DNA of 64,000 nt from IMG/VR virus record IMGVR_UViG_3300020048_000090; one strand, 5' to 3'. The translations under genes and the position numbers were made by a program. The DNA comes from an uncultured virus (IMG/VR IMGVR_UViG_3300020048_000090) (taxonomy: Duplodnaviria; Heunggongvirae; Uroviricota; Caudoviricetes). The notes beneath the pieces are model-generated. The model was not told where the DNA came from, did no database searches, and saw only the letters and a program-made list of their open reading frames with translations. Of this stretch, positions 1-64,000 are shown one piece after another (within the stretch, counting starts at the first letter, position 1; the number at the start of each line of letters is the position of its first letter).

Positions 1-653
1 AGTTATCCCAACTGAATGTAGGTAATTTGTTGATAGATACTGAACATTATCCTAGGATGATTAGTAGTATTAATCTTGGATTAATGGAATTGTATAAAAG
101 GTTTCCAGTTAATCTTAAAGAAGTTAATATTCAGCTATATGATGAGATAACTGAGTATGTATTACATAGCTCTCATGCTATTACTAATATGCCTATAGGT
201 GGTGATCCAAAGAACTTCTATGTTATGGATTCAATCTATTATCCCTTTAAAGATGATTTTATTAAGATTGAGTCTGTCTTTAATGAGAATGGTGAAGAAC
301 TTCCAGTTAATGATGAGAATATGAGATATTCAGTCTTTACTACTGGTCATAACGTGATTAATCACCCTTATCCAGATAATGAGAATATTATCTTGGTTCA
401 ATATAGAGCTAGTGCTATTAAACTTTCTTCAGATGCAGATGATACTTCTGATATTGATATTCCTCTTCAGTTTACTGAAGCTCTAGTTAATTATGTGGCT
501 TATAGGATGTTTGCTGCTATTAATATGAATAGTGCTGAAGCTGTTAATTACTATGCTAAGTTTGAAGCTTCTTGTGCTCTACTTAATAACTATGGTTTAT
601 GGCATAAAGATACTAGAACTAATATGAAATTGGAGAATGCGGGATGGGTATAA
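1..653 (+). CDS. N4 gp67-like head-tail adaptor/virion protein, 5'-truncated by window edge
   Basis: Frame is open from base 3 (LSQLNVGN...). C-terminal NYYAKFEASCALL resembles gp67-type proteins. Position precedes tail-fibre genes as in N4. Confidence 0.7.
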   Translation, partial: LSQLNVGNLLIDTEHYPRMISSINLGLMELYKRFPVNLKEVNIQLYDEITEYVLHSSHAITNMPIGGDPKNFYVMDSIYYPFKDDFIKIESVFNENGEELPVNDENMRYSVFTTGHNVINHPYPDNENIILVQYRASAIKLSSDADDTSDIDIPLQFTEALVNYVAYRMFAAINMNSAEAVNYYAKFEASCALLNNYGLWHKDTRTNMKLENAGWV

Positions 654-985
654 AGGTTATTAGAGATTTCCAAGAGAAAGATACTGTCGTAATTAGACTT
701 GAGTTTGAAGGTCCTATTAATTTAACTGGTAATAACTTTAATATTACATTATCTTCTAACTTGAGTAATGCCCCACAGTATGATGTAACATTTGCTGCTA
801 ATAGTAATGGTCATCCTGATGATAATCTTGTTGGTGGTATTATTAATCTGTCTATGAATACAGCTTCTATACCTCCCGGTACTTATATGTATAGTATCAC
901 TAGAATAGTCTCTGGCGTTATTAATACTATTGCTAGGTCTGGATTAAATTCTGTAGATACTGTTGAGTGTAAGAAGCAACTATAA
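644..985 (+). CDS. hypothetical virion protein (beta-sandwich-like, PGTYMYSI)
   Basis: 113-aa ORF overlapping both neighbours in the tail module. Confidence 0.5.
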   Translation: MGIKVIRDFQEKDTVVIRLEFEGPINLTGNNFNITLSSNLSNAPQYDVTFAANSNGHPDDNLVGGIINLSMNTASIPPGTYMYSITRIVSGVINTIARSGLNSVDTVECKKQL

Positions 986-1416
986 TGGATACTATAAATA
1001 TTAATCTTGTGGATGAGCCAAAAGAGGTTAATATACCTATTAATAGTATTAAGTTAATTACTAACACTGACTATGTAGTATTAAGAGACAGTAGTGATAA
1101 TAAAGTTAGAATAACAAATAATACTATTGAAACTGAAGTTAAAGATGTTATAAATGTAGTTAGGGTTACTACTACTGTTTATGAGAATATAAACAATACT
1201 CTAGTTAATAATCATAGTTTATTGGTTAACTTGAGTAAAGATGATCATCCTCAGTATTTAAATAATACTAGAGGGGATGCTAGATACCATAGATTAAACA
1301 CAATAACAGCAGATCAAGTAGAATATGCACCTGGAATTAGTGTGTATGCTAAAATAGCTGCATTGGATGAAGAACCTGATACATTACCTTATATCATTTC
1401 TGGGGGCTATTTTTGA
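985..1416 (+). CDS. tail-associated protein with DDHPQY motif
   Basis: HSLLVNLSKDDHPQY...GDARY is typical of phage fibre proteins; ends in SGGYF. Confidence 0.55.
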   Translation: MDTININLVDEPKEVNIPINSIKLITNTDYVVLRDSSDNKVRITNNTIETEVKDVINVVRVTTTVYENINNTLVNNHSLLVNLSKDDHPQYLNNTRGDARYHRLNTITADQVEYAPGISVYAKIAALDEEPDTLPYIISGGYF

Positions 1417-2897
1417 TGGCTAATACACTAAAGATTAAACGTAGCACAATCACAAACATACCTAATGCATTAGCAGAAGGAGAGTTAGCATATTCATATA
1501 CCTCAGATAAGTTATTTGTTGGTGATCATTTAGCTAATGTACGTACTATAGGTGGTAAAAGTTATGTAGATAAACTAGATTTAATTACAGTTACTTCGCC
1601 TGTAAATCTAAATGATTTAGATGTTAGTGATGCTAACTGGACAGGTGATGACTTATCTGTTGTGAATGGGGGTACAGGTAGGTCTACAGGTGGTACTGCT
1701 TATGGATTAATTGCTGCTGGTACAACTGCTACAGGAGCACATCAAACACTTCCTGCTGGTGCTACTACAGAGTTACTAGTTGGTGGTGGTGCATCTGCTT
1801 TACCTGTATGGACTGCTGCTACTGGTACAGGTTCTCCAGTAAGAGCTACTAGTCCTACATTGGTAACTCCGGTATTAGGTACACCATCCTCTGGTACTTT
1901 AACTAATTGTACTGGATTACCTGTTTCTGGTATTACTGCAAGTACTACAACAGCTATTGGTGTAGGTTCTATTGAGTTAGGACATGCTTCTGATACTACA
2001 ATTACAAGAGTTAGTGCAGGGAATATTGCAGTTGAAGGTAATACTATTTATCGTGCAGGTGGTACAGATGTAGCTTTAGCTGATGGTGGTACTGGAGCTA
2101 GCTTAACTGATCCTAATGCAGATATGATTATGTTCTGGGATGACTCTGCAAATGTAGTAACTTGGCTTACACCTAGTACTGGATTAACCCTTAATGGAAC
2201 TGATCTTACTGTTAGAACTTCCAGTGATTCACAGACAGGTATTGTAGAGTTAGCTACTTCTGCTGAAACTCAGACAGGTACTGATACTGCTAGGGCAGTT
2301 ACTCCTGCTGGATTTAAAACAGCAGGCAATGCTTTATATGTTCAGTTAATTAATTTAACTGGTAATAGAAATGTTACTAGGATTGTAGCTACTGCTGGAC
2401 AGACTGTTTTTACAGTACCTAGCTATCTAGTTGGTTATGATGAACTAGATGTCTACGTAAATGGTGTATTCCAGAAAGTAGCTATTAACTATACAGAAAC
2501 CAACTCTACAACTATTACATTAACAGAAGGTACAACTTTAAATGATATTGTTGATATTAGACGTACTGTATCTTTTGGTACTGCTAATCCTTCTTATTTA
2601 GGTGCATCAGCACAAGCAGTAAACTCTGCTGCATTAAATGGTCAACCTAGTACTTATTATACTAATGCTGATAATCTTAATAGTGGGTCAGTTAAGATAA
2701 TCCCTACTACTGGTGAGAGAACTAATTGGAATACAGTTTATAATTGGTATTCCAGTATGACTACAGTAGATGCTGATGCCTTTATTAATACTATATCAGA
2801 GGTGTTAAATGCATTCTCTGGTGCTGCTGAGTCTTTAAATTTAGCAAGTGAATTAGCTAATCCTACTAATATGACATTTGATGCAGGTACGTTCTAA
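1413..2897 (+). CDS. tail fibre protein with Mtd-N-like N-terminus
   Basis: N-terminal LKIKRS...LAEGELAY; Gly/Thr-rich GGTG repeats; GIVELATSAETQTGTD..AVTP fibre repeat. Confidence 0.8.
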   Translation: MMANTLKIKRSTITNIPNALAEGELAYSYTSDKLFVGDHLANVRTIGGKSYVDKLDLITVTSPVNLNDLDVSDANWTGDDLSVVNGGTGRSTGGTAYGLIAAGTTATGAHQTLPAGATTELLVGGGASALPVWTAATGTGSPVRATSPTLVTPVLGTPSSGTLTNCTGLPVSGITASTTTAIGVGSIELGHASDTTITRVSAGNIAVEGNTIYRAGGTDVALADGGTGASLTDPNADMIMFWDDSANVVTWLTPSTGLTLNGTDLTVRTSSDSQTGIVELATSAETQTGTDTARAVTPAGFKTAGNALYVQLINLTGNRNVTRIVATAGQTVFTVPSYLVGYDELDVYVNGVFQKVAINYTETNSTTITLTEGTTLNDIVDIRRTVSFGTANPSYLGASAQAVNSAALNGQPSTYYTNADNLNSGSVKIIPTTGERTNWNTVYNWYSSMTTVDADAFINTISEVLNAFSGAAESLNLASELANPTNMTFDAGTF

Positions 2898-3118
2898 TGG
2901 CTAATACACTTAAACTTAAAAGGTCTTCTATAGCTGGGGTAGTTCCATCTGCTGGTAACTTAGCTGAAGGTGAGCTTGGGATTAATATGGTAGATGGGTA
3001 TTTATACTATAAAGATCATTTAAATACTGTTAAGCAGTTAAAGGTAAGAGCTTCAGATGTGTCAGTAGATACTCCTGCATTTAACTTTAGTAGTCAATTC
3101 CTATTAATGGGAGCTTAA
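2897..3118 (+). CDS. small stand-alone Mtd-N-like tail protein
   Basis: MANTLKLKRS...LAEGELGIN..DG.LY, a paralogue of the previous gene's N-terminus. Confidence 0.65.
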   Translation: MANTLKLKRSSIAGVVPSAGNLAEGELGINMVDGYLYYKDHLNTVKQLKVRASDVSVDTPAFNFSSQFLLMGA

Positions 3119-3119
3119 A

Positions 3120-3449
3120 TTGCCACAAGTACTCAAAGTATTAGGTCAAGTAACTCCAGCAGCTACTACAGCTACAGATTTGTATACTGTTCCTGCTAGT
3201 ACTCAGACTACAGTTAGTACAGTTACTATTTGTAATAGAGCAGGTACTTCTGCTTCTTTTAGGCTTTATGTTAGAGTTGCTGGGGTAGCCATAGACAATA
3301 AACAATATATTTACTATGACCAACCCATTGATGGTAATTCTACTTTTGCTTTGACTTTAGGAGTTACTCTAGCTGCTACTGATAAGTTGTCAGTCTATGC
3401 TAGTACTGCTAATCTTTCTTTTAATGCTTTTGGTGTGGAGCTTAGTTAA
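3120..3449 (+). CDS. small beta-rich virion/tail protein
   Basis: 109-aa ORF (TTG start) with TDLYTVP...ICN, in the tail module. Confidence 0.55.
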   Translation: MPQVLKVLGQVTPAATTATDLYTVPASTQTTVSTVTICNRAGTSASFRLYVRVAGVAIDNKQYIYYDQPIDGNSTFALTLGVTLAATDKLSVYASTANLSFNAFGVELS

Positions 3450-3451
3450 TC

Positions 3452-5953
3452 ATGACTCAAGGTGTTTCTAATCTAGCTACTACAACTAAACAAGATACTA
3501 TCATTGGTCATGTAGATGGTATTGAGGGATTACTAACTACTATTGATGCAGATACTGGAGGCATACTTACAGCAGTTCAGTTAATAGATAATGCAATTTC
3601 TGGTAATGAGATGCAAGTTGACATTGTTGCCTCATTGCCTACTGGTTCAAACACTATTGGGGCTATATCCAATACGACATTCTCTGCTACTCAATCTGGA
3701 ACTTGGAACATTACTAATGTATCTGGCACTGTTTCATTACCTACTGGTGCAGCTACCTCTGCCAATCAGACAACACAAACAACCGCATTGCAATTACTTG
3801 ATGATGTAGTAGTTGCGGATAATGCTGGATTCACAGATGGAACAACTAAAGTATCTATGGCTGGTTTCGTATTTGATGAAACAGCGGGTACTGCTTTAAC
3901 CGAGAATGATGCTGGTGCTGCTAGGATTGATGCTAAACGAGCACAGATAGGAACCCTTGAGGATGGTACTACTAGAGGTAGATATGCTACTGTAACAGCC
4001 TCTAATGCCCTTAAAACTGATGGTTCTGCTGTTACACAACCAGTTAGTGGAACCTTCTGGCAAACTACACAACCTGTAAGCCTTGCATCAACCACAATTA
4101 CCGGATCAGTAGCAGTTACTGGTCCATTAACAGATACTCAGCTAAGAGCTACAGCAGTTCCTGTATCGCTTACGTCAACGACGGTTACTGGCTCTGTTGC
4201 AGTTACTGATAATAGTGGATCATTAACAGTAGATGCACCTGTTGCTACTCCAGTATTTGTTAGATTGTCATCTGGCTCTGCTGCTGTTGATACTTTACCA
4301 GTAAGCCTCACATCTGTTCCAAGTCACGCAGTAACAAATGCTGGCACTTTCGCTACTCAAATAACTTCAATAGCTGCTGGTGATAATAATATCGGTAATG
4401 TAGATGTTGTTTCATTGCCAGCAATAACTGGTACTGTTGAACTTGGTGCTACTTCACTTGCTGCACTAGAAAATATCACAGTTGTATCTAGCGGTACTGT
4501 AACTGCCACATTAGCCGCTGAAACGACTAAAGTGATTGGTACTGTAAATCAAGGGACATCTCCTTGGGTAGTTAGTGGAACTATAACTGCCACTGGTCCA
4601 CTCACAGACACGCAACTTAGAGCGTCAGCTGTACCAGTCAGTCTTGCATCTGTGCCAAGTCATGCAGTAACAAATGCAGGTACTTTTGCAGTACAAGCAG
4701 CGCAGTCCGGTACTTGGAACATTGGTTCTATTACTACGTTGCCTTCATTGCCAGCTGGCACTAACAATATTGGTGATGTAGATGTTTTATCACTTCCAAC
4801 GCTAGCAAACGTAACTACTGTTGGTACAGTAACAACAATCACAACAGCCAATTTAGCCGCAGATGATGTTCACGATGGTGTTGCTGGTACTACCGTTGTT
4901 ATGAATGGTGGCTATGCTTCTAGCATAGCACCTACAGCTGTAGTGAATGGTGATGCAGCAAGATTATGGACTACTCTAAATGGTGCTTTAAATATTGCCG
5001 ATGGCGGCAGCACAATTTCCATCGATGATGGTGCGGGATCAATAACGGTCGATGGCACTTTCTGGCAGGCAACCCAACCAGTTAGTTTAGCTTCAGTACC
5101 TACTCATGGTGTAACTAATGCAGGTACGTTTGCTGTACAAGTAACGTCTGCACCAACTACTACTGTTACAGGTACATTCTGGCAAGCAACTCAACCTGTT
5201 TCTTTAACTTCTGTTCCTAGTCATGCGGTTACTAATGCTGGAACTTTTGCGGTGCAAGTGTCCTCGGCAATTCCTGCTGGAACAAACAATATTGGTGATG
5301 TAGACATACTCTCAATAGTACCTGGAACTGCTGCTACTAATTTAGGTAAAGCAGTTGATAATGCTGCTGGGGCTACAGATACTGGAGCATTGGTTTTAGT
5401 AGTTCGTGATGATGCCCTTTCCACACTTACTCCTGTTGATAATGATTATACTCAATTAAGGGTTGATTCTACAGGTAGATTATGGGGTTCTGTAAAAATA
5501 GATACCGCTTTACCTACTGGTTCAGCTACTATCGGTGCAGTTAATATTGCTGCTGCTCAAACATTAGCTACAGTTACTACAGTTTCAACTGTAACTTCTT
5601 TATCACAATTGGCAGGTCAAGCAATTAATCTTGGTGCTGGAACTACTGCTACTGGAACTCTACGTGTTATTGAAGCAACAGCAGCTACAGGTACACAAAG
5701 TAATCCTTCATTATCTACTACAAGTGCTACATTACTTGCTTCTTCTACTTCTAGAAGAGGTGCTACTATATATAATGGATCAACTTCTATTGTTTATGTT
5801 AGATTAAGCTCTACTGCCGCATCTAGTACAGTATTTACTATTAAGTTATATCCAGAAGATTATTATGAAGTACCTGGAAATTATAATGGTGATATAACAG
5901 CTATATTGAATACTGGAAGTACAACTTTAGTTCAAGTTACTCAGGTGACATAA
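3452..5953 (+). CDS. repeat-rich beta-fibrous virion protein (fibre/appendage)
   Basis: 833 aa, T/A/V/S-rich. Recurrent motifs GTFWQxTQPVSL, VPSHAVTNAGTFA, LTDTQLRAxAVPVS, NNIGDVD. Confidence 0.7.
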   Translation: MTQGVSNLATTTKQDTIIGHVDGIEGLLTTIDADTGGILTAVQLIDNAISGNEMQVDIVASLPTGSNTIGAISNTTFSATQSGTWNITNVSGTVSLPTGAATSANQTTQTTALQLLDDVVVADNAGFTDGTTKVSMAGFVFDETAGTALTENDAGAARIDAKRAQIGTLEDGTTRGRYATVTASNALKTDGSAVTQPVSGTFWQTTQPVSLASTTITGSVAVTGPLTDTQLRATAVPVSLTSTTVTGSVAVTDNSGSLTVDAPVATPVFVRLSSGSAAVDTLPVSLTSVPSHAVTNAGTFATQITSIAAGDNNIGNVDVVSLPAITGTVELGATSLAALENITVVSSGTVTATLAAETTKVIGTVNQGTSPWVVSGTITATGPLTDTQLRASAVPVSLASVPSHAVTNAGTFAVQAAQSGTWNIGSITTLPSLPAGTNNIGDVDVLSLPTLANVTTVGTVTTITTANLAADDVHDGVAGTTVVMNGGYASSIAPTAVVNGDAARLWTTLNGALNIADGGSTISIDDGAGSITVDGTFWQATQPVSLASVPTHGVTNAGTFAVQVTSAPTTTVTGTFWQATQPVSLTSVPSHAVTNAGTFAVQVSSAIPAGTNNIGDVDILSIVPGTAATNLGKAVDNAAGATDTGALVLVVRDDALSTLTPVDNDYTQLRVDSTGRLWGSVKIDTALPTGSATIGAVNIAAAQTLATVTTVSTVTSLSQLAGQAINLGAGTTATGTLRVIEATAATGTQSNPSLSTTSATLLASSTSRRGATIYNGSTSIVYVRLSSTAASSTVFTIKLYPEDYYEVPGNYNGDITAILNTGSTTLVQVTQVT

Positions 5954-6180
5954 TGCCTTTATATAGATCACGTTCTAGTAAAATAAATGAATTTACTGCT
6001 ACTGCTAACCAGACAGTGTTTACCTTCTCTGGCTTTACAAATGCAGATAGCACTAGACTTGTTATATTGATTAATGGTATAAAGCAGTTACACTCTAGTT
6101 ATACTAAAACTACTACTAACATTACATTGTCTAAGGGATTAACTGCTGGTGATATTGTTGAAATTTATTATTTGAATTAA
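5953..6180 (+). CDS. small tail-fibre-associated domain protein
   Basis: ATANQTVF...INGIKQ...GDIVEI resembles an internal domain of the 1413-2897 fibre. Confidence 0.6.
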   Translation: MPLYRSRSSKINEFTATANQTVFTFSGFTNADSTRLVILINGIKQLHSSYTKTTTNITLSKGLTAGDIVEIYYLN

Positions 6181-6189
6181 AGGAATGCT

Positions 6190-6582
6190 ATGGTTATGAG
6201 AACTGGAGTAAATGCACCAGCAGTACTAATTGATAAGTATATCAATAGTGCTTATGATACTGTTAAAGTAGTAGCTGATAATATTAATAATATCATTAGT
6301 ATTGCTAATGAAATATCAGATGGTAATCCTGCTATTTCTATTACTACTTTAGATGGGAATACTCTAGGTATTTCTGTTACAGACAATGGTACTACCACAA
6401 GTATTGATTTAAATGCTTATAACTATTCTTATACTATGGGTAGGAATCAGTTACAGGTATTTGTGAATGGTATTTATCAGAGTATTGAGTCTGGTAGCTT
6501 AGTTGAAATTAGTTCTACAGTTATTAAGCTTAATGGTTTAGTAAGTGTAGGTGATCAGATTGATATTATTAAGATTATTTAA
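6190..6582 (+). CDS. N4 gp66-type fibre anchor domain protein (short)
   Basis: IDKYINSAYDTVKVVADNI resembles the N-terminal anchor of N4-like tail appendages; AAGGA SD upstream. Confidence 0.6.
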   Translation: MVMRTGVNAPAVLIDKYINSAYDTVKVVADNINNIISIANEISDGNPAISITTLDGNTLGISVTDNGTTTSIDLNAYNYSYTMGRNQLQVFVNGIYQSIESGSLVEISSTVIKLNGLVSVGDQIDIIKII

Positions 6583-6593
6583 AGGATATAAAC

Positions 6594-8645
6594 ATGGCTT
6601 TAACTAAACCTACAAGTGAACAAATAACCTATTTACCTGCTGGTACAGGTGCTAGTACAGATCGTACTGTGCAGGATAAGCTGCGGGAGAGTGTTAGTGT
6701 TTTGGATTTTGGAGAAAATACTATTCCAGGTATAACTGATATGACAGTAGTTTTTAATAAAACCATATCTTATATAAATACCAATAATATAAAAAAGTTA
6801 ACAATAGTTCCCGGATCATATGTTGTAGGGAGACTTGATGTAATAACAGTAGATGATTTCACATTGGACTGTGAAGGTGTTGTTCTTATTTCATTGCCTA
6901 ATAGTTTGGTAAATGCGTATGAACATACTATATCAGTAGATGCTGATAATTTTACAATGATCGGCGGTACTTTAGACGGAAATCAGGCCAACTATACAGC
7001 GGAACCAAGTCAAGCTGTTGCATTACTCGGTATTGAAGCAACAGGGCATAAATTTAATAGAGTTAGATTTATTAACTCTCCAGGAAGAGGGGCTAATATA
7101 AGTTGCTCAAATTCTTCATTCATTGATTGTAATTTTGATAATAATGCAAACTTAGGTTCTGAGTCTGTTGAGATTTCTTATACTAATTTTATCAACTGTA
7201 CATGGAATTCTAATGGGTATGGATTCAAAGTATCACCTAGGGTATTACCGGCAGACACACAGAGCACTTTTTTGGCATTCGGCAATGCTTTTAGGTATGG
7301 ATGTCATCATTTAACTTTTGATAGTTGTATTGCTAATATGAATTCTCGTGAAGGTTTTTTCCTTGACTCAGGGTGTTACGCTATCAAGTACAATAATTGC
7401 ATTGCTTATGGTAACGATGATGGCGGCTTTACTACAAATAGTGATGGGGGTGCTTCTCAATATCCCAGCAATGCGTTACCTTGTTTTGACATTTCATATG
7501 TCAATTGTGAGGCTTATAATAATTGGAGTGCCGGTATAGTTACAACTTCCCCCTGTAATGGGTTAAATGTGGTGGGGGGTAACTATTATAACAATCACAG
7601 ACTTGCAGGTACTATACCTTATGCTGCTGCTTATAGTAATGGCATTTTTGTTGCCGGTAATACTAAGTCTGCAAATATTGTAGGGGCAAGGGTATATGAT
7701 GATAGACAATATTGCACAATTACCGCTGCATCAGTTACGGGCAGTAACTGCACCATAACTGCTACCGGATGGATAGCAGGCACTAAAGATTATTACCCTA
7801 AAGTAGCTATCATTAACAATGCAACAAATTTATGTATTGGGTATGGAAAAATAATTTCCGAGAGTGCTGGTTCTGTGATTATTCAAACTATGCCATATAA
7901 TGGTGTAACTCTTGCAAGTATTTCGTCTGCACACGCTATCACTCAGAGAGTGCAGCATAATGGTGTATTCTTAAGCAACGGTGTTGAGGCTTACATTGAT
8001 GCTGATATATACGGGGAAACTCCCGGACCACTTACATCTTATGCTGGTTCTTCTTATGAAGGTTTTAAAGTAGTGCAGGGTGCAACAAATGCTGGGCAAA
8101 ATTCAATAATTAATAGACATCTTGAATTATTTGATACTCAGTTACTAGAAAATCCCTCATTTGATGCGGATATATTAAACTGGACATTTGCACTCATTGG
8201 TGGTGGGACAGCTACTAGAAATACAACAGTCAAGAAATCAACTGCATCATTACAACTGATAGGTGGTAGTAGTATTGCACAAGGAGACGCTGCTTTAATT
8301 TCAGGATATTTAGCAAACTACTTACGAGGTAATTACTGTAAATTTGGATTTTGGGTCAACGCAGTATCACGAAATGATGCTGTACTTCGCTTGTACTGGC
8401 TTAGTCCAGATACCACAGCCTCCGCTGGGGGATATGTACAAAGTTTTGTTACACATCCTGGCGGAGGCTGGAAGTATTTAGAATTATCTTGCTATATACC
8501 GTATAACGTGACAGATGTTATTTGTCGAATAGAGGCAAATATCGGTAAGACTACTTACTGGGATAATGGTTCATTTAAAGCCTATGGGATGAAAGTCAGT
8601 GATACTAAAACGACTATTCCAGCTCGTAATACACTACTTCCTTAA
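6594..8645 (+). CDS. tailspike / depolymerase (right-handed beta-helix, C-terminal carbohydrate-binding-like domain)
   Basis: RTVQDKLRESVSVLDFG neck motif; Asn/Cys-ladder beta-helix repeats; C-terminal LLENPSFD..W domain. Confidence 0.85.
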   Translation: MALTKPTSEQITYLPAGTGASTDRTVQDKLRESVSVLDFGENTIPGITDMTVVFNKTISYINTNNIKKLTIVPGSYVVGRLDVITVDDFTLDCEGVVLISLPNSLVNAYEHTISVDADNFTMIGGTLDGNQANYTAEPSQAVALLGIEATGHKFNRVRFINSPGRGANISCSNSSFIDCNFDNNANLGSESVEISYTNFINCTWNSNGYGFKVSPRVLPADTQSTFLAFGNAFRYGCHHLTFDSCIANMNSREGFFLDSGCYAIKYNNCIAYGNDDGGFTTNSDGGASQYPSNALPCFDISYVNCEAYNNWSAGIVTTSPCNGLNVVGGNYYNNHRLAGTIPYAAAYSNGIFVAGNTKSANIVGARVYDDRQYCTITAASVTGSNCTITATGWIAGTKDYYPKVAIINNATNLCIGYGKIISESAGSVIIQTMPYNGVTLASISSAHAITQRVQHNGVFLSNGVEAYIDADIYGETPGPLTSYAGSSYEGFKVVQGATNAGQNSIINRHLELFDTQLLENPSFDADILNWTFALIGGGTATRNTTVKKSTASLQLIGGSSIAQGDAALISGYLANYLRGNYCKFGFWVNAVSRNDAVLRLYWLSPDTTASAGGYVQSFVTHPGGGWKYLELSCYIPYNVTDVICRIEANIGKTTYWDNGSFKAYGMKVSDTKTTIPARNTLLP

Positions 8646-8674
8646 TATACGCTATCACTGGGTAATTTACATAA

Positions 8675-9094
8675 ATGATCACATCTAAACAAGCACTAGA
8701 TCGCTACGGCGATCCAAAGTTAGAGAAGGGTATGGTACTGTTTGATGTACCTACTCACCTAGAGATAGGTGTTATCCCAAAGAAAGTCTATTGCAATAAA
8801 GACTTAGTTAAACCATTAACCCAAGCATTCACTAATCTAATTGAGCGTAAGCTAGTAGGTGAACTGAAGACTTGGGATGGGTGTTTTCAAATTAGAAATA
8901 CTAGAGGTGCATCTAACCCATCTCTACATTCTTGGGGTCTAGCAGTAGACGTTAATGCAGCTTGGAATGGGTTGGGTAAAGAACCACAACTATCATCTGG
9001 ATTTGTGAAATGTTTTAATGATGCTGGCTTTGATTGGGGTGGTAATTTCTCAAGAAAAGATGGGATGCACTTCCAACTAGCTAAACTACCTTAA
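8675..9094 (+). CDS. endolysin, peptidase M15 family
   Basis: R...SLHSWGLAVDVN and WGG.F...DGMHFQ Zn-binding motifs. Confidence 0.9.
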   Translation: MITSKQALDRYGDPKLEKGMVLFDVPTHLEIGVIPKKVYCNKDLVKPLTQAFTNLIERKLVGELKTWDGCFQIRNTRGASNPSLHSWGLAVDVNAAWNGLGKEPQLSSGFVKCFNDAGFDWGGNFSRKDGMHFQLAKLP

Positions 9095-9103
9095 GGAATT
9101 GAT

Positions 9104-9246
9104 ATGAAATATCTATTTGATATTGATCTAACAAAGATAGTAGAAGTATATAAGCTGACTAATGAAAAGTATTCTCAGTTATGTAAAGATAAATTACGTG
9201 ATGAGATTACTAGAATTCAGAAAATGTACAGTACTCCTGTTATTGA
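9104..9246 (+). CDS. hypothetical protein, truncated by assembly gap
   Basis: AAGGA SD + ATG; the frame runs into the Ns. Confidence 0.4.
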
Positions 9247-9361
9247 NNNNNNNNNNNNNNNNNNNNNNNNNNNNNNNNNNNNNNNNNNNNNNNNNNNNNN
9301 NNNNNNNNNNNNNNNNNNNNNNNNNNNNNNNNNNNNNNNNNNNNNNNNNNNNNNNNNNNNN
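9247..9361. other. assembly gap (run of N)
   Basis: Ns in sequence. Confidence 1.
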
Positions 9362-9388
9362 TATCTAAATTACCCTAAAGGAATTGAT

Positions 9389-9730
9389 ATGAAATGGCCT
9401 CTAACCTTTTACGTTGATAGTCTTCCTGGTACTGTGAGAGGTAGAGCTATTGGCCCTTTCATTCAAATCAGAAAGGTATATAAAAATGATTATGGTTTAT
9501 ATCAACATGAACTAGAACATGTAAAGCAAGCATTCCTTGGATTGTTTATCATCCATGGATTGCTTTATCTCTTCTCATCTAAATATAAACTATGGTCAGA
9601 AGTACAAGCATTTAAGAAACAAGCTAGTTACTATGAAGATGATAGGATTCCTTTATTTGCATTAGCTATTGCTACAAGATATAAGCTAGATGTATCTGTA
9701 GCAGAAGCTGAAAGATTGTTAAGGAAATAG
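9389..9730 (+). CDS. small HExxH zincin-like protein
   Basis: Own SD (AAGGA) and ATG at 9389; HELEHVKQ plus downstream EVQA. Confidence 0.65.
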   Translation: MKWPLTFYVDSLPGTVRGRAIGPFIQIRKVYKNDYGLYQHELEHVKQAFLGLFIIHGLLYLFSSKYKLWSEVQAFKKQASYYEDDRIPLFALAIATRYKLDVSVAEAERLLRK

Positions 9731-9731
9731 A

Positions 9732-10220
9732 ATGATACCTATACGCTATATCCTAATTATAGGAGCTATTGCAGCTATACCAATTGGCTTATATAGCATT
9801 CATGAATATATCTATGATAAGGGTTATGAAGATGCTAGGACAGATGTACAACAAGCTAATGCAGAGGTACAGGAGGCAGCGTATCATAAGTATCTTGAAG
9901 AGTTCGAGAAGGGTCAGCAGCTATCAATTCAGCTATCTAAATCACAGAAGAGGTTGGCTCATGTGCAACAACAAAATGCCTTGTATTCTGCTAATATTGT
10001 TGGGACTTGTCCTGATAAACTCAGGTTGCTCGTCACCTATGCAGCGAGAGGTGAAAGCCCTCCAGTGTCCGAAACCTCCAGCTCATCTACTAGTGAGGCC
10101 GGAACCGTTGCAGCAGATGCCAAACCAATAGCAGATAATATAACTGTTAATTATGCTAAGTGTTTAGCCAATATTGATCAATTGAATGCTCTTATTGATT
10201 TCTATGAGAATACTAAATGA
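9732..10220 (+). CDS. i-spanin (Rz-like)
   Basis: N-terminal TM helix, helical periplasmic domain, two Cys, follows endolysin, contains an embedded lipoprotein gene. Confidence 0.8.
   Translation: MIPIRYILIIGAIAAIPIGLYSIHEYIYDKGYEDARTDVQQANAEVQEAAYHKYLEEFEKGQQLSIQLSKSQKRLAHVQQQNALYSANIVGTCPDKLRLLVTYAARGESPPVSETSSSSTSEAGTVAADAKPIADNITVNYAKCLANIDQLNALIDFYENTK
9961..10131 (+). CDS. o-spanin (Rz1-like lipoprotein) embedded in +1 frame
   Basis: ATG at 9961 after GAGG; hydrophobic signal, lipobox ..NSG-C, Pro-rich CPKPPAHLLVRPEP. Confidence 0.8.
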   Translation: MCNNKMPCILLILLGLVLINSGCSSPMQREVKALQCPKPPAHLLVRPEPLQQMPNQ

Positions 10221-10480
10221 GTGATAAACTTACAATGATAGATCGTCTTAATCTATTCTGGGATTGGGTAGATAATAGATCTATTATTCGTAGGGTATCA
10301 TTTGGTATTACACTTTGGATGAGCTATCAGGCATTTGATTGGGCTACAGAATTTGCTTCTACTACAACTAAAGATGGTGCTGAGGTAGCTTTAATCATAG
10401 CTGCTGTAACTGGCCCTATTGCTGCATTACAAGCATTTGTTACAACAACCTACTCTACTAGCAGGGATAAAAATGAATGA
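10217..10480 (+). CDS. putative holin (2 TM)
   Basis: 87 aa, two hydrophobic segments, charged C-terminus, in the lysis cassette. Confidence 0.55.
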   Translation: MSDKLTMIDRLNLFWDWVDNRSIIRRVSFGITLWMSYQAFDWATEFASTTTKDGAEVALIIAAVTGPIAALQAFVTTTYSTSRDKNE

Positions 10481-10943
10481 ACAACATATTGTAATGCACG
10501 ATTGGGATGGTGAAGAACGTAGAAGTATTCCTGTTCATATCCTTAACTATATGGATCATAGGTTAGGTGAACATACAGATAGAATAGAATTATTATTTAA
10601 AGAGCATACTACTGATGAAATGGATAGATACAATGCTATATTAAAGAAGTTAGGAGAAGCATCAGATGGATCACAATCCAGACACCATGCTTTAATGACT
10701 CAGCTAAATATAGTTACAGAAAACATAGAATGTATAGATAATGCTTTTCCTAGAAATAAAGAAGGATTACCTGATTATGATGAACATCATGACTACCACT
10801 TTACTTGGAAAACTAGAAAAGAATGGTGGGCAGGTACAAGTAATCAAGCAGTAAGAAAGCTCTTTGAGATAATGTTAATAGCTTTAGTTCTTTGGTTAGG
10901 TTCTGCTATCTTTCAAGCAACAATGCAAGCAGCAATTAAATAA
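10473..10943 (+). CDS. hypothetical protein with C-terminal TM helix (possible lysis regulator)
   Basis: ATG overlapping upstream gene; WDGEERRS N-terminus; C-terminal hydrophobic helix. Confidence 0.5.
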   Translation: MNEQHIVMHDWDGEERRSIPVHILNYMDHRLGEHTDRIELLFKEHTTDEMDRYNAILKKLGEASDGSQSRHHALMTQLNIVTENIECIDNAFPRNKEGLPDYDEHHDYHFTWKTRKEWWAGTSNQAVRKLFEIMLIALVLWLGSAIFQATMQAAIK

Positions 10944-10967
10944 ATATTTAAAGTTAAGGATAATAAT

Positions 10968-13097
10968 ATGCAAGAGCTAGATGACATGGAATTAGTAGTT
11001 ACTTCTGAAAAAGAACTTTCAGGTTGGGAGAATCCTCCTAAAGTATTAGATTTGAAACAAGATTATCAGGATGCTAAACCTAATCATGATTTACAGATTA
11101 CTAAGATTAATACTTGGTTAGATAATCTAAATGTCACTGGTTCTGCAGTAGTTAAGTCTGCTAATGGTAGAAGTCAGATTGTTCCTAAGCTAATTAGAAA
11201 ACAAGCTGAATGGAGATATTCAGCATTAACTGAACCATTCCTAAGTACTGATGATATCTTTAATGTTGATCCAGTTACATTTGAAGATAAAGCTGGTGCA
11301 GTACAGAATGAACTAGTACTTAATAATCAGTTTAACTGTAAGCTAAATAAAGTTAGATTTATTGATGAGTACGTTAGAGCAGCAGTAGATGAAGGTACTG
11401 TCATTGCTAGAGTAGGTTGGGAATTTGAAGAAGCAGAAGAAGAAGTAGAGATTCCAGAATATGATTATCAGCCTACTGATGACCCTCAATTGCTTGAGCT
11501 ATACCAAAGCCTACAACAAGATCCAAACGCTTCAGAATCAGCTCCTCCTGAGCTTCTAGAGGCATTCCAGATGAGTATGCAAGCTGGTGTTCCTTTAGCC
11601 CCTGTAGTTATTGGATCACATAAGGAGATGCAGACTGTAGTTAAGAAGAATCAGCCTACTGTAGAAGTCTGTAGTATCAAGAATGTGATCATTGATCCTA
11701 CTTGTATGGGTGATATGGATAAAGCTAGCTTTGTTATCTATAGCTTTGAGACTAGCTTATCTGAGCTTAAGAAAGATGGTAGATACAAGAATCTAGAATC
11801 CATTGATATTAATAATGCTTCTGTATTGGCTCAACCAGATCATTTTTCTCCAGATGATTCTAGCTTTACCTTTAAAGATAAGCCTAGAAAGAAGTTTGTA
11901 GCTTATGAGTATTGGGGTTATTGGGATGTAGATGGAGATGGTATTGCTGAACCTATTGTAGCTACTTGGGTTAACAATACTATGATTAGATTACAAGATA
12001 ATCCATTCCCAGATGGTAAACCTCCTTTTGTATTGGTTCAATATCTACCTGTTCGTAAATCAATCTATGGTGAACCAGATGGTGCATTGCTAGAAGAGAA
12101 TCAAAAGATTCTAGGAGCAGTAACCAGAGGTATGATTGATATTATGGGTAGATCTGCTAATGGTCAGAGTGGTATCCGTAAAGATGCTCTAGATGTAACC
12201 AATAAGCGTAAGTTTGATCAAGGTAAAGACTATGAATTTAATAGTCAGGTTGATCCAAGACAAGCATTCTATATGCATACTTATCCTGAGATTCCTCAAT
12301 CAGCGCAGTATATGGTTAATTTACAGAATATGGATGCTGAGAGTCTTACAGGTGTAAAAGCCTTCACAGGAGGCATATCAGGTCAAGGATTGGGTTCTAC
12401 TGCAACAGGTGTTAGAGGAGCATTAGATGCTGCTTCTAAACGTGAATTAGGCATCCTTAGAAGGCTTGCAGAGGGTGTTAAGCAGATTGGTAGAAAGATT
12501 ATTGCTATGAATGCTGCTTTCCTCTCAGAAGAAGAAGTTATTAGAGTTACCAATGAGGAATTTGTACCTGTTAAACGTGATGATCTTATGGGTAATTATG
12601 ATCTTAGATTGAGTATTAGTACTGCTGAAGCTGATAACCAAAAAGCAGAAGAGTTAGCTTTTATGCTTCAGACTACTGCACAATCTATGGGACCTACATT
12701 CAGTCAGATGATCTTGTCTGAGATTGCTAGACTCCGTAAGATGCCAGACTTGTCTAAACGTATAGCTGAATTCCAACCAGAACCTAATCCAGTAGAACAA
12801 AAAAGAGCAGAACTAGAAGTAGCTTTACTAGAAGCTCAAGTAGCTAATGAGTCTGCTAAAGCTAATGAGAATGAAATGGATATTCAACTTAAGACTGCTA
12901 AACTACAGAAAGAAATGGCTGAGACTAAAGCTATTAAATCTAGAGCTGATCTAGATGATCTTACCTTCCTTGAACGTGAGCAATCAATTGATCATGAAAA
13001 GAATCTAGAAATGCAGAGAGGTAAAATAGAAGGTGATATTCTGAAAGAAAGAGCAAAGTATCTGAATAGTATGTCTAAAGGATCTAAAGATGAGTGA
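10968..13097 (+). CDS. portal protein (N4 gp59-like)
   Basis: 709 aa; GRSQIVPKLIRKQAEWRYSALTEPFL, YEYWG, ESLTGVKAF, ALDAASKRE motifs of N4-like portals. Confidence 0.95.
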   Translation: MQELDDMELVVTSEKELSGWENPPKVLDLKQDYQDAKPNHDLQITKINTWLDNLNVTGSAVVKSANGRSQIVPKLIRKQAEWRYSALTEPFLSTDDIFNVDPVTFEDKAGAVQNELVLNNQFNCKLNKVRFIDEYVRAAVDEGTVIARVGWEFEEAEEEVEIPEYDYQPTDDPQLLELYQSLQQDPNASESAPPELLEAFQMSMQAGVPLAPVVIGSHKEMQTVVKKNQPTVEVCSIKNVIIDPTCMGDMDKASFVIYSFETSLSELKKDGRYKNLESIDINNASVLAQPDHFSPDDSSFTFKDKPRKKFVAYEYWGYWDVDGDGIAEPIVATWVNNTMIRLQDNPFPDGKPPFVLVQYLPVRKSIYGEPDGALLEENQKILGAVTRGMIDIMGRSANGQSGIRKDALDVTNKRKFDQGKDYEFNSQVDPRQAFYMHTYPEIPQSAQYMVNLQNMDAESLTGVKAFTGGISGQGLGSTATGVRGALDAASKRELGILRRLAEGVKQIGRKIIAMNAAFLSEEEVIRVTNEEFVPVKRDDLMGNYDLRLSISTAEADNQKAEELAFMLQTTAQSMGPTFSQMILSEIARLRKMPDLSKRIAEFQPEPNPVEQKRAELEVALLEAQVANESAKANENEMDIQLKTAKLQKEMAETKAIKSRADLDDLTFLEREQSIDHEKNLEMQRGKIEGDILKERAKYLNSMSKGSKDE

Positions 13098-13644
13098 TAA
13101 TGATTTAATGTTTGAAACATTGGATATAATTGCTACACACAGTTCTAGACTAGATAAGTTAGATAAGAGCATTAAAGAGTTACTTAATGCTAATAAAGCT
13201 ATTAAAGATGATATTAAAGAGTTAAAAGCTTATCTAGAGCTTAAGATAGAGAAAGCTAGTAAAGAAGCATTGAAAGATGTATTAGACAACATTGTGATTA
13301 CTAACAACAATTCATCTGATATAAATGTAGATACTTCTATAATAGCTGAAGAGATAGCTAAACTAGTTAATACTAAGTTTAATAACTCTATTAACATAGA
13401 ACCACAGAGTATTAAGGTAGATGTTGATACAAAAGCTATTGCAGATAAGTTAGACTCTACTATACTGGTTAATGGTATTAATAAGCAGATTGAAGAGAAC
13501 AATAAAGCCACTAGAGTACTATTGACTGAAATGCTTAATATACAGAATAAACCACTTCCTATTGTTAAAGAGGTTAAGAAGAGTATTAAAGTTATTAGAG
13601 ATAAAGACAATCTTATTAATTCTTTAGAGGTTATAAATGGCTGA
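13090..13644 (+). CDS. hypothetical coiled-coil protein
   Basis: 184-aa ORF overlapping both neighbours. Confidence 0.6.
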   Translation: MSDNDLMFETLDIIATHSSRLDKLDKSIKELLNANKAIKDDIKELKAYLELKIEKASKEALKDVLDNIVITNNNSSDINVDTSIIAEEIAKLVNTKFNNSINIEPQSIKVDVDTKAIADKLDSTILVNGINKQIEENNKATRVLLTEMLNIQNKPLPIVKEVKKSIKVIRDKDNLINSLEVING

Positions 13645-15046
13645 TAATGTAGTAGTCTCATCAAATATAGGTATAGGAGCAACTGTTGCTACTGATGATG
13701 TTGGTGGAGTTCAATTCCAACGTATTAAGATAGCTATGGGAGGTGATGGTGAGTTTGAAGGTGATGTATCAAGTATCAATCCATTACCTGTTATTGGGTC
13801 TCTTACAGATGATGAGTTGAGAGCTACTCCTGTTGATGTTGATACTGGATTGATCCAAGGATTAACTAATACAGAACTAAGGGCTACTCCAGTAAATGCT
13901 AAATTAGGTTCAGGTGACTTGACTATAGATGCTTGGGGTAGTCCTAAAATAAGCCTACCTCATTCTATATTTCATGGTTTATTTACCTTTGATGTACCTC
14001 CTTCTCAATGGTTTATGTATCATGGCTCTACACAGGTTTATACAAGCACTAAGATCACTTCTATAGATGGTAGCTTGAGTGTAGTAGCTGATGCTGCTGT
14101 ACCAGTAGCTGAGGCGGTTTCTAGAGCTTCTCCAAGGTATCAACCCAATAGAGGTCATCTTTACTCTACTGCTCTTTGGATGCCTAACAAGACTAATGAT
14201 GGTGTTAGAGAGTTTGGATTATTTACTATAGAGAATGGTGTATTCTTTAGATTGAAAGCTGATGGTAAGCTATATGCTGTATTGAGATCAGGTGGTATAG
14301 AGACTAGAGAAGCAGAAATAAATACCTCTGGTCTTATTGGATTTGACGTAGAAAAAGGTAATGTCTACGACATTCAGTACCAGTGGAGAGGTATAGGTAA
14401 TTATAAGTTCTATATCAATCTCACTTTGGTTCATGTGTTTGAATTACTTGGTACATTAACAGCTTTGAGTATGCAAGATCCAGCTTTACCTTGTTCCTAT
14501 AAAGCTACTAGAACTACACAAGATGTATCTATTAGAGCTGGTTGTGTTGATATTACTTCTGAGAATGGTGATGATGATAGATTACATTATGGATCAGCTT
14601 ATGCTGCTCAGACAATCAATGGTACAAATGCTCCTCTAATTGTTGTGCTTAATCCACTGACTATTAATAGTAAAACTAACACTAGAATGACTGAGTTATC
14701 AAGAATCAGTCTTAACTCGGATAAGAATGGTTCATTTAGAGTATGGGTTGCAAGAGATCCAACTGCTATTATTGGAGCTACATTAGTTGCTAGAGGTAAT
14801 GGATCATTCATTCAAACTGACTCTACTGATGCTAATCCTACTGCTGTTCATGCTACTTCTGTGGATATTGCTAAGATGACTCTTGTTACTGTTATGCCAG
14901 TTAGAGCTAATATTCCAATGGGTATGGATAATCCATTCCAGAATAGAATTGATTTTCCTTTAGTAAGAGGAGATTATTTAGTTATTACTGGGACAGTGGT
15001 CAATGCTGCATGTGAAGCTGTTGTAGAATGGGGTGAAGCTCTCTAA
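13637..15046 (+). CDS. putative virion decoration/beta-sandwich protein
   Basis: 469 aa; N-terminal LTDDELRATPV / LTNTELRATPV repeats shared with 3452-5953; beta-rich lectin-like core. Confidence 0.55.
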   Translation: MADNVVVSSNIGIGATVATDDVGGVQFQRIKIAMGGDGEFEGDVSSINPLPVIGSLTDDELRATPVDVDTGLIQGLTNTELRATPVNAKLGSGDLTIDAWGSPKISLPHSIFHGLFTFDVPPSQWFMYHGSTQVYTSTKITSIDGSLSVVADAAVPVAEAVSRASPRYQPNRGHLYSTALWMPNKTNDGVREFGLFTIENGVFFRLKADGKLYAVLRSGGIETREAEINTSGLIGFDVEKGNVYDIQYQWRGIGNYKFYINLTLVHVFELLGTLTALSMQDPALPCSYKATRTTQDVSIRAGCVDITSENGDDDRLHYGSAYAAQTINGTNAPLIVVLNPLTINSKTNTRMTELSRISLNSDKNGSFRVWVARDPTAIIGATLVARGNGSFIQTDSTDANPTAVHATSVDIAKMTLVTVMPVRANIPMGMDNPFQNRIDFPLVRGDYLVITGTVVNAACEAVVEWGEAL

Positions 15047-15291
15047 TGCTAGGAGGTAGATTATTATTAGCTTTACATGGTACTGGAGGTGCTTCAGAGT
15101 ATCCTGGAGTACCTGTTGTACATAAGCCTATAGTTAGTGTTGGTGGAGATGGTAAAGTTATTAATCTTCCTTTACTTATGAATGCTAAAGTTAAAGAAGA
15201 TAAAGTAACTCCTAAGATTAATAGATTGCTTTTAGAAGATGAAGAACTTATTATGTTAGTACAGGTTCTTATTGTTAATGAACTTATATAG
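15046..15291 (+). CDS. hypothetical protein
   Basis: TAATG-coupled 81-aa ORF. Confidence 0.5.
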   Translation: MLGGRLLLALHGTGGASEYPGVPVVHKPIVSVGGDGKVINLPLLMNAKVKEDKVTPKINRLLLEDEELIMLVQVLIVNELI

Positions 15292-15299
15292 GTATAGAG

Positions 15300-15398
15300 A
15301 TGAATTTACATGATGAAATAGAATATATAACACCAGTAACTTTAACTATACTAGTGTTAGTATTATTTGTTGTTTATATGTTTGTTGCTTACGTATGA
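15300..15398 (+). CDS. 32-aa single-TM peptide (not in ORF track)
   Basis: MNLHDEIEYITPVTLTILVLVLFVVYMFVAYV; ATGA overlap with next ORF. Confidence 0.45.
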   Translation: MNLHDEIEYITPVTLTILVLVLFVVYMFVAYV

Positions 15399-15607
15399 CA
15401 TGTTATTCTTGTTCTCCAAGATGCTTAAGATGTTCTAAGACACCTTGGTATTCTGTAGTTTGGTTAGTAGCATTAACACCACTAATATTGATTGCTTCTC
15501 TTGGATTACTATTAGTGACTTTGATAGTAGATGTAAAGTTGTTTAAACAGTGGGTATTTAGAAAGTTAACTTATCTCTATAAGAGGACACACGATGAATT
15601 CAAATGA
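15395..15607 (+). CDS. small membrane protein with CxxCxxxCxxC N-terminus
   Basis: Cys cluster followed by a long hydrophobic segment. Confidence 0.45.
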   Translation: MTCYSCSPRCLRCSKTPWYSVVWLVALTPLILIASLGLLLVTLIVDVKLFKQWVFRKLTYLYKRTHDEFK

Positions 15608-15938
15608 AGCAGTAGAAACCATTGAACTTAGTATTAAACAAGCTCAAGTATATGTAAATAAAATGGATAGTGTTTATTCACTTATTAAAAATAAAGACTT
15701 TATTAATGTAATTGAGGAAGGTTACTTTAAAGAAGAAGCTAGTAGACTGGTATTGCTTAAAGCTGATCCAACAATGCAGAAACCAGATGATCAAGTTATG
15801 CTTAATAAGTCTATTGATGCTATTGGTTACTTTAGACAGTATCTTAGTAACACTATCCAGATGGGTAGAATGATGGAAAAGTCTATTCTTTCTGATCAAG
15901 AGATGAGACAAGAGATTCTAGCTGAGGGAGAAGAATAA
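15594..15938 (+). CDS. N4 gp58-like protein
   Basis: NKDF..VIEEGYF.EEASRLV motif; immediately upstream of gp57-like gene. Confidence 0.7.
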   Translation: MNSNEAVETIELSIKQAQVYVNKMDSVYSLIKNKDFINVIEEGYFKEEASRLVLLKADPTMQKPDDQVMLNKSIDAIGYFRQYLSNTIQMGRMMEKSILSDQEMRQEILAEGEE

Positions 15939-16993
15939 TGTCTGATGTATTGAGTTTATCAGATGAAGACTTCTCTAATCTTCCAGAACCTGAAGATGTA
16001 CCTCTAGAAGAGGTTGTAGAGGCTGTAGAAGAGCCTGTAGAAGCTTCTGAAGGGGATAGTGACCAAGAACAAGAATCTATTGAAGAGGAGCCTAATGATG
16101 GCTTGCAAAGCGATGAAGAAGAAACCAGTACCGAAACCTCCGAAGAAGTAGAAGAGGAAGAGGTAACTGAAGAGAATTCTGAAGTAGAAGAAGATGTAGA
16201 TTATAAGACTGCATTTGAAGAAGTATTCAAACCATTTAAAGCTAATGGTAAGGAAATGCAGGTAGAGAGTATTGAAGATATACGTCAGCTCATGCAAATG
16301 GGAGCTAACTATAATAAGAAGATGGCAGCATTGAAGCCTAATCTTAAGTTACTCAAGATGCTTGAGAATAATGAGCTATTGAATGAAGAAAAATTAAGTT
16401 ACTTAATTGATTTGGATAAACGTAATCCAGAAGCTATTAAGAAGCTTATTAAAGAAAGTGGTGTAGATCCACTTGACATTGATATCAATAGTGAAGTATC
16501 TTATAAACCTAATACTTATACTGTTAATGATAAAGAGCTTGAACTAGATGCAGTACTTTCTAAAATTAAGGAAACTGATACATTTAGTACAACTATAGAC
16601 ATCATTGGTAATAAGTGGGATGAAGCCAGTAAGTTAGTGTTATTGGATAATCCAAATGTAATTGAGATTATTAATTCTCATGTTAGTAGTGGTGTATACC
16701 AGACTATTACAGATGAGATTGATAAGCTTAGAACGCTAGGAAGGCTCAACGGTTTGAGTGATATTGACGCTTATAAAGCAGTAGGCGATGCACTGTATGC
16801 CCAACCTAAACAGGCAAACAACATTAATGCTACTACTAGTAAAGTAACCAATAAAGAAGACCCACGGCTTAAAGAGAGAAAGAAAGCTGCTTCAACAACT
16901 AAAAGTGTTGCAAGCAATACAAAACCAGATTTTAATCCTCTAGCAATGAGTGATGAAGAGTTTGAAAAGTTTGCTTCTAGTAAGTTTATTTAA
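15938..16993 (+). CDS. N4 gp57-like protein (scaffold/'tape measure')
   Basis: Acidic N-terminus, PFKANGKE, LMQMGANY.KKM, C-terminal NPLAMSDEEF. Confidence 0.85.
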   Translation: MSDVLSLSDEDFSNLPEPEDVPLEEVVEAVEEPVEASEGDSDQEQESIEEEPNDGLQSDEEETSTETSEEVEEEEVTEENSEVEEDVDYKTAFEEVFKPFKANGKEMQVESIEDIRQLMQMGANYNKKMAALKPNLKLLKMLENNELLNEEKLSYLIDLDKRNPEAIKKLIKESGVDPLDIDINSEVSYKPNTYTVNDKELELDAVLSKIKETDTFSTTIDIIGNKWDEASKLVLLDNPNVIEIINSHVSSGVYQTITDEIDKLRTLGRLNGLSDIDAYKAVGDALYAQPKQANNINATTSKVTNKEDPRLKERKKAASTTKSVASNTKPDFNPLAMSDEEFEKFASSKFI

Positions 16994-17010
16994 TGTAAAG
17001 GAAATTTAAA

Positions 17011-18603
17011 ATGGCTAATGAAATCGTTTATGGTAATAAAGAAGGTACTACCTCTTCGGTAGGTTCTCAGATCAATATCTTTCACTTCTATAAGAAAGCT
17101 CTTGTAGAAGCTGCTAAAGAGTCTTATTTTAGTCAGATGGCTGATGTTCGTAGTATGCCTAAGAATATGGGTAAGACTATTAAACAATACCACTATCTAC
17201 CTATTCTAGATGATCGTAATATGAATAGTCAGGGTATTGATGCTAATGGTGCTTTGGCTTCTGCTGTTGCTAGTACTAGTGGTGTTAAAGCTACTTCTTT
17301 CATTAAGGTAGTTCTTCCTGAGAATGCTGGTGCAGGTAATCAATATGATTCTGTTGCTAAGTACTTCAGAGGTGATGCTGTTTGGGATACTGATTGGGCT
17401 ACTACTGCTGCTGCAGCTCTAGCTACTGCTAAAGCTTCTGCTCGTGGTTGGCTTATCAGTCAGGGTGTTGTAGATGCTGATGGTGCTACGTCTGATACTA
17501 CCTATGCTGAGTTGGTAGCTACGTATGCATCTGCTGGTGCTGATGGTAGCTTTAAAGCTGCTACTGGTCTTGCAGTAACTGCTGGTTATGAAGTCTATGA
17601 GTATCGTAGTGCTTTGGCTACTAACTATGGTAACTTCTATGCTTCTAGTAAAGACGTAGGTGCTATCTCTGGTAAGATTCCTCCTTTGTCTGAGACTGGT
17701 GGACGTGTTAATCGTGTTGGTATGAAGCGTATTGAGCTGGAAGGTACTATTGATAAGTTTGGTTTCTTTACTGAATATACCCAAGATTCTATGGATTTTG
17801 ATACTGATTCTGAGCTTATGATGCATCTGACTCAAGAAGTAGTTAAAGCTGCCAATGAGATGACTGAAGACCAGATTCAGATTGACTTGCTGAATGCTGC
17901 TGGTGTTGTTCGGTATACAGGTGCTGCTACTTCTACTGCTAGCTTGCAAGGTAATGATATTACTTCTCCCTTTGCTGTTGGTAATACTAATGATGCTCTT
18001 ACCTATGATGATCTAGTTAAGCTTGGTATTGAATTGGATAACAATCGTTGTCCTAAGAATACTACTGTTATCTCTGGTTCACGTATGGTAGATACTAAAG
18101 TAGTTAATGCTGCTCGTTATATTTATATTGGTTCTGAGTTGCTTCCTACTATTATGCGTCTGACTGACTATCATGGTAATAAAGCATTTATTCCTGTTGC
18201 TCAGTATGCTTCTGCTGGTACTGTAGCTCGTGGTGAAGTAGGTGCTGTTGATAACTTCCGTTTCATTGTAGTACCTGAGATGATGCATTGGGCTGCTGCA
18301 GGAGCTGCTGTTACTGTTGGTGAGGGTACTGTCTATAAGTTCTCTGGTGATGCTTCTGGTAATCCTAAGTTTGATGTATTCCCAATGCTTGTAGTTGGTG
18401 AAGGTTCATTTACTACTATTGGTTTCCAAACTGATGGTAAGTCTGTGAAGTTCCAAACCAAACATGTTAAACCTGGTGATAATCATACTACTGATGATCC
18501 TTATGGTGAGACTGGTTTCTATAGTATTAAGTGGTGGTACGGATTCCTTCCGCTTCGGCCGGAACGTATCGCATTAGTCAAAACAATTGCTGAATGGGGT
18601 TAA
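17011..18603 (+). CDS. major capsid protein (N4 gp56-like) with large insertion
   Basis: MPKNMGKTIK, PILDDRN, LSETGGRVNRVG, DPYGETGFYSIKW.YG, LRPERIA. Confidence 0.95.
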   Translation: MANEIVYGNKEGTTSSVGSQINIFHFYKKALVEAAKESYFSQMADVRSMPKNMGKTIKQYHYLPILDDRNMNSQGIDANGALASAVASTSGVKATSFIKVVLPENAGAGNQYDSVAKYFRGDAVWDTDWATTAAAALATAKASARGWLISQGVVDADGATSDTTYAELVATYASAGADGSFKAATGLAVTAGYEVYEYRSALATNYGNFYASSKDVGAISGKIPPLSETGGRVNRVGMKRIELEGTIDKFGFFTEYTQDSMDFDTDSELMMHLTQEVVKAANEMTEDQIQIDLLNAAGVVRYTGAATSTASLQGNDITSPFAVGNTNDALTYDDLVKLGIELDNNRCPKNTTVISGSRMVDTKVVNAARYIYIGSELLPTIMRLTDYHGNKAFIPVAQYASAGTVARGEVGAVDNFRFIVVPEMMHWAAAGAAVTVGEGTVYKFSGDASGNPKFDVFPMLVVGEGSFTTIGFQTDGKSVKFQTKHVKPGDNHTTDDPYGETGFYSIKWWYGFLPLRPERIALVKTIAEWG

Positions 18604-18624
18604 TAAGTAACTAAGTACTGAATA

Positions 18625-18653
18625 GCCTTCTCCTGTAAAGGGGAAGGTTTTTT
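18625..18653 (+). terminator. intrinsic terminator after major capsid gene
   Basis: GCCTTCTCCT-GTAA-AGGGGAAGGT followed by T-run. Confidence 0.8.
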
Positions 18654-18672
18654 AACTAAAGGAGTTATATAA

Positions 18673-19257
18673 ATGATTGATGAACAACAACCTGCAATTG
18701 AAGCAGAGTTTGATGAACTAGCTACTCTTAAAGCTAGAGCTGACATGATGGGCATTAAGTATCATCCCAATACTGGTATTGATAAGCTTAGAGCCAAAGT
18801 TAACAATGCTATTGCTAATGATACTGAAGAAGAAGATAAATCTTCTACACCAGCAAATAGTAACTACTTGACTGAGAAACAGTTTAGAGAAGAAGAGTTT
18901 AAACTTCGTAAATCTAATGCTGGCAAGCTAGTACGTATTAGAGTTACCTGTATGAATCCTTCTAAGAAAGAATGGGATGGTGAGATTATCTCAGTTGGAT
19001 CAGCTAAGATGGGTACATTTAAGAAGTTTGTAAAGTTTAATACTGATGATGGTTGGCATGTTCCATTTATCATCTATGAGTATATGAAAGAACGTAAATG
19101 CTCAATCTTTCATACCATTACTGATGCTAAAGGTCAGAAGATTCGTAAAGCTAAGCTAGTGAATGAATTCAATATTGAAGTGTTGCCTCCACTAACTCCT
19201 GCAGAGCTTAAAGCATTGGCTCAACAACAGGCTATGGAAGCTGGTAAAGACGTTTAA
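18673..19257 (+). CDS. N4 gp55-like protein
   Basis: LKARADMMGI, LVRIRVTCMNPSKKEWDGEI, EVLPPLT.AEL..LA. Confidence 0.85.
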   Translation: MIDEQQPAIEAEFDELATLKARADMMGIKYHPNTGIDKLRAKVNNAIANDTEEEDKSSTPANSNYLTEKQFREEEFKLRKSNAGKLVRIRVTCMNPSKKEWDGEIISVGSAKMGTFKKFVKFNTDDGWHVPFIIYEYMKERKCSIFHTITDAKGQKIRKAKLVNEFNIEVLPPLTPAELKALAQQQAMEAGKDV

Positions 19258-19264
19258 TTTGTAG

Positions 19265-19293
19265 AGGCTAGGTTATCCTAGCCTTACTTCTTT
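19265..19293 (+). terminator. stem-loop/terminator
   Basis: AGGCTAGG-TTAT-CCTAGCCT followed by TACTTCTTT. Confidence 0.6.
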
Positions 19294-19306
19294 AGGTGAG
19301 GATTAT

Positions 19307-19606
19307 ATGTATACAGTTAGCACACTAATTACTTTTAATATTACTAGAGCTAAGAATGCTGCTCCAGCTTCAGTAGCTTCAGTTAGAATTATTGATCCTG
19401 CTGGAGTTATTGCTAATGCTTCTTTAAGTACTAATACAGACCCAACAGCAAGTATTACAGGTACTCTAGCTTTTTCCTATACACCATCAGTAGCTGGATT
19501 ATATAAGTTTGAGGTTCTAGATACAGGAAACGATCTTCTTATGTATTCCTTTAGTATTAATGTAATTACTCCTAATACTACTTTTGCTACTCAAATTACT
19601 GTTTAA
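19307..19606 (+). CDS. small Ig-like virion protein
   Basis: 99 aa beta-rich; IIDPAG...YTPSVAGLYKF. Confidence 0.5.
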   Translation: MYTVSTLITFNITRAKNAAPASVASVRIIDPAGVIANASLSTNTDPTASITGTLAFSYTPSVAGLYKFEVLDTGNDLLMYSFSINVITPNTTFATQITV

Positions 19607-19615
19607 GAGGTAATT

Positions 19616-21085
19616 ATGTCTGATATTACAATTGACCAAGTAACTACAACTGATCCTACAGAGAATGGTGTGTTTGATGTGCTTATGAGGTCAGTAGACT
19701 CTCATTTAGATAAGCAATATATAGCAGGTAGGATTAAAGGTGCTGATTATGCAACTGTTTATCTAGGAGCATTACAAGCTGTATTACAACAGTCAATTAT
19801 GTTTGTTTTATCAGAGCAGAAAGTTGAGAAAGATATAGAGTTAGCTAGTATACAAATTGAAGCTACACAAGCAGATATTAATATTAAGTTAGAACAATCT
19901 GCTAAAGATTTAGAAGTAAAGTCTCAACAGATTGTTTCTATGATATCTGATGACTTAATCAAAGAAAGACAGGTAGTTGTTACAGAAAACCAATCGGATA
20001 AGGATTTGGTTTTAAAAGACAATCAGATTGAGGCTATACAAACGGATATTAGTACTAAGTTACAGCAGTCAAGTAAAGAACTAGAAGTTAAAGATCAGCA
20101 AATAGCATCTATGATAGCTGATGATCTAGTTAAAGATAGACAAGTTACTGTAGCTGAAACACAGTCAGTCAAGGATTTAGAAGTTAAATCTAGTCAAATT
20201 GAATCTAATCAAACTGATATGTCTGTTAAGTTGGCTCAATCTGCTAAAGAATTGGAGGTTAAATCTCAACAGATTACCTCTATGATTAAAGAAGATTTAG
20301 TAAAAGATAATCAGATTGAATCTATACAAGTAGATATCAACACTAAACTTCAAGAATTAGATAAAGATTTGGAAGTTAAGACCCAACAAATTGTTTCTAT
20401 GGTTAAGGAAGATGTTGTTAAAGATAATCAAATTGAAGCTATTCAGGTTGATATTAATACTAAGTTACAACAGTCATTCAAAGATTTAGAGGTTAAAACC
20501 CAGCAGATTGCTTCTATGGTATCTGATGACTTAATCAAGGACAGACAAGTAGTTGTATCAGAAACACAATCTAGTAAAGATCTAGAAGTAAAAGATACTC
20601 AAATTGATTCTTTACAGACTGATATGGCTGTTAAGTTAGAACAATCTGATAAAGATTTACAGTTAAAGACTGAACAAATTACTGCTTCTATTGTAGATAC
20701 TGCGATTAAACAAGCACAATCTGAGAAAGATTTGATTATTAAAGAGAATCAAGCTTTAGAGATATTAGCTGGTACTACTAGACAGGATAGTTTAGCTGAT
20801 GAACAGATAGTAGCTAGCAATGCTAATACTGCTCTTAAACAAGCTTTAGGTGAGAAGCAAGCTGATGTGTATGAAGGACAAGCTGCTAGCTTTGCTAAAG
20901 AAGCTAGATTTAAAGTATTTAAAGCTCTATTGGATTTAAGAACTACTGGTATGACACAAGAATTACCTGGTCTTAATACTGGTATAGGCACTTCTAGTGG
21001 AAATGCTCTAGCTAATGCTATGTTATCTGATGTAGAAATTACTAATGTTTCTAATGTTATTGCTGATCTTTATATTGCAGTATAA
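19616..21085 (+). CDS. N4 gp54-like tail protein with expanded internal repeats
   Basis: GVFDVLMRSV..HL..QY..GRIKGADYA.VY N-terminus; central QSxKDLEVK repeats. Confidence 0.8.
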   Translation: MSDITIDQVTTTDPTENGVFDVLMRSVDSHLDKQYIAGRIKGADYATVYLGALQAVLQQSIMFVLSEQKVEKDIELASIQIEATQADINIKLEQSAKDLEVKSQQIVSMISDDLIKERQVVVTENQSDKDLVLKDNQIEAIQTDISTKLQQSSKELEVKDQQIASMIADDLVKDRQVTVAETQSVKDLEVKSSQIESNQTDMSVKLAQSAKELEVKSQQITSMIKEDLVKDNQIESIQVDINTKLQELDKDLEVKTQQIVSMVKEDVVKDNQIEAIQVDINTKLQQSFKDLEVKTQQIASMVSDDLIKDRQVVVSETQSSKDLEVKDTQIDSLQTDMAVKLEQSDKDLQLKTEQITASIVDTAIKQAQSEKDLIIKENQALEILAGTTRQDSLADEQIVASNANTALKQALGEKQADVYEGQAASFAKEARFKVFKALLDLRTTGMTQELPGLNTGIGTSSGNALANAMLSDVEITNVSNVIADLYIAV

Positions 21086-23325
21086 TGGGAATATTCTCCA
21101 CAAAGACTAAGATATATGTATCTGGTGGTATTAGTAGATTAAGAGAAGATGAAGATGAAGATGGTAATCCTCTTATTCTTAATACCACTGGATTAGTTGT
21201 ATCTAATGCTTCTATTAATAATTTAGATATTGTTGATGAAATACGTCTAAATGAATTAACAGGTACTAAAGCATCTTATAAGTCTCTATGGAAAAAGACT
21301 AAAAGTAGTATTGGATTACCTGAAGGATTAATAAGCTATTATTCACCAGACAAAGAAATATTAGCAACTCATATTAGAAATGATACTGGTAATGCTTATC
21401 CAGTAGCTAATGATATAACTAGTATTAGTAGCTCTCAGATAGTAGAAGATCTATTTGTCAAGTATGAATTACAATTAGCTAAAGATTATAATAATACAAC
21501 AAATACCTTTATACACTCTGGTAATACATATACATTGGATTCTTATGTTGTAGACCCAGGTGTTAAGTATGTAATCAATGGATCAAGAGTTATTGCTACA
21601 CCACCATTCATAGAAACTGTATCCATAGATTTAATGGTTGTATTACCACCATTAACAGAGAGTGTTCCTGACCCAGAAGGCTACTATGTTTATATTGATG
21701 TTCCAGTTATGTATTGGCACATCTTGTATGAGTATTCTGGAAGAGAATATATATGGATAGCTAAAGCTAATGAAGCATTAGCTGATATGGGAGATGAGAC
21801 TGATGTACCTAGTGCTCTTACAGAATACTTTGAGTCCTTTGCTCCTGTAATACCTACTAGAAATGATTTTATTGATTATACAGGAGATAGTGCAGATCCA
21901 TTAATAGTAGCTAAATATAAAGAATCTAAGAAGTTACTAAAGATTATTGGATTAGATATTGATGATCTTAATAAAGCTGTTAATACTGGAGAAGGTGGTG
22001 GTACTAATCCAGAAATAGATAATATAGCTGATACTTATGTAACTATGCAGTCTAAGCTAGCTAGTGAGTATATGGATGAGTTGGCTTATAACTATGTATT
22101 CTTTGATAAATTAGCAGATATAGATACTGGATTTACTTTACCTCCTAGTATAGGTATTGATGGTGAAATTAGTGAAGCAGGAAGATCAGCAAATATACTA
22201 ACAGTAATATTTTCTGAGATATTCAATCAACGTATATATTGGAATAAAACAACTAAAACTATAGAAACAGGTACTTTAACCAGTGATTATGAATATGAGT
22301 TAACTAATACTGGTACTAATACGATTACAGATTATTCTATTGGTACTTACACCATTAAAAAAAGATTAACATCTTCTACATATGAACAAATATTTGTAGA
22401 GGGTTTAGCTATTCAATATTATGTTTACTATGATGGTGATACTGGTAAAGCTTATAGTCCTGAGTTTACTAATACTGATCCAGATGTATTAAACCAATTA
22501 ACTATACCAGTAAGTCTATCAATAGCTAAAGAAGCTTTAGGTAATAATCTAGAAACATTCTTTCTAAGAACTACTTACATTGGTATATTCTCTAGAGTTG
22601 TTGTTAAGATTAAATGGTATCAACAGGGTTGGTTTAAAGTCATATTAATAATAATTCTAATTATAGTTTTAATTAAGCTTGGACCTAAAGCTGCTATGGA
22701 AGTACAGTCTCTAGTACAATCAATAGGTTTAGTAACAGGTATTACTGCTACTACTTATGTATTAGCTGTATTAATTCTTGCTTTAAAAGCTGCTATTATT
22801 TCTTATGCGTTAAAAAGAGTATTAACTAAAGTATTAGAGTCTACAGATAATCAATTCTTACAAGCTTTAGCTATAGTTGCTTTTGTTTATGTATCCTATC
22901 AAATGATTGATACGTCTCAGTTTAGTACTTTAGAATCAGTTAATACTGTTTTAGGTAGTGTTAATACTGCATTGAGTGTTAAAGCAGAAGTAGCACAAGA
23001 AGAGTTAGAAGATATAGCTGAAGAAGTGCAGCTAGTAACCAAAACCTATGAAGAAGCATTAAAAGAATTTAAGCTTACAGATAATGATAAAGCTTCTGAA
23101 TTGAAATCTAGATATATAAATTATCTCAATCTAATGAGTAGAAGTGGTGTAGTTTATGATGAGATAGAAACAGACTTAGCAGTACAAAGCTATGATGCTA
23201 CTGTTAGCTATGCTTCTACATTTGTACGTAATGCACTAAATATAGATAGAGAATCATTTGCAGCTTTATTTACATCAACAGAACAACTAGTGGATAATGA
23301 ACCAACTGATCCAATAGTAACTTAG
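21085..23325 (+). CDS. N4 gp53-like virion protein with membrane segments
   Basis: MGIFS..KIYVS start; KWYQQGWFK followed by TM helices; position in gene order. Confidence 0.75.
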   Translation: MGIFSTKTKIYVSGGISRLREDEDEDGNPLILNTTGLVVSNASINNLDIVDEIRLNELTGTKASYKSLWKKTKSSIGLPEGLISYYSPDKEILATHIRNDTGNAYPVANDITSISSSQIVEDLFVKYELQLAKDYNNTTNTFIHSGNTYTLDSYVVDPGVKYVINGSRVIATPPFIETVSIDLMVVLPPLTESVPDPEGYYVYIDVPVMYWHILYEYSGREYIWIAKANEALADMGDETDVPSALTEYFESFAPVIPTRNDFIDYTGDSADPLIVAKYKESKKLLKIIGLDIDDLNKAVNTGEGGGTNPEIDNIADTYVTMQSKLASEYMDELAYNYVFFDKLADIDTGFTLPPSIGIDGEISEAGRSANILTVIFSEIFNQRIYWNKTTKTIETGTLTSDYEYELTNTGTNTITDYSIGTYTIKKRLTSSTYEQIFVEGLAIQYYVYYDGDTGKAYSPEFTNTDPDVLNQLTIPVSLSIAKEALGNNLETFFLRTTYIGIFSRVVVKIKWYQQGWFKVILIIILIIVLIKLGPKAAMEVQSLVQSIGLVTGITATTYVLAVLILALKAAIISYALKRVLTKVLESTDNQFLQALAIVAFVYVSYQMIDTSQFSTLESVNTVLGSVNTALSVKAEVAQEELEDIAEEVQLVTKTYEEALKEFKLTDNDKASELKSRYINYLNLMSRSGVVYDEIETDLAVQSYDATVSYASTFVRNALNIDRESFAALFTSTEQLVDNEPTDPIVT

Positions 23326-23339
23326 AAAGGAAATATATT

Positions 23340-23837
23340 ATGAATGGTTTATCTAATCCTTGGAGTAGTTTTAAAGGTTGGGCATTTGGAAATGGTGGTA
23401 CTGCTTTAAATAATGACCAATATAGTTCTATGATACAGGATACTCCAGGTGGAAGTGCTCTAAGTAATTTAGCTATTTCTAATCCTACATTACATGATCA
23501 ACTTTCTTTTGGATTACCTAATACTGGTGGTGCTTTTGGATCTCTAGCTAATTATGGTAAATCTGCATTAAAGTTTGGTGATCAGTATGGTAAAGGTATT
23601 ACAGAAGGTCTAAAAGCTTTTAGTGCTCTTAAAGGTATGAGTAATCAGAAGAGACAGCTTAAAGATGCTAGAGAGAATGCTGATTATCTTAGAAAAGCTA
23701 GTAATGCTGATATTTCTTCTAGAGCTGAAGCTCAAGGTACTAAGAGAGCATTACAGATGGGTTCTAGTCTAGAAGATGCCTATAAGAAAGGTGCTGACTA
23801 TAGTAATGAAAGAATGGCTCAATGGGGTCTTAAATAA
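23340..23837 (+). CDS. N4 gp52-like ejection/virion protein
   Basis: 165 aa, Gly-rich N-half, helical C-half, Cys-free; gene order. Confidence 0.55.
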   Translation: MNGLSNPWSSFKGWAFGNGGTALNNDQYSSMIQDTPGGSALSNLAISNPTLHDQLSFGLPNTGGAFGSLANYGKSALKFGDQYGKGITEGLKAFSALKGMSNQKRQLKDARENADYLRKASNADISSRAEAQGTKRALQMGSSLEDAYKKGADYSNERMAQWGLK

Positions 23838-23848
23838 GGAGTATTGAT

Positions 23849-24733
23849 ATGGCTTTAGAGATTGAACTAGACGAAGATACAGCAGCAAATGAAGCTATTG
23901 ATGCCCAGAAGGGAGAAGCTGAGTATTCAGAACCTGAATCAGAGTTACCTCCTGATATGGAAGAACCAGCACCTAAAGCTAAAGCTAAGGTAGCCTCTAA
24001 GAAGCCTGTACCGAGGGCTAGAGTAGCTCCAAAGAAGAAGGTTGAGGCTAACCCATTAGCTGCTGATGATAAAGATTATGAAGGTCCTGTTAAAGAGGCT
24101 GCTATGAAAGCCGAGAAAGCTACTGCAGATGCTTTGGGTAAAGGTAATTCTTGGGAAAGAACTAAACCTGCTTTTAATCCAAAAAATGATGCTATTCAGC
24201 CAGTAGGTGCTTTAGAAGCTTTGGTTGGTACTAGTGCATTAGTTAAAGGTGGTGCTTCTCTTATTGCTAAAAATGCTGCTACTAGATTAGCAAAACAGAA
24301 AGTTGCTGATGAGATTAGCAATAAAGCTGGAGAAGAGTTAGTAAAAAAAGGAGATATGCCTTATACTAAATCTACAGGAGAAGCTACAACTATTATTCAT
24401 AATAGACCTAACACATCTACAACTATCAAACCCAATCCTGCTAGACAAGCTGCTATGAAAGCAAAAGCTAATAGCAATAATAAGGTTATGCAAAATATTA
24501 AAGAAGATACTAAAAAGTATACTCCAACAGAAGAAATTCCTAGTAAATCACCTTCTGTATATAATAAACCTTTACTAGATACTCAGAAGAGTAAGCAACT
24601 TGAAATTAAGAAAGGTGTTGATAGACCTCCTGTAACTAAAGACACCAGAGAAGCTGCACAAAGAGCTGCTAGAGGTGCTACTGAGAAATATAAAGATAGG
24701 GCTGGTGTTACTATAAAACACAATAGATATTGA
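23849..24733 (+). CDS. hypothetical low-complexity Cys-free protein (possible ejected protein)
   Basis: Strong SD (AAGGAG); acidic N-terminus, K/A/P-rich. Confidence 0.6.
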   Translation: MALEIELDEDTAANEAIDAQKGEAEYSEPESELPPDMEEPAPKAKAKVASKKPVPRARVAPKKKVEANPLAADDKDYEGPVKEAAMKAEKATADALGKGNSWERTKPAFNPKNDAIQPVGALEALVGTSALVKGGASLIAKNAATRLAKQKVADEISNKAGEELVKKGDMPYTKSTGEATTIIHNRPNTSTTIKPNPARQAAMKAKANSNNKVMQNIKEDTKKYTPTEEIPSKSPSVYNKPLLDTQKSKQLEIKKGVDRPPVTKDTREAAQRAARGATEKYKDRAGVTIKHNRY

Positions 24734-24778
24734 TAAAGTATTATTGGTTATTGGATAAAGTTTAATAAAGGAATAGAT

Positions 24779-27550
24779 ATGGCTGGATTACTACAAGGTG
24801 TTAATTTACCCCCTGCAATTGCAATGCCTGCTCCTAGTCAAGCATATTTGAGTGACCCTTTAGGAGGCTTTACAAAGGTGCTAGGAGGCTTCTTAGAAGG
24901 TAGACAGACTGATGCTGCAGCTAGACAGAAAGCAGCTATAGAAGAGGCTACTATGGCTGGAGATGAGAATGCTCTTAGAGCATTGACTCAAGCTGGTGCA
25001 AGCAATCAAGCTGGTCTATGGGATCCAACTAAGCTAGGTGAGGTTCAGAAAGCTGCTAAGACTGCTTTAGGAAGCCATATTATGGGTCAGTTGACTCCTG
25101 ATTTAACTAAAGCTATTAGTACTAATGATATTAAGTCATATTCAAGTATTCTTGATAAATTTAACTTAAATAAACCTTATTTAGATCCAAACCAAGAAAA
25201 AGAATTCTTAGATACATATCAACAGAATTTACAACCTGTACAGTTAGGTAGTGCAAGTGATGCTGCATATAGAGACTATCAACAACAGCATAGTTTTGGT
25301 GCAGCAGACAGAGCAAGTACTATTATCCAAAAAGCACATGGTCTTGTAGGAGATGAGTTCTTTAACTTATTTAATGTTGATCCAATGGGTAATATTATTC
25401 CTATTGATCAAGTTGATCCAAATAAACATCTAGTACAAAGAGATTTACTAACTAAACTTAATACTGAAGTAGATGCTATTAATTTACCTCAAATTACTCC
25501 TGAACAAGGAGAAAATACTTTAAGAAGTGGTTTAAGCAAGTTAGGTATTCCTCTAGATAAGCAAGACGAGACTATTGCTAAGTTTAGAACTAGAGCTGCT
25601 CAAGTAGGTCAGTTAAGTACAGAAGGCCAAGCTAAGTTAGCTACTGCCAATGCAAGTATTACTAAGAATACTGAAAACCAAAAAGCAGCACTAGAAGCTA
25701 CTTATAAAGCTACTAATGCTTTCTTTGCTCAGATGGATGATGGTACTAAAGCTAGATTATCCAAGTTATATGGTACAGATGCAGTTGCTGCAGTTGCTGA
25801 ATTGGAAGCAATGTTTCCAGCAAATAGACTGTGGACAGCTAGCTTAGAAGGTAGGGAGCAAATAAAGAAAGAATTATTTACTCCTTACTTTAATAAAACT
25901 AGTATTAATGGGGTAAAGACTCCAGATATAGCATATAGAGATATCTTATCTGCTTTAGCCATGACTAAAGAAACCTCAAATCTCTTTAATGATTCTGGTA
26001 TTAATGTAACTGACCCAGAAGTAAAGAAACAATTTGAAGATAATCTACTACAAGCTTATATAGATAATAGAGCTGGACTTGGATTAAGCCAAGGTCTTGA
26101 AAAGCAAATATCTAATGTTAAAGAGTATTATGAGAAATTAGCAGATATAGATGCTAGTACAGTAGCACAACAGTTTAAAGCATCAACTAAGATATATAGT
26201 GATGAAGATAAGTATGCTGGAAAAACTCCAGATATATTCACTAATGCTTTAACTAGAGCAGCTCAGAATGCTCCAGAAGCTAGTGGTATACAACCACCCA
26301 CTATTAAAGGTCCTGTAAGTTTACCTAATTTAGATGATGAAGCAGTAGCTAGAATAGATAAAACTTTAAAGAGTAATATATCTGATGCTGAAAGAAAAAA
26401 TCTTACAAAAAGAAAAGATAAAATACTTTCTGGGAAAGTTTTTGAAATCTCTTCAGATACTTCTAATCCTGAAGAAGCACTAAATGCTTTGAGAGTGCAG
26501 CTAGCAAAGTCTAATTTTACTAAAAAGGAACAAGAAGCAGAGTTACGTAGTTTTCAAGCATTAATGGATAGACAACAAAATTTAGCTAAAAATAAATCAA
26601 CTCCAGTAACTACTGGGTCCAATAACCCAGTATATACCGAAGCACAAGTAGCATTGGCTAATGATCGTTTAAATGAAGTAAATGACTTACTGAAAGAACC
26701 TTCTGCAGATAGTCAAGATTTACTTAAAGAAAAGGCTAATTTAGAGCCTATAGTAAATTCAATGGATCCTATTGGTGCTTCTATAAACCCAACAAGTGCT
26801 GCTGTACCAATTCAGGCTACTACCCCCTTACCTATACCTCAAAGGGCTAATGTAGCTAGTCCTAAAGCTCGATTAGATACATTTAATAATACTGTCCAAA
26901 ATCAGAGTAATACTACTAGTGCTCCAAAAGTCACTCCAGCTACAGATAGACTTTCTCAAGCGTTTGCAAGACAATTACAGGATAAGAAGCCAGTAGCTCC
27001 TAAAGTAACTCCTCAAGAAGAGTCTTTGAATATAGCTGTTAGTAAATTAGAAAAGCTTACTGGTGGATTTAAAGCTTCTCCGTTAATGAAGCTAGACCCA
27101 AAATCTGATGCTATAGAAGGTACTGATATTTCTGGTGCAGTGATTGATGTTCTTAATAGCACTGAAATCAATCCTGCTATTGGATTACCTTTAGCTGCTG
27201 CTGTAGCTATTTTAGGTGGTGGTAGAGCTATTCCTAACTTAGCAAAGAGGATGCCTAAGATACTTGCTAATGCTGGTAAAGTAGCCCCAACAGGTAGTAA
27301 TGTAGTGTTAGCTAGTGGTAATGTTGGAGCCAATAAAGCTATTGTCACATCTATGATAGCAAGAGCTGCTGCTACTGATAAAGCAAGAATGGATTCTCTC
27401 TATAAAGAGTATTGGAGAAAAGGTTGGCAAAAAGATATGGTAGAGTTACCTAAAACTGATCTACAATGGTCTGATGCTATAGCCAATGCAAATGCTTATG
27501 TAGCAGAAAGAATTAATCCTCGTGAATTTAAATCTCTTATGAAAAAATAA
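24779..27550 (+). CDS. N4 gp51-like internal virion/ejection protein
   Basis: 923 aa, Cys-free, helical, directly upstream of vRNAP; assigned by position. Confidence 0.55.
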   Translation: MAGLLQGVNLPPAIAMPAPSQAYLSDPLGGFTKVLGGFLEGRQTDAAARQKAAIEEATMAGDENALRALTQAGASNQAGLWDPTKLGEVQKAAKTALGSHIMGQLTPDLTKAISTNDIKSYSSILDKFNLNKPYLDPNQEKEFLDTYQQNLQPVQLGSASDAAYRDYQQQHSFGAADRASTIIQKAHGLVGDEFFNLFNVDPMGNIIPIDQVDPNKHLVQRDLLTKLNTEVDAINLPQITPEQGENTLRSGLSKLGIPLDKQDETIAKFRTRAAQVGQLSTEGQAKLATANASITKNTENQKAALEATYKATNAFFAQMDDGTKARLSKLYGTDAVAAVAELEAMFPANRLWTASLEGREQIKKELFTPYFNKTSINGVKTPDIAYRDILSALAMTKETSNLFNDSGINVTDPEVKKQFEDNLLQAYIDNRAGLGLSQGLEKQISNVKEYYEKLADIDASTVAQQFKASTKIYSDEDKYAGKTPDIFTNALTRAAQNAPEASGIQPPTIKGPVSLPNLDDEAVARIDKTLKSNISDAERKNLTKRKDKILSGKVFEISSDTSNPEEALNALRVQLAKSNFTKKEQEAELRSFQALMDRQQNLAKNKSTPVTTGSNNPVYTEAQVALANDRLNEVNDLLKEPSADSQDLLKEKANLEPIVNSMDPIGASINPTSAAVPIQATTPLPIPQRANVASPKARLDTFNNTVQNQSNTTSAPKVTPATDRLSQAFARQLQDKKPVAPKVTPQEESLNIAVSKLEKLTGGFKASPLMKLDPKSDAIEGTDISGAVIDVLNSTEINPAIGLPLAAAVAILGGGRAIPNLAKRMPKILANAGKVAPTGSNVVLASGNVGANKAIVTSMIARAAATDKARMDSLYKEYWRKGWQKDMVELPKTDLQWSDAIANANAYVAERINPREFKSLMKK

Positions 27551-27559
27551 GGATATATT

Positions 27560-30500
27560 ATGGCTTATGAACCTATTCTGCCAAGTGCAACTGCAGCATT
27601 TGATCCAAATGTATTAAATCCTTATAGTGGTTTTACTACAGAATGGGCATTGCGTGATCCAGTAAAGGAGAAGGTAGATTCTCTCAATGCAGCTAAAGCA
27701 GAGAAAGAAGAGTTATTTAGAAAGCAGAAAGAAGAAAGAGCTGCTAAGTACTTTATGTCTGATGCAAATGCACAGAGTGGTTTAGGTGGAGTAGTAAATA
27801 CAGTAGGTGGTTTTTTTGGTACTGCAGCAAGAGTAGGTGGCAATATATTAGGTGTTCCTGAGTTAGTAGCAGAGTCTGTAAAACCTGCTGTTGATTTCAT
27901 GAGCCAATATATACCTGAAAGTGTTAAAGATGCTTATGGAGCTGTTGATGAAGCTCTAACTATTAGGAGTGATAATAAGACTGCAAAAGATTTAACTAAA
28001 GTTTTTAGAGATCCTACAGGTCTTGTTAGTGACTTTGGTAAGTTTATTGGAGATAGTTGGGAAGGTTATTATAATCCAGTAAATGTAGAAGAGTTACAGG
28101 CAGATTTTAGTAAAGACTTTGACACTAATGAAGGTGTTCTAAGAGTAGCTGGTGCATTAGCTAAGACAGCAGCAACTAATCCAGTTAAAGGTGCAGAGTT
28201 ATTTGTTACTAACTTTCCTTATATGTATGCTGCTGCTCAAAAAGGTATACCAGGTGCTGCAGCATTCTTGGGTATGGTTAATGAGTTTAATAATGAGTCT
28301 TTAGAAAAGTACAAAGAAACTCATGATGGACAGTTACCTGATGCAAAAGCACAAGCAGTTATGTTGGGTACTGGTGTAGCTGCAGCAGCTACAGAAAAAG
28401 TAGCTTCTATGTTCCAGTTAGGTAAGATAGGTGGTCCTAATATAGCTCCTAAAGTCTTATCAGTGCCTACTAGATATGCGACTGGTGGTGTTTCAGAATT
28501 TGGTCAAGAAGGTACTCAAACAGCTCTTACTAATATTGGTGGATATCAAGAACAATTATTAGAAGATCCAGATTTAGTAGATAAGACAATCAAAAAATCT
28601 GTTGTAGCTGGTGCTATGGGTATGGCTTCATCTTCTGTAGGTAGTGCTGGTATTAAAGCTATGCAGCCTATAGATGAACAAGCTAAACGAGCTATAGGGG
28701 CTATTAAAGCCTTCCAGAAGACTCCAGAATACCAAGGCTTAGGTACAACAAAAGAACCTGCTGGAGCAGCTTATACAGCCTTTGCTAGCACTGTTGCTGA
28801 TACTGCTATAGCTCCTGAAGCTAAGCAAGCAGCATTTAATAATGCTCTAGCTGCTATAGTGTCTAATCCAGATCATCCTAATATCAAGATCATTGCTGGA
28901 AGATTAAAAGATACTGCTACTAAAGCAGGTATTACTATTCCAGAGAGTGTTAATACACTATTAACTGATATAGCTTTAGTTAAGCCAAGTAAAGCTGCTA
29001 CATTCTATAGAGATACTAGAAATGCTTTCTTGGATAAACAATTATCTGAAAAGAATATTGAAGAGAATCCAACTGCTGCAGTTAATAGACTTAAAGTGAG
29101 TAAATTTAAGAGCACTAACATTAAAGAATATAATGTGGAGCTAGAAGAGATACGTTCTATCACAAACAATCTTATTAGTAGTGTAGGACAGCAAGTAAAA
29201 AATGGAACTATATCTAAAGAAGATGGTTATAAGCTTAATGAAACTATTGCAACTATTAGTGATGGATTCCTGACTCATGGTCAGAATTTACTTAAGAAGA
29301 ATAAAGCTGAAGTTATCCAAGAAGTAGCTACTGCTAAAGTAGAAGATAAAGATGATATTAAGTTAGGTAGTAATATAGATGGTTTAATAAGCTTATTAAC
29401 AGCTAAAGAAGGTAAGCTAACTACAGAAGAGATTGAACAAGTACTTAACTCTCCTGTCTTGACTGAACATCAAAGAAGAGTATTTACTAACTTTAAGAAT
29501 GTAAATATGGAAGAGGTTAATACTCACTTGTTCCAAGGTGGTATGAATGCAAATAAAGAAGAGTTTAAAGGCTTTAATGAGTACTTAAGAGAGATTGAGA
29601 AAGCTAAGCTTACTAATGATCAGGTTAAGTTAGATGAGAGTGTTAAAGATTTAGAAAATTGGTCTAATAGATATATGACCAATAGAACCAATGTTATTAA
29701 AGCTTATGAAGGTTTAGGAGTTGGTAAAGAAGTAACAGTACCTAATCTAAGTAATGGTGAATTTTGGCTTAAACAAGGTGTTAGTAAAAACTTTGTTAAT
29801 AATCTTAAGAAGGAAGTACAAGCATTTGCTCTTGGATTAGACCAAGCATATCTTATTGCTGGTAGAGAGAATCCTAGCATAGAAGCCTCTCAGACTACCC
29901 AGAATGAGATTACTACAGCTACCCCTAGCACTACTATTCCTCCTGCTTCTACAGCTCCTATAGAGGCTTCTAACGATATCTTTAAGAAGTATGGTTGGAA
30001 TAAGACTGAAGGAAAGTCAGAATATACCAAAGGTAACTTGAGTATCCATAAGAAAAATACAGATAATAAAGTTCATATTGGTGTAGTGGGTATTAAAAAT
30101 GATGTTCTTGATAAGCTTACTTTTGACACTTCAGCAGAAGCATTAGATGCTACTCGTTTCTTAGAAATAGAAGAAGGGATCATAATAGAAGGTAAGCTTT
30201 ATGGTTTTGGTGAGATGGATGGTATTGTTGCTAATTATTTAAGTGAAGATTCTCTAAATAGAGCAGCTTTAGTCTTTAATAGAGCACAAGCTCCTTCAGA
30301 TTACTGGAATGAGTTTGAAAGTCTTGGTTTAGAGATAACAGAGGACAATACTTTAGTAGATACTAACACCCGTGAAGTTATTGCTACAAGAGGTCCTAAA
30401 CAAACTCCTACTATTACTACTTCTTCAGTATCTTTTATAGAACCTTCTGTTGATTCTTTTATTAAAATCTTTGATACAGATACCACATATGATAAATGGA

Positions 30501-33500
30501 GTAATACTCGTGATGGATCTGATCGTGCTGTATTACAAGATCAAATACAAACAGTAGCAAAAACTTATAGTGGTAAAGTTACTCCTGAAACTAAAGAAAG
30601 TACTATTAAAGAATTAACAAAGCAGTTTAAGTGGTTTCGTAATGCTTCACCTGAAGAACGTAATGCTGCTGTTGATAGTTTAATGGCTGTAACAGCCCCT
30701 TCTACAGCTCCAACTACTCCAGTTGCTACTACCTTATTAAATAAAGAAATTAAAAATAACACTGAAGCTGTAGAGTTTATTTATGAAAATAATCCAAAGA
30801 TTAAGTCAGTAGGTACTCTAGTACAATACAAGAGATATTTAAGAAATCTTTTTAAAGACTCTGCATTCAATAAGCTAATATTCCACTATACAGAGTCTGG
30901 GAAAATAGATAAAAGCCTTAAATCTAATAAAGATGAGAATGCTTTATTCTTCTTTGATAATATTAAAAATGCACAGAGTTGGTCTGACTGGACCATACGA
31001 GGAAAAGCTCCTGTAGGCAATATTGTAGTAGCTAAGGCTGATTTAAAGAAAGAAAATACAGAAACCTTAGAAGGAGCTAGTATTGGTGGATTTAGTATCC
31101 CAGGTTTAATAGCGGATAAACTTAAGAATACAGAGTATTCTTCTTTTATCATCAATGATGTGGTTGATATGGGTGTTGAAGGCACACAGGTAGTTATTAA
31201 TGAAGGGGATATTGTTTATTTAGGGTCTAACAGAGATGTAGATTTATTTAAAGAGTGGGCAGCTACTACCCCCTCAACTACACCTGTAGCATCTCAGGAA
31301 GGTACTTCTCATGAGACTACAGAGCCAATAGTAGAAGAAGTAGTTCCTTCTGTATCTGCAAAAGAAGTAATAGATGGGATTAATAAAAAAGCAGAAGATT
31401 CTTTAATCAATTTTATTAAAAAGAATCCTACCTATAAGTTAAAAGATTTGGTTTCTTTAATAAATAACTTATTGGGTAACTTTGCTCCTATTATGAGTAA
31501 AGACTCTATTATTAAGAATACAACAGAATTTGTTAATTCATTAAAAAATGTTATACCTGAAAAACAGTTAGATAATTTTAAAGATGTTCTTAATGAATTA
31601 GAATCCAGTTGGAATATTAAAGTAAATGTTTTTACTAGATTGGCTCAATCATTACGAGGAAATGCTAAAAATTTAGCTATAGGGGCTATTAAACCTTTTG
31701 AAGATTCTTTTACTATTAATAATAACACTATATTTGCTAAATCCAATAAACCTATTAGAGATTCACTTAGTAAAGCTAAATTAGATTCAAGAGTAGCTGC
31801 TTCTTTAATTAAAGAGTTAGAAGATCTAGCTAATAAAATAAAAGAAGGTATATCCAATACTCAAATTAAAACTCTTGCTCAAAATCCTGCATTACATCTA
31901 ACTGATAATTATTTAAATATATTACCAGGAGTAGCAGAAGCTATCTCTATAGCAGCTCATACGTATGTATCTAGCCAAGGTAATTCATTATTATTTAATA
32001 ATATGGATACTCTTAGAATGATGTTTGGTTTTGATAGTAGAGAGAGACTTCCTAATCCTGTATTTGATTATACTTATTCAGGTAAGAGTCTACCTACTGT
32101 AGCTGATCATATTGGTAGAGATGCTTATCAGATGTTAGGTATCAAGACAGAAAGTGAAATAGCTAGAAAGAGAATGATTCAAGCTTTAGGTATTATGGGT
32201 ATTATTGGATTAAATAGCTCTAATTATACTAAGCAGATTAGTGTCCCTTTGGATGATTATTTAGCTAACTTTAAAACAGATCCTTCTGGTGAATCATCTG
32301 TTGATAGAGATAGTGAGAAGGAAGGTGATGAGAGAAATAAGTTGTTTGTTGCACTAGAGTCTAGAGATGATGCTGAGACTGGATTTAAGGTAGCTAATGG
32401 TAAAGCAGAAATTACTATAAATAGATATAGAGAGAATCCAGATATTAGAGTAGCTCTAAAGGATATGTTTGGTGTAGAAAATAGATCAATTAATCCAATT
32501 ATATCTCCAGATGATCCAAGACTAAAACCTTCTAAGTATCTAACGGGTACTCAACAGGAAGTTAACTCTATTGGTGCAGAAGCACTAGAGAAGCTTAACA
32601 GTAGAGCATTTGTATTCAATAAAACAGGTTATGCTAACTTTATTAATCTATATAACGATTCAAAAAGAAAAGATATTCTACTGAAAGAGTTTGGATTTAC
32701 ATTCAACTTAGAGAATGAACCTATATTCTTTAGAAAAGCTCTTAAAGCTAAGAATGATCTTATCTTAAAAGAAATCCAATCTCTTATTGACTATAAAGCA
32801 GCTTTAGATGCTACTGGTAAGGAAGAATTCTTTATACCACATTCTCTTACTAAGTTTGGTAGGGTTATGCTTGATGGTAGGTCTGGGATTAATCCAAGAG
32901 AATCTAAGATACTTAGGTTCTTGGTTAACTTAACTAACTTTAACTGGAAGCTTGACCAAACAATACCAGAGCATATGTTTAACTTTAAACATGCTGTTAT
33001 GGGTAACTTTGGTAATGAAGTAAGTAAAACTACTAAAGGAGAGGTAGAAACTGGATTTGATGATTTAGTTGCAGAGATAGAAGAGCTAGGATTGGAAGAG
33101 ACAGATGCTAATGACATATTAGATTTAGTTGTACGTAAAAAGACAGATCATCCTACTGAAGCTATGAATGCTATTATTAATGTAATTAGATATATTAAAT
33201 CTAAAGGTAAAGCATTTGATGTAGTTATCTCTCTAGAAGTAGATGGTAAAACTAACGGTATGGCTTGGGCTTATCTACAATCTGGTGGTCAATTAGATCC
33301 TGATTTACTTACAGCAATGGGTTTGTTTACTAAACCTAATCAGACTGAATTTGTTGATGAGATGGCTAAAGATGGTATGAATGATACCTATCAAAGTGTA
33401 GCTATTGTTTGGGGACAGTTTCTAGATATAGTAACTGCTGGTTGGGGTAAGGAAGCTTCAGCATACTTTGCAGCACAACAAGCTTATCTAGGTAGCTTCT

Positions 33501-35515
33501 TTAAACCAGATACTCGTGAGGTATCTAAAGCAGGTAGAGAATTATCCAAATATCCATTTATGAAGATGATGTTTGGTCAAGGTATCAATGCTATGGTAGC
33601 TGATGTGGGTAATAAACTGTTAGAAGGTATCTATAAAGAGTTTGGTGACATTAAGAAAGCTTCTATAGATGGATTAACTACATCAGAACAGATACATCAA
33701 AGATTAGAGATATTGAATGCTAATGTAGCAAGGTTAGCAAGTACAGAGCCAAGTGCTATAAACTTTACTGTAACTGATATGGATTACAGATTGGATCCAT
33801 CTTTAGAAGAAATGATTATTAGAAGTGTTACTACTACTTATGGTGAAGCATTAAAATCAACTATTGAACATATGTTTGGTGGTTTTATGAAGTATAGAGA
33901 AGCTATCAATACAGCTATGAATATCTTAGGTGATCTGTTTATTCAGAAGCTTAATCTAGTTAAAGCTGCTCATATAGAAAAGACAGGTAAAACTTTAACT
34001 GATCAAGAGATAATGGATCTAATATATGATACAGAAGGTGAATTGTATAAATTATTACCTGCTTTCCTAACTCCTAATGCTTCTAAGATTGAAGAAGGAT
34101 TATTTGCTGTTAAGATGTTTAAACAGATTAGTCCTGAAGATAAAGTACAGGTAACTGTTAAGTCTGGTAGTATCCAAAACTATAATCTAGACGGTACTCC
34201 TCAAAAAAATAAGACTAGTTCAGTTACTGGTGGTATCAAACAGTTAACCTTTAGAGAGGGTGGATTGATGTCATTTGTTGGTGGTACACATTCACAAGAT
34301 GCAGCACAAGCACAACGTATACTAAGAGAATTTGAGTCTTTAGGTGTGCATGATGCATTCTATTTTAGTATCCCAGATTTAACTAAAGGTTCTTATAGAC
34401 TTAATGAAATGTTTGGTGAGATGCAGAAGTCATATAGTATGGCTAAAGCTGTGCTAGATAGGTTTAATGAGGTTTATGAGATTGCAGGTAGTGGTTCTAA
34501 ATTAGCAAAGTTAGGTATTGTAGGTGTGGGTGCTAATCGTTTAAAAGATAGATTTATAGCATTTAAAAGAGGAGTAGATGGAAAAGATCCACTATACTCA
34601 GCAATAGAGTTAGCTGTTAATACTACCCCAGATAATGTAAAGAAAGTACTTATGATACAACAGTTTCCTTTCTTAGGTTCTGCAGCAGCTACAGTACAAG
34701 TAGAAGATATGGTTTGGGATACAGATTTTACTTCTACTGGGCCAAGTAAAACAGAAGAAACAAAACCTACCATAACTCCAAAGAGTAGATATAAGGGTGG
34801 TTTTGATTCTTCAGGTAAAGGTACTCCAGATGGTGATGGTAAAGATAAAGCTATGCGTGAGGTTGCTGATGCCTTTATAGGTGAGATTTCTGGTATATTT
34901 AAAGGACGTGGTGAGGGATTTCAGGGTAGTTTTTATAAACAAAAATTTAATAAAGCTACTAGTACATATACAAGCCTTATGGCTATTTTGGATAAAACAA
35001 AAGAACCTGGTCTTACAACTTGGGATACTGATGGTGATATGGAGGCTGTTATTACAGGAGCCTTTGTATTAGATAATCCTAAAGTTGTAATGCTTGCTAG
35101 AAATAAAGAAACTGGACGTTGGGATATAGGTAAATTAACTAAACAGCTTATTAAAGATGCACATGATAAAGGTGCTATCTTTGTAGTTGGTGATATGCCT
35201 AATGTAGATTCACAATTCATTGATTACTTACAAGAAATAGGTGCTTCTTTTACTGTTTACCATACTGGATCTAATTCTAGAATCCAAGTAGAAGAAACAA
35301 AACCTGTAGTAGATTCAGTTGTAGTGTCTGAACAAGCTGAAGCTGTTGATTCAATATTAACTGATACTGCTAAATATCTTAAACTAAAAATTGAGAGTAT
35401 AGATTTTATGATGACTACTAAAGAAGAAGATGTTTTTATAAAAGAATTCTTTGAGAAGTATAGCCAAGCAGATATAGCAAAAGCTAAACAAACACTTAAT
35501 TGTCAAGGAAAATAA
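27560..35515 (+). CDS. virion RNA polymerase (N4 gp50-like), N-terminal and polymerase portion, with inserted domains
   Basis: Single-subunit RNAP motifs: TKFGR (T/DxxGR), EVDGKTNG (A), RELSKYPFMKMMFG (B), GVHDAF (C); 2651 aa, one Cys. Confidence 0.92.
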   Translation: MAYEPILPSATAAFDPNVLNPYSGFTTEWALRDPVKEKVDSLNAAKAEKEELFRKQKEERAAKYFMSDANAQSGLGGVVNTVGGFFGTAARVGGNILGVPELVAESVKPAVDFMSQYIPESVKDAYGAVDEALTIRSDNKTAKDLTKVFRDPTGLVSDFGKFIGDSWEGYYNPVNVEELQADFSKDFDTNEGVLRVAGALAKTAATNPVKGAELFVTNFPYMYAAAQKGIPGAAAFLGMVNEFNNESLEKYKETHDGQLPDAKAQAVMLGTGVAAAATEKVASMFQLGKIGGPNIAPKVLSVPTRYATGGVSEFGQEGTQTALTNIGGYQEQLLEDPDLVDKTIKKSVVAGAMGMASSSVGSAGIKAMQPIDEQAKRAIGAIKAFQKTPEYQGLGTTKEPAGAAYTAFASTVADTAIAPEAKQAAFNNALAAIVSNPDHPNIKIIAGRLKDTATKAGITIPESVNTLLTDIALVKPSKAATFYRDTRNAFLDKQLSEKNIEENPTAAVNRLKVSKFKSTNIKEYNVELEEIRSITNNLISSVGQQVKNGTISKEDGYKLNETIATISDGFLTHGQNLLKKNKAEVIQEVATAKVEDKDDIKLGSNIDGLISLLTAKEGKLTTEEIEQVLNSPVLTEHQRRVFTNFKNVNMEEVNTHLFQGGMNANKEEFKGFNEYLREIEKAKLTNDQVKLDESVKDLENWSNRYMTNRTNVIKAYEGLGVGKEVTVPNLSNGEFWLKQGVSKNFVNNLKKEVQAFALGLDQAYLIAGRENPSIEASQTTQNEITTATPSTTIPPASTAPIEASNDIFKKYGWNKTEGKSEYTKGNLSIHKKNTDNKVHIGVVGIKNDVLDKLTFDTSAEALDATRFLEIEEGIIIEGKLYGFGEMDGIVANYLSEDSLNRAALVFNRAQAPSDYWNEFESLGLEITEDNTLVDTNTREVIATRGPKQTPTITTSSVSFIEPSVDSFIKIFDTDTTYDKWSNTRDGSDRAVLQDQIQTVAKTYSGKVTPETKESTIKELTKQFKWFRNASPEERNAAVDSLMAVTAPSTAPTTPVATTLLNKEIKNNTEAVEFIYENNPKIKSVGTLVQYKRYLRNLFKDSAFNKLIFHYTESGKIDKSLKSNKDENALFFFDNIKNAQSWSDWTIRGKAPVGNIVVAKADLKKENTETLEGASIGGFSIPGLIADKLKNTEYSSFIINDVVDMGVEGTQVVINEGDIVYLGSNRDVDLFKEWAATTPSTTPVASQEGTSHETTEPIVEEVVPSVSAKEVIDGINKKAEDSLINFIKKNPTYKLKDLVSLINNLLGNFAPIMSKDSIIKNTTEFVNSLKNVIPEKQLDNFKDVLNELESSWNIKVNVFTRLAQSLRGNAKNLAIGAIKPFEDSFTINNNTIFAKSNKPIRDSLSKAKLDSRVAASLIKELEDLANKIKEGISNTQIKTLAQNPALHLTDNYLNILPGVAEAISIAAHTYVSSQGNSLLFNNMDTLRMMFGFDSRERLPNPVFDYTYSGKSLPTVADHIGRDAYQMLGIKTESEIARKRMIQALGIMGIIGLNSSNYTKQISVPLDDYLANFKTDPSGESSVDRDSEKEGDERNKLFVALESRDDAETGFKVANGKAEITINRYRENPDIRVALKDMFGVENRSINPIISPDDPRLKPSKYLTGTQQEVNSIGAEALEKLNSRAFVFNKTGYANFINLYNDSKRKDILLKEFGFTFNLENEPIFFRKALKAKNDLILKEIQSLIDYKAALDATGKEEFFIPHSLTKFGRVMLDGRSGINPRESKILRFLVNLTNFNWKLDQTIPEHMFNFKHAVMGNFGNEVSKTTKGEVETGFDDLVAEIEELGLEETDANDILDLVVRKKTDHPTEAMNAIINVIRYIKSKGKAFDVVISLEVDGKTNGMAWAYLQSGGQLDPDLLTAMGLFTKPNQTEFVDEMAKDGMNDTYQSVAIVWGQFLDIVTAGWGKEASAYFAAQQAYLGSFFKPDTREVSKAGRELSKYPFMKMMFGQGINAMVADVGNKLLEGIYKEFGDIKKASIDGLTTSEQIHQRLEILNANVARLASTEPSAINFTVTDMDYRLDPSLEEMIIRSVTTTYGEALKSTIEHMFGGFMKYREAINTAMNILGDLFIQKLNLVKAAHIEKTGKTLTDQEIMDLIYDTEGELYKLLPAFLTPNASKIEEGLFAVKMFKQISPEDKVQVTVKSGSIQNYNLDGTPQKNKTSSVTGGIKQLTFREGGLMSFVGGTHSQDAAQAQRILREFESLGVHDAFYFSIPDLTKGSYRLNEMFGEMQKSYSMAKAVLDRFNEVYEIAGSGSKLAKLGIVGVGANRLKDRFIAFKRGVDGKDPLYSAIELAVNTTPDNVKKVLMIQQFPFLGSAAATVQVEDMVWDTDFTSTGPSKTEETKPTITPKSRYKGGFDSSGKGTPDGDGKDKAMREVADAFIGEISGIFKGRGEGFQGSFYKQKFNKATSTYTSLMAILDKTKEPGLTTWDTDGDMEAVITGAFVLDNPKVVMLARNKETGRWDIGKLTKQLIKDAHDKGAIFVVGDMPNVDSQFIDYLQEIGASFTVYHTGSNSRIQVEETKPVVDSVVVSEQAEAVDSILTDTAKYLKLKIESIDFMMTTKEEDVFIKEFFEKYSQADIAKAKQTLNCQGK

Positions 35516-35517
35516 TA

Positions 35518-38500
35518 ATGGCTAAATCATGTGGTGTATTGGATCCAAGAATAACCAGATTATTAAATGAGACTGCTAAGACTCTCAAGGAGTCTGGTAT
35601 GTCTACAGAACAGGCTAGAGAAGCTGCTAGAGAGAAGGTAATCCAAGGATTGACTAATGCACTAGAGCAATCAGATACTCTTGGATCATCACCTATTCCT
35701 AAACAGCAAGCTACTATTACTGAAAAGTACTCTGAACCTTTAACAGGTAACATAGATAGATTGTTTAAAGGTCTAGCTAAGGAAGGTAATAAGACTGATT
35801 CACCAAGTCATTCAGCTACTCTGCAAGGTGTTATGGATAACGTCATATACAAGGTTATGCATCACCTAGATGGCTTTATTTTGAAGGTAGCTGAAGGTGG
35901 GCATACTACCTATGGATCATTCAAGAAGAACGCTAAAACCATATCTATAGTGTCTGGAATCAAGCCAATATTGAATGCTATCCAAATGTCTGCTCAAGAG
36001 GTTATGGCTCATGAGGTAGTACATGCTGTGACTGCTGTAGCCCTCAAGGAAGGACCTTTCAGACTAAAGAGAGCATCTAGGTATCTCTTTAATCTAGCTA
36101 AGGCTAATATCAAGCCTGAAGACCTTATGCAGGGTATTGCTCCTGGTTCTACTATAGAAGCTGAGAGAGCTGCTGCTAAAGAGAGATGGGAATACATCTT
36201 TAATAGAGATGAAGGTATCTATGAATTTGTAGCTTTTGCTAATACAAATGAAAAGATCATTGAACTATTAAAGAAGATTCCACTTAAGACTAAGGTTACT
36301 AATGCAACCACATTGTTTGGTGGATTTACTAATCTATTAGCTGCTATTGTAGACTTTGTTACTCTTAAAACATATAACATTAAAGGTGATACAGTAGATC
36401 AAGCATTACACAATCTAACTCTAGAATTAGCTGGTATTAAGCAGAAGAATCTTAATATGCTTACTCTAACCAGCAATAGCTTAGAAGCTGGTAGGTATGT
36501 AGTTACTAAACCAGTAAATATGATATTAGATGGATTGGTTAAGTATGCTCAATATAAACGTACTCCTGATAGTCATTTCAAGAATGCTATTATGGCTGTA
36601 AAGAGCTTACAGATACTTAATCCAATAGTAGATTTTGGTAGTGCTCTAAGTAGAGCTACAGGTAGTATTATCAAACACAGAGATAGCTTTATCATGAATC
36701 TAGTGACTAAGCTTCCTCAAGAGCTTGTTGGTATGACTGATGAGAATAAAGCTTGGTATAAGCTGTTAACTTGGTCTAAACAGGTTATTGATACCTCTAG
36801 GCATAGACAGAAAGAATCTGTGCTTATAGAGCTAAGAGACTCTTGGGTAGCTTCTGTAAATGATGATGTTAAGAGAGCTTTATATTCAACCTTACTAACT
36901 ACAGATTTAGATGATATAGCTGTATTTGATGATAAAGCTAATGTAGTTAATACAGATGAGCTTATTAAGCTTATGGAAGATGATAAATCACTATCTACTG
37001 CTATAGACAAAGAAATAGCTGAATTAAATAAAGTAATGGGAGATAAAGTAAGCTTAGGTATTATTAAACAAACTAAAGGTTTAAGTATGCTTATGGTTAG
37101 AAAACAAACCTTTAATAAGCTTAATCAGATGTTATCTGCTCATAATATTGCTAAAGGATTATATGATCCTAACTATGTAAAGACTGGTAAAGAAGAACAA
37201 GCTTTACCGATAGTTACAAGATTAAAGACACTATATGCTCTTCAATATACTAATAAAGTACATAGAGAAGCTACTGCTAAGGTTATGAAGAAAGAGTTTA
37301 CTAATGCTAATGTTAATGGAATTAAAGCTATTCTTCACTTAAAGGGAGTATTCAAGAGAGATTCTATTGGTATGTTATTTGATAATAATCCGTTGAGTAT
37401 GACTGATGGATATACTGCTGATGTATTTGATCCAAATGTGATGGTAGAGTTTAGCTCTAAGCCTAATGACAAAGAGATTATAGATCGTGGATTTGAGATG
37501 ATTCCTGATCCATTACCTAAAGATAAGAATGATCCAAATAGAATAAGACAATATATGTATGTCTCTAATCATAATGGATTAGTTACTCATCAAAAGTCTA
37601 TTGTCGGTATGACCTCTAAACAAGCTATGGGTACTGATTTAGCGGATATCTATAGAAGGGATGATGACACTGTAGCTGCTTACAGAAGAGCCAATGATGA
37701 TACCTTTAAGATGCGTAAATCAATAGATCCAAAGGATATCTATACTGCTTCTATTAATGAAGAAGATACAACCTCTCTTATTCCTACCATAAGTACTGAA
37801 ACTGGTAAGATCATTGGTTATAGATACATTATGAGTGAAGCTAATCGTATTAAATGGTTAAAGAAAGATACTAGAGTAGATAAAGTATTAGCTACTATGT
37901 TTGAAAGGATGACTGATAAAACCAATACACCTATAGTTAATGATGCTGTAGTACTAGAATTACAGAGAGAAGCTAAAGAAATATATCCTATAAGACCCGG
38001 ACAGTTTATTACTATAACCAAAGATCATCCTGATTATGGTGAGTTGTATAGATTGATTCCTGAGGATATGAAGAGACAGTTAGATGGGGTATTTGGTTCA
38101 GGTAAGCTAGTAGTAAGAGAACCAATGATAGATATTATATTTGGTTATAGAAAGTATTCTGTTTCTACTGATGCTATCAATAGTTATTTAGTAAAATCTA
38201 TTGTTGGTATTTACAAGATTGCTGGATCAAGTAAAGGTAAAGCTGTTACCCATTTGAGAATGGTAGAACAAGGTTGGGAAGAGATTATAGGTGAATTAAA
38301 AAATACAATTGTATTAAAGACATTTGTATTACCTTTTAATATCTTATCTAACCTTAATATTTCTTTTATGCATGGAATGCCATTAGAGTACATTTCACGT
38401 AAACAAGGTGAAGCTATTATAGCTATTGAATCTTATACTAATGATATTAGAAATAAGACTATTCTAGAGAGACAGATTAAAGCTGCTGGTTTGGGTAAGG

Positions 38501-39195
38501 ATAAGAAAGATGAATTACAAGGTAAGCTTAATCAGCTTAATTTTGATATTGATAATAATCCAGTTAAACCACTTGTAGATAAAGGTTTATTGTCTAGCAT
38601 TGTGGAAGATATCAATTTAGATATGGATTCAGGTTATAGATCATCTATAGCTGAATGGGTTGAAAAGAAGACTGCTAAGGTTCCTGAAGGTGTCAAGAAC
38701 ACTTATAAATGGGCTTATCTAACAAGAAGTACAGAAGGATACAAGTTCTTAGAAAAGACCACTAGATACTCTGATTTTGTAGCTAGATATGCTATGTATA
38801 ACTGGTATCTAGAGAAGGGTGGTTATGCTGCTATAACTGATCCAAAGGCTAAAGCAAAGGTAGAAGAGAATGCATTAAAGATCATTATAGAGACATTTGT
38901 TAACTATGATGTTCCTACCAGTAGAGAGCTTCAATATCTGAATGATATTGGATTAGCAATGTTTACTAAATATGCTTTACGTATTCAGAAGTCTTTATTC
39001 TTACTGATCCAAGCTAGACCAGATAGTGTTATAGCTAAATATGCTTTAGAGCATTATATGGGTAATGCTGTAGAACCATTTGATAGTCTTGGATTACCTT
39101 GGCTTAATAATCCTTTAAATGATTTTGGAGTTATGGCAGTACCTGGAGCTGCATTAGCTTGGGGAGTAGTAGCTGCTATTATTCCGGGATTGTAA
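35518..39195 (+). CDS. vRNAP C-terminal domain encoded as separate gene (zincin-like HExxH)
   Basis: ATG at 35518 with AAGGA SD; HEVVH...EFVAFANTN; C-terminal YSDFVARY...FVNYD...GLAMF resembling the N4 vRNAP C-terminus. Confidence 0.8.
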   Translation: MAKSCGVLDPRITRLLNETAKTLKESGMSTEQAREAAREKVIQGLTNALEQSDTLGSSPIPKQQATITEKYSEPLTGNIDRLFKGLAKEGNKTDSPSHSATLQGVMDNVIYKVMHHLDGFILKVAEGGHTTYGSFKKNAKTISIVSGIKPILNAIQMSAQEVMAHEVVHAVTAVALKEGPFRLKRASRYLFNLAKANIKPEDLMQGIAPGSTIEAERAAAKERWEYIFNRDEGIYEFVAFANTNEKIIELLKKIPLKTKVTNATTLFGGFTNLLAAIVDFVTLKTYNIKGDTVDQALHNLTLELAGIKQKNLNMLTLTSNSLEAGRYVVTKPVNMILDGLVKYAQYKRTPDSHFKNAIMAVKSLQILNPIVDFGSALSRATGSIIKHRDSFIMNLVTKLPQELVGMTDENKAWYKLLTWSKQVIDTSRHRQKESVLIELRDSWVASVNDDVKRALYSTLLTTDLDDIAVFDDKANVVNTDELIKLMEDDKSLSTAIDKEIAELNKVMGDKVSLGIIKQTKGLSMLMVRKQTFNKLNQMLSAHNIAKGLYDPNYVKTGKEEQALPIVTRLKTLYALQYTNKVHREATAKVMKKEFTNANVNGIKAILHLKGVFKRDSIGMLFDNNPLSMTDGYTADVFDPNVMVEFSSKPNDKEIIDRGFEMIPDPLPKDKNDPNRIRQYMYVSNHNGLVTHQKSIVGMTSKQAMGTDLADIYRRDDDTVAAYRRANDDTFKMRKSIDPKDIYTASINEEDTTSLIPTISTETGKIIGYRYIMSEANRIKWLKKDTRVDKVLATMFERMTDKTNTPIVNDAVVLELQREAKEIYPIRPGQFITITKDHPDYGELYRLIPEDMKRQLDGVFGSGKLVVREPMIDIIFGYRKYSVSTDAINSYLVKSIVGIYKIAGSSKGKAVTHLRMVEQGWEEIIGELKNTIVLKTFVLPFNILSNLNISFMHGMPLEYISRKQGEAIIAIESYTNDIRNKTILERQIKAAGLGKDKKDELQGKLNQLNFDIDNNPVKPLVDKGLLSSIVEDINLDMDSGYRSSIAEWVEKKTAKVPEGVKNTYKWAYLTRSTEGYKFLEKTTRYSDFVARYAMYNWYLEKGGYAAITDPKAKAKVEENALKIIIETFVNYDVPTSRELQYLNDIGLAMFTKYALRIQKSLFLLIQARPDSVIAKYALEHYMGNAVEPFDSLGLPWLNNPLNDFGVMAVPGAALAWGVVAAIIPGL

Positions 39196-39198
39196 TGG

Positions 39199-39222
39199 AT
39201 ATAGGGGATTTCTCCCCTATAT
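39199..39222. terminator. bidirectional terminator between convergent arms
   Basis: ATATAGGGGA-TTTC-TCCCCTATAT perfect 10-bp hairpin at the convergence point. Confidence 0.8.
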
Positions 39223-39374
39223 TATTCTTTATTACTCTCTCTATAATCTTTGACTAATAAGTATGTCCCTAGCACGAATGCTATGGATATACCTGCTAAT
39301 AATACAAATGGGAGTATTACTAATATTGATACTACTAATATCAATACTCCTATTGTTATTAGTATATTAGTCAT
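39222..39374 (-). CDS. 50-aa membrane protein (not in ORF track)
   Basis: MTNILITIGVLILVVSILVILPFVLLAGISIAFVLGTYLLVKDYRESNKE; last gene of the - arm. Confidence 0.6.
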   Translation of the reverse strand: MTNILITIGVLILVVSILVILPFVLLAGISIAFVLGTYLLVKDYRESNKE

Positions 39375-39376
39375 GG

Positions 39377-39751
39377 CTAAAAAAGTTTTTTGAAGGGTGA
39401 TTGAGTTGTAGGCGCAGGTTCTGGTTTATCTACATTTAATCCATAAATCTTACCTTCTGGTGGTTCAATTTCAGGGATATTAGAAAGGAATTCTTTAATA
39501 TCTTCCTTTACTTCTTCTGGGATAATCTCATCCACAAGCTCAGTAAATGGAAGCTCTAACTGTGTTGGTACAGATAGGTCATTCTGAGTTGTAATGACGA
39601 CTCTAGTGCCCTTATCACCCTTCCTAGAGGTCTTAAATTGCATTGATTCAATAGGCTTAGATGTTAAGTCTCTTGATGCACAATACTCTTTAATTGCTGT
39701 TCTTACATTTTCATTAGTTAGTTCAAATATCATTTGTACTCTCAATTTCAA
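39377..39751 (-). CDS. hypothetical protein (conserved position in N4-like phages)
   Basis: 124-aa ORF with acidic/Pro-rich tail ending PFKKLF. Confidence 0.55.
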   Translation of the reverse strand: MKLRVQMIFELTNENVRTAIKEYCASRDLTSKPIESMQFKTSRKGDKGTRVVITTQNDLSVPTQLELPFTELVDEIIPEEVKEDIKEFLSNIPEIEPPEGKIYGLNVDKPEPAPTTQSPFKKLF

Positions 39752-40103
39752 TTTCTACTCTTGGATTAGCTTTATCTATTGATCCAATTCTGTAGATTAT
39801 TTGGTTAATGTATTTATATGAGTCATCTTTTAGACAACCACATTCTACTAAAGCATCCTCAAAGAACTTTCCATGTATAGGTAATACATTACCCAAATCA
39901 GATTCCCTCTTATCTGGTGGATAATAGGTATACGTGATTGTTACTGGTGGCATAAGATTTATACCAACCAGTTGTTCTCTGATTAGCTTCTTGTAGGCAG
40001 CTTTAGCTCTATTCAATGTCTGATAGTATGTATTTCTATAGATATTTAAATTGAGAGTAAAAAGCTTCTTACCTACAAGTACCCTTAATGGGCTGTTAAT
40101 CAT
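39723..40103 (-). CDS. RusA-like Holliday junction resolvase
   Basis: DLGN...KFFEDALV..G.LKDD and PRVEIEI. Confidence 0.8.
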   Translation of the reverse strand: MINSPLRVLVGKKLFTLNLNIYRNTYYQTLNRAKAAYKKLIREQLVGINLMPPVTITYTYYPPDKRESDLGNVLPIHGKFFEDALVECGCLKDDSYKYINQIIYRIGSIDKANPRVEIEIESTNDI

Positions 40104-40798
40104 TACTTAGAGAATAATGATTTCTTTGGTTTGTCATCGGGTGCAAATGGTGTTTCCTGTTTGCTCTTACCTACCTTATTGACCAGAATACCTGCATTCT
40201 TCTCAACCCAAGTAGGATAGAATTCTGCTGCTGATTCACTACGTACCTCATTAGTAGTTTTCTTATCAGCTTCACGGAATACCTTTGAGATAACATTAAC
40301 AGTACGAGTCTCTCCAGGTTTATTATATTTATCTTCCAATACTTTCTGGATACCTAGAGTTACATCCTTACCAAGAAGATCAACAAAGACTTCTGATTTA
40401 GTTGGAAGCTCTTTCTTAGCCTCATAATTGTAGATACTAAGTACCTTGGTTTCAGTATCTAGATCTTTAATCTCTTCACCTAAAGTAAGCAAAGCAATAT
40501 CATTTATAAGGATGAATCCTGGTAGATAGTGTTTAGCACCATCTTTAGATACATAGTAGTTAAGTTGGTTTTTTTCTTTACCTGATGTGGCATAGATAGT
40601 TTGGCTTAACTCCTTACCATCTTTAGTTTTGAAGTTAAAACAAACTCCTTTAGCTCCATTCTTAGATTCAATTTCATAAGCCAAATCAATTACTACGTCA
40701 TAAGCTCCAGATTCCCAAGGATCAAATTTACCTGCTCCAAGGGTATCTTTCTCTTGTTGAACGTCAGAAGGTGTATCCATATTTTTAAAAAGTGACAT
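40103..40798 (-). CDS. single-stranded DNA-binding protein (N4 gp45-like)
   Basis: EKDTLG, I..AY..SKNGA, HYLPGF, C-terminal KKSLF. Confidence 0.8.
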   Translation of the reverse strand: MSLFKNMDTPSDVQQEKDTLGAGKFDPWESGAYDVVIDLAYEIESKNGAKGVCFNFKTKDGKELSQTIYATSGKEKNQLNYYVSKDGAKHYLPGFILINDIALLTLGEEIKDLDTETKVLSIYNYEAKKELPTKSEVFVDLLGKDVTLGIQKVLEDKYNKPGETRTVNVISKVFREADKKTTNEVRSESAAEFYPTWVEKNAGILVNKVGKSKQETPFAPDDKPKKSLFSK

Positions 40799-40801
40799 GT
40801 T

Positions 40802-41533
40802 TTAATTTCCTTTAATTTTTTTACTTCGGGTTATACCAGCAATATTTACTAATCGCTGGATTGCTGAACGGGTTATATTGTATTCATTCGCTAAATCATA
40901 TTGACTATAATCTCCTGTACTATATTTCTCTAGTATTTGTTCTACTTGAGCTGGTGATAGCAGTACACTCTTAGATTTGCCATAAGCAACTTCCCTCATG
41001 TGACTACCTCTATTATTTTCCAGTTTAGTAACTATTAAACAGGTATCTGGTGAGTAGTGTTTATTTCCAGGTATTTTAATATCCTTGTCTATTTCTAAAC
41101 CGGGATGCCATCCATTATCTAAACACCAATTAATAAACACTGCTGGATCATCTAACCATTCTTGACAAACAGTAACCCCTTTAGCACCATAATTTATATA
41201 AGAAGAGTTATTAGGATTATAACATCTATCTATCATAGACCTACGAACACTATATAACTTATGGGTATTATCTTTTCTGTTAAATCCATGAACAGTATGT
41301 GTTCTTTTAGCAGTTGCTTTTGCTATATCAGATAACATACAACCACAAGACGGTGTTTGTGGATTTTTTGCAGATTTACTTACTGAAGCTACAGCAGCAG
41401 CTGCATTTTCGTATGTATTTCCACAAACACATTGGAATTTCCAGTAGTAACTACCACTTGCATTTACTCTGTCTAATCTATGTAGTGCGGTTAATGAGCC
41501 AAATACTTGCCCTGTATAATCTTTAGCAGCCAT
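40802..41533 (-). CDS. free-standing HNH homing endonuclease with C-terminal HTH
   Basis: GQVFGSL..WKFQCVCG, SCGC, MIDRCYNP..YGAKGVTVCQEW, IDKD..YSPDTC..N. Confidence 0.8.
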   Translation of the reverse strand: MAAKDYTGQVFGSLTALHRLDRVNASGSYYWKFQCVCGNTYENAAAAVASVSKSAKNPQTPSCGCMLSDIAKATAKRTHTVHGFNRKDNTHKLYSVRRSMIDRCYNPNNSSYINYGAKGVTVCQEWLDDPAVFINWCLDNGWHPGLEIDKDIKIPGNKHYSPDTCLIVTKLENNRGSHMREVAYGKSKSVLLSPAQVEQILEKYSTGDYSQYDLANEYNITRSAIQRLVNIAGITRSKKIKGN

Positions 41534-41572
41534 AACAATATCCTCAAAGTATCAAACAGTTGTTATGATACT

Positions 41573-42292
41573 CTAAGAATAATAATTATGCAAGCGATCT
41601 AATAGAAACTGTGTGTTGTTATCAATAAAAGTTTCTTGATTATTCCACATACCTATAGGTCCACGAATACGTTCATGTACAGTATCTTTAGTTAATCGAC
41701 ATTGGAATACATATTTGAAGCCTAACATTTCATCTTCAGGTGTGATAGTTAAAAGATCATTTTTATAATCTTTCAATTGCTTTAGATTTACTTTTTTAGT
41801 GCTAACAACAGTACTAAAGAAAGATTCAATGCCAAAGTTCATTAGTGATCCTGATACTTTAACTAAAGTCTCTTGAGCCATCTCACTTTCATTTAAGATA
41901 TCTGAAGTATGTGCAGTGAATACAATTGTTTTTGTAGATTTAGCTACATGCTGATTCATTAATTTCTTAAAGAATGCACTATATGTTCCCCACGCCCGAA
42001 GCCCGTTTGATGCATCATCTACATATACAGTTTGGTACATACTCATCATATATGTAAGGCTATCAATAACAATTGTATGAATGTTAGGCATATTTTCAGC
42101 CTCATCAATTGCTTCTATAATCTGAAGTGGGTCAGTAATTGTAAATTCCTGAAACTTAGATTTGAAAGGTGTACGTTTACCATTCTCACAATTGAGATAC
42201 ATTACCCCTTCTGGCTTATCCAAATACATTAAGCTAGTGCTTTTTCCTGTGCTTGCTTTGCCACTTATTAGCACTAAATGATCATTAGCCAT
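41573..42292 (-). CDS. Sak4-like AAA ATPase (N4 gp44-like)
   Basis: Walker A GKASTGKS, YLNCE, IVIDSLT. Confidence 0.85.
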   Translation of the reverse strand: MANDHLVLISGKASTGKSTSLMYLDKPEGVMYLNCENGKRTPFKSKFQEFTITDPLQIIEAIDEAENMPNIHTIVIDSLTYMMSMYQTVYVDDASNGLRAWGTYSAFFKKLMNQHVAKSTKTIVFTAHTSDILNESEMAQETLVKVSGSLMNFGIESFFSTVVSTKKVNLKQLKDYKNDLLTITPEDEMLGFKYVFQCRLTKDTVHERIRGPIGMWNNQETFIDNNTQFLLDRLHNYYS

Positions 42293-42591
42293 TAGAACTC
42301 CACAATATGTTTAAACACAATATTAAGCTTCTCTAGATCACCACATACTTCAATATCATCTAACTCTTCACCTACACGAATAAATGCATGATTATCATTC
42401 ATTAGTGGGTTATGTAGAATTGACATTAGTACTGTAGAGAAGTCATCATCAGGATGATGCCATGTTTCATGGTTGAATGAATATACTACTGAACAGTCTT
42501 CCCTTACATTCTTTTGATAGACAAATCCATTAATAAGACTCTCGATATCATCTGCAAATTCTGCTGTTACTGCAATTAAAACTTTACTCAT
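42292..42591 (-). CDS. hypothetical protein
   Basis: 99 aa, coupled; FIRVGEELDDIE. Confidence 0.55.
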   Translation of the reverse strand: MSKVLIAVTAEFADDIESLINGFVYQKNVREDCSVVYSFNHETWHHPDDDFSTVLMSILHNPLMNDNHAFIRVGEELDDIEVCGDLEKLNIVFKHIVEF

Positions 42592-44734
42592 TTATATCCC
42601 TTTTTGTGACTGCTTTAATAACTGAAACTAAGATTGTAGTGTTAAGTTCCTCATCCGTTAGAGGCATCTTTAGTTTACCGTTAAAAGCAAAGATTGAATT
42701 TCTGATAGCTTCAATGGAATAACCACTATCAACCAGTACATACGCATATTTGATTAAGGTATTAGATCTGTTTCCAGACTCAGAGTTGGTCAAGAACCAC
42801 CTCTCTAAATTGTTTAATCCACCTAAATCAATTACCCTTCTTTGTTGTTCTTCCTGCTTCTTGGTTTCAGGAATAAACAACATTGCATCTAGAAGCTCAC
42901 CTTCTTGATATACATATTCACCATTAAATGCTTCCCATTTTCTTGAGCTGTCCTTGGTTTGGGTATCTACATCAAATGGAAGCCAATCAAACACATTTTG
43001 CATAAACTTAGGATAGTTATGTGAATTGAGTTTAACTGTATGGCTAATAGGAATTAGGATTCTAAACCTATTATTAGCTTTAGTGTGTCTCTTAGTAGTA
43101 GCAAATAATGCTGTATAGTCTTTCAGAAGCATTTGAGCTGTACTCATAGAGATACCATTATCTACATCTAAGATTACCATATTGAATCCTGGTATTAGCT
43201 TATCAGAGCTTCTATAGCCTTCCATAAAGTGATGGGCTGTGTAGTGGTAGCCTGAAGCTGTTACAAGCTTGTGTAGCTCATCCCAAGCAGGTCTAGCAGC
43301 CTCAAATCCAGTAGTAATATCAGTACCATAGCTACAGATCATAGAGCTTAGATTTGTATTCTCTAGAGATTCACCTTTAAAGAATTCAATACTATCTGCA
43401 TAGCTAGTCTTAATAATGATATTGTTCTTATAACCCCAAGCAATAGCTTGAGTCATAATATCTTTACGTTGAGCTGCACTACCTCTATAGAAAGGTAAAT
43501 CTTCCATTAAGTCTACTTGAGTTACCTCAGTCTTAATGTCTGCTAGATATTGAGCTACCCTAACATGGATTCTAGGTCTAGTTAGAATCTGATTAAAGCT
43601 ATCTCCAGACTCTTCTACAAGCTTAATAGCAGCTTCTAGATGCTTCTCTTCTATCTCATATGCCCCATCAACAAATGCATAAGCACCACTCAGTTTTAAG
43701 ACTTTGTAGTACCTATGATTCATTTCTGCTTTTTGGATCTCTTCAAAATCTTTGAATTCTTCTGCTCTTTTCTCACAGAGAATTTTGTACTCAATTAATT
43801 TCAGAGTGTTATCTTTACTGAACTTAATCTTAGTACTAAAGTTAATTGGATCAGCTAGATTAGCTAATCTATTACTTATTTTGATAAGAGTTGCATCTGA
43901 TGTGGTATCAGTAAGCATATCAAATACTTGTTCTGGTGTTAGCTCAGTTAACTTGGTTATATGTTTAGTATAACCAAATAAACATCTACGAGCATATCCA
44001 GTCTCTAGCATTGAGTAAAACTCAGCTTCTGTAGCACTACCATTCAATAGCTTACTTGGAGTACCAAATAGAAGCATATTAGTAGGAGTTCTACCATCAA
44101 TCTCTACTGTACGTTTATTGTCAGCAGTATTCTTGATAAGCTTCTGTTTAACTTTACCAATATCATAAAGCTCTAAGAAGGTATTAAGTACTTCTACATT
44201 GGATACAAGATTTGATCCAATCTCATCAATAGCTAGATTGATGCTGCCTATACCAGCCATAAGCAGCTTATGACGCATTTGCTTAACTGCTGGAGAGGTT
44301 CCACTATCAAAGGTATATACCAGTGGACCAGTACTATCAAACTCCTTCTGAAGCTTCTCTAGTTGCTCTTCATAAGGTACTACTGAGTTAGCTCTTTTAA
44401 TAGCTAATTTGTCTATGCTTTGTTCAGCAATAGCTGGAAATGTATCTGTGATAAATACTTCCTTGAACTTATTAATAACATGTTCTTCAATAATGTTAGT
44501 ACTGAATCCTTTAGCTGAACCTGAAGGACTTAATGCAATTGCATATAGATTTACTGGAATTAAACCCCTATCCAATGTATCTATATCAGTACGCATCATT
44601 GAGGCTACTGAGGTTAGATAATAAGCTACTACTACTCTAAAGAATAGTGGATTATTATTTTGAGTCTTTTTGATAAGAATATTTACTAGTTCTTCCTGAA
44701 TAGGATGAAAGTTCATATCACTAAAAGGTTTCAT
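42584..44734 (-). CDS. DNA primase (N4 gp43-like; N-terminal P-loop domain, C-terminal primase + PriCT)
   Basis: 716 aa; SPSGSAKG, DEIGSNL, LDVD, TTKRH, GNRSN.L. Confidence 0.88.
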   Translation of the reverse strand: MKPFSDMNFHPIQEELVNILIKKTQNNNPLFFRVVVAYYLTSVASMMRTDIDTLDRGLIPVNLYAIALSPSGSAKGFSTNIIEEHVINKFKEVFITDTFPAIAEQSIDKLAIKRANSVVPYEEQLEKLQKEFDSTGPLVYTFDSGTSPAVKQMRHKLLMAGIGSINLAIDEIGSNLVSNVEVLNTFLELYDIGKVKQKLIKNTADNKRTVEIDGRTPTNMLLFGTPSKLLNGSATEAEFYSMLETGYARRCLFGYTKHITKLTELTPEQVFDMLTDTTSDATLIKISNRLANLADPINFSTKIKFSKDNTLKLIEYKILCEKRAEEFKDFEEIQKAEMNHRYYKVLKLSGAYAFVDGAYEIEEKHLEAAIKLVEESGDSFNQILTRPRIHVRVAQYLADIKTEVTQVDLMEDLPFYRGSAAQRKDIMTQAIAWGYKNNIIIKTSYADSIEFFKGESLENTNLSSMICSYGTDITTGFEAARPAWDELHKLVTASGYHYTAHHFMEGYRSSDKLIPGFNMVILDVDNGISMSTAQMLLKDYTALFATTKRHTKANNRFRILIPISHTVKLNSHNYPKFMQNVFDWLPFDVDTQTKDSSRKWEAFNGEYVYQEGELLDAMLFIPETKKQEEQQRRVIDLGGLNNLERWFLTNSESGNRSNTLIKYAYVLVDSGYSIEAIRNSIFAFNGKLKMPLTDEELNTTILVSVIKAVTKRDINE

Positions 44735-45018
44735 TTAATTACTCTTTTTATATATGCAATAATTGCTGTTGTAGATTTAGATGTACCAAATCTACGATTA
44801 ACCTCCTCAGCAAATTTGTCTTGAGATTGATAAAGTGATTTGTCATCTTCCCAAGCTTTCCACATTAGAACTAATGTTTCAGTATCTCTAGAAGTCCATT
44901 TAGTATAGTCTCTTTTCTTAGTTTCTGGTTTATTTGATAAATAATCCATAACAGATTCTACAGCTTTAGGGATTAGATTAGTTACAACTGAAGTTACAAA
45001 ACTAACTACTGGCATCAT
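44731..45018 (-). CDS. hypothetical protein (possible HTH)
   Basis: 95 aa, ATGA-coupled both sides. Confidence 0.5.
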   Translation of the reverse strand: MMPVVSFVTSVVTNLIPKAVESVMDYLSNKPETKKRDYTKWTSRDTETLVLMWKAWEDDKSLYQSQDKFAEEVNRRFGTSKSTTAIIAYIKRVIK

Positions 45019-45992
45019 ACGATTAACCTACCTTCTGCTATATATTGAGCTGCTTGCTTGCAACCATTCTTAGCTGGACAGTATCTACAGAATCCAACTT
45101 CACCTTTTACTTCTACAATTACACCAACTGAATTGTCTTTAGTTAAGTAAGAATGAGCTTCCCAATAAGAATCAAAGTTCTTAGTGCTTCTATCTCTCTT
45201 TTCTGGATTCTTATAATACTTGAATACGCTTGGTTTCAACCATAACTCTTCAGTAGTACATTCAGGTATCTCTGATTCTGGTTTATCCAAGTACTTAGTA
45301 ATATCTTTCAGTTTAGTTTTGATAAACCTATCTGTTTCTTCATTAGACATTAGCAGATACTCTTGTGCTAATAGTCTCTTCTGTGGATAGTCTTTATCTG
45401 ATCTAGCTTTAACTGCTGACCAATCAGTAAATACGTATAGAATGGTTAGTAGATCATCTACAATAAGATCTGGAAATAACCATTTATAGATACTACCCTG
45501 CTGAGCATACTTAGATGCATTAGATTGGTTAATCCAATTATATGTACCTGTACTCTTAATATCATAAAGCTTACCCATAGATACAAAGTCAAATTGACCT
45601 GTAATCTTCCAACCATCTACCTCTTTGGTTCTACGCTGCTCTAGATAGATAGGAATGGTGTCTGTATCAAGCTCTGAAGCATCAGGATTGACTTGAATTA
45701 GCTCACGCATACCTTTGGGTACACCAAGAGCTTCTAGTGTCTCTAAGAGCTTAGGAGAGAGCCATGCTGACTCTACTGCTGTATGGATAGATGTACCTAG
45801 CCTAGATGCAATCAAGTCTGTTACATCTGTCTCTGATGGTCCTGTAGCTCTCATAGTAAGTATAAGAGACTTTAATGGTTTGAGTAAGCTAGTAGCTGAT
45901 ATTACTTTTGGATCATCGTTGTATTCATAATTATCCATAGCTAACCATACAGCTAATGGTAGTGGTACATTAAATTTATTGGTTATCTTCAT
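45015..45992 (-). CDS. PD-(D/E)XK exonuclease (N4 gp42-like)
   Basis: ISATSLLKP, GTSIH, EQR, GQFD...DIKST, C-terminal CRYC...C. Confidence 0.85.
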   Translation of the reverse strand: MKITNKFNVPLPLAVWLAMDNYEYNDDPKVISATSLLKPLKSLILTMRATGPSETDVTDLIASRLGTSIHTAVESAWLSPKLLETLEALGVPKGMRELIQVNPDASELDTDTIPIYLEQRRTKEVDGWKITGQFDFVSMGKLYDIKSTGTYNWINQSNASKYAQQGSIYKWLFPDLIVDDLLTILYVFTDWSAVKARSDKDYPQKRLLAQEYLLMSNEETDRFIKTKLKDITKYLDKPESEIPECTTEELWLKPSVFKYYKNPEKRDRSTKNFDSYWEAHSYLTKDNSVGVIVEVKGEVGFCRYCPAKNGCKQAAQYIAEGRLIV

Positions 45993-46002
45993 TTTAATCC
46001 TT

Positions 46003-46025
46003 TATCAACAGACTGCCGTAGGCAG
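46003..46025 (-). promoter_or_regulatory. candidate N4-type hairpin promoter (GNA triloop on template strand)
   Basis: + strand TATC-AACAGA-CTGCC-GTA-GGCAG, intergenic; near copy at 61124-61146. Confidence 0.5.
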
Positions 46026-47147
46026 CTATCTATTTGATTTACATATGTTTATAGCTAATATAATATCTTTTATATTATCTATAGAAGCATTATTCTCTAA
46101 TGGTATTTCATCTGCCCAAGTAGGATAGTGAATAACTAATTCAGCACCTAGCTTTACTTCTGAATGATAGATTTCAGGATGATCTTGCCAACTCATACAC
46201 TCAATCAGATTATCGTTAGTAAACTTAAGTACTTCTGTGGTATCTTTAATTATGAAGTAAAGTGAGTCATGGATTGAAGCTATAGGATGTATATCAGTAG
46301 AATATTCTGAATCATATACTCTTTGCATAAATTCATTCTGTGCTCTGCTATTTAAGATACACCAAGATTGTCCCAATGCATTACCAGCAGTTCTACCTTC
46401 AGCAGCAGCTTCATATGGCATCTTCTTGCCATATAGAATCTGGTTAAGAATAGGAGTTCTTAATCTTAATCCAAATGCAGCAGTGATATAGCCATCTGTA
46501 GATGCTTGCTTTAGTTTATCCTGTACCCATTGATCTGATACTTGATATAAATCATGATATGCTTTCTCAATAGATAGAGCTTCTTCTTTATTGAATCCAC
46601 AGTTATTCATTAAGGTAGTATATTGACCCTGATAGGTAAGTGCAAAAGTTGGAGCTTTACTAGCTTGTCTTAACTTTTTATATTTACTAGCAATAGAGTT
46701 AATAGAATCAACATTATTTGGATCAATATCTGGCATTTTATCTTTCCAATAAAAATATGCTCTAAGACAGTGTCCATCATAGCCATCTGTGTAAACACGT
46801 AACTTATTAGGATCTTTAGTTGTTAATGCACTAATACGATCTTCTAAAGACGCACTATCTGCACTAACTAAGAGATAACCTGATGGAGCTTGAAAGCATT
46901 TCTTTATTGGTTTAGCATATACACTACCTGTACTAGGAATCTGTTGCATATTAGGTTTACTACTACTAAACCTCCCAGATAAAGTTCCCCCAAGATTATA
47001 GTTTCCATGTAGGTAAACTCTATCTTCTTTAGGGATAGTCTTATATAAGAAGTTAGGTATAAAGCTATCTAATATCTTAGATACTTTATTTAACTCTATT
47101 AAGTCTTTTAGTATCTTAGCTTTTTGGATTGCTTCTTCTCTTGTCAT
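46026..47147 (-). CDS. family A DNA polymerase, C-terminal (palm/fingers) part
   Basis: ATG at 47147 with AAGGA SD; SGRFSSSKPNMQQIP, ADSASLEDR (A), RQASKAPTFALTY (B), IHDS (C). Confidence 0.92.
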   Translation of the reverse strand: MTREEAIQKAKILKDLIELNKVSKILDSFIPNFLYKTIPKEDRVYLHGNYNLGGTLSGRFSSSKPNMQQIPSTGSVYAKPIKKCFQAPSGYLLVSADSASLEDRISALTTKDPNKLRVYTDGYDGHCLRAYFYWKDKMPDIDPNNVDSINSIASKYKKLRQASKAPTFALTYQGQYTTLMNNCGFNKEEALSIEKAYHDLYQVSDQWVQDKLKQASTDGYITAAFGLRLRTPILNQILYGKKMPYEAAAEGRTAGNALGQSWCILNSRAQNEFMQRVYDSEYSTDIHPIASIHDSLYFIIKDTTEVLKFTNDNLIECMSWQDHPEIYHSEVKLGAELVIHYPTWADEIPLENNASIDNIKDIILAINICKSNR

Positions 47148-47328
47148 TACCAATCCTTTCAGCAATCTCTAATTCAATGGTGTTTAGATATCTAGTGAAT
47201 ATAGGCATTATAGAACTCTTCATTTCACTATCTTCAGTCTCTAATTCTTGTATATCCTGAAGCAATAGCTTCTTCTGTTTCATAAGCTGTTTTAGAGACT
47301 TCTCATGATTCCATTTAATCTCTTTCAT
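47116..47328 (-). CDS. 70-aa helical protein between the polymerase halves
   Basis: TAATG-coupled to N-part, overlaps start of C-part. Confidence 0.55.
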   Translation of the reverse strand: MKEIKWNHEKSLKQLMKQKKLLLQDIQELETEDSEMKSSIMPIFTRYLNTIELEIAERIGNDKRRSNPKS

Positions 47329-48788
47329 TACAATTCACTCTCATTAATATTAAACTCTTGGATTAGTTGGTTATATAAAGCTATCAGAGTATCTTTATCT
47401 GTTGCTGGTAATCCTGTATCTGTTGTATTGATGATAGGAAACTCTAAATACTCATATAAGAGTTTAGCTACTTGTATTCCACTATTACTGTTTAAGCTAG
47501 TCTTAAATCCACTAATAGGAATATACTTCTTCTTAAGCTCTTTATTCTTCTTAATGAATGCTTCTTTCTGTAGTAACCATTCAAAGTCTTGAACAAGCTT
47601 ATTGTTGCTTAGTGAGTTTAAATGTCTCTTCTGTATCTTATTAAGCTCTTTAGATGCTTTCTTAATCTCAGAGTATTCCATAGGGAATCCAATAAGCTGC
47701 ATATGTACAATAGACTTAATGCTAGACAACATAATAGATTCATATATATCCAATTGATTATCAGCAACCATTATTGGCTTATATTTGTTATAGACATACC
47801 ATGTAGCTAAGGTATCTACTAAGTTATACTTTAACAATTCATCTGTAGGAATATCTTTAACAGTAACTTCATCATCTAAGATTCCATAGTTACCTGCAAA
47901 CTCTAATGCTAGATTTTTAAGCTTAAGATCATTACCAGCAGTTGAGTTAGTAGCTAGATAAGTGATTACTTGACTATCCTCTAGAGATTTAGTCATTGTA
48001 TGTAATCCATCTAATAATCCAGAATAATCTAGATAATCTTTCATAAACAGTCTAAAGACTAGATGAGTAATATCAAATGTAGCTCTATGGAATATCAATG
48101 TACCTTCATAGATTCTAAAGAATTCAACCAATAATGGTTTAACTTCTTGTGTTACCAGAAAAGCTATACCTTCATGCTGGTTCCAAGCAAAGCTAATAGA
48201 AGCTAGTTCAGCTTCATCTAAGGCTAAGCCAAGGGTTTCTATATCACATGTAAGGAAGGGCTGTTTTAAGAGCTTATAGAGCCATTCTTTGATGCTATCT
48301 AGGTTGTCTGGATAAGCTTCAAAATGAATGATCCCCAATCCAAGAGATGTATGAGTACCTTTGGTATGTTGATCCAATGTAGCTATAGCTAAATCTACTT
48401 TAGCTTGTATAGATGGATTGTAGAATAATGCTTGATAGTTAGGACATAGAATTACATCAAAGTCATAACCAGTAATAGCACATTTAACAATTGATCCATA
48501 ATGAGGTTCAGCTTTACCTAACTTAGTTAATGTCTTGAAATAAGCTGTATCACATACAAATAATGTCTTTACTTGTAGATGCTTACATACCTTTAGTACA
48601 TTGCTAAGTACTTCTTTAATAAGAGATACAGGAGTTTTACCATTAGAGTCATATTGAAGAGATAAACAAATAGTATCATCCAAATCTATTGGATAATGTT
48701 CTTGGATTTCATTCTTCTTAAATGCTGATTCTTTTATGAGTAAAGCTATTGAGTATGTATCTTTATCTTTAAAAGATAAATGATTCAT
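47328..48788 (-). CDS. family A DNA polymerase, N-terminal part (N-terminal domain, 3'-5' exonuclease, start of thumb)
   Basis: YFKTLTK..KAEPHYG; Exo I CDIET, Exo II FHRATFDI, Exo III YNLVD; S..QVAKLLY...T.TG.PATD. Confidence 0.9.
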   Translation of the reverse strand: MNHLSFKDKDTYSIALLIKESAFKKNEIQEHYPIDLDDTICLSLQYDSNGKTPVSLIKEVLSNVLKVCKHLQVKTLFVCDTAYFKTLTKLGKAEPHYGSIVKCAITGYDFDVILCPNYQALFYNPSIQAKVDLAIATLDQHTKGTHTSLGLGIIHFEAYPDNLDSIKEWLYKLLKQPFLTCDIETLGLALDEAELASISFAWNQHEGIAFLVTQEVKPLLVEFFRIYEGTLIFHRATFDITHLVFRLFMKDYLDYSGLLDGLHTMTKSLEDSQVITYLATNSTAGNDLKLKNLALEFAGNYGILDDEVTVKDIPTDELLKYNLVDTLATWYVYNKYKPIMVADNQLDIYESIMLSSIKSIVHMQLIGFPMEYSEIKKASKELNKIQKRHLNSLSNNKLVQDFEWLLQKEAFIKKNKELKKKYIPISGFKTSLNSNSGIQVAKLLYEYLEFPIINTTDTGLPATDKDTLIALYNQLIQEFNINESEL

Positions 48789-48792
48789 AGAA

Positions 48793-48930
48793 TTATTTCT
48801 TTCTTTTAGGTGTCTCAGTGTTACCTAGATAGAAATAAAGATCTTCTTCAGCTCTTTTATCTCTTCTAGGTTTATCTTTCTTAATAGGAGTATTTTTGTA
48901 CTCTCTATTATCTTTGTATGTTTTACCCAT
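48793..48930 (-). CDS. 45-aa basic protein (not in ORF track)
   Basis: MGKTYKDNREYKNTPIKKDKPRRDKRAEEDLYFYLGNTETPKRKK fills the intergenic gap. Confidence 0.4.
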   Translation of the reverse strand: MGKTYKDNREYKNTPIKKDKPRRDKRAEEDLYFYLGNTETPKRKK

Positions 48931-49249
48931 TTAGATTTCCATAACCATGAATAGGACAGTCTGCTGATCTGTAGTAAGCACCATCAGGATATCTATCATC
49001 ATTATCTATTTTAGGACAGGTACAGTGTGGAAAGTACCAATCCTTGATATAGTTTCTATTCTTAGGAAATTCCCATAGTTCTTGTAGAGCTGTTTCTATT
49101 GCTATATAGACAGGATAAACTGTCTTAGCAGTAGATTTACACTCTTGAGCAATAAGAGCTAGATCATCTCTAAGCAGATGTAGTTTATGGATTGCTTCTT
49201 TAACTTCAGGAGTTAAGCTAGTGTATTTAGGATGACTTGTATTAATCAT
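48923..49249 (-). CDS. conserved-type phage protein with CTCP...CPIHG metal-binding motif
   Basis: LQELW.F....W...CTCPKIDN...CPIHG. Confidence 0.6.
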   Translation of the reverse strand: MINTSHPKYTSLTPEVKEAIHKLHLLRDDLALIAQECKSTAKTVYPVYIAIETALQELWEFPKNRNYIKDWYFPHCTCPKIDNDDRYPDGAYYRSADCPIHGYGNLNG

Positions 49250-49632
49250 TAGTATTTCTTTCCATTGACAGCATTACGTGCTTCAGTTGTATGATCTTGT
49301 CTGGTTTTGTTGTATTCAAGCTTATCAAAGAATGCATCAGCTAATCTAAGATTATATGCACCAGCTAGATCAAAGATTCTGATTACAGCATCTGCTAGCT
49401 CAGTTTCTCTAGAGTGATATTGAGGTAGCTTATCATCCATTAGATTTTTACGATCACCTTCTAATGCTTCTGCTAGCTCACTTACAATAAGCATTAGCTT
49501 ACTGCTAAATAGGTATGGGTTAGATGTATCTACATTCCCATCTTTCATAGGCCACCAATTAGCTTCTTTAGCATCTTGATGACAGGATTGGATTATCGTA
49601 TGAAACATCCAATGAGGTGTATTTGCTTGCAT
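49249..49632 (-). CDS. MazG-like nucleotide pyrophosphohydrolase
   Basis: LIVSELAEALEG...ELADAVIRIFD...KLEYN.TR. Confidence 0.8.
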   Translation of the reverse strand: MQANTPHWMFHTIIQSCHQDAKEANWWPMKDGNVDTSNPYLFSSKLMLIVSELAEALEGDRKNLMDDKLPQYHSRETELADAVIRIFDLAGAYNLRLADAFFDKLEYNKTRQDHTTEARNAVNGKKY

Positions 49633-49648
49633 TTATTAATTCCTTAAT

Positions 49649-49668
49649 AAACTCCCTTTCGGGAGTTT
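49649..49668 (-). terminator. hairpin terminator (GAAA loop on - strand)
   Basis: AAACTCCC-TTTC-GGGAGTTT. Confidence 0.65.
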
Positions 49669-49695
49669 TAGTTTTATAAAATGTCACAGACTCTT

Positions 49696-50181
49696 TTATT
49701 TACGCATATATGCAATTAAACGTTCCATTTCTTGTAATGTTATATTGTTTTTAAGTACATTTACTCTAGTACTTACTACAAAAACATTACCTTTTATATA
49801 GCCTTTTGAGCTATCTATTCGGTCTAATGAAGCTGAATGTGGTGTATTTTCTTCAAAAGGTACAAGAAATACTGGACAAACTTCTGGTACATAAATATCT
49901 TCAATATTTATTGTAAAATCTAATCCTTTTTCTTTTGCCCTTCGTTTAGCCCGATACCATAACTTATACTGAGTGGTTTGTTTAAGATAGCCATTAATGC
50001 TGATAGTTTGTCTACAACTTTTACATACAGTGTTGACTCCTTCTTTGCATTTTGCATGTTTATGAAAGTTTGAAATTGGCTTCATTTCTTTACATTTCAT
50101 ACAGGGTCTATGTCCTTCAGGCCAGTTATTTCCATAACCTTGCCACCGAGCTTCTTGCATTTGTTCAGTGGCGTAACTCAT
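49696..50181 (-). CDS. free-standing HNH homing endonuclease
   Basis: CxxC..CxxC Zn finger; CPV, SLDRIDSSKGYIKGNV...N. Confidence 0.85.
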   Translation of the reverse strand: MSYATEQMQEARWQGYGNNWPEGHRPCMKCKEMKPISNFHKHAKCKEGVNTVCKSCRQTISINGYLKQTTQYKLWYRAKRRAKEKGLDFTINIEDIYVPEVCPVFLVPFEENTPHSASLDRIDSSKGYIKGNVFVVSTRVNVLKNNITLQEMERLIAYMRK

Positions 50182-52076
50182 AAAATGTCACACGAACCAG
50201 ATGTACAAGCTAATTCTTTTGTATTAACTGTTTCATCATCTTTCTCAAATTGAGATAATTCATCCCAATTGTGATTAGGCATCTTAGCTAACAATTGCTC
50301 ATATTCTTCTTTAGTACATTCAGTATATGGTGCTTGTTGATAGCTATGATCACTATGAGGTAAGAAGCTTACTCCAGCTAATTGATCAAAATGGTTATAT
50401 ACCCAATCTCCAACACCTAACCATTCATTATCTTTTACATAAACTGTAATACTTACATTATGTTCAGACCAGAATGTTTGAAAGATTAGATAATGCTCTA
50501 GTTGTTGGATTGCTGTACGATCATTACGGAATACTGCATGATTAGGTCCTTGTACAGGAAAACTGAATATGTCAGTGCTATCAGGTTTCATTGCACAATC
50601 TTCTACAGGGAATCCTTGCTTTCTCATTAGCTGAGCTAGAGGATCTTTCTTATCTGCACGAACGGTACGAATGTAGTATTCTGAGTATCTTGGATGGATA
50701 CCAGAAGCACTATCCACGAGCTGAGATACTGTACCACTTGGCTTAACTGTGGAGATTGCTACTGATTGATTAATACCTAGTTTATCTGCCCATTCCTTAT
50801 TAACATCAATAGCTACTTGTTTCATCTTCTCAAGCCATTGAGCTGTTATAGCATTGGTTTGGCTTAATACTGGATGATCCATAATACCAGTTAAACTTAC
50901 ACCTAATAGACGTTCTTCTTCTTGATTCTTTTTCCAAATACTACGTACATATCTAAAATCAGTTAGTAATGATTGATAGGTTCCAATAATAGTAGCTACT
51001 CTTACTTTTTCACATAACTCTGAAAGAGTATTAGATTTGCGAATAACTACTTCTGATAGATTGCATAATCCTGCACTACGAAGAGCTATTTCGGCACATG
51101 GATTAATCCCTACTATTTTAGTAGCATCTCGTCTACCAATCTGAATAGCTTTCTTAATAGAAGCTTCTCTATTAAAGATACCTCTCTCACCTGATTTAGA
51201 CTCGATTAGAGACATCCATTCTTTCAGAAATACCTCCATACTAGGACGTTCTGTATAGGCTGCAGAATTGTTTGCTAAGGCTCTCTGAGGGTCATTAGTC
51301 CACCATTGACCATTCTTAGCTCCTCGCATCCTATCATCTGATACATTGGATAGAGAGATAAGAGCTGATCGTCTTACACCACCTACAACTACAATATCAG
51401 CAATCTTACAAACAATATCATGGCATTCAATTGAATTTAGTTTACGTCCTGCAGCTTCTTTAAAGATATTTAAAGTAAACTTAAATAAATCTACCAATGG
51501 TTTAGGTCCACTAGCTCTACCACCAAATGTTTTTAGTTTCTCTCCTGCTGGACGTACTTTGGATACATCCCATTTAGGAATAGTACCAGAATAGAGTAAA
51601 GCTATGAGTTCACGAAATGCATTAGACCAACCTCCTTTACTGTCTTTGACATGGATTGTGATATCAGTATTAACAAATACTTCAGATATTACTGGTAATT
51701 TATTGATAAATTGACGTTCAACACTAAACCCTAATCCTGTGCCACACATAAGAATGTATAAGATTTCATCAAATGCTCTAACATCATCAATAGCAATAAA
51801 GCTACAGTTGTATCCAGCCATTGGATCACGTTCTAATGCTGGTCCTGCAGTCATCATTGCTCTCATAGAAGGCATAACTTCTAGCTTAACAATAGCATTA
51901 TAAATCTCTTCTTTAGGATAATGAGGAAACTTACTAGCAAAGTAATTTGTATATCGTTCTACTGTTTCATGCCAATGCTCTCTACGCTTCTCTTTAGCAA
52001 TCCATCTAGCATATCTACTCTTATGTACATATTCTTGTAATTGTGTTGGTAATACTGACTGTATCTGACTTTCCAT
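50178..52076 (-). CDS. nrdJ: class II (adenosylcobalamin-dependent) ribonucleotide reductase
   Basis: PSMR, YNC, GGVRRSA, NPCAEI, LCNL, VKPSGT, C-terminal ACTSGSC; no beta-subunit gene nearby. Confidence 0.92.
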   Translation of the reverse strand: MESQIQSVLPTQLQEYVHKSRYARWIAKEKRREHWHETVERYTNYFASKFPHYPKEEIYNAIVKLEVMPSMRAMMTAGPALERDPMAGYNCSFIAIDDVRAFDEILYILMCGTGLGFSVERQFINKLPVISEVFVNTDITIHVKDSKGGWSNAFRELIALLYSGTIPKWDVSKVRPAGEKLKTFGGRASGPKPLVDLFKFTLNIFKEAAGRKLNSIECHDIVCKIADIVVVGGVRRSALISLSNVSDDRMRGAKNGQWWTNDPQRALANNSAAYTERPSMEVFLKEWMSLIESKSGERGIFNREASIKKAIQIGRRDATKIVGINPCAEIALRSAGLCNLSEVVIRKSNTLSELCEKVRVATIIGTYQSLLTDFRYVRSIWKKNQEEERLLGVSLTGIMDHPVLSQTNAITAQWLEKMKQVAIDVNKEWADKLGINQSVAISTVKPSGTVSQLVDSASGIHPRYSEYYIRTVRADKKDPLAQLMRKQGFPVEDCAMKPDSTDIFSFPVQGPNHAVFRNDRTAIQQLEHYLIFQTFWSEHNVSITVYVKDNEWLGVGDWVYNHFDQLAGVSFLPHSDHSYQQAPYTECTKEEYEQLLAKMPNHNWDELSQFEKDDETVNTKELACTSGSCDIL

Positions 52077-52079
52077 ATC

Positions 52080-52337
52080 TTACCCTTCTTGGTTAATTTC
52101 ATCTTTCCATAGTGGACAGTTATCTAACGGTATTAAATAACCAAAGCTATTGTCATACCTATCCATTGTTCTCCAATATCTACCTGACATATCTGAAAAT
52201 AGACATGTATCATTTAAACCAAATCTTTGTGTTCTATAAAACTGACATACTTCACCAGTATTAAAGTTTCTAGCACATGTTGGTCTACCTTTATCATCTC
52301 TATACTTAACTACTGGTATTGTAGCTGATTCAATCAT
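52080..52337 (-). CDS. small Cys-rich hypothetical protein
   Basis: 85-aa ORF with 4 Cys. Confidence 0.5.
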   Translation of the reverse strand: MIESATIPVVKYRDDKGRPTCARNFNTGEVCQFYRTQRFGLNDTCLFSDMSGRYWRTMDRYDNSFGYLIPLDNCPLWKDEINQEG

Positions 52338-52460
52338 GTTAGCTCTTTATACATACATACTGATTGTATTGGTTAAATGAACAGTCTAACCAACCTTCAG
52401 GAGTATTGTATGCTTTAGGTGGACTAAGCAGTGCTATAATTAATAGACATATACACATGA

Positions 52461-52667
52461 TTAATCCTGGTATTGAGTCTTTGGATCTCTATAGTTCTCC
52501 AAAGGACAGTCTTTAGGTATTTTTGGATAGCTATCCATATTAAATTCTTTTTTTGTAATGGTACAGTGAAGACCTCTTATCATAGTAAAGTCTGTATGAG
52601 GACATTTTTTACAAGACTTAATAACAATAAGTTTCATTAGTAGTCTCCTTTTGTAAGAGCTTTCCAA
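52461..52667 (-). CDS. small Cys-rich hypothetical protein (start probably at internal Met)
   Basis: SCKKCP...C...IPKDCPL. Confidence 0.5.
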   Translation of the reverse strand: MESSYKRRLLMKLIVIKSCKKCPHTDFTMIRGLHCTITKKEFNMDSYPKIPKDCPLENYRDPKTQYQD

Positions 52668-53374
52668 CTAATAGGATAAAGTGGTTCAATAATCTTACTT
52701 ACTGCTTCAGCTAATTCTTGGATTTCTTTTTGAGCATGACTATTAGATCGTTGGTTATAGAAGTTAGCATAAGCATATAGACTTCCTGTCCATACCCAAT
52801 TTACTTCACAACCTTGAGGTAATACGAATCTAGCTTGTTCAGGACATACACCATCACTAATCATATGCTCATATAATCTAATGGTTTTCTCACACCAATT
52901 TGTATAAGAGCTAGTCCAATCATTATTATTGAGATGGATATCTCCACTACCTTGTTTTACATATTCTGCAGCAGCTCTAAAGAAAGTTGGTACATAATAT
53001 TCAGGTTTGCCAGAGATATATCTACGACTCTCTTCTGATTCTACAAACCCAATCTTATGTTTAAAACATTGCACTCTAATTGGGATAGGTGCTTGCATAC
53101 GTAGGGAGATATGGGGATGACCGAATGGAACCCAATGTTCTGGGATACTACGTAAATAGGCAGCTAATTCTTTAGCTTGTTTAATAGAACTACACCCAAT
53201 TACTTCGTTAATAAGTTTTTCCCAATCACCAGAAGACATCCCTCTAGCTAAGAATTGGATAAGCTTATTATTCTGTGCTTCTGTAAAATTATCTGCCAGT
53301 TTTGCAAATGATTGTCTAGCATAATTAGCTACATCACGATCACTTAAATAGTGATTTTCATATGTTGCTTTCAT
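52637..53374 (-). CDS. thyX: flavin-dependent thymidylate synthase
   Basis: ARQSF, HWVPFGH, KHKIGFVESEESRRY, EQARFVLPQ, R...HAQKEI. Confidence 0.92.
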   Translation of the reverse strand: MKATYENHYLSDRDVANYARQSFAKLADNFTEAQNNKLIQFLARGMSSGDWEKLINEVIGCSSIKQAKELAAYLRSIPEHWVPFGHPHISLRMQAPIPIRVQCFKHKIGFVESEESRRYISGKPEYYVPTFFRAAAEYVKQGSGDIHLNNNDWTSSYTNWCEKTIRLYEHMISDGVCPEQARFVLPQGCEVNWVWTGSLYAYANFYNQRSNSHAQKEIQELAEAVSKIIEPLYPISWKALTKGDY

Positions 53375-54186
53375 TTATTCTTTTCCTTTTGGATCAATAC
53401 TTCTAGATGTTTATATGCTTTATCTATCCAAGATAAAAAACTTGAGTATTTTAAAGTATGTTTTGCATGATTACAGGTATTACAACAAGTTACACAATTT
53501 TCTTTAATGTATCCTATTGAATTATCTATCCTATCTATACCATTGTATAAATATTCCTTTTTACCATAAGTTAAGGTACTTATATTTATAGTGTTTGAAG
53601 GAGGTTGCCCACAATAAAAACAATTATTTTTAATTAAAATTTCCAATTCTTCTTTAGATAAATCAAAAATTAAATTTCTTTGTTTAGCACTTGTTTTATA
53701 AGTTCCTAATACATTATTTAATCCTCTATCTTTTTTAATAATCTTGTATCTGCTATTAATACTATTAAGTGCCGCTGTTTCTTTATGTAAGCAACCACAA
53801 GATTTAACATGACCGCCAGTTAAAGAAGCTGTGGTTGCTTTATGTGTATTTCCACAATCACATAAAAGATTCCAAGTTTTTTTCTTACTACCTCCTTTAG
53901 ATATTTTTACAATATCTTCTGATTGTATTACTAGTTTGGTAAATCTATCACCAACTTTTACTGCGGCATCTCTTTTAAAATTTTCTTTATGTAAACATCC
54001 ACATGATAAAGTTTTGCCACTTCGTAAAGCATCTACTCTAGTTTCTGTATAGTTTCCACATGTACATATACATTTTGCATATCTTAATAGCCTCCCACTC
54101 TTATTTACTCTACTCGGTGTTTCTTCTATTACAGTTAATCTACCATAAACCTCATTTGGTAGTATTGGTGTTATTGGTTTTGACAT
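53371..54186 (-). CDS. free-standing HNH homing endonuclease
   Basis: Two YGRLTV..C.C.CG..SCGC repeats; CFYCG, GIDRIDNSIGY...NCVTCC..CN. Confidence 0.85.
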   Translation of the reverse strand: MSKPITPILPNEVYGRLTVIEETPSRVNKSGRLLRYAKCICTCGNYTETRVDALRSGKTLSCGCLHKENFKRDAAVKVGDRFTKLVIQSEDIVKISKGGSKKKTWNLLCDCGNTHKATTASLTGGHVKSCGCLHKETAALNSINSRYKIIKKDRGLNNVLGTYKTSAKQRNLIFDLSKEELEILIKNNCFYCGQPPSNTINISTLTYGKKEYLYNGIDRIDNSIGYIKENCVTCCNTCNHAKHTLKYSSFLSWIDKAYKHLEVLIQKEKNK

Positions 54187-54409
54187 TATCTAATTCCTTT
54201 ATATCAAATTGAACATTTTCATATATTAGCATTAGACGTTGTAAATAGCAAGCTGCATCTAGAAGTTCTTCTTGTAAATGGATCAACCAATCCAATGTAG
54301 ATAAATCTTCTCTATCTAATCCTACACCATATTTGGTTAATCCAACCTGTGATCTGTATAGCAATTTAGCTCGTACAGCCTCTACAATAGGATCTCTTTT
54401 ATCCGTCAT
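54152..54409 (-). CDS. MazG-fold-like small protein
   Basis: RSQVGLTKYG.L...WLIHLQEELLDAACY. Confidence 0.6.
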   Translation of the reverse strand: MTDKRDPIVEAVRAKLLYRSQVGLTKYGVGLDREDLSTLDWLIHLQEELLDAACYLQRLMLIYENVQFDIKELDNVKTNNTNTTK

Positions 54410-54617
54410 AGGTAGATAACCATAGCTCTTGTTTAGCCGCTTCTAGAGCACCTATAAGCTCTAGGTTAGAGTGAATCTGACTAGCCATAATAGACACTGT
54501 CTCTCCATCAAATCCAAAGACCATAACAGTCTTAAAGTTCTCTTCCATAGCTGCTTTAAGTACTATTTCTGAATCTGATACAAAGGTAACTGGCTTAAAC
54601 TGCGTTACATTGTTCAT
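54399..54617 (-). CDS. hypothetical protein
   Basis: 72-aa coupled ORF. Confidence 0.5.
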   Translation of the reverse strand: MNNVTQFKPVTFVSDSEIVLKAAMEENFKTVMVFGFDGETVSIMASQIHSNLELIGALEAAKQELWLSTYDG

Positions 54618-54813
54618 TAAATAATTCCTTGTTAATTTGTTTAGCTAACTTTAGTGCTTCTCTTTTACTAGTGATAATCTTACCACCGGGAAAGATCCAT
54701 CCTGTATGTACTAACTCTTTATTGGTGATAGCAACTATTCTAATATGACTAAGTCTAATGTCATGTTCTGCTGATATAGCTGAATATAGCTCTGCAATTG
54801 CTTTTGGTGTCAT
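54595..54813 (-). CDS. hypothetical protein
   Basis: 72-aa ORF with GW.FPGG motif. Confidence 0.5.
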   Translation of the reverse strand: MTPKAIAELYSAISAEHDIRLSHIRIVAITNKELVHTGWIFPGGKIITSKREALKLAKQINKELFNEQCNAV

Positions 54814-54814
54814 T

Positions 54815-55285
54815 CTAACCTCTTAATATAACATTCTTTAGTGGAGCTTCTTCTAACATTTCATAGTATTTATCTACTTTTAGATCATTGGCTAACTTAT
54901 CTCCAAAGTAGAAAGCTAGAGTTAGATGTTTATGTAAATGTTCAGGGATACATTCTTTTACTGTTGCTAAGCCATCAGCTTCATTGAGTACTTTTGTAAT
55001 GTAAGAAGTTAGTTGTAGATAATCTTCCCTCTCTTTAATGAAGTTATCTATAGCTAAGTTAAGTTCACATAATGTCTCATTATCTGCTACAAATTCTTTT
55101 CTTTGGAAAGTACGCATATAAGGTAAAATTATTTTTTTATATGCATAGTAATACTCATCTATATCAGCAATAACCTCAAATTTTTTATTTAGATTATTCC
55201 AGAGTAAATCTTGGTTATCTGAAGATTCTTTTATAAGATGATTGAGGGTGTACTGCTTAACTGTAATATCATGATTAGGTATCAT
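54815..55285 (-). CDS. hypothetical protein
   Basis: 156-aa ORF in operon. Confidence 0.55.
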   Translation of the reverse strand: MIPNHDITVKQYTLNHLIKESSDNQDLLWNNLNKKFEVIADIDEYYYAYKKIILPYMRTFQRKEFVADNETLCELNLAIDNFIKEREDYLQLTSYITKVLNEADGLATVKECIPEHLHKHLTLAFYFGDKLANDLKVDKYYEMLEEAPLKNVILRG

Positions 55286-55550
55286 TTAAATTTCCTAGAA
55301 GAATAGACTTGAGTTTGATCTCAGCATATTCTTGGAAACCCATAAAAGCTACAGTTACTGAGTCTTTATCAAAGTCTTTGATTGTTGTTTCTTTACCATA
55401 GCTTTCACTTAGCATCTCACCTTTCTCCAATGCTCCTAGAAGGACTATAGCATCCTTATAAGGGAGAATTACCTTATGACCATAGCCAAAGGTTAGGATC
55501 ATATAGTTTGAGTCTAGCTTTACTGCTTCTTTATTCTTGGAAACTGACAT
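55275..55550 (-). CDS. hypothetical protein
   Basis: 91-aa ORF with AAGGA SD. Confidence 0.55.
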   Translation of the reverse strand: MSVSKNKEAVKLDSNYMILTFGYGHKVILPYKDAIVLLGALEKGEMLSESYGKETTIKDFDKDSVTVAFMGFQEYAEIKLKSILLGNLNDT

Positions 55551-55560
55551 TGTATTATCC

Positions 55561-55824
55561 TTACTGGAGTTGGGTGCTATAATCTACTTTACCATCGTCT
55601 TTTACTGGGTATATCCATTTGTTATCTGGCCATTTCAAATCATCACTCATAAAATATGTCTTTGTATTTAACTCTGCAAGCCAAGGGGTATTATCATTAA
55701 AAATGATATATAGCTGATCGTACTTTATGCTGTAGTGTTTAACATCTTCCCATGTTTTATCATCTGGCAATTCAATTACGTTTTCATTGGTTATTTCATA
55801 AATAACTTTGACTAAATATTTCAT
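55561..55824 (-). CDS. hypothetical protein
   Basis: 87 aa, ATGA-coupled. Confidence 0.5.
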   Translation of the reverse strand: MKYLVKVIYEITNENVIELPDDKTWEDVKHYSIKYDQLYIIFNDNTPWLAELNTKTYFMSDDLKWPDNKWIYPVKDDGKVDYSTQLQ

Positions 55825-56825
55825 TTTAAATCCATATTAATATAAACTGTTTCTCCTACTGGAGATGGTTCATGGTTAGAATAGCAAATCCATAGGATAG
55901 GAAATCCTGGATCTTCTGTTATTGGATTAGCATACAAGTCTGTAAAATAGACTAATAGATTAGTACCATGTGTTTTGCAATACTCGATTGGAGGTTTTAG
56001 TGAAGTATTACCTCCACCTGAGAACTTAAGATCCAATATAGAATCGTTACTATCTATTTCATGGATATTATGAATCCTGTAATCACAATCCAAGATTGTA
56101 AGATTATCTGGTCTAATTGTTTGATTGATATACTCAATCTCAGATAGGAAGCTCTTAAGTAGCTCATCATTGATACTACCACTTGTATCAATAGCTACTG
56201 TTAGGCTACTGATACGTTTACTCTCTACACTAGGTAAGTACCATTGTGGAGCATATCTCTTATTTGGTTTAGACCAAGATTCCTCTTGTCTAGCATTAGC
56301 ATCTAAGTACCGATGTAATACATCAACCCAAGATAGTTTTGGATTAATCAAGTCTTTAACTACTCTAAGAATCTCTTCTGGTATGTTAGAAGTATCTCCA
56401 GATAGTTGTGCTCTTTGGATAGCTTTAACTACTGTATTGGTTACTTTCTCTATCTGTTCTTCAGATAAGCTTTCTTCAATGTCTTCTGAGAAGTTATTAG
56501 GTTGTTGTTCTGGATTCTTGATTAGGTAATCATATACCTGTTCAGTACTCATACCTGTAAACTTATGGTCATATAGACCATCTTTAGGAAGCTTAAAGTT
56601 ATTCTTTACCAATAAAAGATTTACAACGTAGTCGCAATTATGTACAACTATATCGTCGGCAATGAAAGCCCCTTTTTCTGTAACGAGGTCATATACTTGT
56701 TGTAAATTGCTTTCTCTTTGTTGAAAGAATCCTTTCTTAAGTTCAAAGCTTTCACTTCTTGAACAAGCTTCTCCATGTAAGGAGTCGGGGTATCGTTTTT
56801 CTTTTGTTTCATACGTTCGTTGCAT
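55821..56825 (-). CDS. C-intein + C-extein of N4 gp25-like metallopeptidase/vWA protein
   Basis: VYDLVTE..AFIADDIVVHN/C (intein blocks F,G), then CDYVVN, vWA MIDAS DTSGS, GGGNT, YFTD. Confidence 0.85.
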   Translation of the reverse strand: MQRTYETKEKRYPDSLHGEACSRSESFELKKGFFQQRESNLQQVYDLVTEKGAFIADDIVVHNCDYVVNLLLVKNNFKLPKDGLYDHKFTGMSTEQVYDYLIKNPEQQPNNFSEDIEESLSEEQIEKVTNTVVKAIQRAQLSGDTSNIPEEILRVVKDLINPKLSWVDVLHRYLDANARQEESWSKPNKRYAPQWYLPSVESKRISSLTVAIDTSGSINDELLKSFLSEIEYINQTIRPDNLTILDCDYRIHNIHEIDSNDSILDLKFSGGGNTSLKPPIEYCKTHGTNLLVYFTDLYANPITEDPGFPILWICYSNHEPSPVGETVYINMDLK

Positions 56826-57292
56826 AATTCAATTACCACCCTACAGACAGGTTTTTTTATGATCAGGAATGGTTCTAATTTAACTAAGAAATCTACTAAA
56901 GCAAAGCCTGATTGTTGTATAGACCAGTATTGATTGCCCATATTATTAATTTTCTCTACTCCATAAAATCCTAGAGATTCTAGATATTTTAGAAGGAAAA
57001 AAGACGTATTAGTAACTATTAAAGTAATACGTAAATATGGATGACCATTTTGTGTTTTTGATATGCTTGCTGTAATTGTGCCTTCCCCATCAATTAAACC
57101 ACCAAAGTAAGCTAAGTCACTTCCTGATAAATTTAAAAGTGGTTCTAAATTCTCACGTTTCTTAGCATACCTATCTGCTTTTAGTCCACGGATTCTTAAA
57201 AACTCAGCTAAAGTTTTATATTTAATATCAGTTAATTCAACTAATTGAGATAGTGTATTTGTTTGGTAGTTATCTAAAACTACTTGACGCAT
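56648..57292 (-). CDS. free-standing single-motif LAGLIDADG homing endonuclease, out of frame with the intein halves
   Basis: LAYFGGLIDGEGTI, LEPFLIIKK; ATG 1 nt after the N-intein stop; overlaps the C-intein. Confidence 0.85.
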   Translation of the reverse strand: MRQVVLDNYQTNTLSQLVELTDIKYKTLAEFLRIRGLKADRYAKKRENLEPLLNLSGSDLAYFGGLIDGEGTITASISKTQNGHPYLRITLIVTNTSFFLLKYLESLGFYGVEKINNMGNQYWSIQQSGFALVDFLVKLEPFLIIKKPVCRVVIELCNERMKQKKNDTPTPYMEKLVQEVKALNLRKDSFNKEKAIYNKYMTSLQKKGLSLPTI

Positions 57293-57293
57293 T

Positions 57294-57830
57294 TCAGGTT
57301 TTTCTTGAAACGTATATGTCCCGGTTTGTGCAGTCTTGAGCTTCTTTAAATCCGTCATTTGTTAATATCCTATGGTCAGGTGTACATACTAATTTTTGAT
57401 TAAGTAGACCAACTTTTTTTATACCTTTATCAAGTACTTCAAGTACTTTATTTGGTCCTAAAGGAGAATCCACATAATCCCCTGGAACAATATCAACTAA
57501 TTTCTTATATGTTCCATCTGCCATTTTAACAGAACTCTGACCACTAATGCAAGCCATATTCCATACTTGAGGATCTTTAGTACCTCTACGAACCATGTGT
57601 TCAAAAGCTACATGGAAAATTTCATGAGCCATTAACCCTACTCTTTCTTCTGGTGTTAATCCCATAAAGAAATCTGGGTTATATTTCACATAAGTACCAT
57701 TTGTAGCTGCTGTAGGTACATCAGTGCTAATTTTATGTTCTAGCATTACTGAGATACTGCTTAGAAACAATGTACCTTGTTTCATTAGTAGATGTACTTT
57801 AGCTTTATCTAACGTCTCTTTAGGTGTCAT
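57294..57830 (-). CDS. N-extein (HExxH metallopeptidase) + N-intein of N4 gp25-like protein
   Basis: TAATNG, HEIFH, WNMA then CISGQSSVKMADG (block A) and CTPDHRIL (block B), then stop. Confidence 0.88.
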   Translation of the reverse strand: MTPKETLDKAKVHLLMKQGTLFLSSISVMLEHKISTDVPTAATNGTYVKYNPDFFMGLTPEERVGLMAHEIFHVAFEHMVRRGTKDPQVWNMACISGQSSVKMADGTYKKLVDIVPGDYVDSPLGPNKVLEVLDKGIKKVGLLNQKLVCTPDHRILTNDGFKEAQDCTNRDIYVSRKT

Positions 57831-58077
57831 ATGCTTTCTTGAGTAGTGTAAGTACTGCTTGAGCATTAGCAATCTCTAAAGGTAAGCATCCCCATTCATT
57901 ATTTGCATATACCCAAGTAACTAGTTTGCTTAAACGACCATATAGAATCTTCTCTCGCTCTTTGGATAGAAGTAACATTTCTTCCATCTTCTGAAAGTCT
58001 TCAAAAGCTCTATTCATAATTTCAAAATGACTTTGATGTTGTAGCTTAAGGGATTCTTCACATTCTTTTGTCATCAT
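57820..58077 (-). CDS. hypothetical protein
   Basis: 85-aa coupled ORF. Confidence 0.5.
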   Translation of the reverse strand: MMTKECEESLKLQHQSHFEIMNRAFEDFQKMEEMLLLSKEREKILYGRLSKLVTWVYANNEWGCLPLEIANAQAVLTLLKKAYDT

Positions 58078-58420
58078 TGATTACCTGTTCAAATGCACAT
58101 TTAACAACAGCTCTTTGGATAGCCTTTACTGGATCATTACCTAGTGCTAGATATACAGCAGGAGAATTACCATCATAAGCTTGAACACCCATTTCATGTG
58201 GGAGTTGTATAAATACATATTGTATTTTTAACTCTGCAGCTAGACGTAAAGTATCATCTCCATCCTCAAGAGGATTCCAGATATACTTTTCTTTTGTATA
58301 TTTAGCTCCAACGATTAATCCAATGAATTCATCATCTGGAGTTATTTTATGTCCTTTTATATTTAATCCAATATAACGAGCAATATCCTCTAACATCTCT
58401 ATGTCATACATATTAGTCAT
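58058..58420 (-). CDS. NinX/ABA-sandwich-like small phage protein
   Basis: WNPLEDGDDTLRLAAELKI...AIQRAVV. Confidence 0.55.
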   Translation of the reverse strand: MTNMYDIEMLEDIARYIGLNIKGHKITPDDEFIGLIVGAKYTKEKYIWNPLEDGDDTLRLAAELKIQYVFIQLPHEMGVQAYDGNSPAVYLALGNDPVKAIQRAVVKCAFEQVINDDKRM

Positions 58421-58695
58421 GATAGCTTTCCTATCTTTGAAGCAATGTATACAATGTTTTTACGTGTAGTTTTTTTACAGGTAGATTTTATATAACCAAA
58501 AGAACCATATTTACACATAGCGTGCATAAGTCTAAATGCATCACCATCATCTGTATAAGGATTCCACCATGTAGTACCTTCTGCTGTTAGTTCTCTAGGT
58601 CCTACAATGTTTAAGCCTCTTGGATCATCTTTGAAATAGTAATAAGAAGTAACTCCAGCAGCTTTAGCAGCTAGGATTAGTTTTTTATAGTTCAT
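58417..58695 (-). CDS. NinX/ABA-sandwich-like small phage protein
   Basis: LAAKAAG...WNPYTDDGDAFRL...TRKNIV.IA. Confidence 0.55.
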   Translation of the reverse strand: MNYKKLILAAKAAGVTSYYYFKDDPRGLNIVGPRELTAEGTTWWNPYTDDGDAFRLMHAMCKYGSFGYIKSTCKKTTRKNIVYIASKIGKLS

Positions 58696-58907
58696 AGTAT
58701 TACCTTTTTTAGTTTACTTGCAGGTTTAATTCTTTGATAGACACATATAGTATTTTCACTAGAGTGGACAGAATACATAAGTGTATCTTCTTGTTGAGGA
58801 CACTCTTTATCTATAAATTCAACTGACTCTTTACCTTTACCATATGTAATTAATACTAGTGTTAAGAATAGTAATGCTATAATAAAACCTAATATTGCTT
58901 GAATCAT
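58692..58907 (-). CDS. small membrane-anchored protein
   Basis: N-terminal TM, two Cys. Confidence 0.5.
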   Translation of the reverse strand: MIQAILGFIIALLFLTLVLITYGKGKESVEFIDKECPQQEDTLMYSVHSSENTICVYQRIKPASKLKKVIL

Positions 58908-58915
58908 CTTAATTC

Positions 58916-59296
58916 CTAATAAGATATATCACCAAATCTATCCCAAGATTTAACACCTCTTGGTTTATGTTGTAAGTACACAACCTTCTTACATTTATAG
59001 TATTTATTGTTTATATCTTCTTGGGTAATCCATTCATTACATTCCCAAGAGTAGGTTTTATAGCATTTAGTTAATCTAGCTATTTCTTCTTCTGGTAATT
59101 GATAGTTTTGATCTTTATGATCTCTTTGAGATTCCCATGCACAAGTATCTAGATAGTGTTCTAGTGTCATCTTGTATAAGAATTGATGTATTGGTTTCTG
59201 GATATCCATCCAATCACCAACCATACCATTCCATAATAGAATATCTGGATTACCTTCTATACCTTGTAGTAATTGGATTAGTTTATTTTTCCTCAT
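58916..59296 (-). CDS. hypothetical phage protein
   Basis: 126 aa; GNPDILLWNGMVGDWMDI...DRFG. Confidence 0.55.
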   Translation of the reverse strand: MRKNKLIQLLQGIEGNPDILLWNGMVGDWMDIQKPIHQFLYKMTLEHYLDTCAWESQRDHKDQNYQLPEEEIARLTKCYKTYSWECNEWITQEDINNKYYKCKKVVYLQHKPRGVKSWDRFGDISY

Positions 59297-59672
59297 TGGC
59301 TAACTCATCTGGGATTTCTATTTCATTACCTAACTTACTACTAACGTAAGCTCTCATAGTAGCAGTTAGAAGAGTTGTACCAGTACCAAAGTGTGTTGCT
59401 CCATATAAGCCTTGCTTACTACAATAGTAGCCTGGATTCATCCAACTAATATCAATATGTTCCTCTTCAATGATAGGACCAGCAATAGACCAATCAGTAC
59501 TTGGCTCATATGTAAGTATGCCAAATTCATCATAATGACCTGCCCATAGCAATATAATATCTACTACTAGAGTACCAGAGGTAATATCGCTTATATTTAC
59601 TCTTACATCTCTAGCTTTAGCTACTGCCCAATCAAGAGCAATACCTGTTAGTTCATTAGTTTTAATTTTCAT
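59283..59672 (-). CDS. NinX/DUF2591-like protein
   Basis: ELTGIALDWAVAKA...PSTDWSIAGPIIE...AMRAYV.SKLG.EIEIP. Confidence 0.75.
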   Translation of the reverse strand: MKIKTNELTGIALDWAVAKARDVRVNISDITSGTLVVDIILLWAGHYDEFGILTYEPSTDWSIAGPIIEEEHIDISWMNPGYYCSKQGLYGATHFGTGTTLLTATMRAYVSSKLGNEIEIPDELANEEK

Positions 59673-60685
59673 ATCAGTGTCTCTTTTGCATGAGTTTTAA
59701 TCCATTGCTTAACAGCAGGTAATGCATATAACTCTTTATTACGTTTAATAGAGTTAATCCAAGTTACTATTTGAAAGTCTAATGGAAGTCTTTCAATAAA
59801 CTTAGTAAGAGCTTCAATATTCTTTTCATTCATATTAGCTGAGATTAATCCAGTAAATGCATACAGAATATCTGGAGTCTCTTTAATAGGAATTCCAGTT
59901 GGATTAGCTGTAATTGATTTAATAGTAGGAAGGGATTCATATATCTCTGTATAGCCTTTAAACTCTCTAGCAGCACCTTCACCTACAGTACCAGCAAGGA
60001 TGATTGTATCTGTCAATGATAGGTTTGGTTTATCTTTGATAATGTTGTTTACAAACTGCCAAGTTCTAGGACTGCTATAAGTATTATCAGTATGGTTTGG
60101 ATTAAAGTTGTGTAATAGCTCTGGTCTAAATTCAATGAAGCTAGTGATACGAGTATCCATACCAATGCTATTAGCCCACTCTAACCAATCTTTATTATTT
60201 ACTACTAGGTTGAAGTGAATCATCCTTGATTGCATAGCTGTACTCATACGATTAACAATTGCCTTATCTGTAGACTTGTTTCCTGCTGCTACGATAGCTA
60301 CCCTATCGTGTAGCTTATATTGCCCTACCATACGGTCTAGAATCAGCTTATAGCTGGCACTCTGGGTAGCTAGAGAAGCACTGGAGAGTTCATCTAAGAA
60401 TAGAAGTATTCCATCTTTACCTTTAGGTATTGGATCACCTTCAATTGGGAAGATAATAGGTGGTGTGAATACAGTTTTACCTTCATGGATTGTAGGAAAT
60501 CCATTTAGATCTACGCTATCCATCTGACTAAGACGTACATCAATAAGATGTAGATTTAGATTATTGGCTACCTGTCTTACAATATCGCTTTTTCCGCAGC
60601 CCGGAGATCCACTAATGTAAGGTACTAGACGAGCATACAATACATCCATAATTGCTTCAGGCAATTGTTTGGTAGTAATGTTCAT
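59669..60685 (-). CDS. MoxR-like AAA+ ATPase (N4 gp24-like)
   Basis: GSPGCGKS, DVRLSQ, LFLDE, AAGN, SPRTW; partner vWA gene downstream. Confidence 0.88.
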   Translation of the reverse strand: MNITTKQLPEAIMDVLYARLVPYISGSPGCGKSDIVRQVANNLNLHLIDVRLSQMDSVDLNGFPTIHEGKTVFTPPIIFPIEGDPIPKGKDGILLFLDELSSASLATQSASYKLILDRMVGQYKLHDRVAIVAAGNKSTDKAIVNRMSTAMQSRMIHFNLVVNNKDWLEWANSIGMDTRITSFIEFRPELLHNFNPNHTDNTYSSPRTWQFVNNIIKDKPNLSLTDTIILAGTVGEGAAREFKGYTEIYESLPTIKSITANPTGIPIKETPDILYAFTGLISANMNEKNIEALTKFIERLPLDFQIVTWINSIKRNKELYALPAVKQWIKTHAKETLI

Positions 60686-60694
60686 GGTTATTCC

Positions 60695-61045
60695 TTAGAT
60701 TGACCAAGTCTTTGAGTTAGCACTCTTTGTTTTGATATCTGGGACAGTATCTTCTAGATAACTGATTGAACTATCTAACATCTCTTTAGCTATAGAGTCT
60801 TTCCATCCAGGATGTTCACAACTCTGATAGCTTAACGATTTCATCAGTAGATAAGCATCTACATCAGATAGCTTAATAGCTTCTTTAGTGTTACATTCAG
60901 TAATAGGAGTATTCTCCTCATACCTGTAATTAACACTTAAGATATTTTCTTTCTTGAGAAGATCAGCTATTTGGTGTGTAACAATTTTACGAATAAATAC
61001 TGCTACGCTGGCAATATGTTTATCTGTTGCAATCCATGCACTCAT
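60695..61045 (-). CDS. hypothetical phage protein
   Basis: MSAW...EN..SVNYRY...YQSCEHPGW..S. Confidence 0.6.
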   Translation of the reverse strand: MSAWIATDKHIASVAVFIRKIVTHQIADLLKKENILSVNYRYEENTPITECNTKEAIKLSDVDAYLLMKSLSYQSCEHPGWKDSIAKEMLDSSISYLEDTVPDIKTKSANSKTWSI

Positions 61046-61123
61046 GATTGATCCAATGGGAATGCCTCTAGGAAGCCTTTATAAGGCCTTAGAAGCGATT
61101 GTTTTAGGGAATTGAGGTGAGAC

Positions 61124-61146
61124 TATCGAAAGAAAGCCGAAGGCTT
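61124..61146 (-). promoter_or_regulatory. candidate N4-type hairpin promoter (GAA triloop on template strand)
   Basis: + strand TATC-GAAAGA-AAGCC-GAA-GGCTT in a 108-bp intergenic gap. Confidence 0.55.
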
Positions 61147-61153
61147 ATAAGGA

Positions 61154-61609
61154 CTACTCTTCTACTTCAATTTCAGTCCAAGGAGCTATACCAACTATCT
61201 TAGAACTAAAGTCTTCAGCTACTGCTTCTTCATTTGGGTAGAAGACACATGTTGTAAAGTATCTACCAGCAGTATCTTTAAGTACCCATTGCCATAACAA
61301 TACTTTCTTTTTAGTCTTTGGTTTATCTCTGATTGCATAACGGTCTGGTGCTTCTGTAAATTGCCAATAATCTCCAGAATGCCAACAATCATCTCCATAA
61401 GGAACACCATTTTTATCTTTAGCTAGTCTAATCTCTTTATTTGGATCTTTAGCTGCTTCTTTTAGTTCTCGATATGGATCATGGATGCGATATGTATTTC
61501 CTGGATGCCAATTTGGTAATAATGTTTTAATAAATACTCCGGGAGCTTCTTCATATTCAATTTCAGCTCCTTTTGCCCATTCCATAATCAAATTATAATG
61601 TACATGCAT
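61154..61609 (-). CDS. hypothetical phage protein
   Basis: H.NLI.EWAKGAEIE...P.W....YRI. Confidence 0.55.
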   Translation of the reverse strand: MHVHYNLIMEWAKGAEIEYEEAPGVFIKTLLPNWHPGNTYRIHDPYRELKEAAKDPNKEIRLAKDKNGVPYGDDCWHSGDYWQFTEAPDRYAIRDKPKTKKKVLLWQWVLKDTAGRYFTTCVFYPNEEAVAEDFSSKIVGIAPWTEIEVEE

Positions 61610-61618
61610 TTTAATCTC

Positions 61619-61879
61619 CTAGTAGTCGTAATACTCTGCTTGTCTATGGACTAGAAATTCTTCTAGTAATCTAGACTTAACATTTTCATCTATATATTTC
61701 TCTAACCAAGCTGCAGGATAACCTCTCTTGTCTAATAACTGGAATTCAAACTCCTCATGTTCTGGTGCTATAGCATCTCCATAACCTGATCCAGTAACCT
61801 TCATAGGCATATCTGGAGAGTACATAGTAACTACACATTTACATGAAATACCATTAACCTTAGTATCGAATACCCTCAT
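61619..61879 (-). CDS. hypothetical phage protein
   Basis: V.GI.C...LLDKRGYPAAWLEK; AGGAG SD. Confidence 0.6.
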   Translation of the reverse strand: MRVFDTKVNGISCKCVVTMYSPDMPMKVTGSGYGDAIAPEHEEFEFQLLDKRGYPAAWLEKYIDENVKSRLLEEFLVHRQAEYYDY

Positions 61880-61889
61880 ATTGCACCTA

Positions 61890-62162
61890 TTAAAGTGTTT
61901 TCAGAAGTTTCTGTAGCTTTACATTTATCTGACGTTTCATTTCTGTATGTAGAGTAGCTTTAATATCTTCTATATTTGATAGTTCCTCTTCAATGATCTT
62001 ATCTAACATTGGTTTGAATCTAACAGTTAACTCTTTACGAATTACATTTTGAGTCTCCCAGTTGTTTACATACTCATTTATAACACTAATTGTTCTATTT
62101 TTAACTAATGTATTAAATGCTTCTTCAGGTATATCTATTTCAAGTTTCATAGTATCACTCAA
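61890..62162 (-). CDS. hypothetical helical protein
   Basis: 90-aa ORF. Confidence 0.5.
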   Translation of the reverse strand: MSDTMKLEIDIPEEAFNTLVKNRTISVINEYVNNWETQNVIRKELTVRFKPMLDKIIEEELSNIEDIKATLHTEMKRQINVKLQKLLKTL

Positions 62163-62352
62163 ACATATCTAAGATTTCTTGTGGATAACTACTACGTAAT
62201 GATGATCCAACGCTATTCAATATCTTTGAATCTGGTAGCTCAGCTAAAGCTTTACGTTCTAGGGCATCATATTCAGAATCTGAAATAATTGGATCATCTA
62301 GACAATAGTAGTTAAATCTATGGATTAATACTTCTTTTTCTAACCAGTGCAT
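62155..62352 (-). CDS. stand-alone NAD+-dependent DNA ligase domain Ia-like protein
   Basis: H...YY.LDDPIISDSEYDALE...P...VG is the LigA domain Ia signature; AAGGAG SD. Confidence 0.8.
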   Translation of the reverse strand: MHWLEKEVLIHRFNYYCLDDPIISDSEYDALERKALAELPDSKILNSVGSSLRSSYPQEILDMFE

Positions 62353-62457
62353 TGATAGCTCCTTAAGTTGTTAGGGTTGTCAGGAAAGAGTGATTCCATG
62401 CCTGACTCATGGTGAAGGAGAGAGCTAATTAAAGCTCCTGGCACATTGCTTTACAGA

Positions 62458-62838
62458 TCACTCACCCACATCAGCAATACCAGCATTGCCCGAACTCATT
62501 ACATTGTTAAATGATTTCTTTCTAAAGACATGTAAAGGTTTATTGTGATGTATGTAATCACTAACTGAGTTAATAAGTATTCTACGTAATACTGACTTAT
62601 CTAAGTTTAATAGATCACAATACCAACTAAATGTCATCTTCTCTTTACTATCAGACATTACCCAATATAAGTCTCCATATACAGGTAATCTTTCAGGTAT
62701 TGCTTTCTTATCTTTTCTAGCTTTCTTTATTGCTAGATGCCTTCTCATATAAACGATTAATTGTTTAGAAGCTTGATCTAATCCATCTAACAATACTGCA
62801 GCACATAAAGTAAGCAATCCCTGATGATCTTCAGACAT
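62458..62838 (-). CDS. hypothetical protein
   Basis: 126 aa; TFSWYCDLLNLD. Confidence 0.55.
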   Translation of the reverse strand: MSEDHQGLLTLCAAVLLDGLDQASKQLIVYMRRHLAIKKARKDKKAIPERLPVYGDLYWVMSDSKEKMTFSWYCDLLNLDKSVLRRILINSVSDYIHHNKPLHVFRKKSFNNVMSSGNAGIADVGE

Positions 62839-63119
62839 AAGCTTTCAGATGTATCTTGTTAATACGATAAGATCTACTCTGTTCTGTATATAGTTCCATG
62901 AGTATTACATAGGTATCTTTTGCTAACTCATCTAATCCAAGCTTCTTAGCTTGCATATAGATATTAGCTAATACAACAATTGAATCATTTAATTCTTTCA
63001 TTTCTACTATTCCTTATACTGACTGCTACTTTCCAAGGACTCCAACCATTACCTAGAAAGTAAGCTACTGTTTTTAATGCTGTTAAGTTTCTAATCATTT
63101 ATATCCGATTTTCTGTTAT

Positions 63120-63380
63120 TTACTTTTCCAAACGATACAAAGGAATTGAAGATTCAAAGTCACGATCATTATCTTGTTCCCATGAACTATCATCATCTGG
63201 CCATATTGTATGGAAATAATCCACTAATATAAGTTTAGGTTCTGGCTTATCTAGCTCTGTTTTGAGTGCTTTTATAGCTTTCCAGCACTTCTCATAGCTA
63301 AACTCACAATCACCCTCAAAATCACCTCTATGGACTGTTGTTAGGGCATCATAAGCTATTTGCATCACTTCTCTGCTCAT
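63120..63380 (-). CDS. hypothetical phage protein
   Basis: MSREVMQ.A.DAL...IPLY. Confidence 0.5.
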   Translation of the reverse strand: MSREVMQIAYDALTTVHRGDFEGDCEFSYEKCWKAIKALKTELDKPEPKLILVDYFHTIWPDDDSSWEQDNDRDFESSIPLYRLEK

Positions 63381-63781
63381 TCTATCACCTTAAATTTAAA
63401 TGTAGCTGGTTTGTCTATTTCATATAAACCAAATACTTTAGCAATACATACTTGCTTTTCTGTACCAGTAAGAAGAATGTCTTGACTAAATCTAATAGCT
63501 TCATCCATTGTAAAGGTTTCTAGAGTATCTGGTACATCAGTAATAACAACATAATTGTTACTATCTTTTTGTTTATTTGCTAGTTCTTCTTTTAAGTTTT
63601 GGATTGTTATATAGTCTTTATTTTCCCTAAGTACTAGTTTGTCATAGTTAACTTTAATTTGTTGAAGCTCACTATATACACTATTATTTTCATTAATTAG
63701 TGTTTTAGTAGTTTCTTCTAATGTATCAATATAACCAAGTACTTCTTGCATAGACATTTTATTAAGCACATCTTTATTCAT
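63377..63781 (-). CDS. hypothetical coiled-coil protein
   Basis: 134 aa with AAGGA SD. Confidence 0.5.
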   Translation of the reverse strand: MNKDVLNKMSMQEVLGYIDTLEETTKTLINENNSVYSELQQIKVNYDKLVLRENKDYITIQNLKEELANKQKDSNNYVVITDVPDTLETFTMDEAIRFSQDILLTGTEKQVCIAKVFGLYEIDKPATFKFKVIE

Positions 63782-63790
63782 TTTAGTTCC

Positions 63791-64000
63791 TTAAAGTTTA
63801 GATATTGCAGTTACAATAGCTAACCTTGTAGCTTCTGCAGCATCTGTTAGTAATGGTTCACAACACAATACATTATGTGAATCAGAGATATAGACATAAT
63901 CTTTAGTATACTGAATATTCAATTTATATTTAGTAACTAGATTCATACTATCTCTAGGATCAGTAGTAGGAAACCAAGGGATATCTAACCATAAATGAGT
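63791..64000 (-). CDS. NinX/ABA-sandwich-like protein, 5'-truncated by window edge
   Basis: Manual translation: ...WFPTTDPRDSMNLVTKYKLNI...ATRLAIVTAISKL*. Confidence 0.5.
   Translation of the reverse strand, partial: THLWLDIPWFPTTDPRDSMNLVTKYKLNIQYTKDYVYISDSHNVLCCEPLLTDAAEATRLAIVTAISKL

Follow-up and report, generated by a model that had tools for sequence, protein, structure and literature searches.

The virion RNA polymerase (vRNAP) of this uncultured freshwater phage is encoded by two adjacent genes, and the only cysteines of the two products lie at the ends that face each other. Profile matches identify ORF1 and ORF2 together as an N4-type vRNAP (Schitoviridae) whose C-terminal domain (CTD) is now a separate gene. 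The cut lies between the polymerase domain and the CTD, and we consider it probable that the two genes are translationally coupled and that the facing lone cysteines form an inter-chain disulfide. The window, as used here, is the whole 64,000-nucleotide stretch of virus record IMGVR_UViG_3300020048_000090.

ORF1 (27560..35515, + strand; 2651 aa) consists of the vRNAP N-terminal domain (NTD), a T7-like RNA polymerase (RNAP) domain (31496..34483, +; residues about 1313 to 2308, placed by BLASTP against one-piece vRNAPs and equivalent to N4 residues about 1027 to 1991), an inserted domain of 179 aa (34754..35290, +; residues 2399 to 2577), and a C-terminal tail of 74 aa (35291..35512, +) that terminates ...AKAKQTLNCQGK. 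The 3' end of the gene reads ACA CTT AAT TGT CAA GGA AAA TAA, in which the TGT codon (35501..35503, +) encodes Cys2648, the sole cysteine of ORF1, four residues from the end. The TAA stop (35513-35515) and a 2-nt spacer, TA, occupy 35513..35517 (+) and are followed by ORF2 (35518..39195, +; 1225 aa), the vRNAP CTD as its own protein, in a frame that is -1 relative to ORF1. ORF2 begins ATG GCT AAA TCA TGT (MAKSC), with the ATG at 35518 and with its sole cysteine, residue 5, encoded by the TGT codon at 35530..35532 (+). A Shine-Dalgarno-like site, AAGGA (35505..35509, +), lies 8 nt upstream of the ORF2 ATG. The earlier note had read the end of ORF1 as ...TLNCQGK with a TGT at 35501 and had placed the next gene 2 nt past the stop, with an AAGGA Shine-Dalgarno sequence, the start MAKSC, and a TGT at 35530; a recheck of the sequence gave the same picture throughout. 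Its by-eye impression that there is no further cysteine in ~3880 aa also held, the computed count being one cysteine each in ORF1 and ORF2 (3876 aa in total).

The CTD has become a separate gene, as the earlier note had proposed, because the two parts of profile phrog_2206 fall on different ORFs: positions 205 to 1881 match ORF1 residues 191 to 2306 (E value, 2.3e-92), and positions 2261 to 3372 match ORF2 residues 78 to 1190 (E value, 2.9e-197). ORF2 also matches the N4 vRNAP structures 9pnr and 11gp. The catalytic motifs of T7-like polymerases (T/DxxGR, A, B, and C) were aligned among ORF1, N4, and 11 relatives. ORF1 has the GR, the Asp of motif A (EVDGKTNG), the Arg/Lys of motif B, and the HDA of motif C; where motif B otherwise has Tyr, ORF1 and its relative P0004 have Phe. 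The gene order (portal, capsid, phrog_2050, phrog_2220, ORF1, and ORF2) is the same as that of N4 gp59 to gp50. Pfam searches of ORF1, ORF2, and the ORF1 tail gave no match. A vRNAP is typified by one polypeptide of about 3000 to 4400 aa with no cysteine; here, there are ORFs of 2651 and 1225 aa and two cysteines, both at the junction termini, with zero elsewhere.

Cysteine is scarce in the whole ejection operon. Five cysteine-free virion or ejection protein genes (19616..27550, +), including those for the phrog_2050 structural protein and the phrog_2220 (N4 gp53-like) protein, precede ORF1 in an order that agrees with that of N4 gp54 to gp51. Over the 6493 aa encoded by seven consecutive ORFs between 19616 and 39195, there are just two cysteines, both at the ORF1/ORF2 junction; for comparison, the window has 37 ORFs of 150 aa or more, with 116 cysteines in 16,990 aa. 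The same avoidance is seen across the family. N4 gp50 has 3500 aa and 0 cysteines, in keeping with the description of N4 vRNAP in the earlier note as a single cysteine-free chain of ~3500 aa. Cysteine is absent from 55 of 57 distinct complete one-piece vRNAPs from IMG/VR loci (6 cysteines in 202,540 aa overall) and from 97 of 103 one-piece vRNAP representatives. The paper on Pseudomonas phage DEV reports cysteine contents of 0.00075% in vRNAP homologs versus 0.865% in proteomes (PMC11445570).

Other naturally split vRNAPs have the same pattern. Split termini were placed by BLASTP (placement with MAFFT --addfragments was noisy), and the search of protein representatives used the first 1200 aa of ORF2. 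Nine clean splits can be read on both sides, and in all nine the lone cysteine of each piece lies at the facing end. Seven of the nine break at the other domain boundary, between the NTD and the RNAP domain, with one to five other genes between the pieces; in all seven contigs, the sole cysteine lies at position -2 to -4 of the upstream piece and at +3 to +6 of the downstream piece. RNAP-plus-CTD pieces with a complete N terminus have their sole cysteine at residues 3 to 10 in 13 of 13 loci. Among relatives with the same split as that in the window, five are seen as CTD pieces (P0003, P0017, P0053, P0076, and P0125), one as an NTD-plus-RNAP piece (P0177), and one as both (L141), and the co-conservation of the terminal cysteines, which the earlier note had proposed as a check, was found in these relatives. 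P0003, which is 42% identical, begins MAKSC and has no other cysteine; the sole cysteine is at residues 3 to 10 in the other four CTD pieces and at position -4 in P0177 (25% identical). In L141, the sole cysteine of ORF1 is in its terminal ...GDCL and that of ORF2 in its initial MSC, and the junction differs in being an ATGA overlap.

The split state requires at least 12 changes on the CTD tree, and of 11 independent contrasts, 10 have the N-terminal cysteine on the side of the split and 0 have the opposite (p 0.002); in the worst-case set of contrasts, 6 to 8 of 11 were in favor (median p 0.016). These comparisons indicate that lone terminal cysteines at facing ends are a rule for split vRNAPs and not chance. 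That the two cysteines arose by chance and have no function is a reading that has only the small number of residues in its favor, and to which we give a negligible probability; it is already contradicted by the comparative data, since the cysteines are kept at 42% identity and below and are coupled to the split state in those contrasts, and the probability that two lone cysteines land by chance in the last 4 plus first 5 residues is about 6e-6. A literature search found no paper that describes terminal cysteines at vRNAP splits or states such a rule for N4-like phages.

Some loci depart from the rule. No cysteine occurs in P0129 or in P0099, the latter being a CTD-only form of 1329 aa, and P0081, P0113, and P0127 are ambiguous. 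Breaks that lack cysteines occur in eight contigs (L036, L042, L061, L066, L077, L080, L106, and L123); these broken loci, which have open frames that overlap or abut, a stop in frame, or Ns, look like errors or pseudogenes. For annotation, lone terminal cysteines help to distinguish genuine gene splits from frameshift errors and to recognize the virion proteins that make up a single ejected chain, also where their genes are not adjacent.

The junction could in principle hide a single protein, made by programmed -1 frameshifting at A_AAA_TAA or broken up by a sequencing error, in which the two cysteines would form an intra-chain CX10C loop. The ORF2 frame is indeed open from 35500, giving a 13-nt overlap with the end of ORF1, and a shift of one base within the A run would join the frames. 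However, contigs of four independent lake metagenome runs span the junction with 0 indels and with 0 base differences at 35388-35553, so that the two ORFs of the earlier note stand; independent gene calls (P0004, P0016, P0173, and P0174) start or end at identical residues; and the Shine-Dalgarno-like site lies 8 nt upstream of the ORF2 ATG. Outside this virus, the L141 junction has a different form, other genes separate the cysteine-tipped pieces in seven contigs, and the comparable proteins of cyanophage A4 are reported as separate chains in the structure (PMC12002296). A programmed -1 frameshift was rejected, there being no conserved slippery site or frame relation (the ATGA overlap in L141, a 5-nt gap in A4, and intervening genes elsewhere), and we regard the single-protein reading as a whole as very improbable.

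The 179-aa insert of ORF1 is absent from close relatives. P0004, which is 97% identical, lacks it, and contigs of runs X5 and X8 part from the window sequence exactly at 35290. The insert is 40 to 48% identical to a domain in giant non-vRNAP proteins; a lead to SLOG/YspA-like domains (Atlas) scored under 0.9. The 74-aa tail lies outside the vRNAP profile match, and P0004 has the same last 41 residues; a PDB search with the tail returned nothing meaningful. In the phage collection, blastn of the junction region gave no match, and tblastn of ORF2 and P0024 gave 473 records, all below 60% identity, with 0 isolates having the same split. A metagenome contig scan returned one distant one-piece relative, the P0004 contig being absent; a genome contig scan gave two matches of 55 residues in Oscillospiraceae MAGs, which are not vRNAP relatives; and viral contig scans with P0002, P0177, and P0076 as queries returned one distant locus or none, the partner genes of P0003, P0017, P0053, P0076, P0125, and P0177 not being among the returns.

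Lone cysteines at facing ends are a rule common to the split relatives, which argues that a disulfide probably joins the two pieces of the polymerase at these ends. For this phage, we infer an inter-chain disulfide between Cys2648 and Cys5 by analogy with A4. ORF1 and ORF2, which are probably translationally coupled, are cut in the inter-domain region before the CTD, and both chains keep the family's avoidance of cysteine but for one residue at the facing end. The disulfide would form in the virion, from the ORF1 C terminus to the ORF2 N terminus, and the linked pair, 3876 residues in all, would be packaged and would pass the narrow tail channel as one near-linear thread. Since virions assemble in the reducing cytoplasm, the bond would be possible only after lysis, and prior noncovalent docking of both chains must be assumed. 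Reduction in the host cytoplasm would then presumably separate the chains again.

The same reducing conditions at assembly also speak for the alternative that the terminal cysteines are selected but form no bond with each other, instead binding a shared metal, linking each chain to a third virion component, or acting only transiently in assembly. In L028-L030 there are three terminal cysteines (Cys4 of a gp53-like protein, -2 of the NTD piece, and +6 of the RNAP piece), and cysteine pairing is not always one-to-one, because the third sits on the gp53-like protein. The bond, moreover, has been seen in A4, which is not an N4-like phage. On the other hand, the cysteines pair one-to-one in six of the nine clean splits and always lie on two ends that are contiguous in one-piece relatives, two thiols alone would make a poor metal site, and A4 is reported to have a direct Cys-Cys bond of the same geometry. 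We judge the no-mutual-bond alternative to be unlikely.

Two further roles for these cysteines were rejected. A split intein would call for an N-intein of ~100 aa that has Cys as its first residue and for a C-intein with Cys, Ser, or Thr after it; ORF1 has only 3 residues beyond Cys2648 and ORF2 only 4 ahead of Cys5, and there was no Pfam match. A lipoprotein cysteine at residue 5 was rejected on inspection of the sequence, in which no hydrophobic signal lies upstream of Cys5.

An inter-chain disulfide would bear on what is described as an open question of the N4 field, namely, the passage of a polymerase of 3500 residues through a tail channel of ~35 Å, for which a beads-on-a-string thread has been proposed (PMC13434306). 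The same source places flexible linkers between the domains of N4 vRNAP at residues 907-1007 and 2102-2123, and the natural vRNAP breaks map to these inter-domain linker regions. That the cuts lie exactly at inter-domain regions and that the only cysteines are at the cut ends suggest that the chain must stay physically continuous. More tentatively, and with considerable doubt, giant ejected phage proteins in general might have to leave the capsid as one thread, in which a cut in an inter-domain linker would need a terminal Cys-Cys clasp to rejoin the pieces head to tail. The clasp would double as a redox switch, with its oxidized state in the virion and its reduced state in the cytoplasm of the host. 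Reduction would here free the polymerase from the CTD, which is auto-inhibitory in N4; in the NTD|RNAP splits, the domain shed by the polymerase would be the membrane-bound NTD.

N4 gp50 and DEV gp71 resemble the ORF1/ORF2 pair in having homologous N-terminal, T7-like polymerase, and C-terminal domains, in being the last gene of the late/ejection operon, and in near-total avoidance of cysteine. They differ in being one chain, whereas here there are two with one cysteine per facing end, and ORF1 has in addition the 179-aa domain, the 74-aa tail, and the Phe in place of the motif B Tyr. The need of the N4 CTD for encapsidation is given in a review as unpublished data (PMC4496689, ref 78). N4 RNAPII (gp15 and gp16) is described there as likewise a phage single-subunit-type T7-like polymerase from two genes (PMC4496689). 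In contrast to the vRNAP described here, it is split inside the catalytic domain, forms a cytoplasmic heterodimer, and is not ejected.

The closest parallel to the cysteine arrangement is cyanophage A4 (Anabaena phage A-4L), in which cryo-EM is reported to reveal a disulfide from gp27 Cys1715 to gp26 Cys5 in the pre-ejectosome (PNAS 2025, PMC12002296). In the genome record (KF356198), gp27 (1717 aa) and gp26 (1114 aa) each have that cysteine only. As with ORF1 and ORF2, the two genes are neighbors on one strand and encode giant proteins of the virion interior. The only cysteine is 3 residues from the end of gp27 and residue 5 of gp26, compared with Cys2648 of 2651 and Cys5 of 1225 here, and short motifs are alike (MSKHCG in A4 and MAKSCG here; ...PCQF in A4 and ...NCQGK here). 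In A4, 5 nt separate the gp27 stop from the next ATG, compared with 2 nt here. However, A4 belongs to a different family, the Saffermanviridae, and has no polymerase in the pair. Homology of the junction modules to gp27 and gp26 was rejected, Smith-Waterman comparison against shuffles showing no similarity (z -0.9 to 0.5) and the proteins falling in different PHROG families; the likeness is confined to a few residues around the cysteines, and the link to A4 is an analogy, because the junction modules show no detectable similarity to gp27 and gp26. The accessible text of the A4 paper states no general rule and draws no tie to gene splitting (PMC12002296). By that analogy, the terminal-cysteine pattern of split vRNAPs has a disulfide precedent of the same geometry in A4.

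ORF1 (27560 to 35515), the 2651-aa piece carrying the N-terminal domain (NTD) and RNA polymerase (RNAP) domain of the virion RNA polymerase (vRNAP), ends in ...TLNCQGK, with a TGT codon at 35501 and a TAA stop at 35513 to 35515. ORF2, the 1225-aa C-terminal domain (CTD) piece, has its ATG at 35518, two bases past that stop, and reads MAKSC, with a TGT codon at 35530; an AAGGA Shine-Dalgarno (SD) sequence lies 8 nt upstream of the ATG. The earlier note had described, by eye, lone cysteines flanking a split vRNAP, and the computed count matched this exactly: residue 2648 of 2651 is the sole cysteine of ORF1, residue 5 of 1225 is that of ORF2, and neither ORF has a cysteine elsewhere. Over seven consecutive ORFs (19616 to 39195; 6493 aa), cysteine occurs only at the two junction positions; across the window, the 37 ORFs that reach 150 aa or more together contain 116 cysteines in 16,990 aa. 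ORF1 and ORF2 are two coupled genes with lone cysteines at their facing ends.

Both pieces match the virion RNA polymerase family phrog_2206, ORF1 over profile positions 205 to 1881 and ORF2 over positions 2261 to 3372, and ORF2 also matches the solved N4 vRNAP structures 9pnr and 11gp. The gene order upstream (portal, major head protein, phrog_2050, and phrog_2220) is that of N4 gp59 to gp51. When mapped by BLASTP via one-piece relatives, the polymerase homology of ORF1 stops near N4 residue 1990 and that of ORF2 starts between residues ~2045 and ~2390, so that the cut brackets the N4 RNAP-CTD linker (residues 2102 to 2123; PMC13434306). The T7-like motifs are kept in ORF1 when it is aligned with N4. 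The motif B tyrosine (N4 Tyr1678) is replaced by phenylalanine at ORF1 residue 2005 (33572 to 33574), as in P0004, a 97% identical relative, and is kept in the other 11 aligned sequences. In T7 RNAP, the same Tyr-to-Phe change relaxes discrimination against dNTPs. No blastn match to the junction region was found in the phage collection, and tblastn identities to isolates were ~25 to 30%; judged by sequence, the phage is distant from all of them.

The C-terminal half of the CTD (ORF2 residues 562 to 1187) is in addition a match to phrog_19273 (E value of 7e-47), a 4846-position family of unknown function, so other giant phage proteins end in the same module. An HExxH motif at ORF2 residues 165 to 169 (36010 to 36024) is invariant or nearly so in the CTD alignments and is absent from N4 at the aligned place; in most relatives, the CTD may be, or may once have been, a zinc metallopeptidase.

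Near its end, ORF1 carries a 179-aa insert domain (34754 to 35290) that is lacking in P0004 and in the strains of metagenome runs X5 and X8, the contigs of which part from the window sequence precisely at 35290. The insert recurs at 40 to 48% identity in giant (2195- to 4589-aa) non-vRNAP proteins (P0006 to P0015) and resembles SLOG/YspA/YAcAr-like domains weakly (Atlas scores below 0.9); it appears to be a mobile cargo domain. Four of these giant proteins, found only via this common domain, have cysteines at their extreme ends (P0006, ...EKCK; P0007, ...ECSHLFK; P0009, ...EQCK; and P0012, ...DCR), and P0007 and P0012 also start with MNC. The terminal-cysteine habit seems, from these sequences, to reach beyond N4-like polymerases.

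The split itself recurs in independent data. The gene call of P0004, from an independent assembly, ends at the same ...NCQGK, and the independent gene calls P0016, P0173, and P0174 start with M[A/D]KSC. Part of the stretch was present in 20 of 22 listed runs from 18 studies (lake and freshwater metagenomes). A single fused ORF in the reads had been named as a possible counterfinding; leaving aside the possible source run, four runs yielded contigs that span the junction, none with an indel. A minor fused ORF1-ORF2 form may exist alongside the split, as contigs drop rare variants. These four runs' contigs had no base differences over 35388 to 35553, although the flanks varied, with 9 differing sites among the 98 nt on the ORF1 side and 14 among the 297 nt on the ORF2 side. 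This 166-nt island, invariant in four lake populations, extends from the final 42 codons of ORF1 across the spacer into the opening 12 codons of ORF2.

The rule of lone cysteines at facing ends held in all nine contigs showing both pieces. The RNAP|CTD cut was seen in the window and in locus L141, where ...GDCL overlaps MSC... via ATGA and the profile breaks at 1885 and 2266. P0177, a 2117-aa NTD+RNAP piece 25% identical to ORF1, has its sole cysteine at -4; the terminal cysteines are conserved in relatives with the same split. In loci L013, L017, L018, L028, L029, L030, and L038, the cut is NTD|RNAP, at N4 residues ~810 to 1000, at the inter-domain linker (907 to 1007; PMC13434306). Their N-terminal pieces, which match vRNAP NTD profile positions 43 to 902 where detectable, have the sole cysteine at -2 to -4, and the RNAP+CTD pieces have it at +3 to +6. 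With one to five other genes intervening between the two pieces, frameshift fusion is ruled out as a general explanation. The N-terminal piece of L017 (2 to 4243) contains a Dda-like helicase domain (phrog_325; E value of 1.7e-52). The gp53-like (phrog_2220) proteins of L028 (471 to 2708), L029 (1140 to 3365), and L030 (455 to 2710) start with MPTC or MASC, Cys4 being a third terminal cysteine beside the vRNAP pair; that of the window (21085 to 23325) is cysteine-free.

Broken vRNAP frames without cysteines were found in eight contigs (L036, L042, L061=L095, L066, L077=L118, L080, L106, and L123) and at a second break in L038. In these contigs, the open frames overlap or abut, or one in-frame stop intervenes; N4 coordinates are continuous across the breaks, most of which lie inside domains. 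Three contigs come from one IMG/VR sample number, with 16 to 17 Ns in two and 1 N in the third, and for L123 two intact one-piece twins exist (L126 and L121). We read these frames as probable errors or pseudogenes. A 13-nt frame overlap is present at the window junction too, but this junction differs from such breaks in its SD site, ATG, read support, and cysteines. L077 (7592 to 17320) and L106 (1488 to 13675), with 1 and 17 Ns and the same sample number, hold cysteine-free three-piece vRNAPs, which may be due to sequencing error or may represent another type of split that needs no clasp.

The vRNAP family avoids cysteine. The 3500-aa N4 gp50 is free of it, and among 57 complete, distinct one-piece vRNAPs from IMG/VR loci, 55 are as well (6 cysteines in 202,540 aa); cysteine is likewise suppressed across 191 Schitoviridae, as described in the DEV paper (PMC11445570). 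Among the best 150 of 2429 ORF2 matches in the representative library, 118 were cysteine-free, and 25 of the 32 cysteine-bearing representatives had a cysteine within the first 10 residues, as the only one in 24. Short forms accounted for 24 of these 25; the exception, P0029, was rejected as an over-called start, the same gene in L050 starting later and being cysteine-free. Classed by N4 coordinates, CTD-only forms had the N-terminal cysteine in five of eight cases; P0123 and P0022 are truncated calls, the former of the 2866-aa P0175 (whose start reads MATSC) and the latter of a longer ORF, and P0099 is a standing exception. It was present in 18 of 28 RNAP+CTD forms. Of the 10 lacking it, 6 are apparently truncated, as they start within the polymerase domain; P0129 may be an exception, and P0081, P0113, and P0127 have long unaligned N termini and are ambiguous.

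A FastTree tree of the CTD comprised 68 rows of our choosing, without short forms judged truncated: 36 of 103 one-piece representatives and N4; 19 cysteine-bearing RNAP+CTD proteins and 4 from loci; and 5 CTD-only proteins, L141, the window, and P0099. On this quick tree with long branches, split forms are scattered among one-piece forms, which requires a minimum of 12 changes; well-supported branches force 11 of these. ORF2 groups with P0003 and P0017. In 11 independent one-piece/split contrasts, the N-terminal cysteine went with the split in 10, with none opposite and one tie (P0099; P = 0.002); with four ambiguous cysteine-less short forms counted as splits, it did so in 6 to 8 of 11, again with none opposite (median P = 0.016). 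The tree comparisons show that the lone-cysteine rule tracks the split state.

We propose that the ORF1 and ORF2 chains would dock noncovalently in the cytoplasm and then be packaged together, and that oxidation of the two thiols after lysis would yield an ORF1-ORF2 disulfide. As the bond would lie 4 residues from one chain end and 5 from the other, the joined product would be topologically almost a single thread, suiting the beads-on-a-string passage proposed for N4 vRNAP (PMC13434306). The absence of other cysteines would avoid wrong bonds in the periplasm, an idea cited in PMC11445570. Hypothetically, reduction in the host cytoplasm would part the chains; as the N4 CTD represses the polymerase (PMC13434306), release from it might matter.

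Literature searches returned no paper on terminal cysteines at vRNAP splits, and neither "cysteine" nor "disulfide" occurs in the text of the N4 structure paper. A precedent is cyanopodophage A4 (KF356198), for which cryo-EM shows a disulfide between gp27 Cys1715 and gp26 Cys5 (PMC12002296), published as a single structural detail. The disulfide-forming cysteine is the only one in A4 gp27 (1717 aa) and likewise in gp26 (1114 aa), and gp26 starts 5 nt past the gp27 stop. The A4 proteins have no significant similarity to the window junction proteins beyond the few residues around the cysteine, where MSKHCG in A4 resembles MAKSCG in ORF2.

Follow-up and report, generated by a model that had tools for sequence, protein, structure and literature searches.

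The locus described here raises two questions: whether a phage gene that lies in two pieces, with an endonuclease gene between them, still yields a single protein, and how such an arrangement comes about. The window, that is, the whole 64,000-nt stretch of uncultured-virus DNA that we analysed, carries on its minus strand a gp25 gene of the kind found in N4-like phages (DUF2201_N metallopeptidase plus VWA), which is interrupted between WNMA and CDYVVN. Its pieces follow one another in the order N-extein and 85-aa IntN (57830-57297), LAGLIDADG ORF (57358-56648), and IntC with C-extein (56825-55824). We consider it likely that the gp25 gene of a freshwater N4-like phage is here interrupted by a naturally split class-1 intein, that this intein splices in trans, and that it derives from a contiguous, non-canonical intein. 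The layout is genuine, and is probably a functional example of a rare kind that has already been described. The host gene and its upstream neighbor comprise three features:

57552..57830, minus strand: N-extein of the gp25-like gene, 93 aa from ATG 57830, with the HEIFH zinc motif, ending ...QVWNMA
55821..56636, minus strand: C-extein and stop codon, 271 aa beginning CDYVVN, with the remainder of DUF2201_N and the VWA-like DUF2201 domain
59669..60685, minus strand: AAA ATPase gene upstream (Pfam AAA, E 3.6e-7)

The N-extein matches Pfam DUF2201_N (E 5.7e-20, profile positions 6-91) and is 92 % identical to an intein-free protein, P0003; the C-extein takes up the same profile at positions 89-270, matches Pfam DUF2201 at E 1.2e-26, and is 99 % identical to P0003. 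Together the exteins (93 + 271 aa) amount to 364 aa, the length of P0003, and intein-free homologues read WNxA[C/A/G]D[Y/H]V/TIN across the junction in alignments. Thus, the insertion site is a conserved one and removal of the intein restores the host sequence, as the profile positions, P0003 and the empty allele described below all indicate. The features of the gp25-like family are present, with both Pfam domains above their cut-offs, the HExxH motif, and an upstream AAA ATPase gene that corresponds to the ATPase preceding gp25 in N4-like phages; phages Presley and nACB1 have the same ATPase-gp25 gene order. The best phage matches of the protein are Schitoviridae, and its homologue in Presley is annotated 'N4-like (gp25) protein of unknown function'. 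All ten tabulated population differences in the C-extein (55914-56427, Logan contigs) fall at third codon positions.

Between the exteins lie the elements of the intein itself:

57297..57551, minus strand: IntN, 85 aa, with block A CISGQSS and block B CTPDHRILT
57294..57296, minus strand: TGA ending the N-ORF, made of the wobble T of endonuclease Pro21 (CCT) and the GA of Glu22
56826..57293, minus strand: stretch between the halves, with 17 further stops in the extein frame and the endonuclease core in the +1 frame
56835..56842, minus strand: AGGGTGGT, a Shine-Dalgarno-like run some 10 nt upstream of ATG 56825, a weak match by sequence
56637..56825, minus strand: IntC, 63 aa, with residues 24-63 as the splicing core, blocks F/G VYDLVTEKGAFIADDIVVHN

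The class-1 motifs are complete: C1 (CISGQ), CTPDH, a terminal ...VVHN and Cys+1. IntN is 82 % identical to the IntN part of a contiguous mini-intein in P0070, and the last 40 aa of IntC show 79 % identity to P0070. Both halves are atypical in size, IntN being short (85 aa) and IntC carrying an unusual extension of about 23-25 aa, of which residues 1 to ~23 are probably unstructured. ATG 56825 is the sole start codon in the IntC frame after the last stop, and AGGGTGGT may serve as its ribosome-binding site. The original prediction, of a gp25-like metallopeptidase/vWA gene fractured by an intein in two halves, is borne out in these particulars, and all the positions and motifs it named are present. 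The DUF2201_N and DUF2201 matches fall in the two ORFs; the N-ORF runs from ...QVWNMA through CISGQSS...CTPDHRILT...IYVSRKT to its TGA, and its 85-aa intein part (57551-57297) exceeds the cut-off of 27 bits for Pfam Vint, at 30.3 bits, in the profile search that had been proposed as a check. The second ORF begins at ATG 56825 with AGGGTGGT upstream and reads 63 aa to ...VYDLVTEKGAFIADDIVVHN before CDYVVN, the halves share a frame that is split by 18 in-frame stop codons between 57296 and 56829, and the A-C junction, aligned to intein-free homologues, is seamless. The out-of-frame LAGLIDADG gene that had been proposed to overprint the C-intein is likewise present, as a +1-frame ORF that shares 175 coding nt with IntC:

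56648..57358, minus strand: homing-endonuclease ORF, 236 aa in the +1 frame, with a single-motif LAGLIDADG core LAYFGGLIDGEGTI at residues ~77-214
57362..57371, minus strand: endonuclease start context, with AGGA (57371-57368) and an in-frame TAA (57364-57362), inside the IntN codons HRILTND

This ORF covers the last 21 IntN codons (62 nt) and 59 of the 63 IntC codons. Its start had been placed 1 nt after the IntN stop, and an ATG does exist there (57292), but the conserved start appears to be ATG 57358, inside IntN. The latter has the TAA two codons upstream, AGGA 9 nt upstream, and the N-terminus MTDLKK; a metagenomic relative, L010, has the same start context, and the gene-called homologues P0001 and P0002 start at the equivalent position. 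Because of the in-frame TAA, the ORF has no upstream extension.

A profile of four endonuclease homologues finds I-MsoI (E 8.4e-12) and I-CreI (E 1.7e-6) in the PDB, 48 of the 50 rows listed being LAGLIDADG enzymes, and the ORF matches PHROG 5046 at E 2.6e-15; Pfam LAGLIDADG_1 gives only E 0.077 (14.3 bits, below the cut-off of 23.1). Full-length homologues are 93 % (P0001), 63 % (L010) and 60 % (P0002) identical, and D90-G-E-G is invariant in all four sequences. The AlphaFold2 model, built from a 4-row alignment, is poor (mean pLDDT 47.5) and we therefore base the fold assignment on the sequence profiles; the order of secondary structure in this low-confidence model is H79-88, E93-101, E107-116, H120-128, E132-137, E143-148, H154-160, in keeping with the alpha-beta-beta-alpha-beta-beta-alpha core of such enzymes. 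Like I-CreI and I-MsoI, the protein has a single LAGLIDADG motif with an acidic residue (IDGEG), and its residues 77-214 align to I-MsoI 7-150. Unlike them, it is encoded inside an intein rather than a group I intron, and it has ~75 extra N-terminal residues forming a three-helix, HTH-like unit that AlphaFold2 models confidently (pLDDT 67-87). On these profiles the protein belongs to the homodimer-type LAGLIDADG enzymes, like I-CreI, and is a candidate homing endonuclease.

We considered whether the locus might instead hold one contiguous canonical intein, disguised by two compensating indel errors or read by ribosomes that change frame by +1 within the IntN overlap and return within that of IntC. 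Both overlaps (62 and 175 nt) are open in both frames, and one shift in each would give a maxi-intein. However, the Logan contigs of four independent runs, from four other studies, have no inserted or deleted letters across the region, and the split is not an artefact of assembly. None of the substitutions listed in them lies within a stop codon, and in run X2 overlapping pieces cover 56632-57314 with 0 gaps. The gene calls P0001, P0002 and P0124 have the same frames and ends, the homologue fragment P0124 terminating at the identical ...SRKT, and in L010 the endonuclease is out of frame even though the intein frame is open. As for ribosomal shifting, a TAA precedes ATG 57358 by two codons and gives it hardly any space, and no slippery site was seen at ACC-TGA-A when the sequence was read by eye. 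We regard a contiguous canonical intein as extremely unlikely. What the window holds is the arrangement that defines a split intein, two same-strand ORFs at one locus with an endonuclease gene between them.

The locus also exists in an intein-free form, which lacks the following segment:

56622..57552, no strand assigned: 931 nt absent from the intein-free allele, spanning the intein and endonuclease together with five C-extein codons, the first of that extein

In X2, X3 and X5 the contigs join 56621 directly to 57553, and X7 contains matching loose ends. On the N side the intein-free allele has 448 nt with 0 differences from the window; directly after the insertion point comes a divergent patch of 16 letters that stands in place of those five C-extein codons. 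Removal of the middle by RNA splicing was considered and ruled out, and the joined form is an allele, because it is present in DNA runs and has these 16 letters replaced. Run X2 is an RNA library that contains the locus, and its contigs cannot show transcription, strand or ends. Intein-bearing pieces occur in runs of four further studies dated 2020-2025, in addition to a 2018 run from which the present DNA may come; runs with a word share of about 0.6 or less, which may contain flanks only, were left out as intein holders. The closest exteins (P0003, P0005, P0006) have no intein and the closest inteins lie inside distant exteins: the intein halves are 79-82 % identical to the P0070 mini-intein, though the P0070 exteins are just 30-39 % identical. 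The coexistence of empty and occupied alleles, and the much stronger conservation of the intein compared with its exteins, suggest indirectly that the cassette is mobile.

We weighed the reading that the gene is broken. Productive trans-splicing would then be absent and gp25 function lost, and the cassette would persist as a selfish element that its endonuclease drives into intact alleles, in carriers that tolerate the loss of gp25 or, during co-infection, are complemented by intein-free genomes, which form the majority. In X2, X3 and X5 the contig depth of the intein pieces is 3-5.6 against 8.9-15.5 for the empty allele; the split allele is therefore in the minority and could be complemented in this way. 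Extein conservation is uninformative if homing is recent: since homing would put the cassette into a fresh intact allele each time, intact exteins say little about function. The ribosome-binding site of IntC is weak, and selection acts mainly on the endonuclease frame, even in the overlaps. Among population differences within the endonuclease ORF (Logan contigs), seven of nine are at its third codon positions, among them 57311 and 57326, where the ORF overlaps IntN, and 56711, where it overlaps IntC. Between the window and L010, the middle stretch differs 55/31/85 times at endonuclease codon positions 1/2/3; its translations are 63 % identical when read as endonuclease and 26 % identical when read in the extein frame.

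Against a broken gene, the same comparison changes character in the last 34 overlapped codons, where the differences number 9/7/5 and the intein's first codon positions vary less; in an IntC alignment of two rows, the window and L010, this suppressed variation indicates constraint on IntC too. The middle stands at chance stop density, with 18 in-frame stops where re-drawing the codons of the endonuclease leads one to expect 23.0 +/- 3.3 or 19.3 +/- 2.8, yet the 64 non-overlapped IntN codons and the whole of IntC are open, every catalytic motif is kept, and ATG 56825 stands exactly after the last stop. The recurrence of intein-bearing pieces in the four further studies also speaks against it, as does the model of the IntN-IntC complex. 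This model scores 0.85 (three runs: 0.85, 0.90, 0.82) against 0.00 for the best of 3 controls, a mark that 116 of 157 complexes of known structure reach, as do 2 of 215 mismatched pairs; the runs have at least 92 % of contacts in common and partner pLDDT is at least 64. The interface involves IntN residues 1-9, 27-63 and 71-84 and IntC residues 12-62, dense from 24. The model suggests that IntN and IntC associate, and its pass of the controls may reflect likeness to solved split-intein complexes. We infer that the two halves splice the exteins in trans, and consider a broken gene improbable. With motifs complete, the junction seamless, the same frames in independent assemblies, a complex model that passes its controls and an intein-free allele in the same waters, the original prediction of a naturally split intein with an overlapping out-of-frame LAGLIDADG gene stands.

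A promoter and terminator scan of the minus strand placed no sigma-70 promoter before the endonuclease or the C-ORF and found no terminator-like site. Because N4-like phages use promoters other than the sigma-70 type, the empty promoter scan is uninformative.

How the gene came to be split is best approached through its relatives. The insertion site had been thought unusual, but it is occupied by contiguous inteins of ~300 aa in at least 29 metagenomic gp25 homologues. None of 30 long matches has an in-frame Pfam endonuclease domain, and +1-frame decoding of the long gp25 inteins gives scores of 461-939, against 259-431 for controls. In L010, a 238-aa endonuclease ORF is nested at +1 within an open 674-aa ORF, the off-frame insert of this type being roughly 190 aa long. 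The intein frame of L010 has 0 stops where 26.0 +/- 3.4 or 13.8 +/- 2.5 would be expected, and 0 of 20,000 randomisations reach 0. The +1-nested layout is confirmed at the DNA level in this one relative and inferred from protein sequence in the other 28. At the position aligned to the window's TGA, L010 has a sense codon (Arg) in the three-frame comparison, and the change that creates the TGA leaves the amino acids of the endonuclease as they are. The open intein frame of the DnaX-type non-canonical intein is thus found in L010 and not in the window, which with 18 stops where L010 has 0 is a derivative rather than a member of that type. Most likely the window holds a derived, trans-splicing version of a non-canonical intein.

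Wider searches yielded little. No near-identical DNA was found in a phage collection; scanning IMG/VR with the N-ORF, with the endonuclease and with an alignment of the latter gave no confirmed match; and IMG/VR and metagenome scans with a 4-row IntN alignment returned mostly inteins of other genes, L010 being the sole gp25 relative. A scan of genome contigs found just two distant gp25 homologues. Searching phages with IntN by tblastn gave 97 records, all below 60 % identity, the best 30 of which were inteins of terminase, DNA polymerase, RNR and RNA-ligase genes, with no gp25 intein among the matches listed. A literature search found no paper linking inteins with DUF2201.

The relatives also bear on a different origin with the same function, in which a free-standing LAGLIDADG gene invaded and fractured a mini-intein in one step and the contiguous forms were a separate outcome. 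This very route is proposed by Dassa 2009 (model II) and by Gosselin 2025, the endonuclease family comprises free-standing phage genes (PHROG 5046; Streptomyces phage genes), and a closely related mini-intein exists in P0070. However, the place, +1 frame and start context of the endonuclease are the same in the window and L010, and 29 of the 30 long matches carry the off-frame DGEG signature in the corresponding position, which argues for one ancestral invasion. Reopening a frame with about 18 stops is implausible, and the open state should therefore be the older. The P0070 linker, moreover, is homologous to the endonuclease 3' end read in the intein frame, so that P0070 looks like a deletion derivative rather than a naive ancestor. 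We did not retain P0070 as proof of a recently contiguous ancestor: a split ancestor that underwent a deletion and a single point change would give the same protein. On balance a one-step origin is unlikely, and decay of an open intein frame appears to fit the sequences better, a direction from contiguous to split that would follow from parsimony and the difficulty of removing 18 stops rather than from a rooted tree.

For the split intein itself, we suggest that three proteins are made, probably from a single transcript. The first would be N-extein-IntN; the second a separately initiated, homodimer-type LAGLIDADG endonuclease, from ATG 57358 in IntN to an end 4 codons before that of IntC; and the third IntC-C-extein, from ATG 56825. 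IntN and IntC would associate and splice the exteins into a 364-aa protein, ...WNMA-CDYVVN..., while the endonuclease would cut intein-free alleles of co-infecting phages so that the whole cassette is copied in. The overlaps may be largely a by-product, the first 23-25 IntC residues being junk translation of the endonuclease's C-terminal helices and its last ~20 residues being read from the IntC core, with constraint in both frames limited to a short stretch. The ancestor would have been a contiguous non-canonical intein with its endonuclease already at +1 and its intein frame kept open, like L010 today. A change of Pro21 from CCN to CCT (giving TGA, silent for the endonuclease), or a similar one, could have broken the intein frame; the halves would still have been able to splice in trans, and the frame would then have decayed to chance stop density.

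Both layouts, the split intein whose halves flank an endonuclease gene and the out-of-frame endonuclease, are already in print (Dassa 2009; Gorbalenya 1998; preprints of 2025-26). As in the fractured genes that Dassa 2009 describes, N-extein-IntN, endonuclease gene and IntC-C-extein lie at one locus on one strand, the endonuclease 3' end overlaps the IntC start, and the setting is phage-like and environmental, freshwater included. The endonucleases described there are GIY-YIG or Vsr-like, and the term LAGLIDADG occurs 0 times in the main text, whereas ours is an I-CreI-like LAGLIDADG enzyme. A non-coding spacer of 27-51 nt follows IntN in those genes, whereas the window's endonuclease has its start 62 nt within IntN; at the 3' end the overlap measures 6-69 bp there and 175 nt here; and the hosts there are DNA synthesis and repair enzymes, in contrast to a DUF2201_N/VWA protein. 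The origin proposed there is one-step invasion, whereas the window's relatives point to open-frame decay.

The preprint of Phillips, DeSimone & Gogarten 2026 (bioRxiv 10.64898/2026.09.14.751524) describes a DnaX intein with a same-strand LAGLIDADG gene in another frame between its splicing domains, the endonuclease frame under purifying selection and the intein frame relaxed, and full, mini and empty alleles coexisting. The window resembles it in its same-strand off-frame LAGLIDADG gene, in endonuclease-frame selection and in the three kinds of allele, and the DnaX arrangement is that of L010 and 28 other gp25 inteins. In contrast, the DnaX intein frame, as reported there, is open and splices in cis whereas the window's carries 18 stops; the window's endonuclease is single-motif (homodimer-type) with an N-terminal HTH-like part; and the host is a phage gene rather than a bacterial replication gene. 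Gosselin, Arsenault & Gogarten 2025 (bioRxiv 10.1101/2025.01.02.630785) describe actinophage inteins of the non-canonical kind as well as a split intein in phage Zeenon, propose that invasion by free-standing endonucleases yields non-canonical or split inteins, and point out that annotation pipelines miss them. The types described in that preprint have HNH in frame, LAGLIDADG or Vsr in antisense, and endonuclease VII in frame 3, and the ShiLan insertion contains a hidden HNH (PMC11855218). The window shares with these a phage intein and an out-of-frame endonuclease, but has a same-strand +1 LAGLIDADG gene and a split form beside contiguous relatives. The window's halves are adjacent and bridged by an endonuclease ORF, unlike those of DnaE, which has no endonuclease gene. 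The cyanobacterial DnaE split intein (Ssp/Npu) is a natural class-1 intein that assembles its enzyme by trans-splicing from halves at separate loci. Gorbalenya is said to have described, in 1998, a cyanobacterial DnaX intein with an out-of-frame LAGLIDADG endonuclease.

In the output of gene callers such loci appear as '700-aa peptidases' or as a trio of unrelated ORFs, and the layout is easily missed. The 85-aa IntN and 63-aa IntC (~40-aa core) form a pair that is a candidate for a new orthogonal split intein, its Cys+1 being native and its IntN small, and the endonuclease is a candidate for a new LAGLIDADG specificity.

The origin of natural split inteins is an old open question, usually answered by a one-step invasion or by a lucky break, either of which must create a stop, a start and halves that find each other all at once. 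The gp25 intein family offers intermediate forms in real sequences. Tentatively, and with somewhat less than even confidence, we propose that it displays four stages side by side, with out-of-frame nesting as the normal gateway to split inteins: contiguous inteins with a +1 LAGLIDADG gene, whose intein frame selection would keep free of stops; a split, trans-splicing derivative, the window, reached by an endonuclease-silent mutation; a mini-intein, P0070, that would have lost the endonuclease and kept its 3' end as a linker; and empty alleles in the same lakes. If this is so, the overprinted middle is a long dispensable linker, and a single endonuclease-silent nonsense change would therefore convert cis- to trans-splicing without loss of mobility. 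Each step can be tested at the bench, and the four-stage reading, if true, would give the origin of split inteins a stepwise, testable answer.

The original prediction described a gp25-like metallopeptidase/vWA gene fractured by an intein whose halves flank an out-of-frame LAGLIDADG gene, and the reading frames, motifs and Pfam matches bear this anatomy out. The features are as follows.

Features of the fractured gene (intein halves IntN and IntC; N-ORF and C-ORF, each half with its extein)
From ATG 57830, minus strand: N-extein, 93 aa, DUF2201_N metallopeptidase-like, with the motif HEIFH, ending ...QVWNMA
After the N-extein, minus strand: IntN, 85 aa, with blocks A and B (CISGQSS..., CTPDHRILT)
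57296-57294, minus strand: TGA stop of the N-ORF
57358-56648, minus strand: endonuclease ORF, 236 aa, one base out of step, with a single LAGLIDADG motif, LAYFGGLIDGEGTI
From ATG 56825, minus strand: IntC, 63 aa, ending ...VYDLVTEKGAFIADDIVVHN
Directly after IntC, to the stop at 55823-55821, minus strand: C-extein, CDYVVN..., 271 aa

The N-ORF and C-ORF lie in one frame, which has 18 stops within 57296-56829. The Pfam profile DUF2201_N is divided between them, with positions 6-91 matched in the N-ORF and 89-270 in the C-ORF, where the VWA-like DUF2201 domain follows, which supports the two ORFs being one split gene. When IntN was checked against Hint/intein profiles, it passed the cut-off of the Hint-type Pfam model Vint. 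The reading as a naturally split intein with an overlapping, out-of-frame LAGLIDADG gene is supported, with the host protein predicted to be assembled by trans-splicing.

The closest matches of the gp25-like gene in the phage collection, every one below 60 % identity, are N4-like podoviruses (Schitoviridae), in which the gp25 homologue is encoded by a single gene and is about 400 aa long. In Presley and nACB1 an ATPase gene stands upstream of gp25, and the window matches with an AAA ATPase at 59669-60685. An N4-like assignment is supported by an SU10-type portal at 10968-13097 and by the size and position of a 2651-aa ORF without a Pfam match (27560-35515, plus strand), which are those of the virion RNA polymerase of N4-like phages. 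Alignment to intein-free homologues, which read WNxA, then C/A/G, then D-Y/H-V/T-I-N, places the intein exactly between WNMA and CDYVVN, so that the junction is as seamless as had been claimed. P0003, the closest protein of the large collection, lacks an intein; its length of 364 aa is exactly 93 + 271, and it shares 92 % identity with the N-extein and 99 % with the C-extein.

The stretch is found in 20 sequencing runs from 17 studies, all of freshwater or lake metagenomes, dated 2018-2025. Assembly indels were sought in contigs: those of four runs from four independent studies, aligned to the locus, have no inserted or deleted letters, and no stop-codon substitutions occur among their listed differences. 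In one of these runs (X2) overlapping contig pieces span 56632-57314, every stop included. Contigs of three of the four runs also join 56621 to 57553, lacking 931 nt and carrying 16 other letters instead, and the fourth has loose ends matching this joint. Read on the minus strand, the joined form encodes WNMA-GDYVI-N, an intein-free gp25. Its presence in DNA runs and its 16 replaced letters identify it as an allele rather than a spliced RNA.

This empty allele does not differ from the window over 448 nt of the N-side flank and differs at 2-9 positions over 922 nt of the C-side flank, where all 10 listed places are third codon positions. The sole divergent patch comprises the five codons directly after the insertion point. 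Between window 56622-56636 and the 16 letters of the empty allele there are many, mostly silent, differences, plus Cys to Gly and Val to Ile. A short co-conversion tract, or a need for Cys at +1, would fit this pattern; the patch may also be a target-site variant resistant to the endonuclease.

How the fracture might have arisen is suggested by contiguous relatives. A full HMMER search with the N-ORF returned 4874 proteins at E <= 0.001, and among the best 150 of these 4874 there are 30 proteins of at least 560 aa. All but one (P0227, which is not a gp25) are homologous to gp25 and carry, at the window's site, an intein of about 260-320 aa. None of the 30 has an in-frame Pfam endonuclease domain, and the in-frame middles of the 29 gp25 inteins resemble off-frame translations. 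With its stops masked, the window's own reading of 57293-56826 in the extein frame matches two of these middles (P0123, E 5e-25; P0125, E 3e-16). Every one of the 29 has exactly one motif [RG][RW][RG][RG], at a constant place, which is D-G-E-G read one base early. Residues decoded from their +1 frame align to the window endonuclease with scores of 461-939, compared with 259-348 for the other frame and 334-431 for the reversed query.

The +1-nested layout is confirmed in DNA for the metagenomic contig L010 alone (the source of P0125), the other 28 of the 29 relatives being known as proteins. In L010 a 238-aa endonuclease ORF (768-1484) lies in the +1 frame inside an open 674-aa ORF (284-2308). 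Over this endonuclease ORF the intein frame has 0 stops and the third frame 35. With synonymous codons re-drawn, 26.0 +/- 3.4 intein-frame stops are expected from host usage and 13.8 +/- 2.5 from shuffling its own codons, and none of 20,000 trials attained 0. For the window, the 18 observed stops compare with expectations of 23.0 +/- 3.3 or 19.3 +/- 2.8. Thus, selection holds the intein frame open in L010, whereas in the window this frame has been wholly released. Its first stop there is made of the wobble T of endonuclease Pro21 (CCT) and the GA of Glu22, where L010 has Arg; the change that created it is silent in the endonuclease frame.

We infer a contiguous-to-split direction, in which an endonuclease would have become nested once, in the +1 frame of an ancestral contiguous intein, and the open intein frame would later have decayed in the window's lineage. 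This order is argued for by the implausibility of reopening a frame with 18 stops and by the place, frame and start context shared with L010, with 28 of the 29 relatives seen at the protein level.

The endonuclease ORF itself matches LAGLIDADG_1 of Pfam weakly (E 0.077). Full-length homologues are found in the protein collection (P0001, 93 %; P0002, 60 %) and in L010 (63 %), and the acidic residue of the motif is unchanged in four of four. A profile of four endonuclease sequences matches I-MsoI (E 8.4e-12), I-CreI (from 1.7e-6) and I-CvuI in the PDB; LAGLIDADG enzymes make up 48 of the 50 listed matches, with residues 77-214 aligned. PHROG 5046, a group of phage proteins of about 160 aa labelled 'HNH endonuclease' in PHROGs, matches at E 2.6e-15. 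The overall quality of the AlphaFold2 model is poor (pLDDT 47.5), with a confident three-helix unit at residues 11-60 followed by the expected helix-strand order. We read the ORF as a putative homodimer-type LAGLIDADG enzyme with an additional N-terminal, DNA-binding-like part.

The endonuclease had been predicted to start at ATG 57292, one base after the IntN stop. That codon is present, yet the frame is already open at ATG 57358. There, TAA stands in frame two codons before the start, AGGA precedes it by nine bases, and the protein begins MTDLKK. Since this context is also present in L010, and the gene calls of P0001 and P0002 start at the same place, the endonuclease most likely begins 62 nt inside IntN, by internal initiation. 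The upstream TAA also speaks against fusion with IntN by frameshifting, for which it leaves almost no space. At its other end the ORF covers 59 of the 63 IntC codons, and we compared the window with L010 over four segments.

Identity to L010 in each frame, and differences at endonuclease codon positions 1/2/3
N overlap: endonuclease frame 55 %, intein frame 19 %; differences 7/6/12
Middle: endonuclease frame 63 %, intein frame 26 %; differences 55/31/85
First 25 IntC codons: endonuclease frame 60 %, intein frame 48 %; differences 7/5/13
Last 34 overlapped codons: endonuclease frame 68 %, intein frame 61 %; differences 9/7/5

Third-position variation of the endonuclease is suppressed in the last 34 overlapped codons, which indicates that both frames are constrained there. 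Population differences inside the ORF fall at its third positions in seven of nine cases, three of those in the overlaps. The dense interface in the IntN-IntC complex model involves IntC residues 24-62 and the endonuclease core ends near residue 214, as aligned to the PDB enzymes, so most of the overlap is a by-product, in keeping with the population differences: the head of IntC is a meaningless translation of the last helices of the endonuclease, and the endonuclease tail is the IntC core read in the other frame.

All class-1 intein catalytic motifs are present in IntN and IntC. IntN is 82 %, and the IntC core 79 %, identical to the contiguous 152-aa mini-intein of P0070, a protein whose exteins are 39 % and 30 % identical to those of the window. 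The model of the IntN + IntC complex scored 0.85 (three runs, 0.85, 0.90 and 0.82; best of three controls, 0.00), a mark that solved complexes attained in 116 of 157 cases and mismatched pairs in 2 of 215; the runs had at least 92 % of their contacts in common, and partner pLDDT was at least 64. As split-intein complexes have already been solved, this pass indicates likeness to them and does not prove that the halves bind. The sole start codon after the last in-frame stop is ATG 56825, with a G-rich run, AGGGTGGT, upstream, and a site scan found no terminator-like sites between the N-ORF, endonuclease ORF and C-ORF.

We consider it probable that the split intein of this locus works and that it descends from a contiguous intein overprinted by an endonuclease gene. 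The main rival, a broken gene kept circulating by endonuclease drive, seems to us unlikely. In its favour are the weak ribosome-binding site of IntC and the minority status of the intein-bearing allele in the runs compared (contig depth 3-5.6, against 8.9-15.5 for the empty allele); the intactness of the exteins says little where homing repeatedly delivers the cassette to fresh alleles. In favour of function, stops in the middle have accumulated to the density expected by chance, while IntN stays open, with its motifs, over the 64 codons that the endonuclease ORF does not cover, and IntC is open throughout with its own.

P0070 has as its linker an intein-frame reading of the endonuclease 3' end (...IMSRTDETKEKRYPDSLHGEAC...), which marks this mini-intein as a deletion derivative; its protein sequence is compatible with either a contiguous or a split parent. 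P0070 (519 aa) is a distant gp25 homologue, and it indicates that the intein has moved recently between divergent phages. From other lineages come two gp25 N-parts, P0130 (203 aa) and P0134 (211 aa), which end about 105-120 aa into the intein; these are additional split forms or else ORFs truncated by contig ends.

Other inteins and split genes were seen alongside. A terminase large-subunit ORF of 1132 aa (L005, 1147-4545, plus strand, on the same contig as L014) has two inteins; the second is open in its own frame and has a 234-aa ORF (3207-3911, plus strand) with an HNH motif (HVHHKNG...NRIH) nested in the +2 frame, by its sequence another out-of-frame endonuclease, of HNH type. On contig L012, a GC-rich terminase-like ORF (2453-4876, plus strand, 807 aa) has an intein middle that is low-complexity in frame, and an antisense ORF (3057-3791, minus strand, 244 aa, motif VVHHKNH...HLRLH) is possibly an HNH endonuclease inside the intein. 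The window's family-A DNA polymerase (46026-48788, minus strand) is also in pieces.

Pieces of the DNA polymerase
48788-47328, minus strand: 3'-5' exonuclease piece, 486 aa
47328-47116, minus strand: bridging ORF, 70 aa, in another frame
47165-46026, minus strand: polymerase-domain piece, 379 aa, TTG start, same frame as the exonuclease piece

No intein motifs were seen in this split gene, and the bridging ORF has no match in the phage collection; the gene may be naturally split or may carry two frameshifts.

Dassa et al. (2009; PMC2677866) described 26 'fractured gene' loci with split inteins and a free-standing GIY-YIG or Vsr-like gene, with a 27-51-nt spacer after IntN and a 6-69 bp overlap with IntC, and proposed that the gene was fractured in one step by invasion. 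Compared with those loci, the window's endonuclease is of the LAGLIDADG type and overlaps both halves, and the host protein is new. Inteins with out-of-frame endonucleases date to Gorbalenya 1998, as cited in two preprints that re-examine them in cyanobacterial DnaX (bioRxiv 10.64898/2026.09.14.751524) and actinophages (bioRxiv 10.1101/2025.01.02.630785), and a related hidden HNH occurs in a phage methylase (PMC11855218). None of the papers in the library searched contains both 'intein' and 'DUF2201', and the main text of a survey (PMC4760082) mentions no metallopeptidase or VWA hosts. The split layout is thus already in print; what is new here is a LAGLIDADG gene that overlaps both halves, and the host protein. 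Together with its contiguous, mini and empty relatives, the locus forms a series of unusual completeness on which ideas about the origin of split inteins can be tested.
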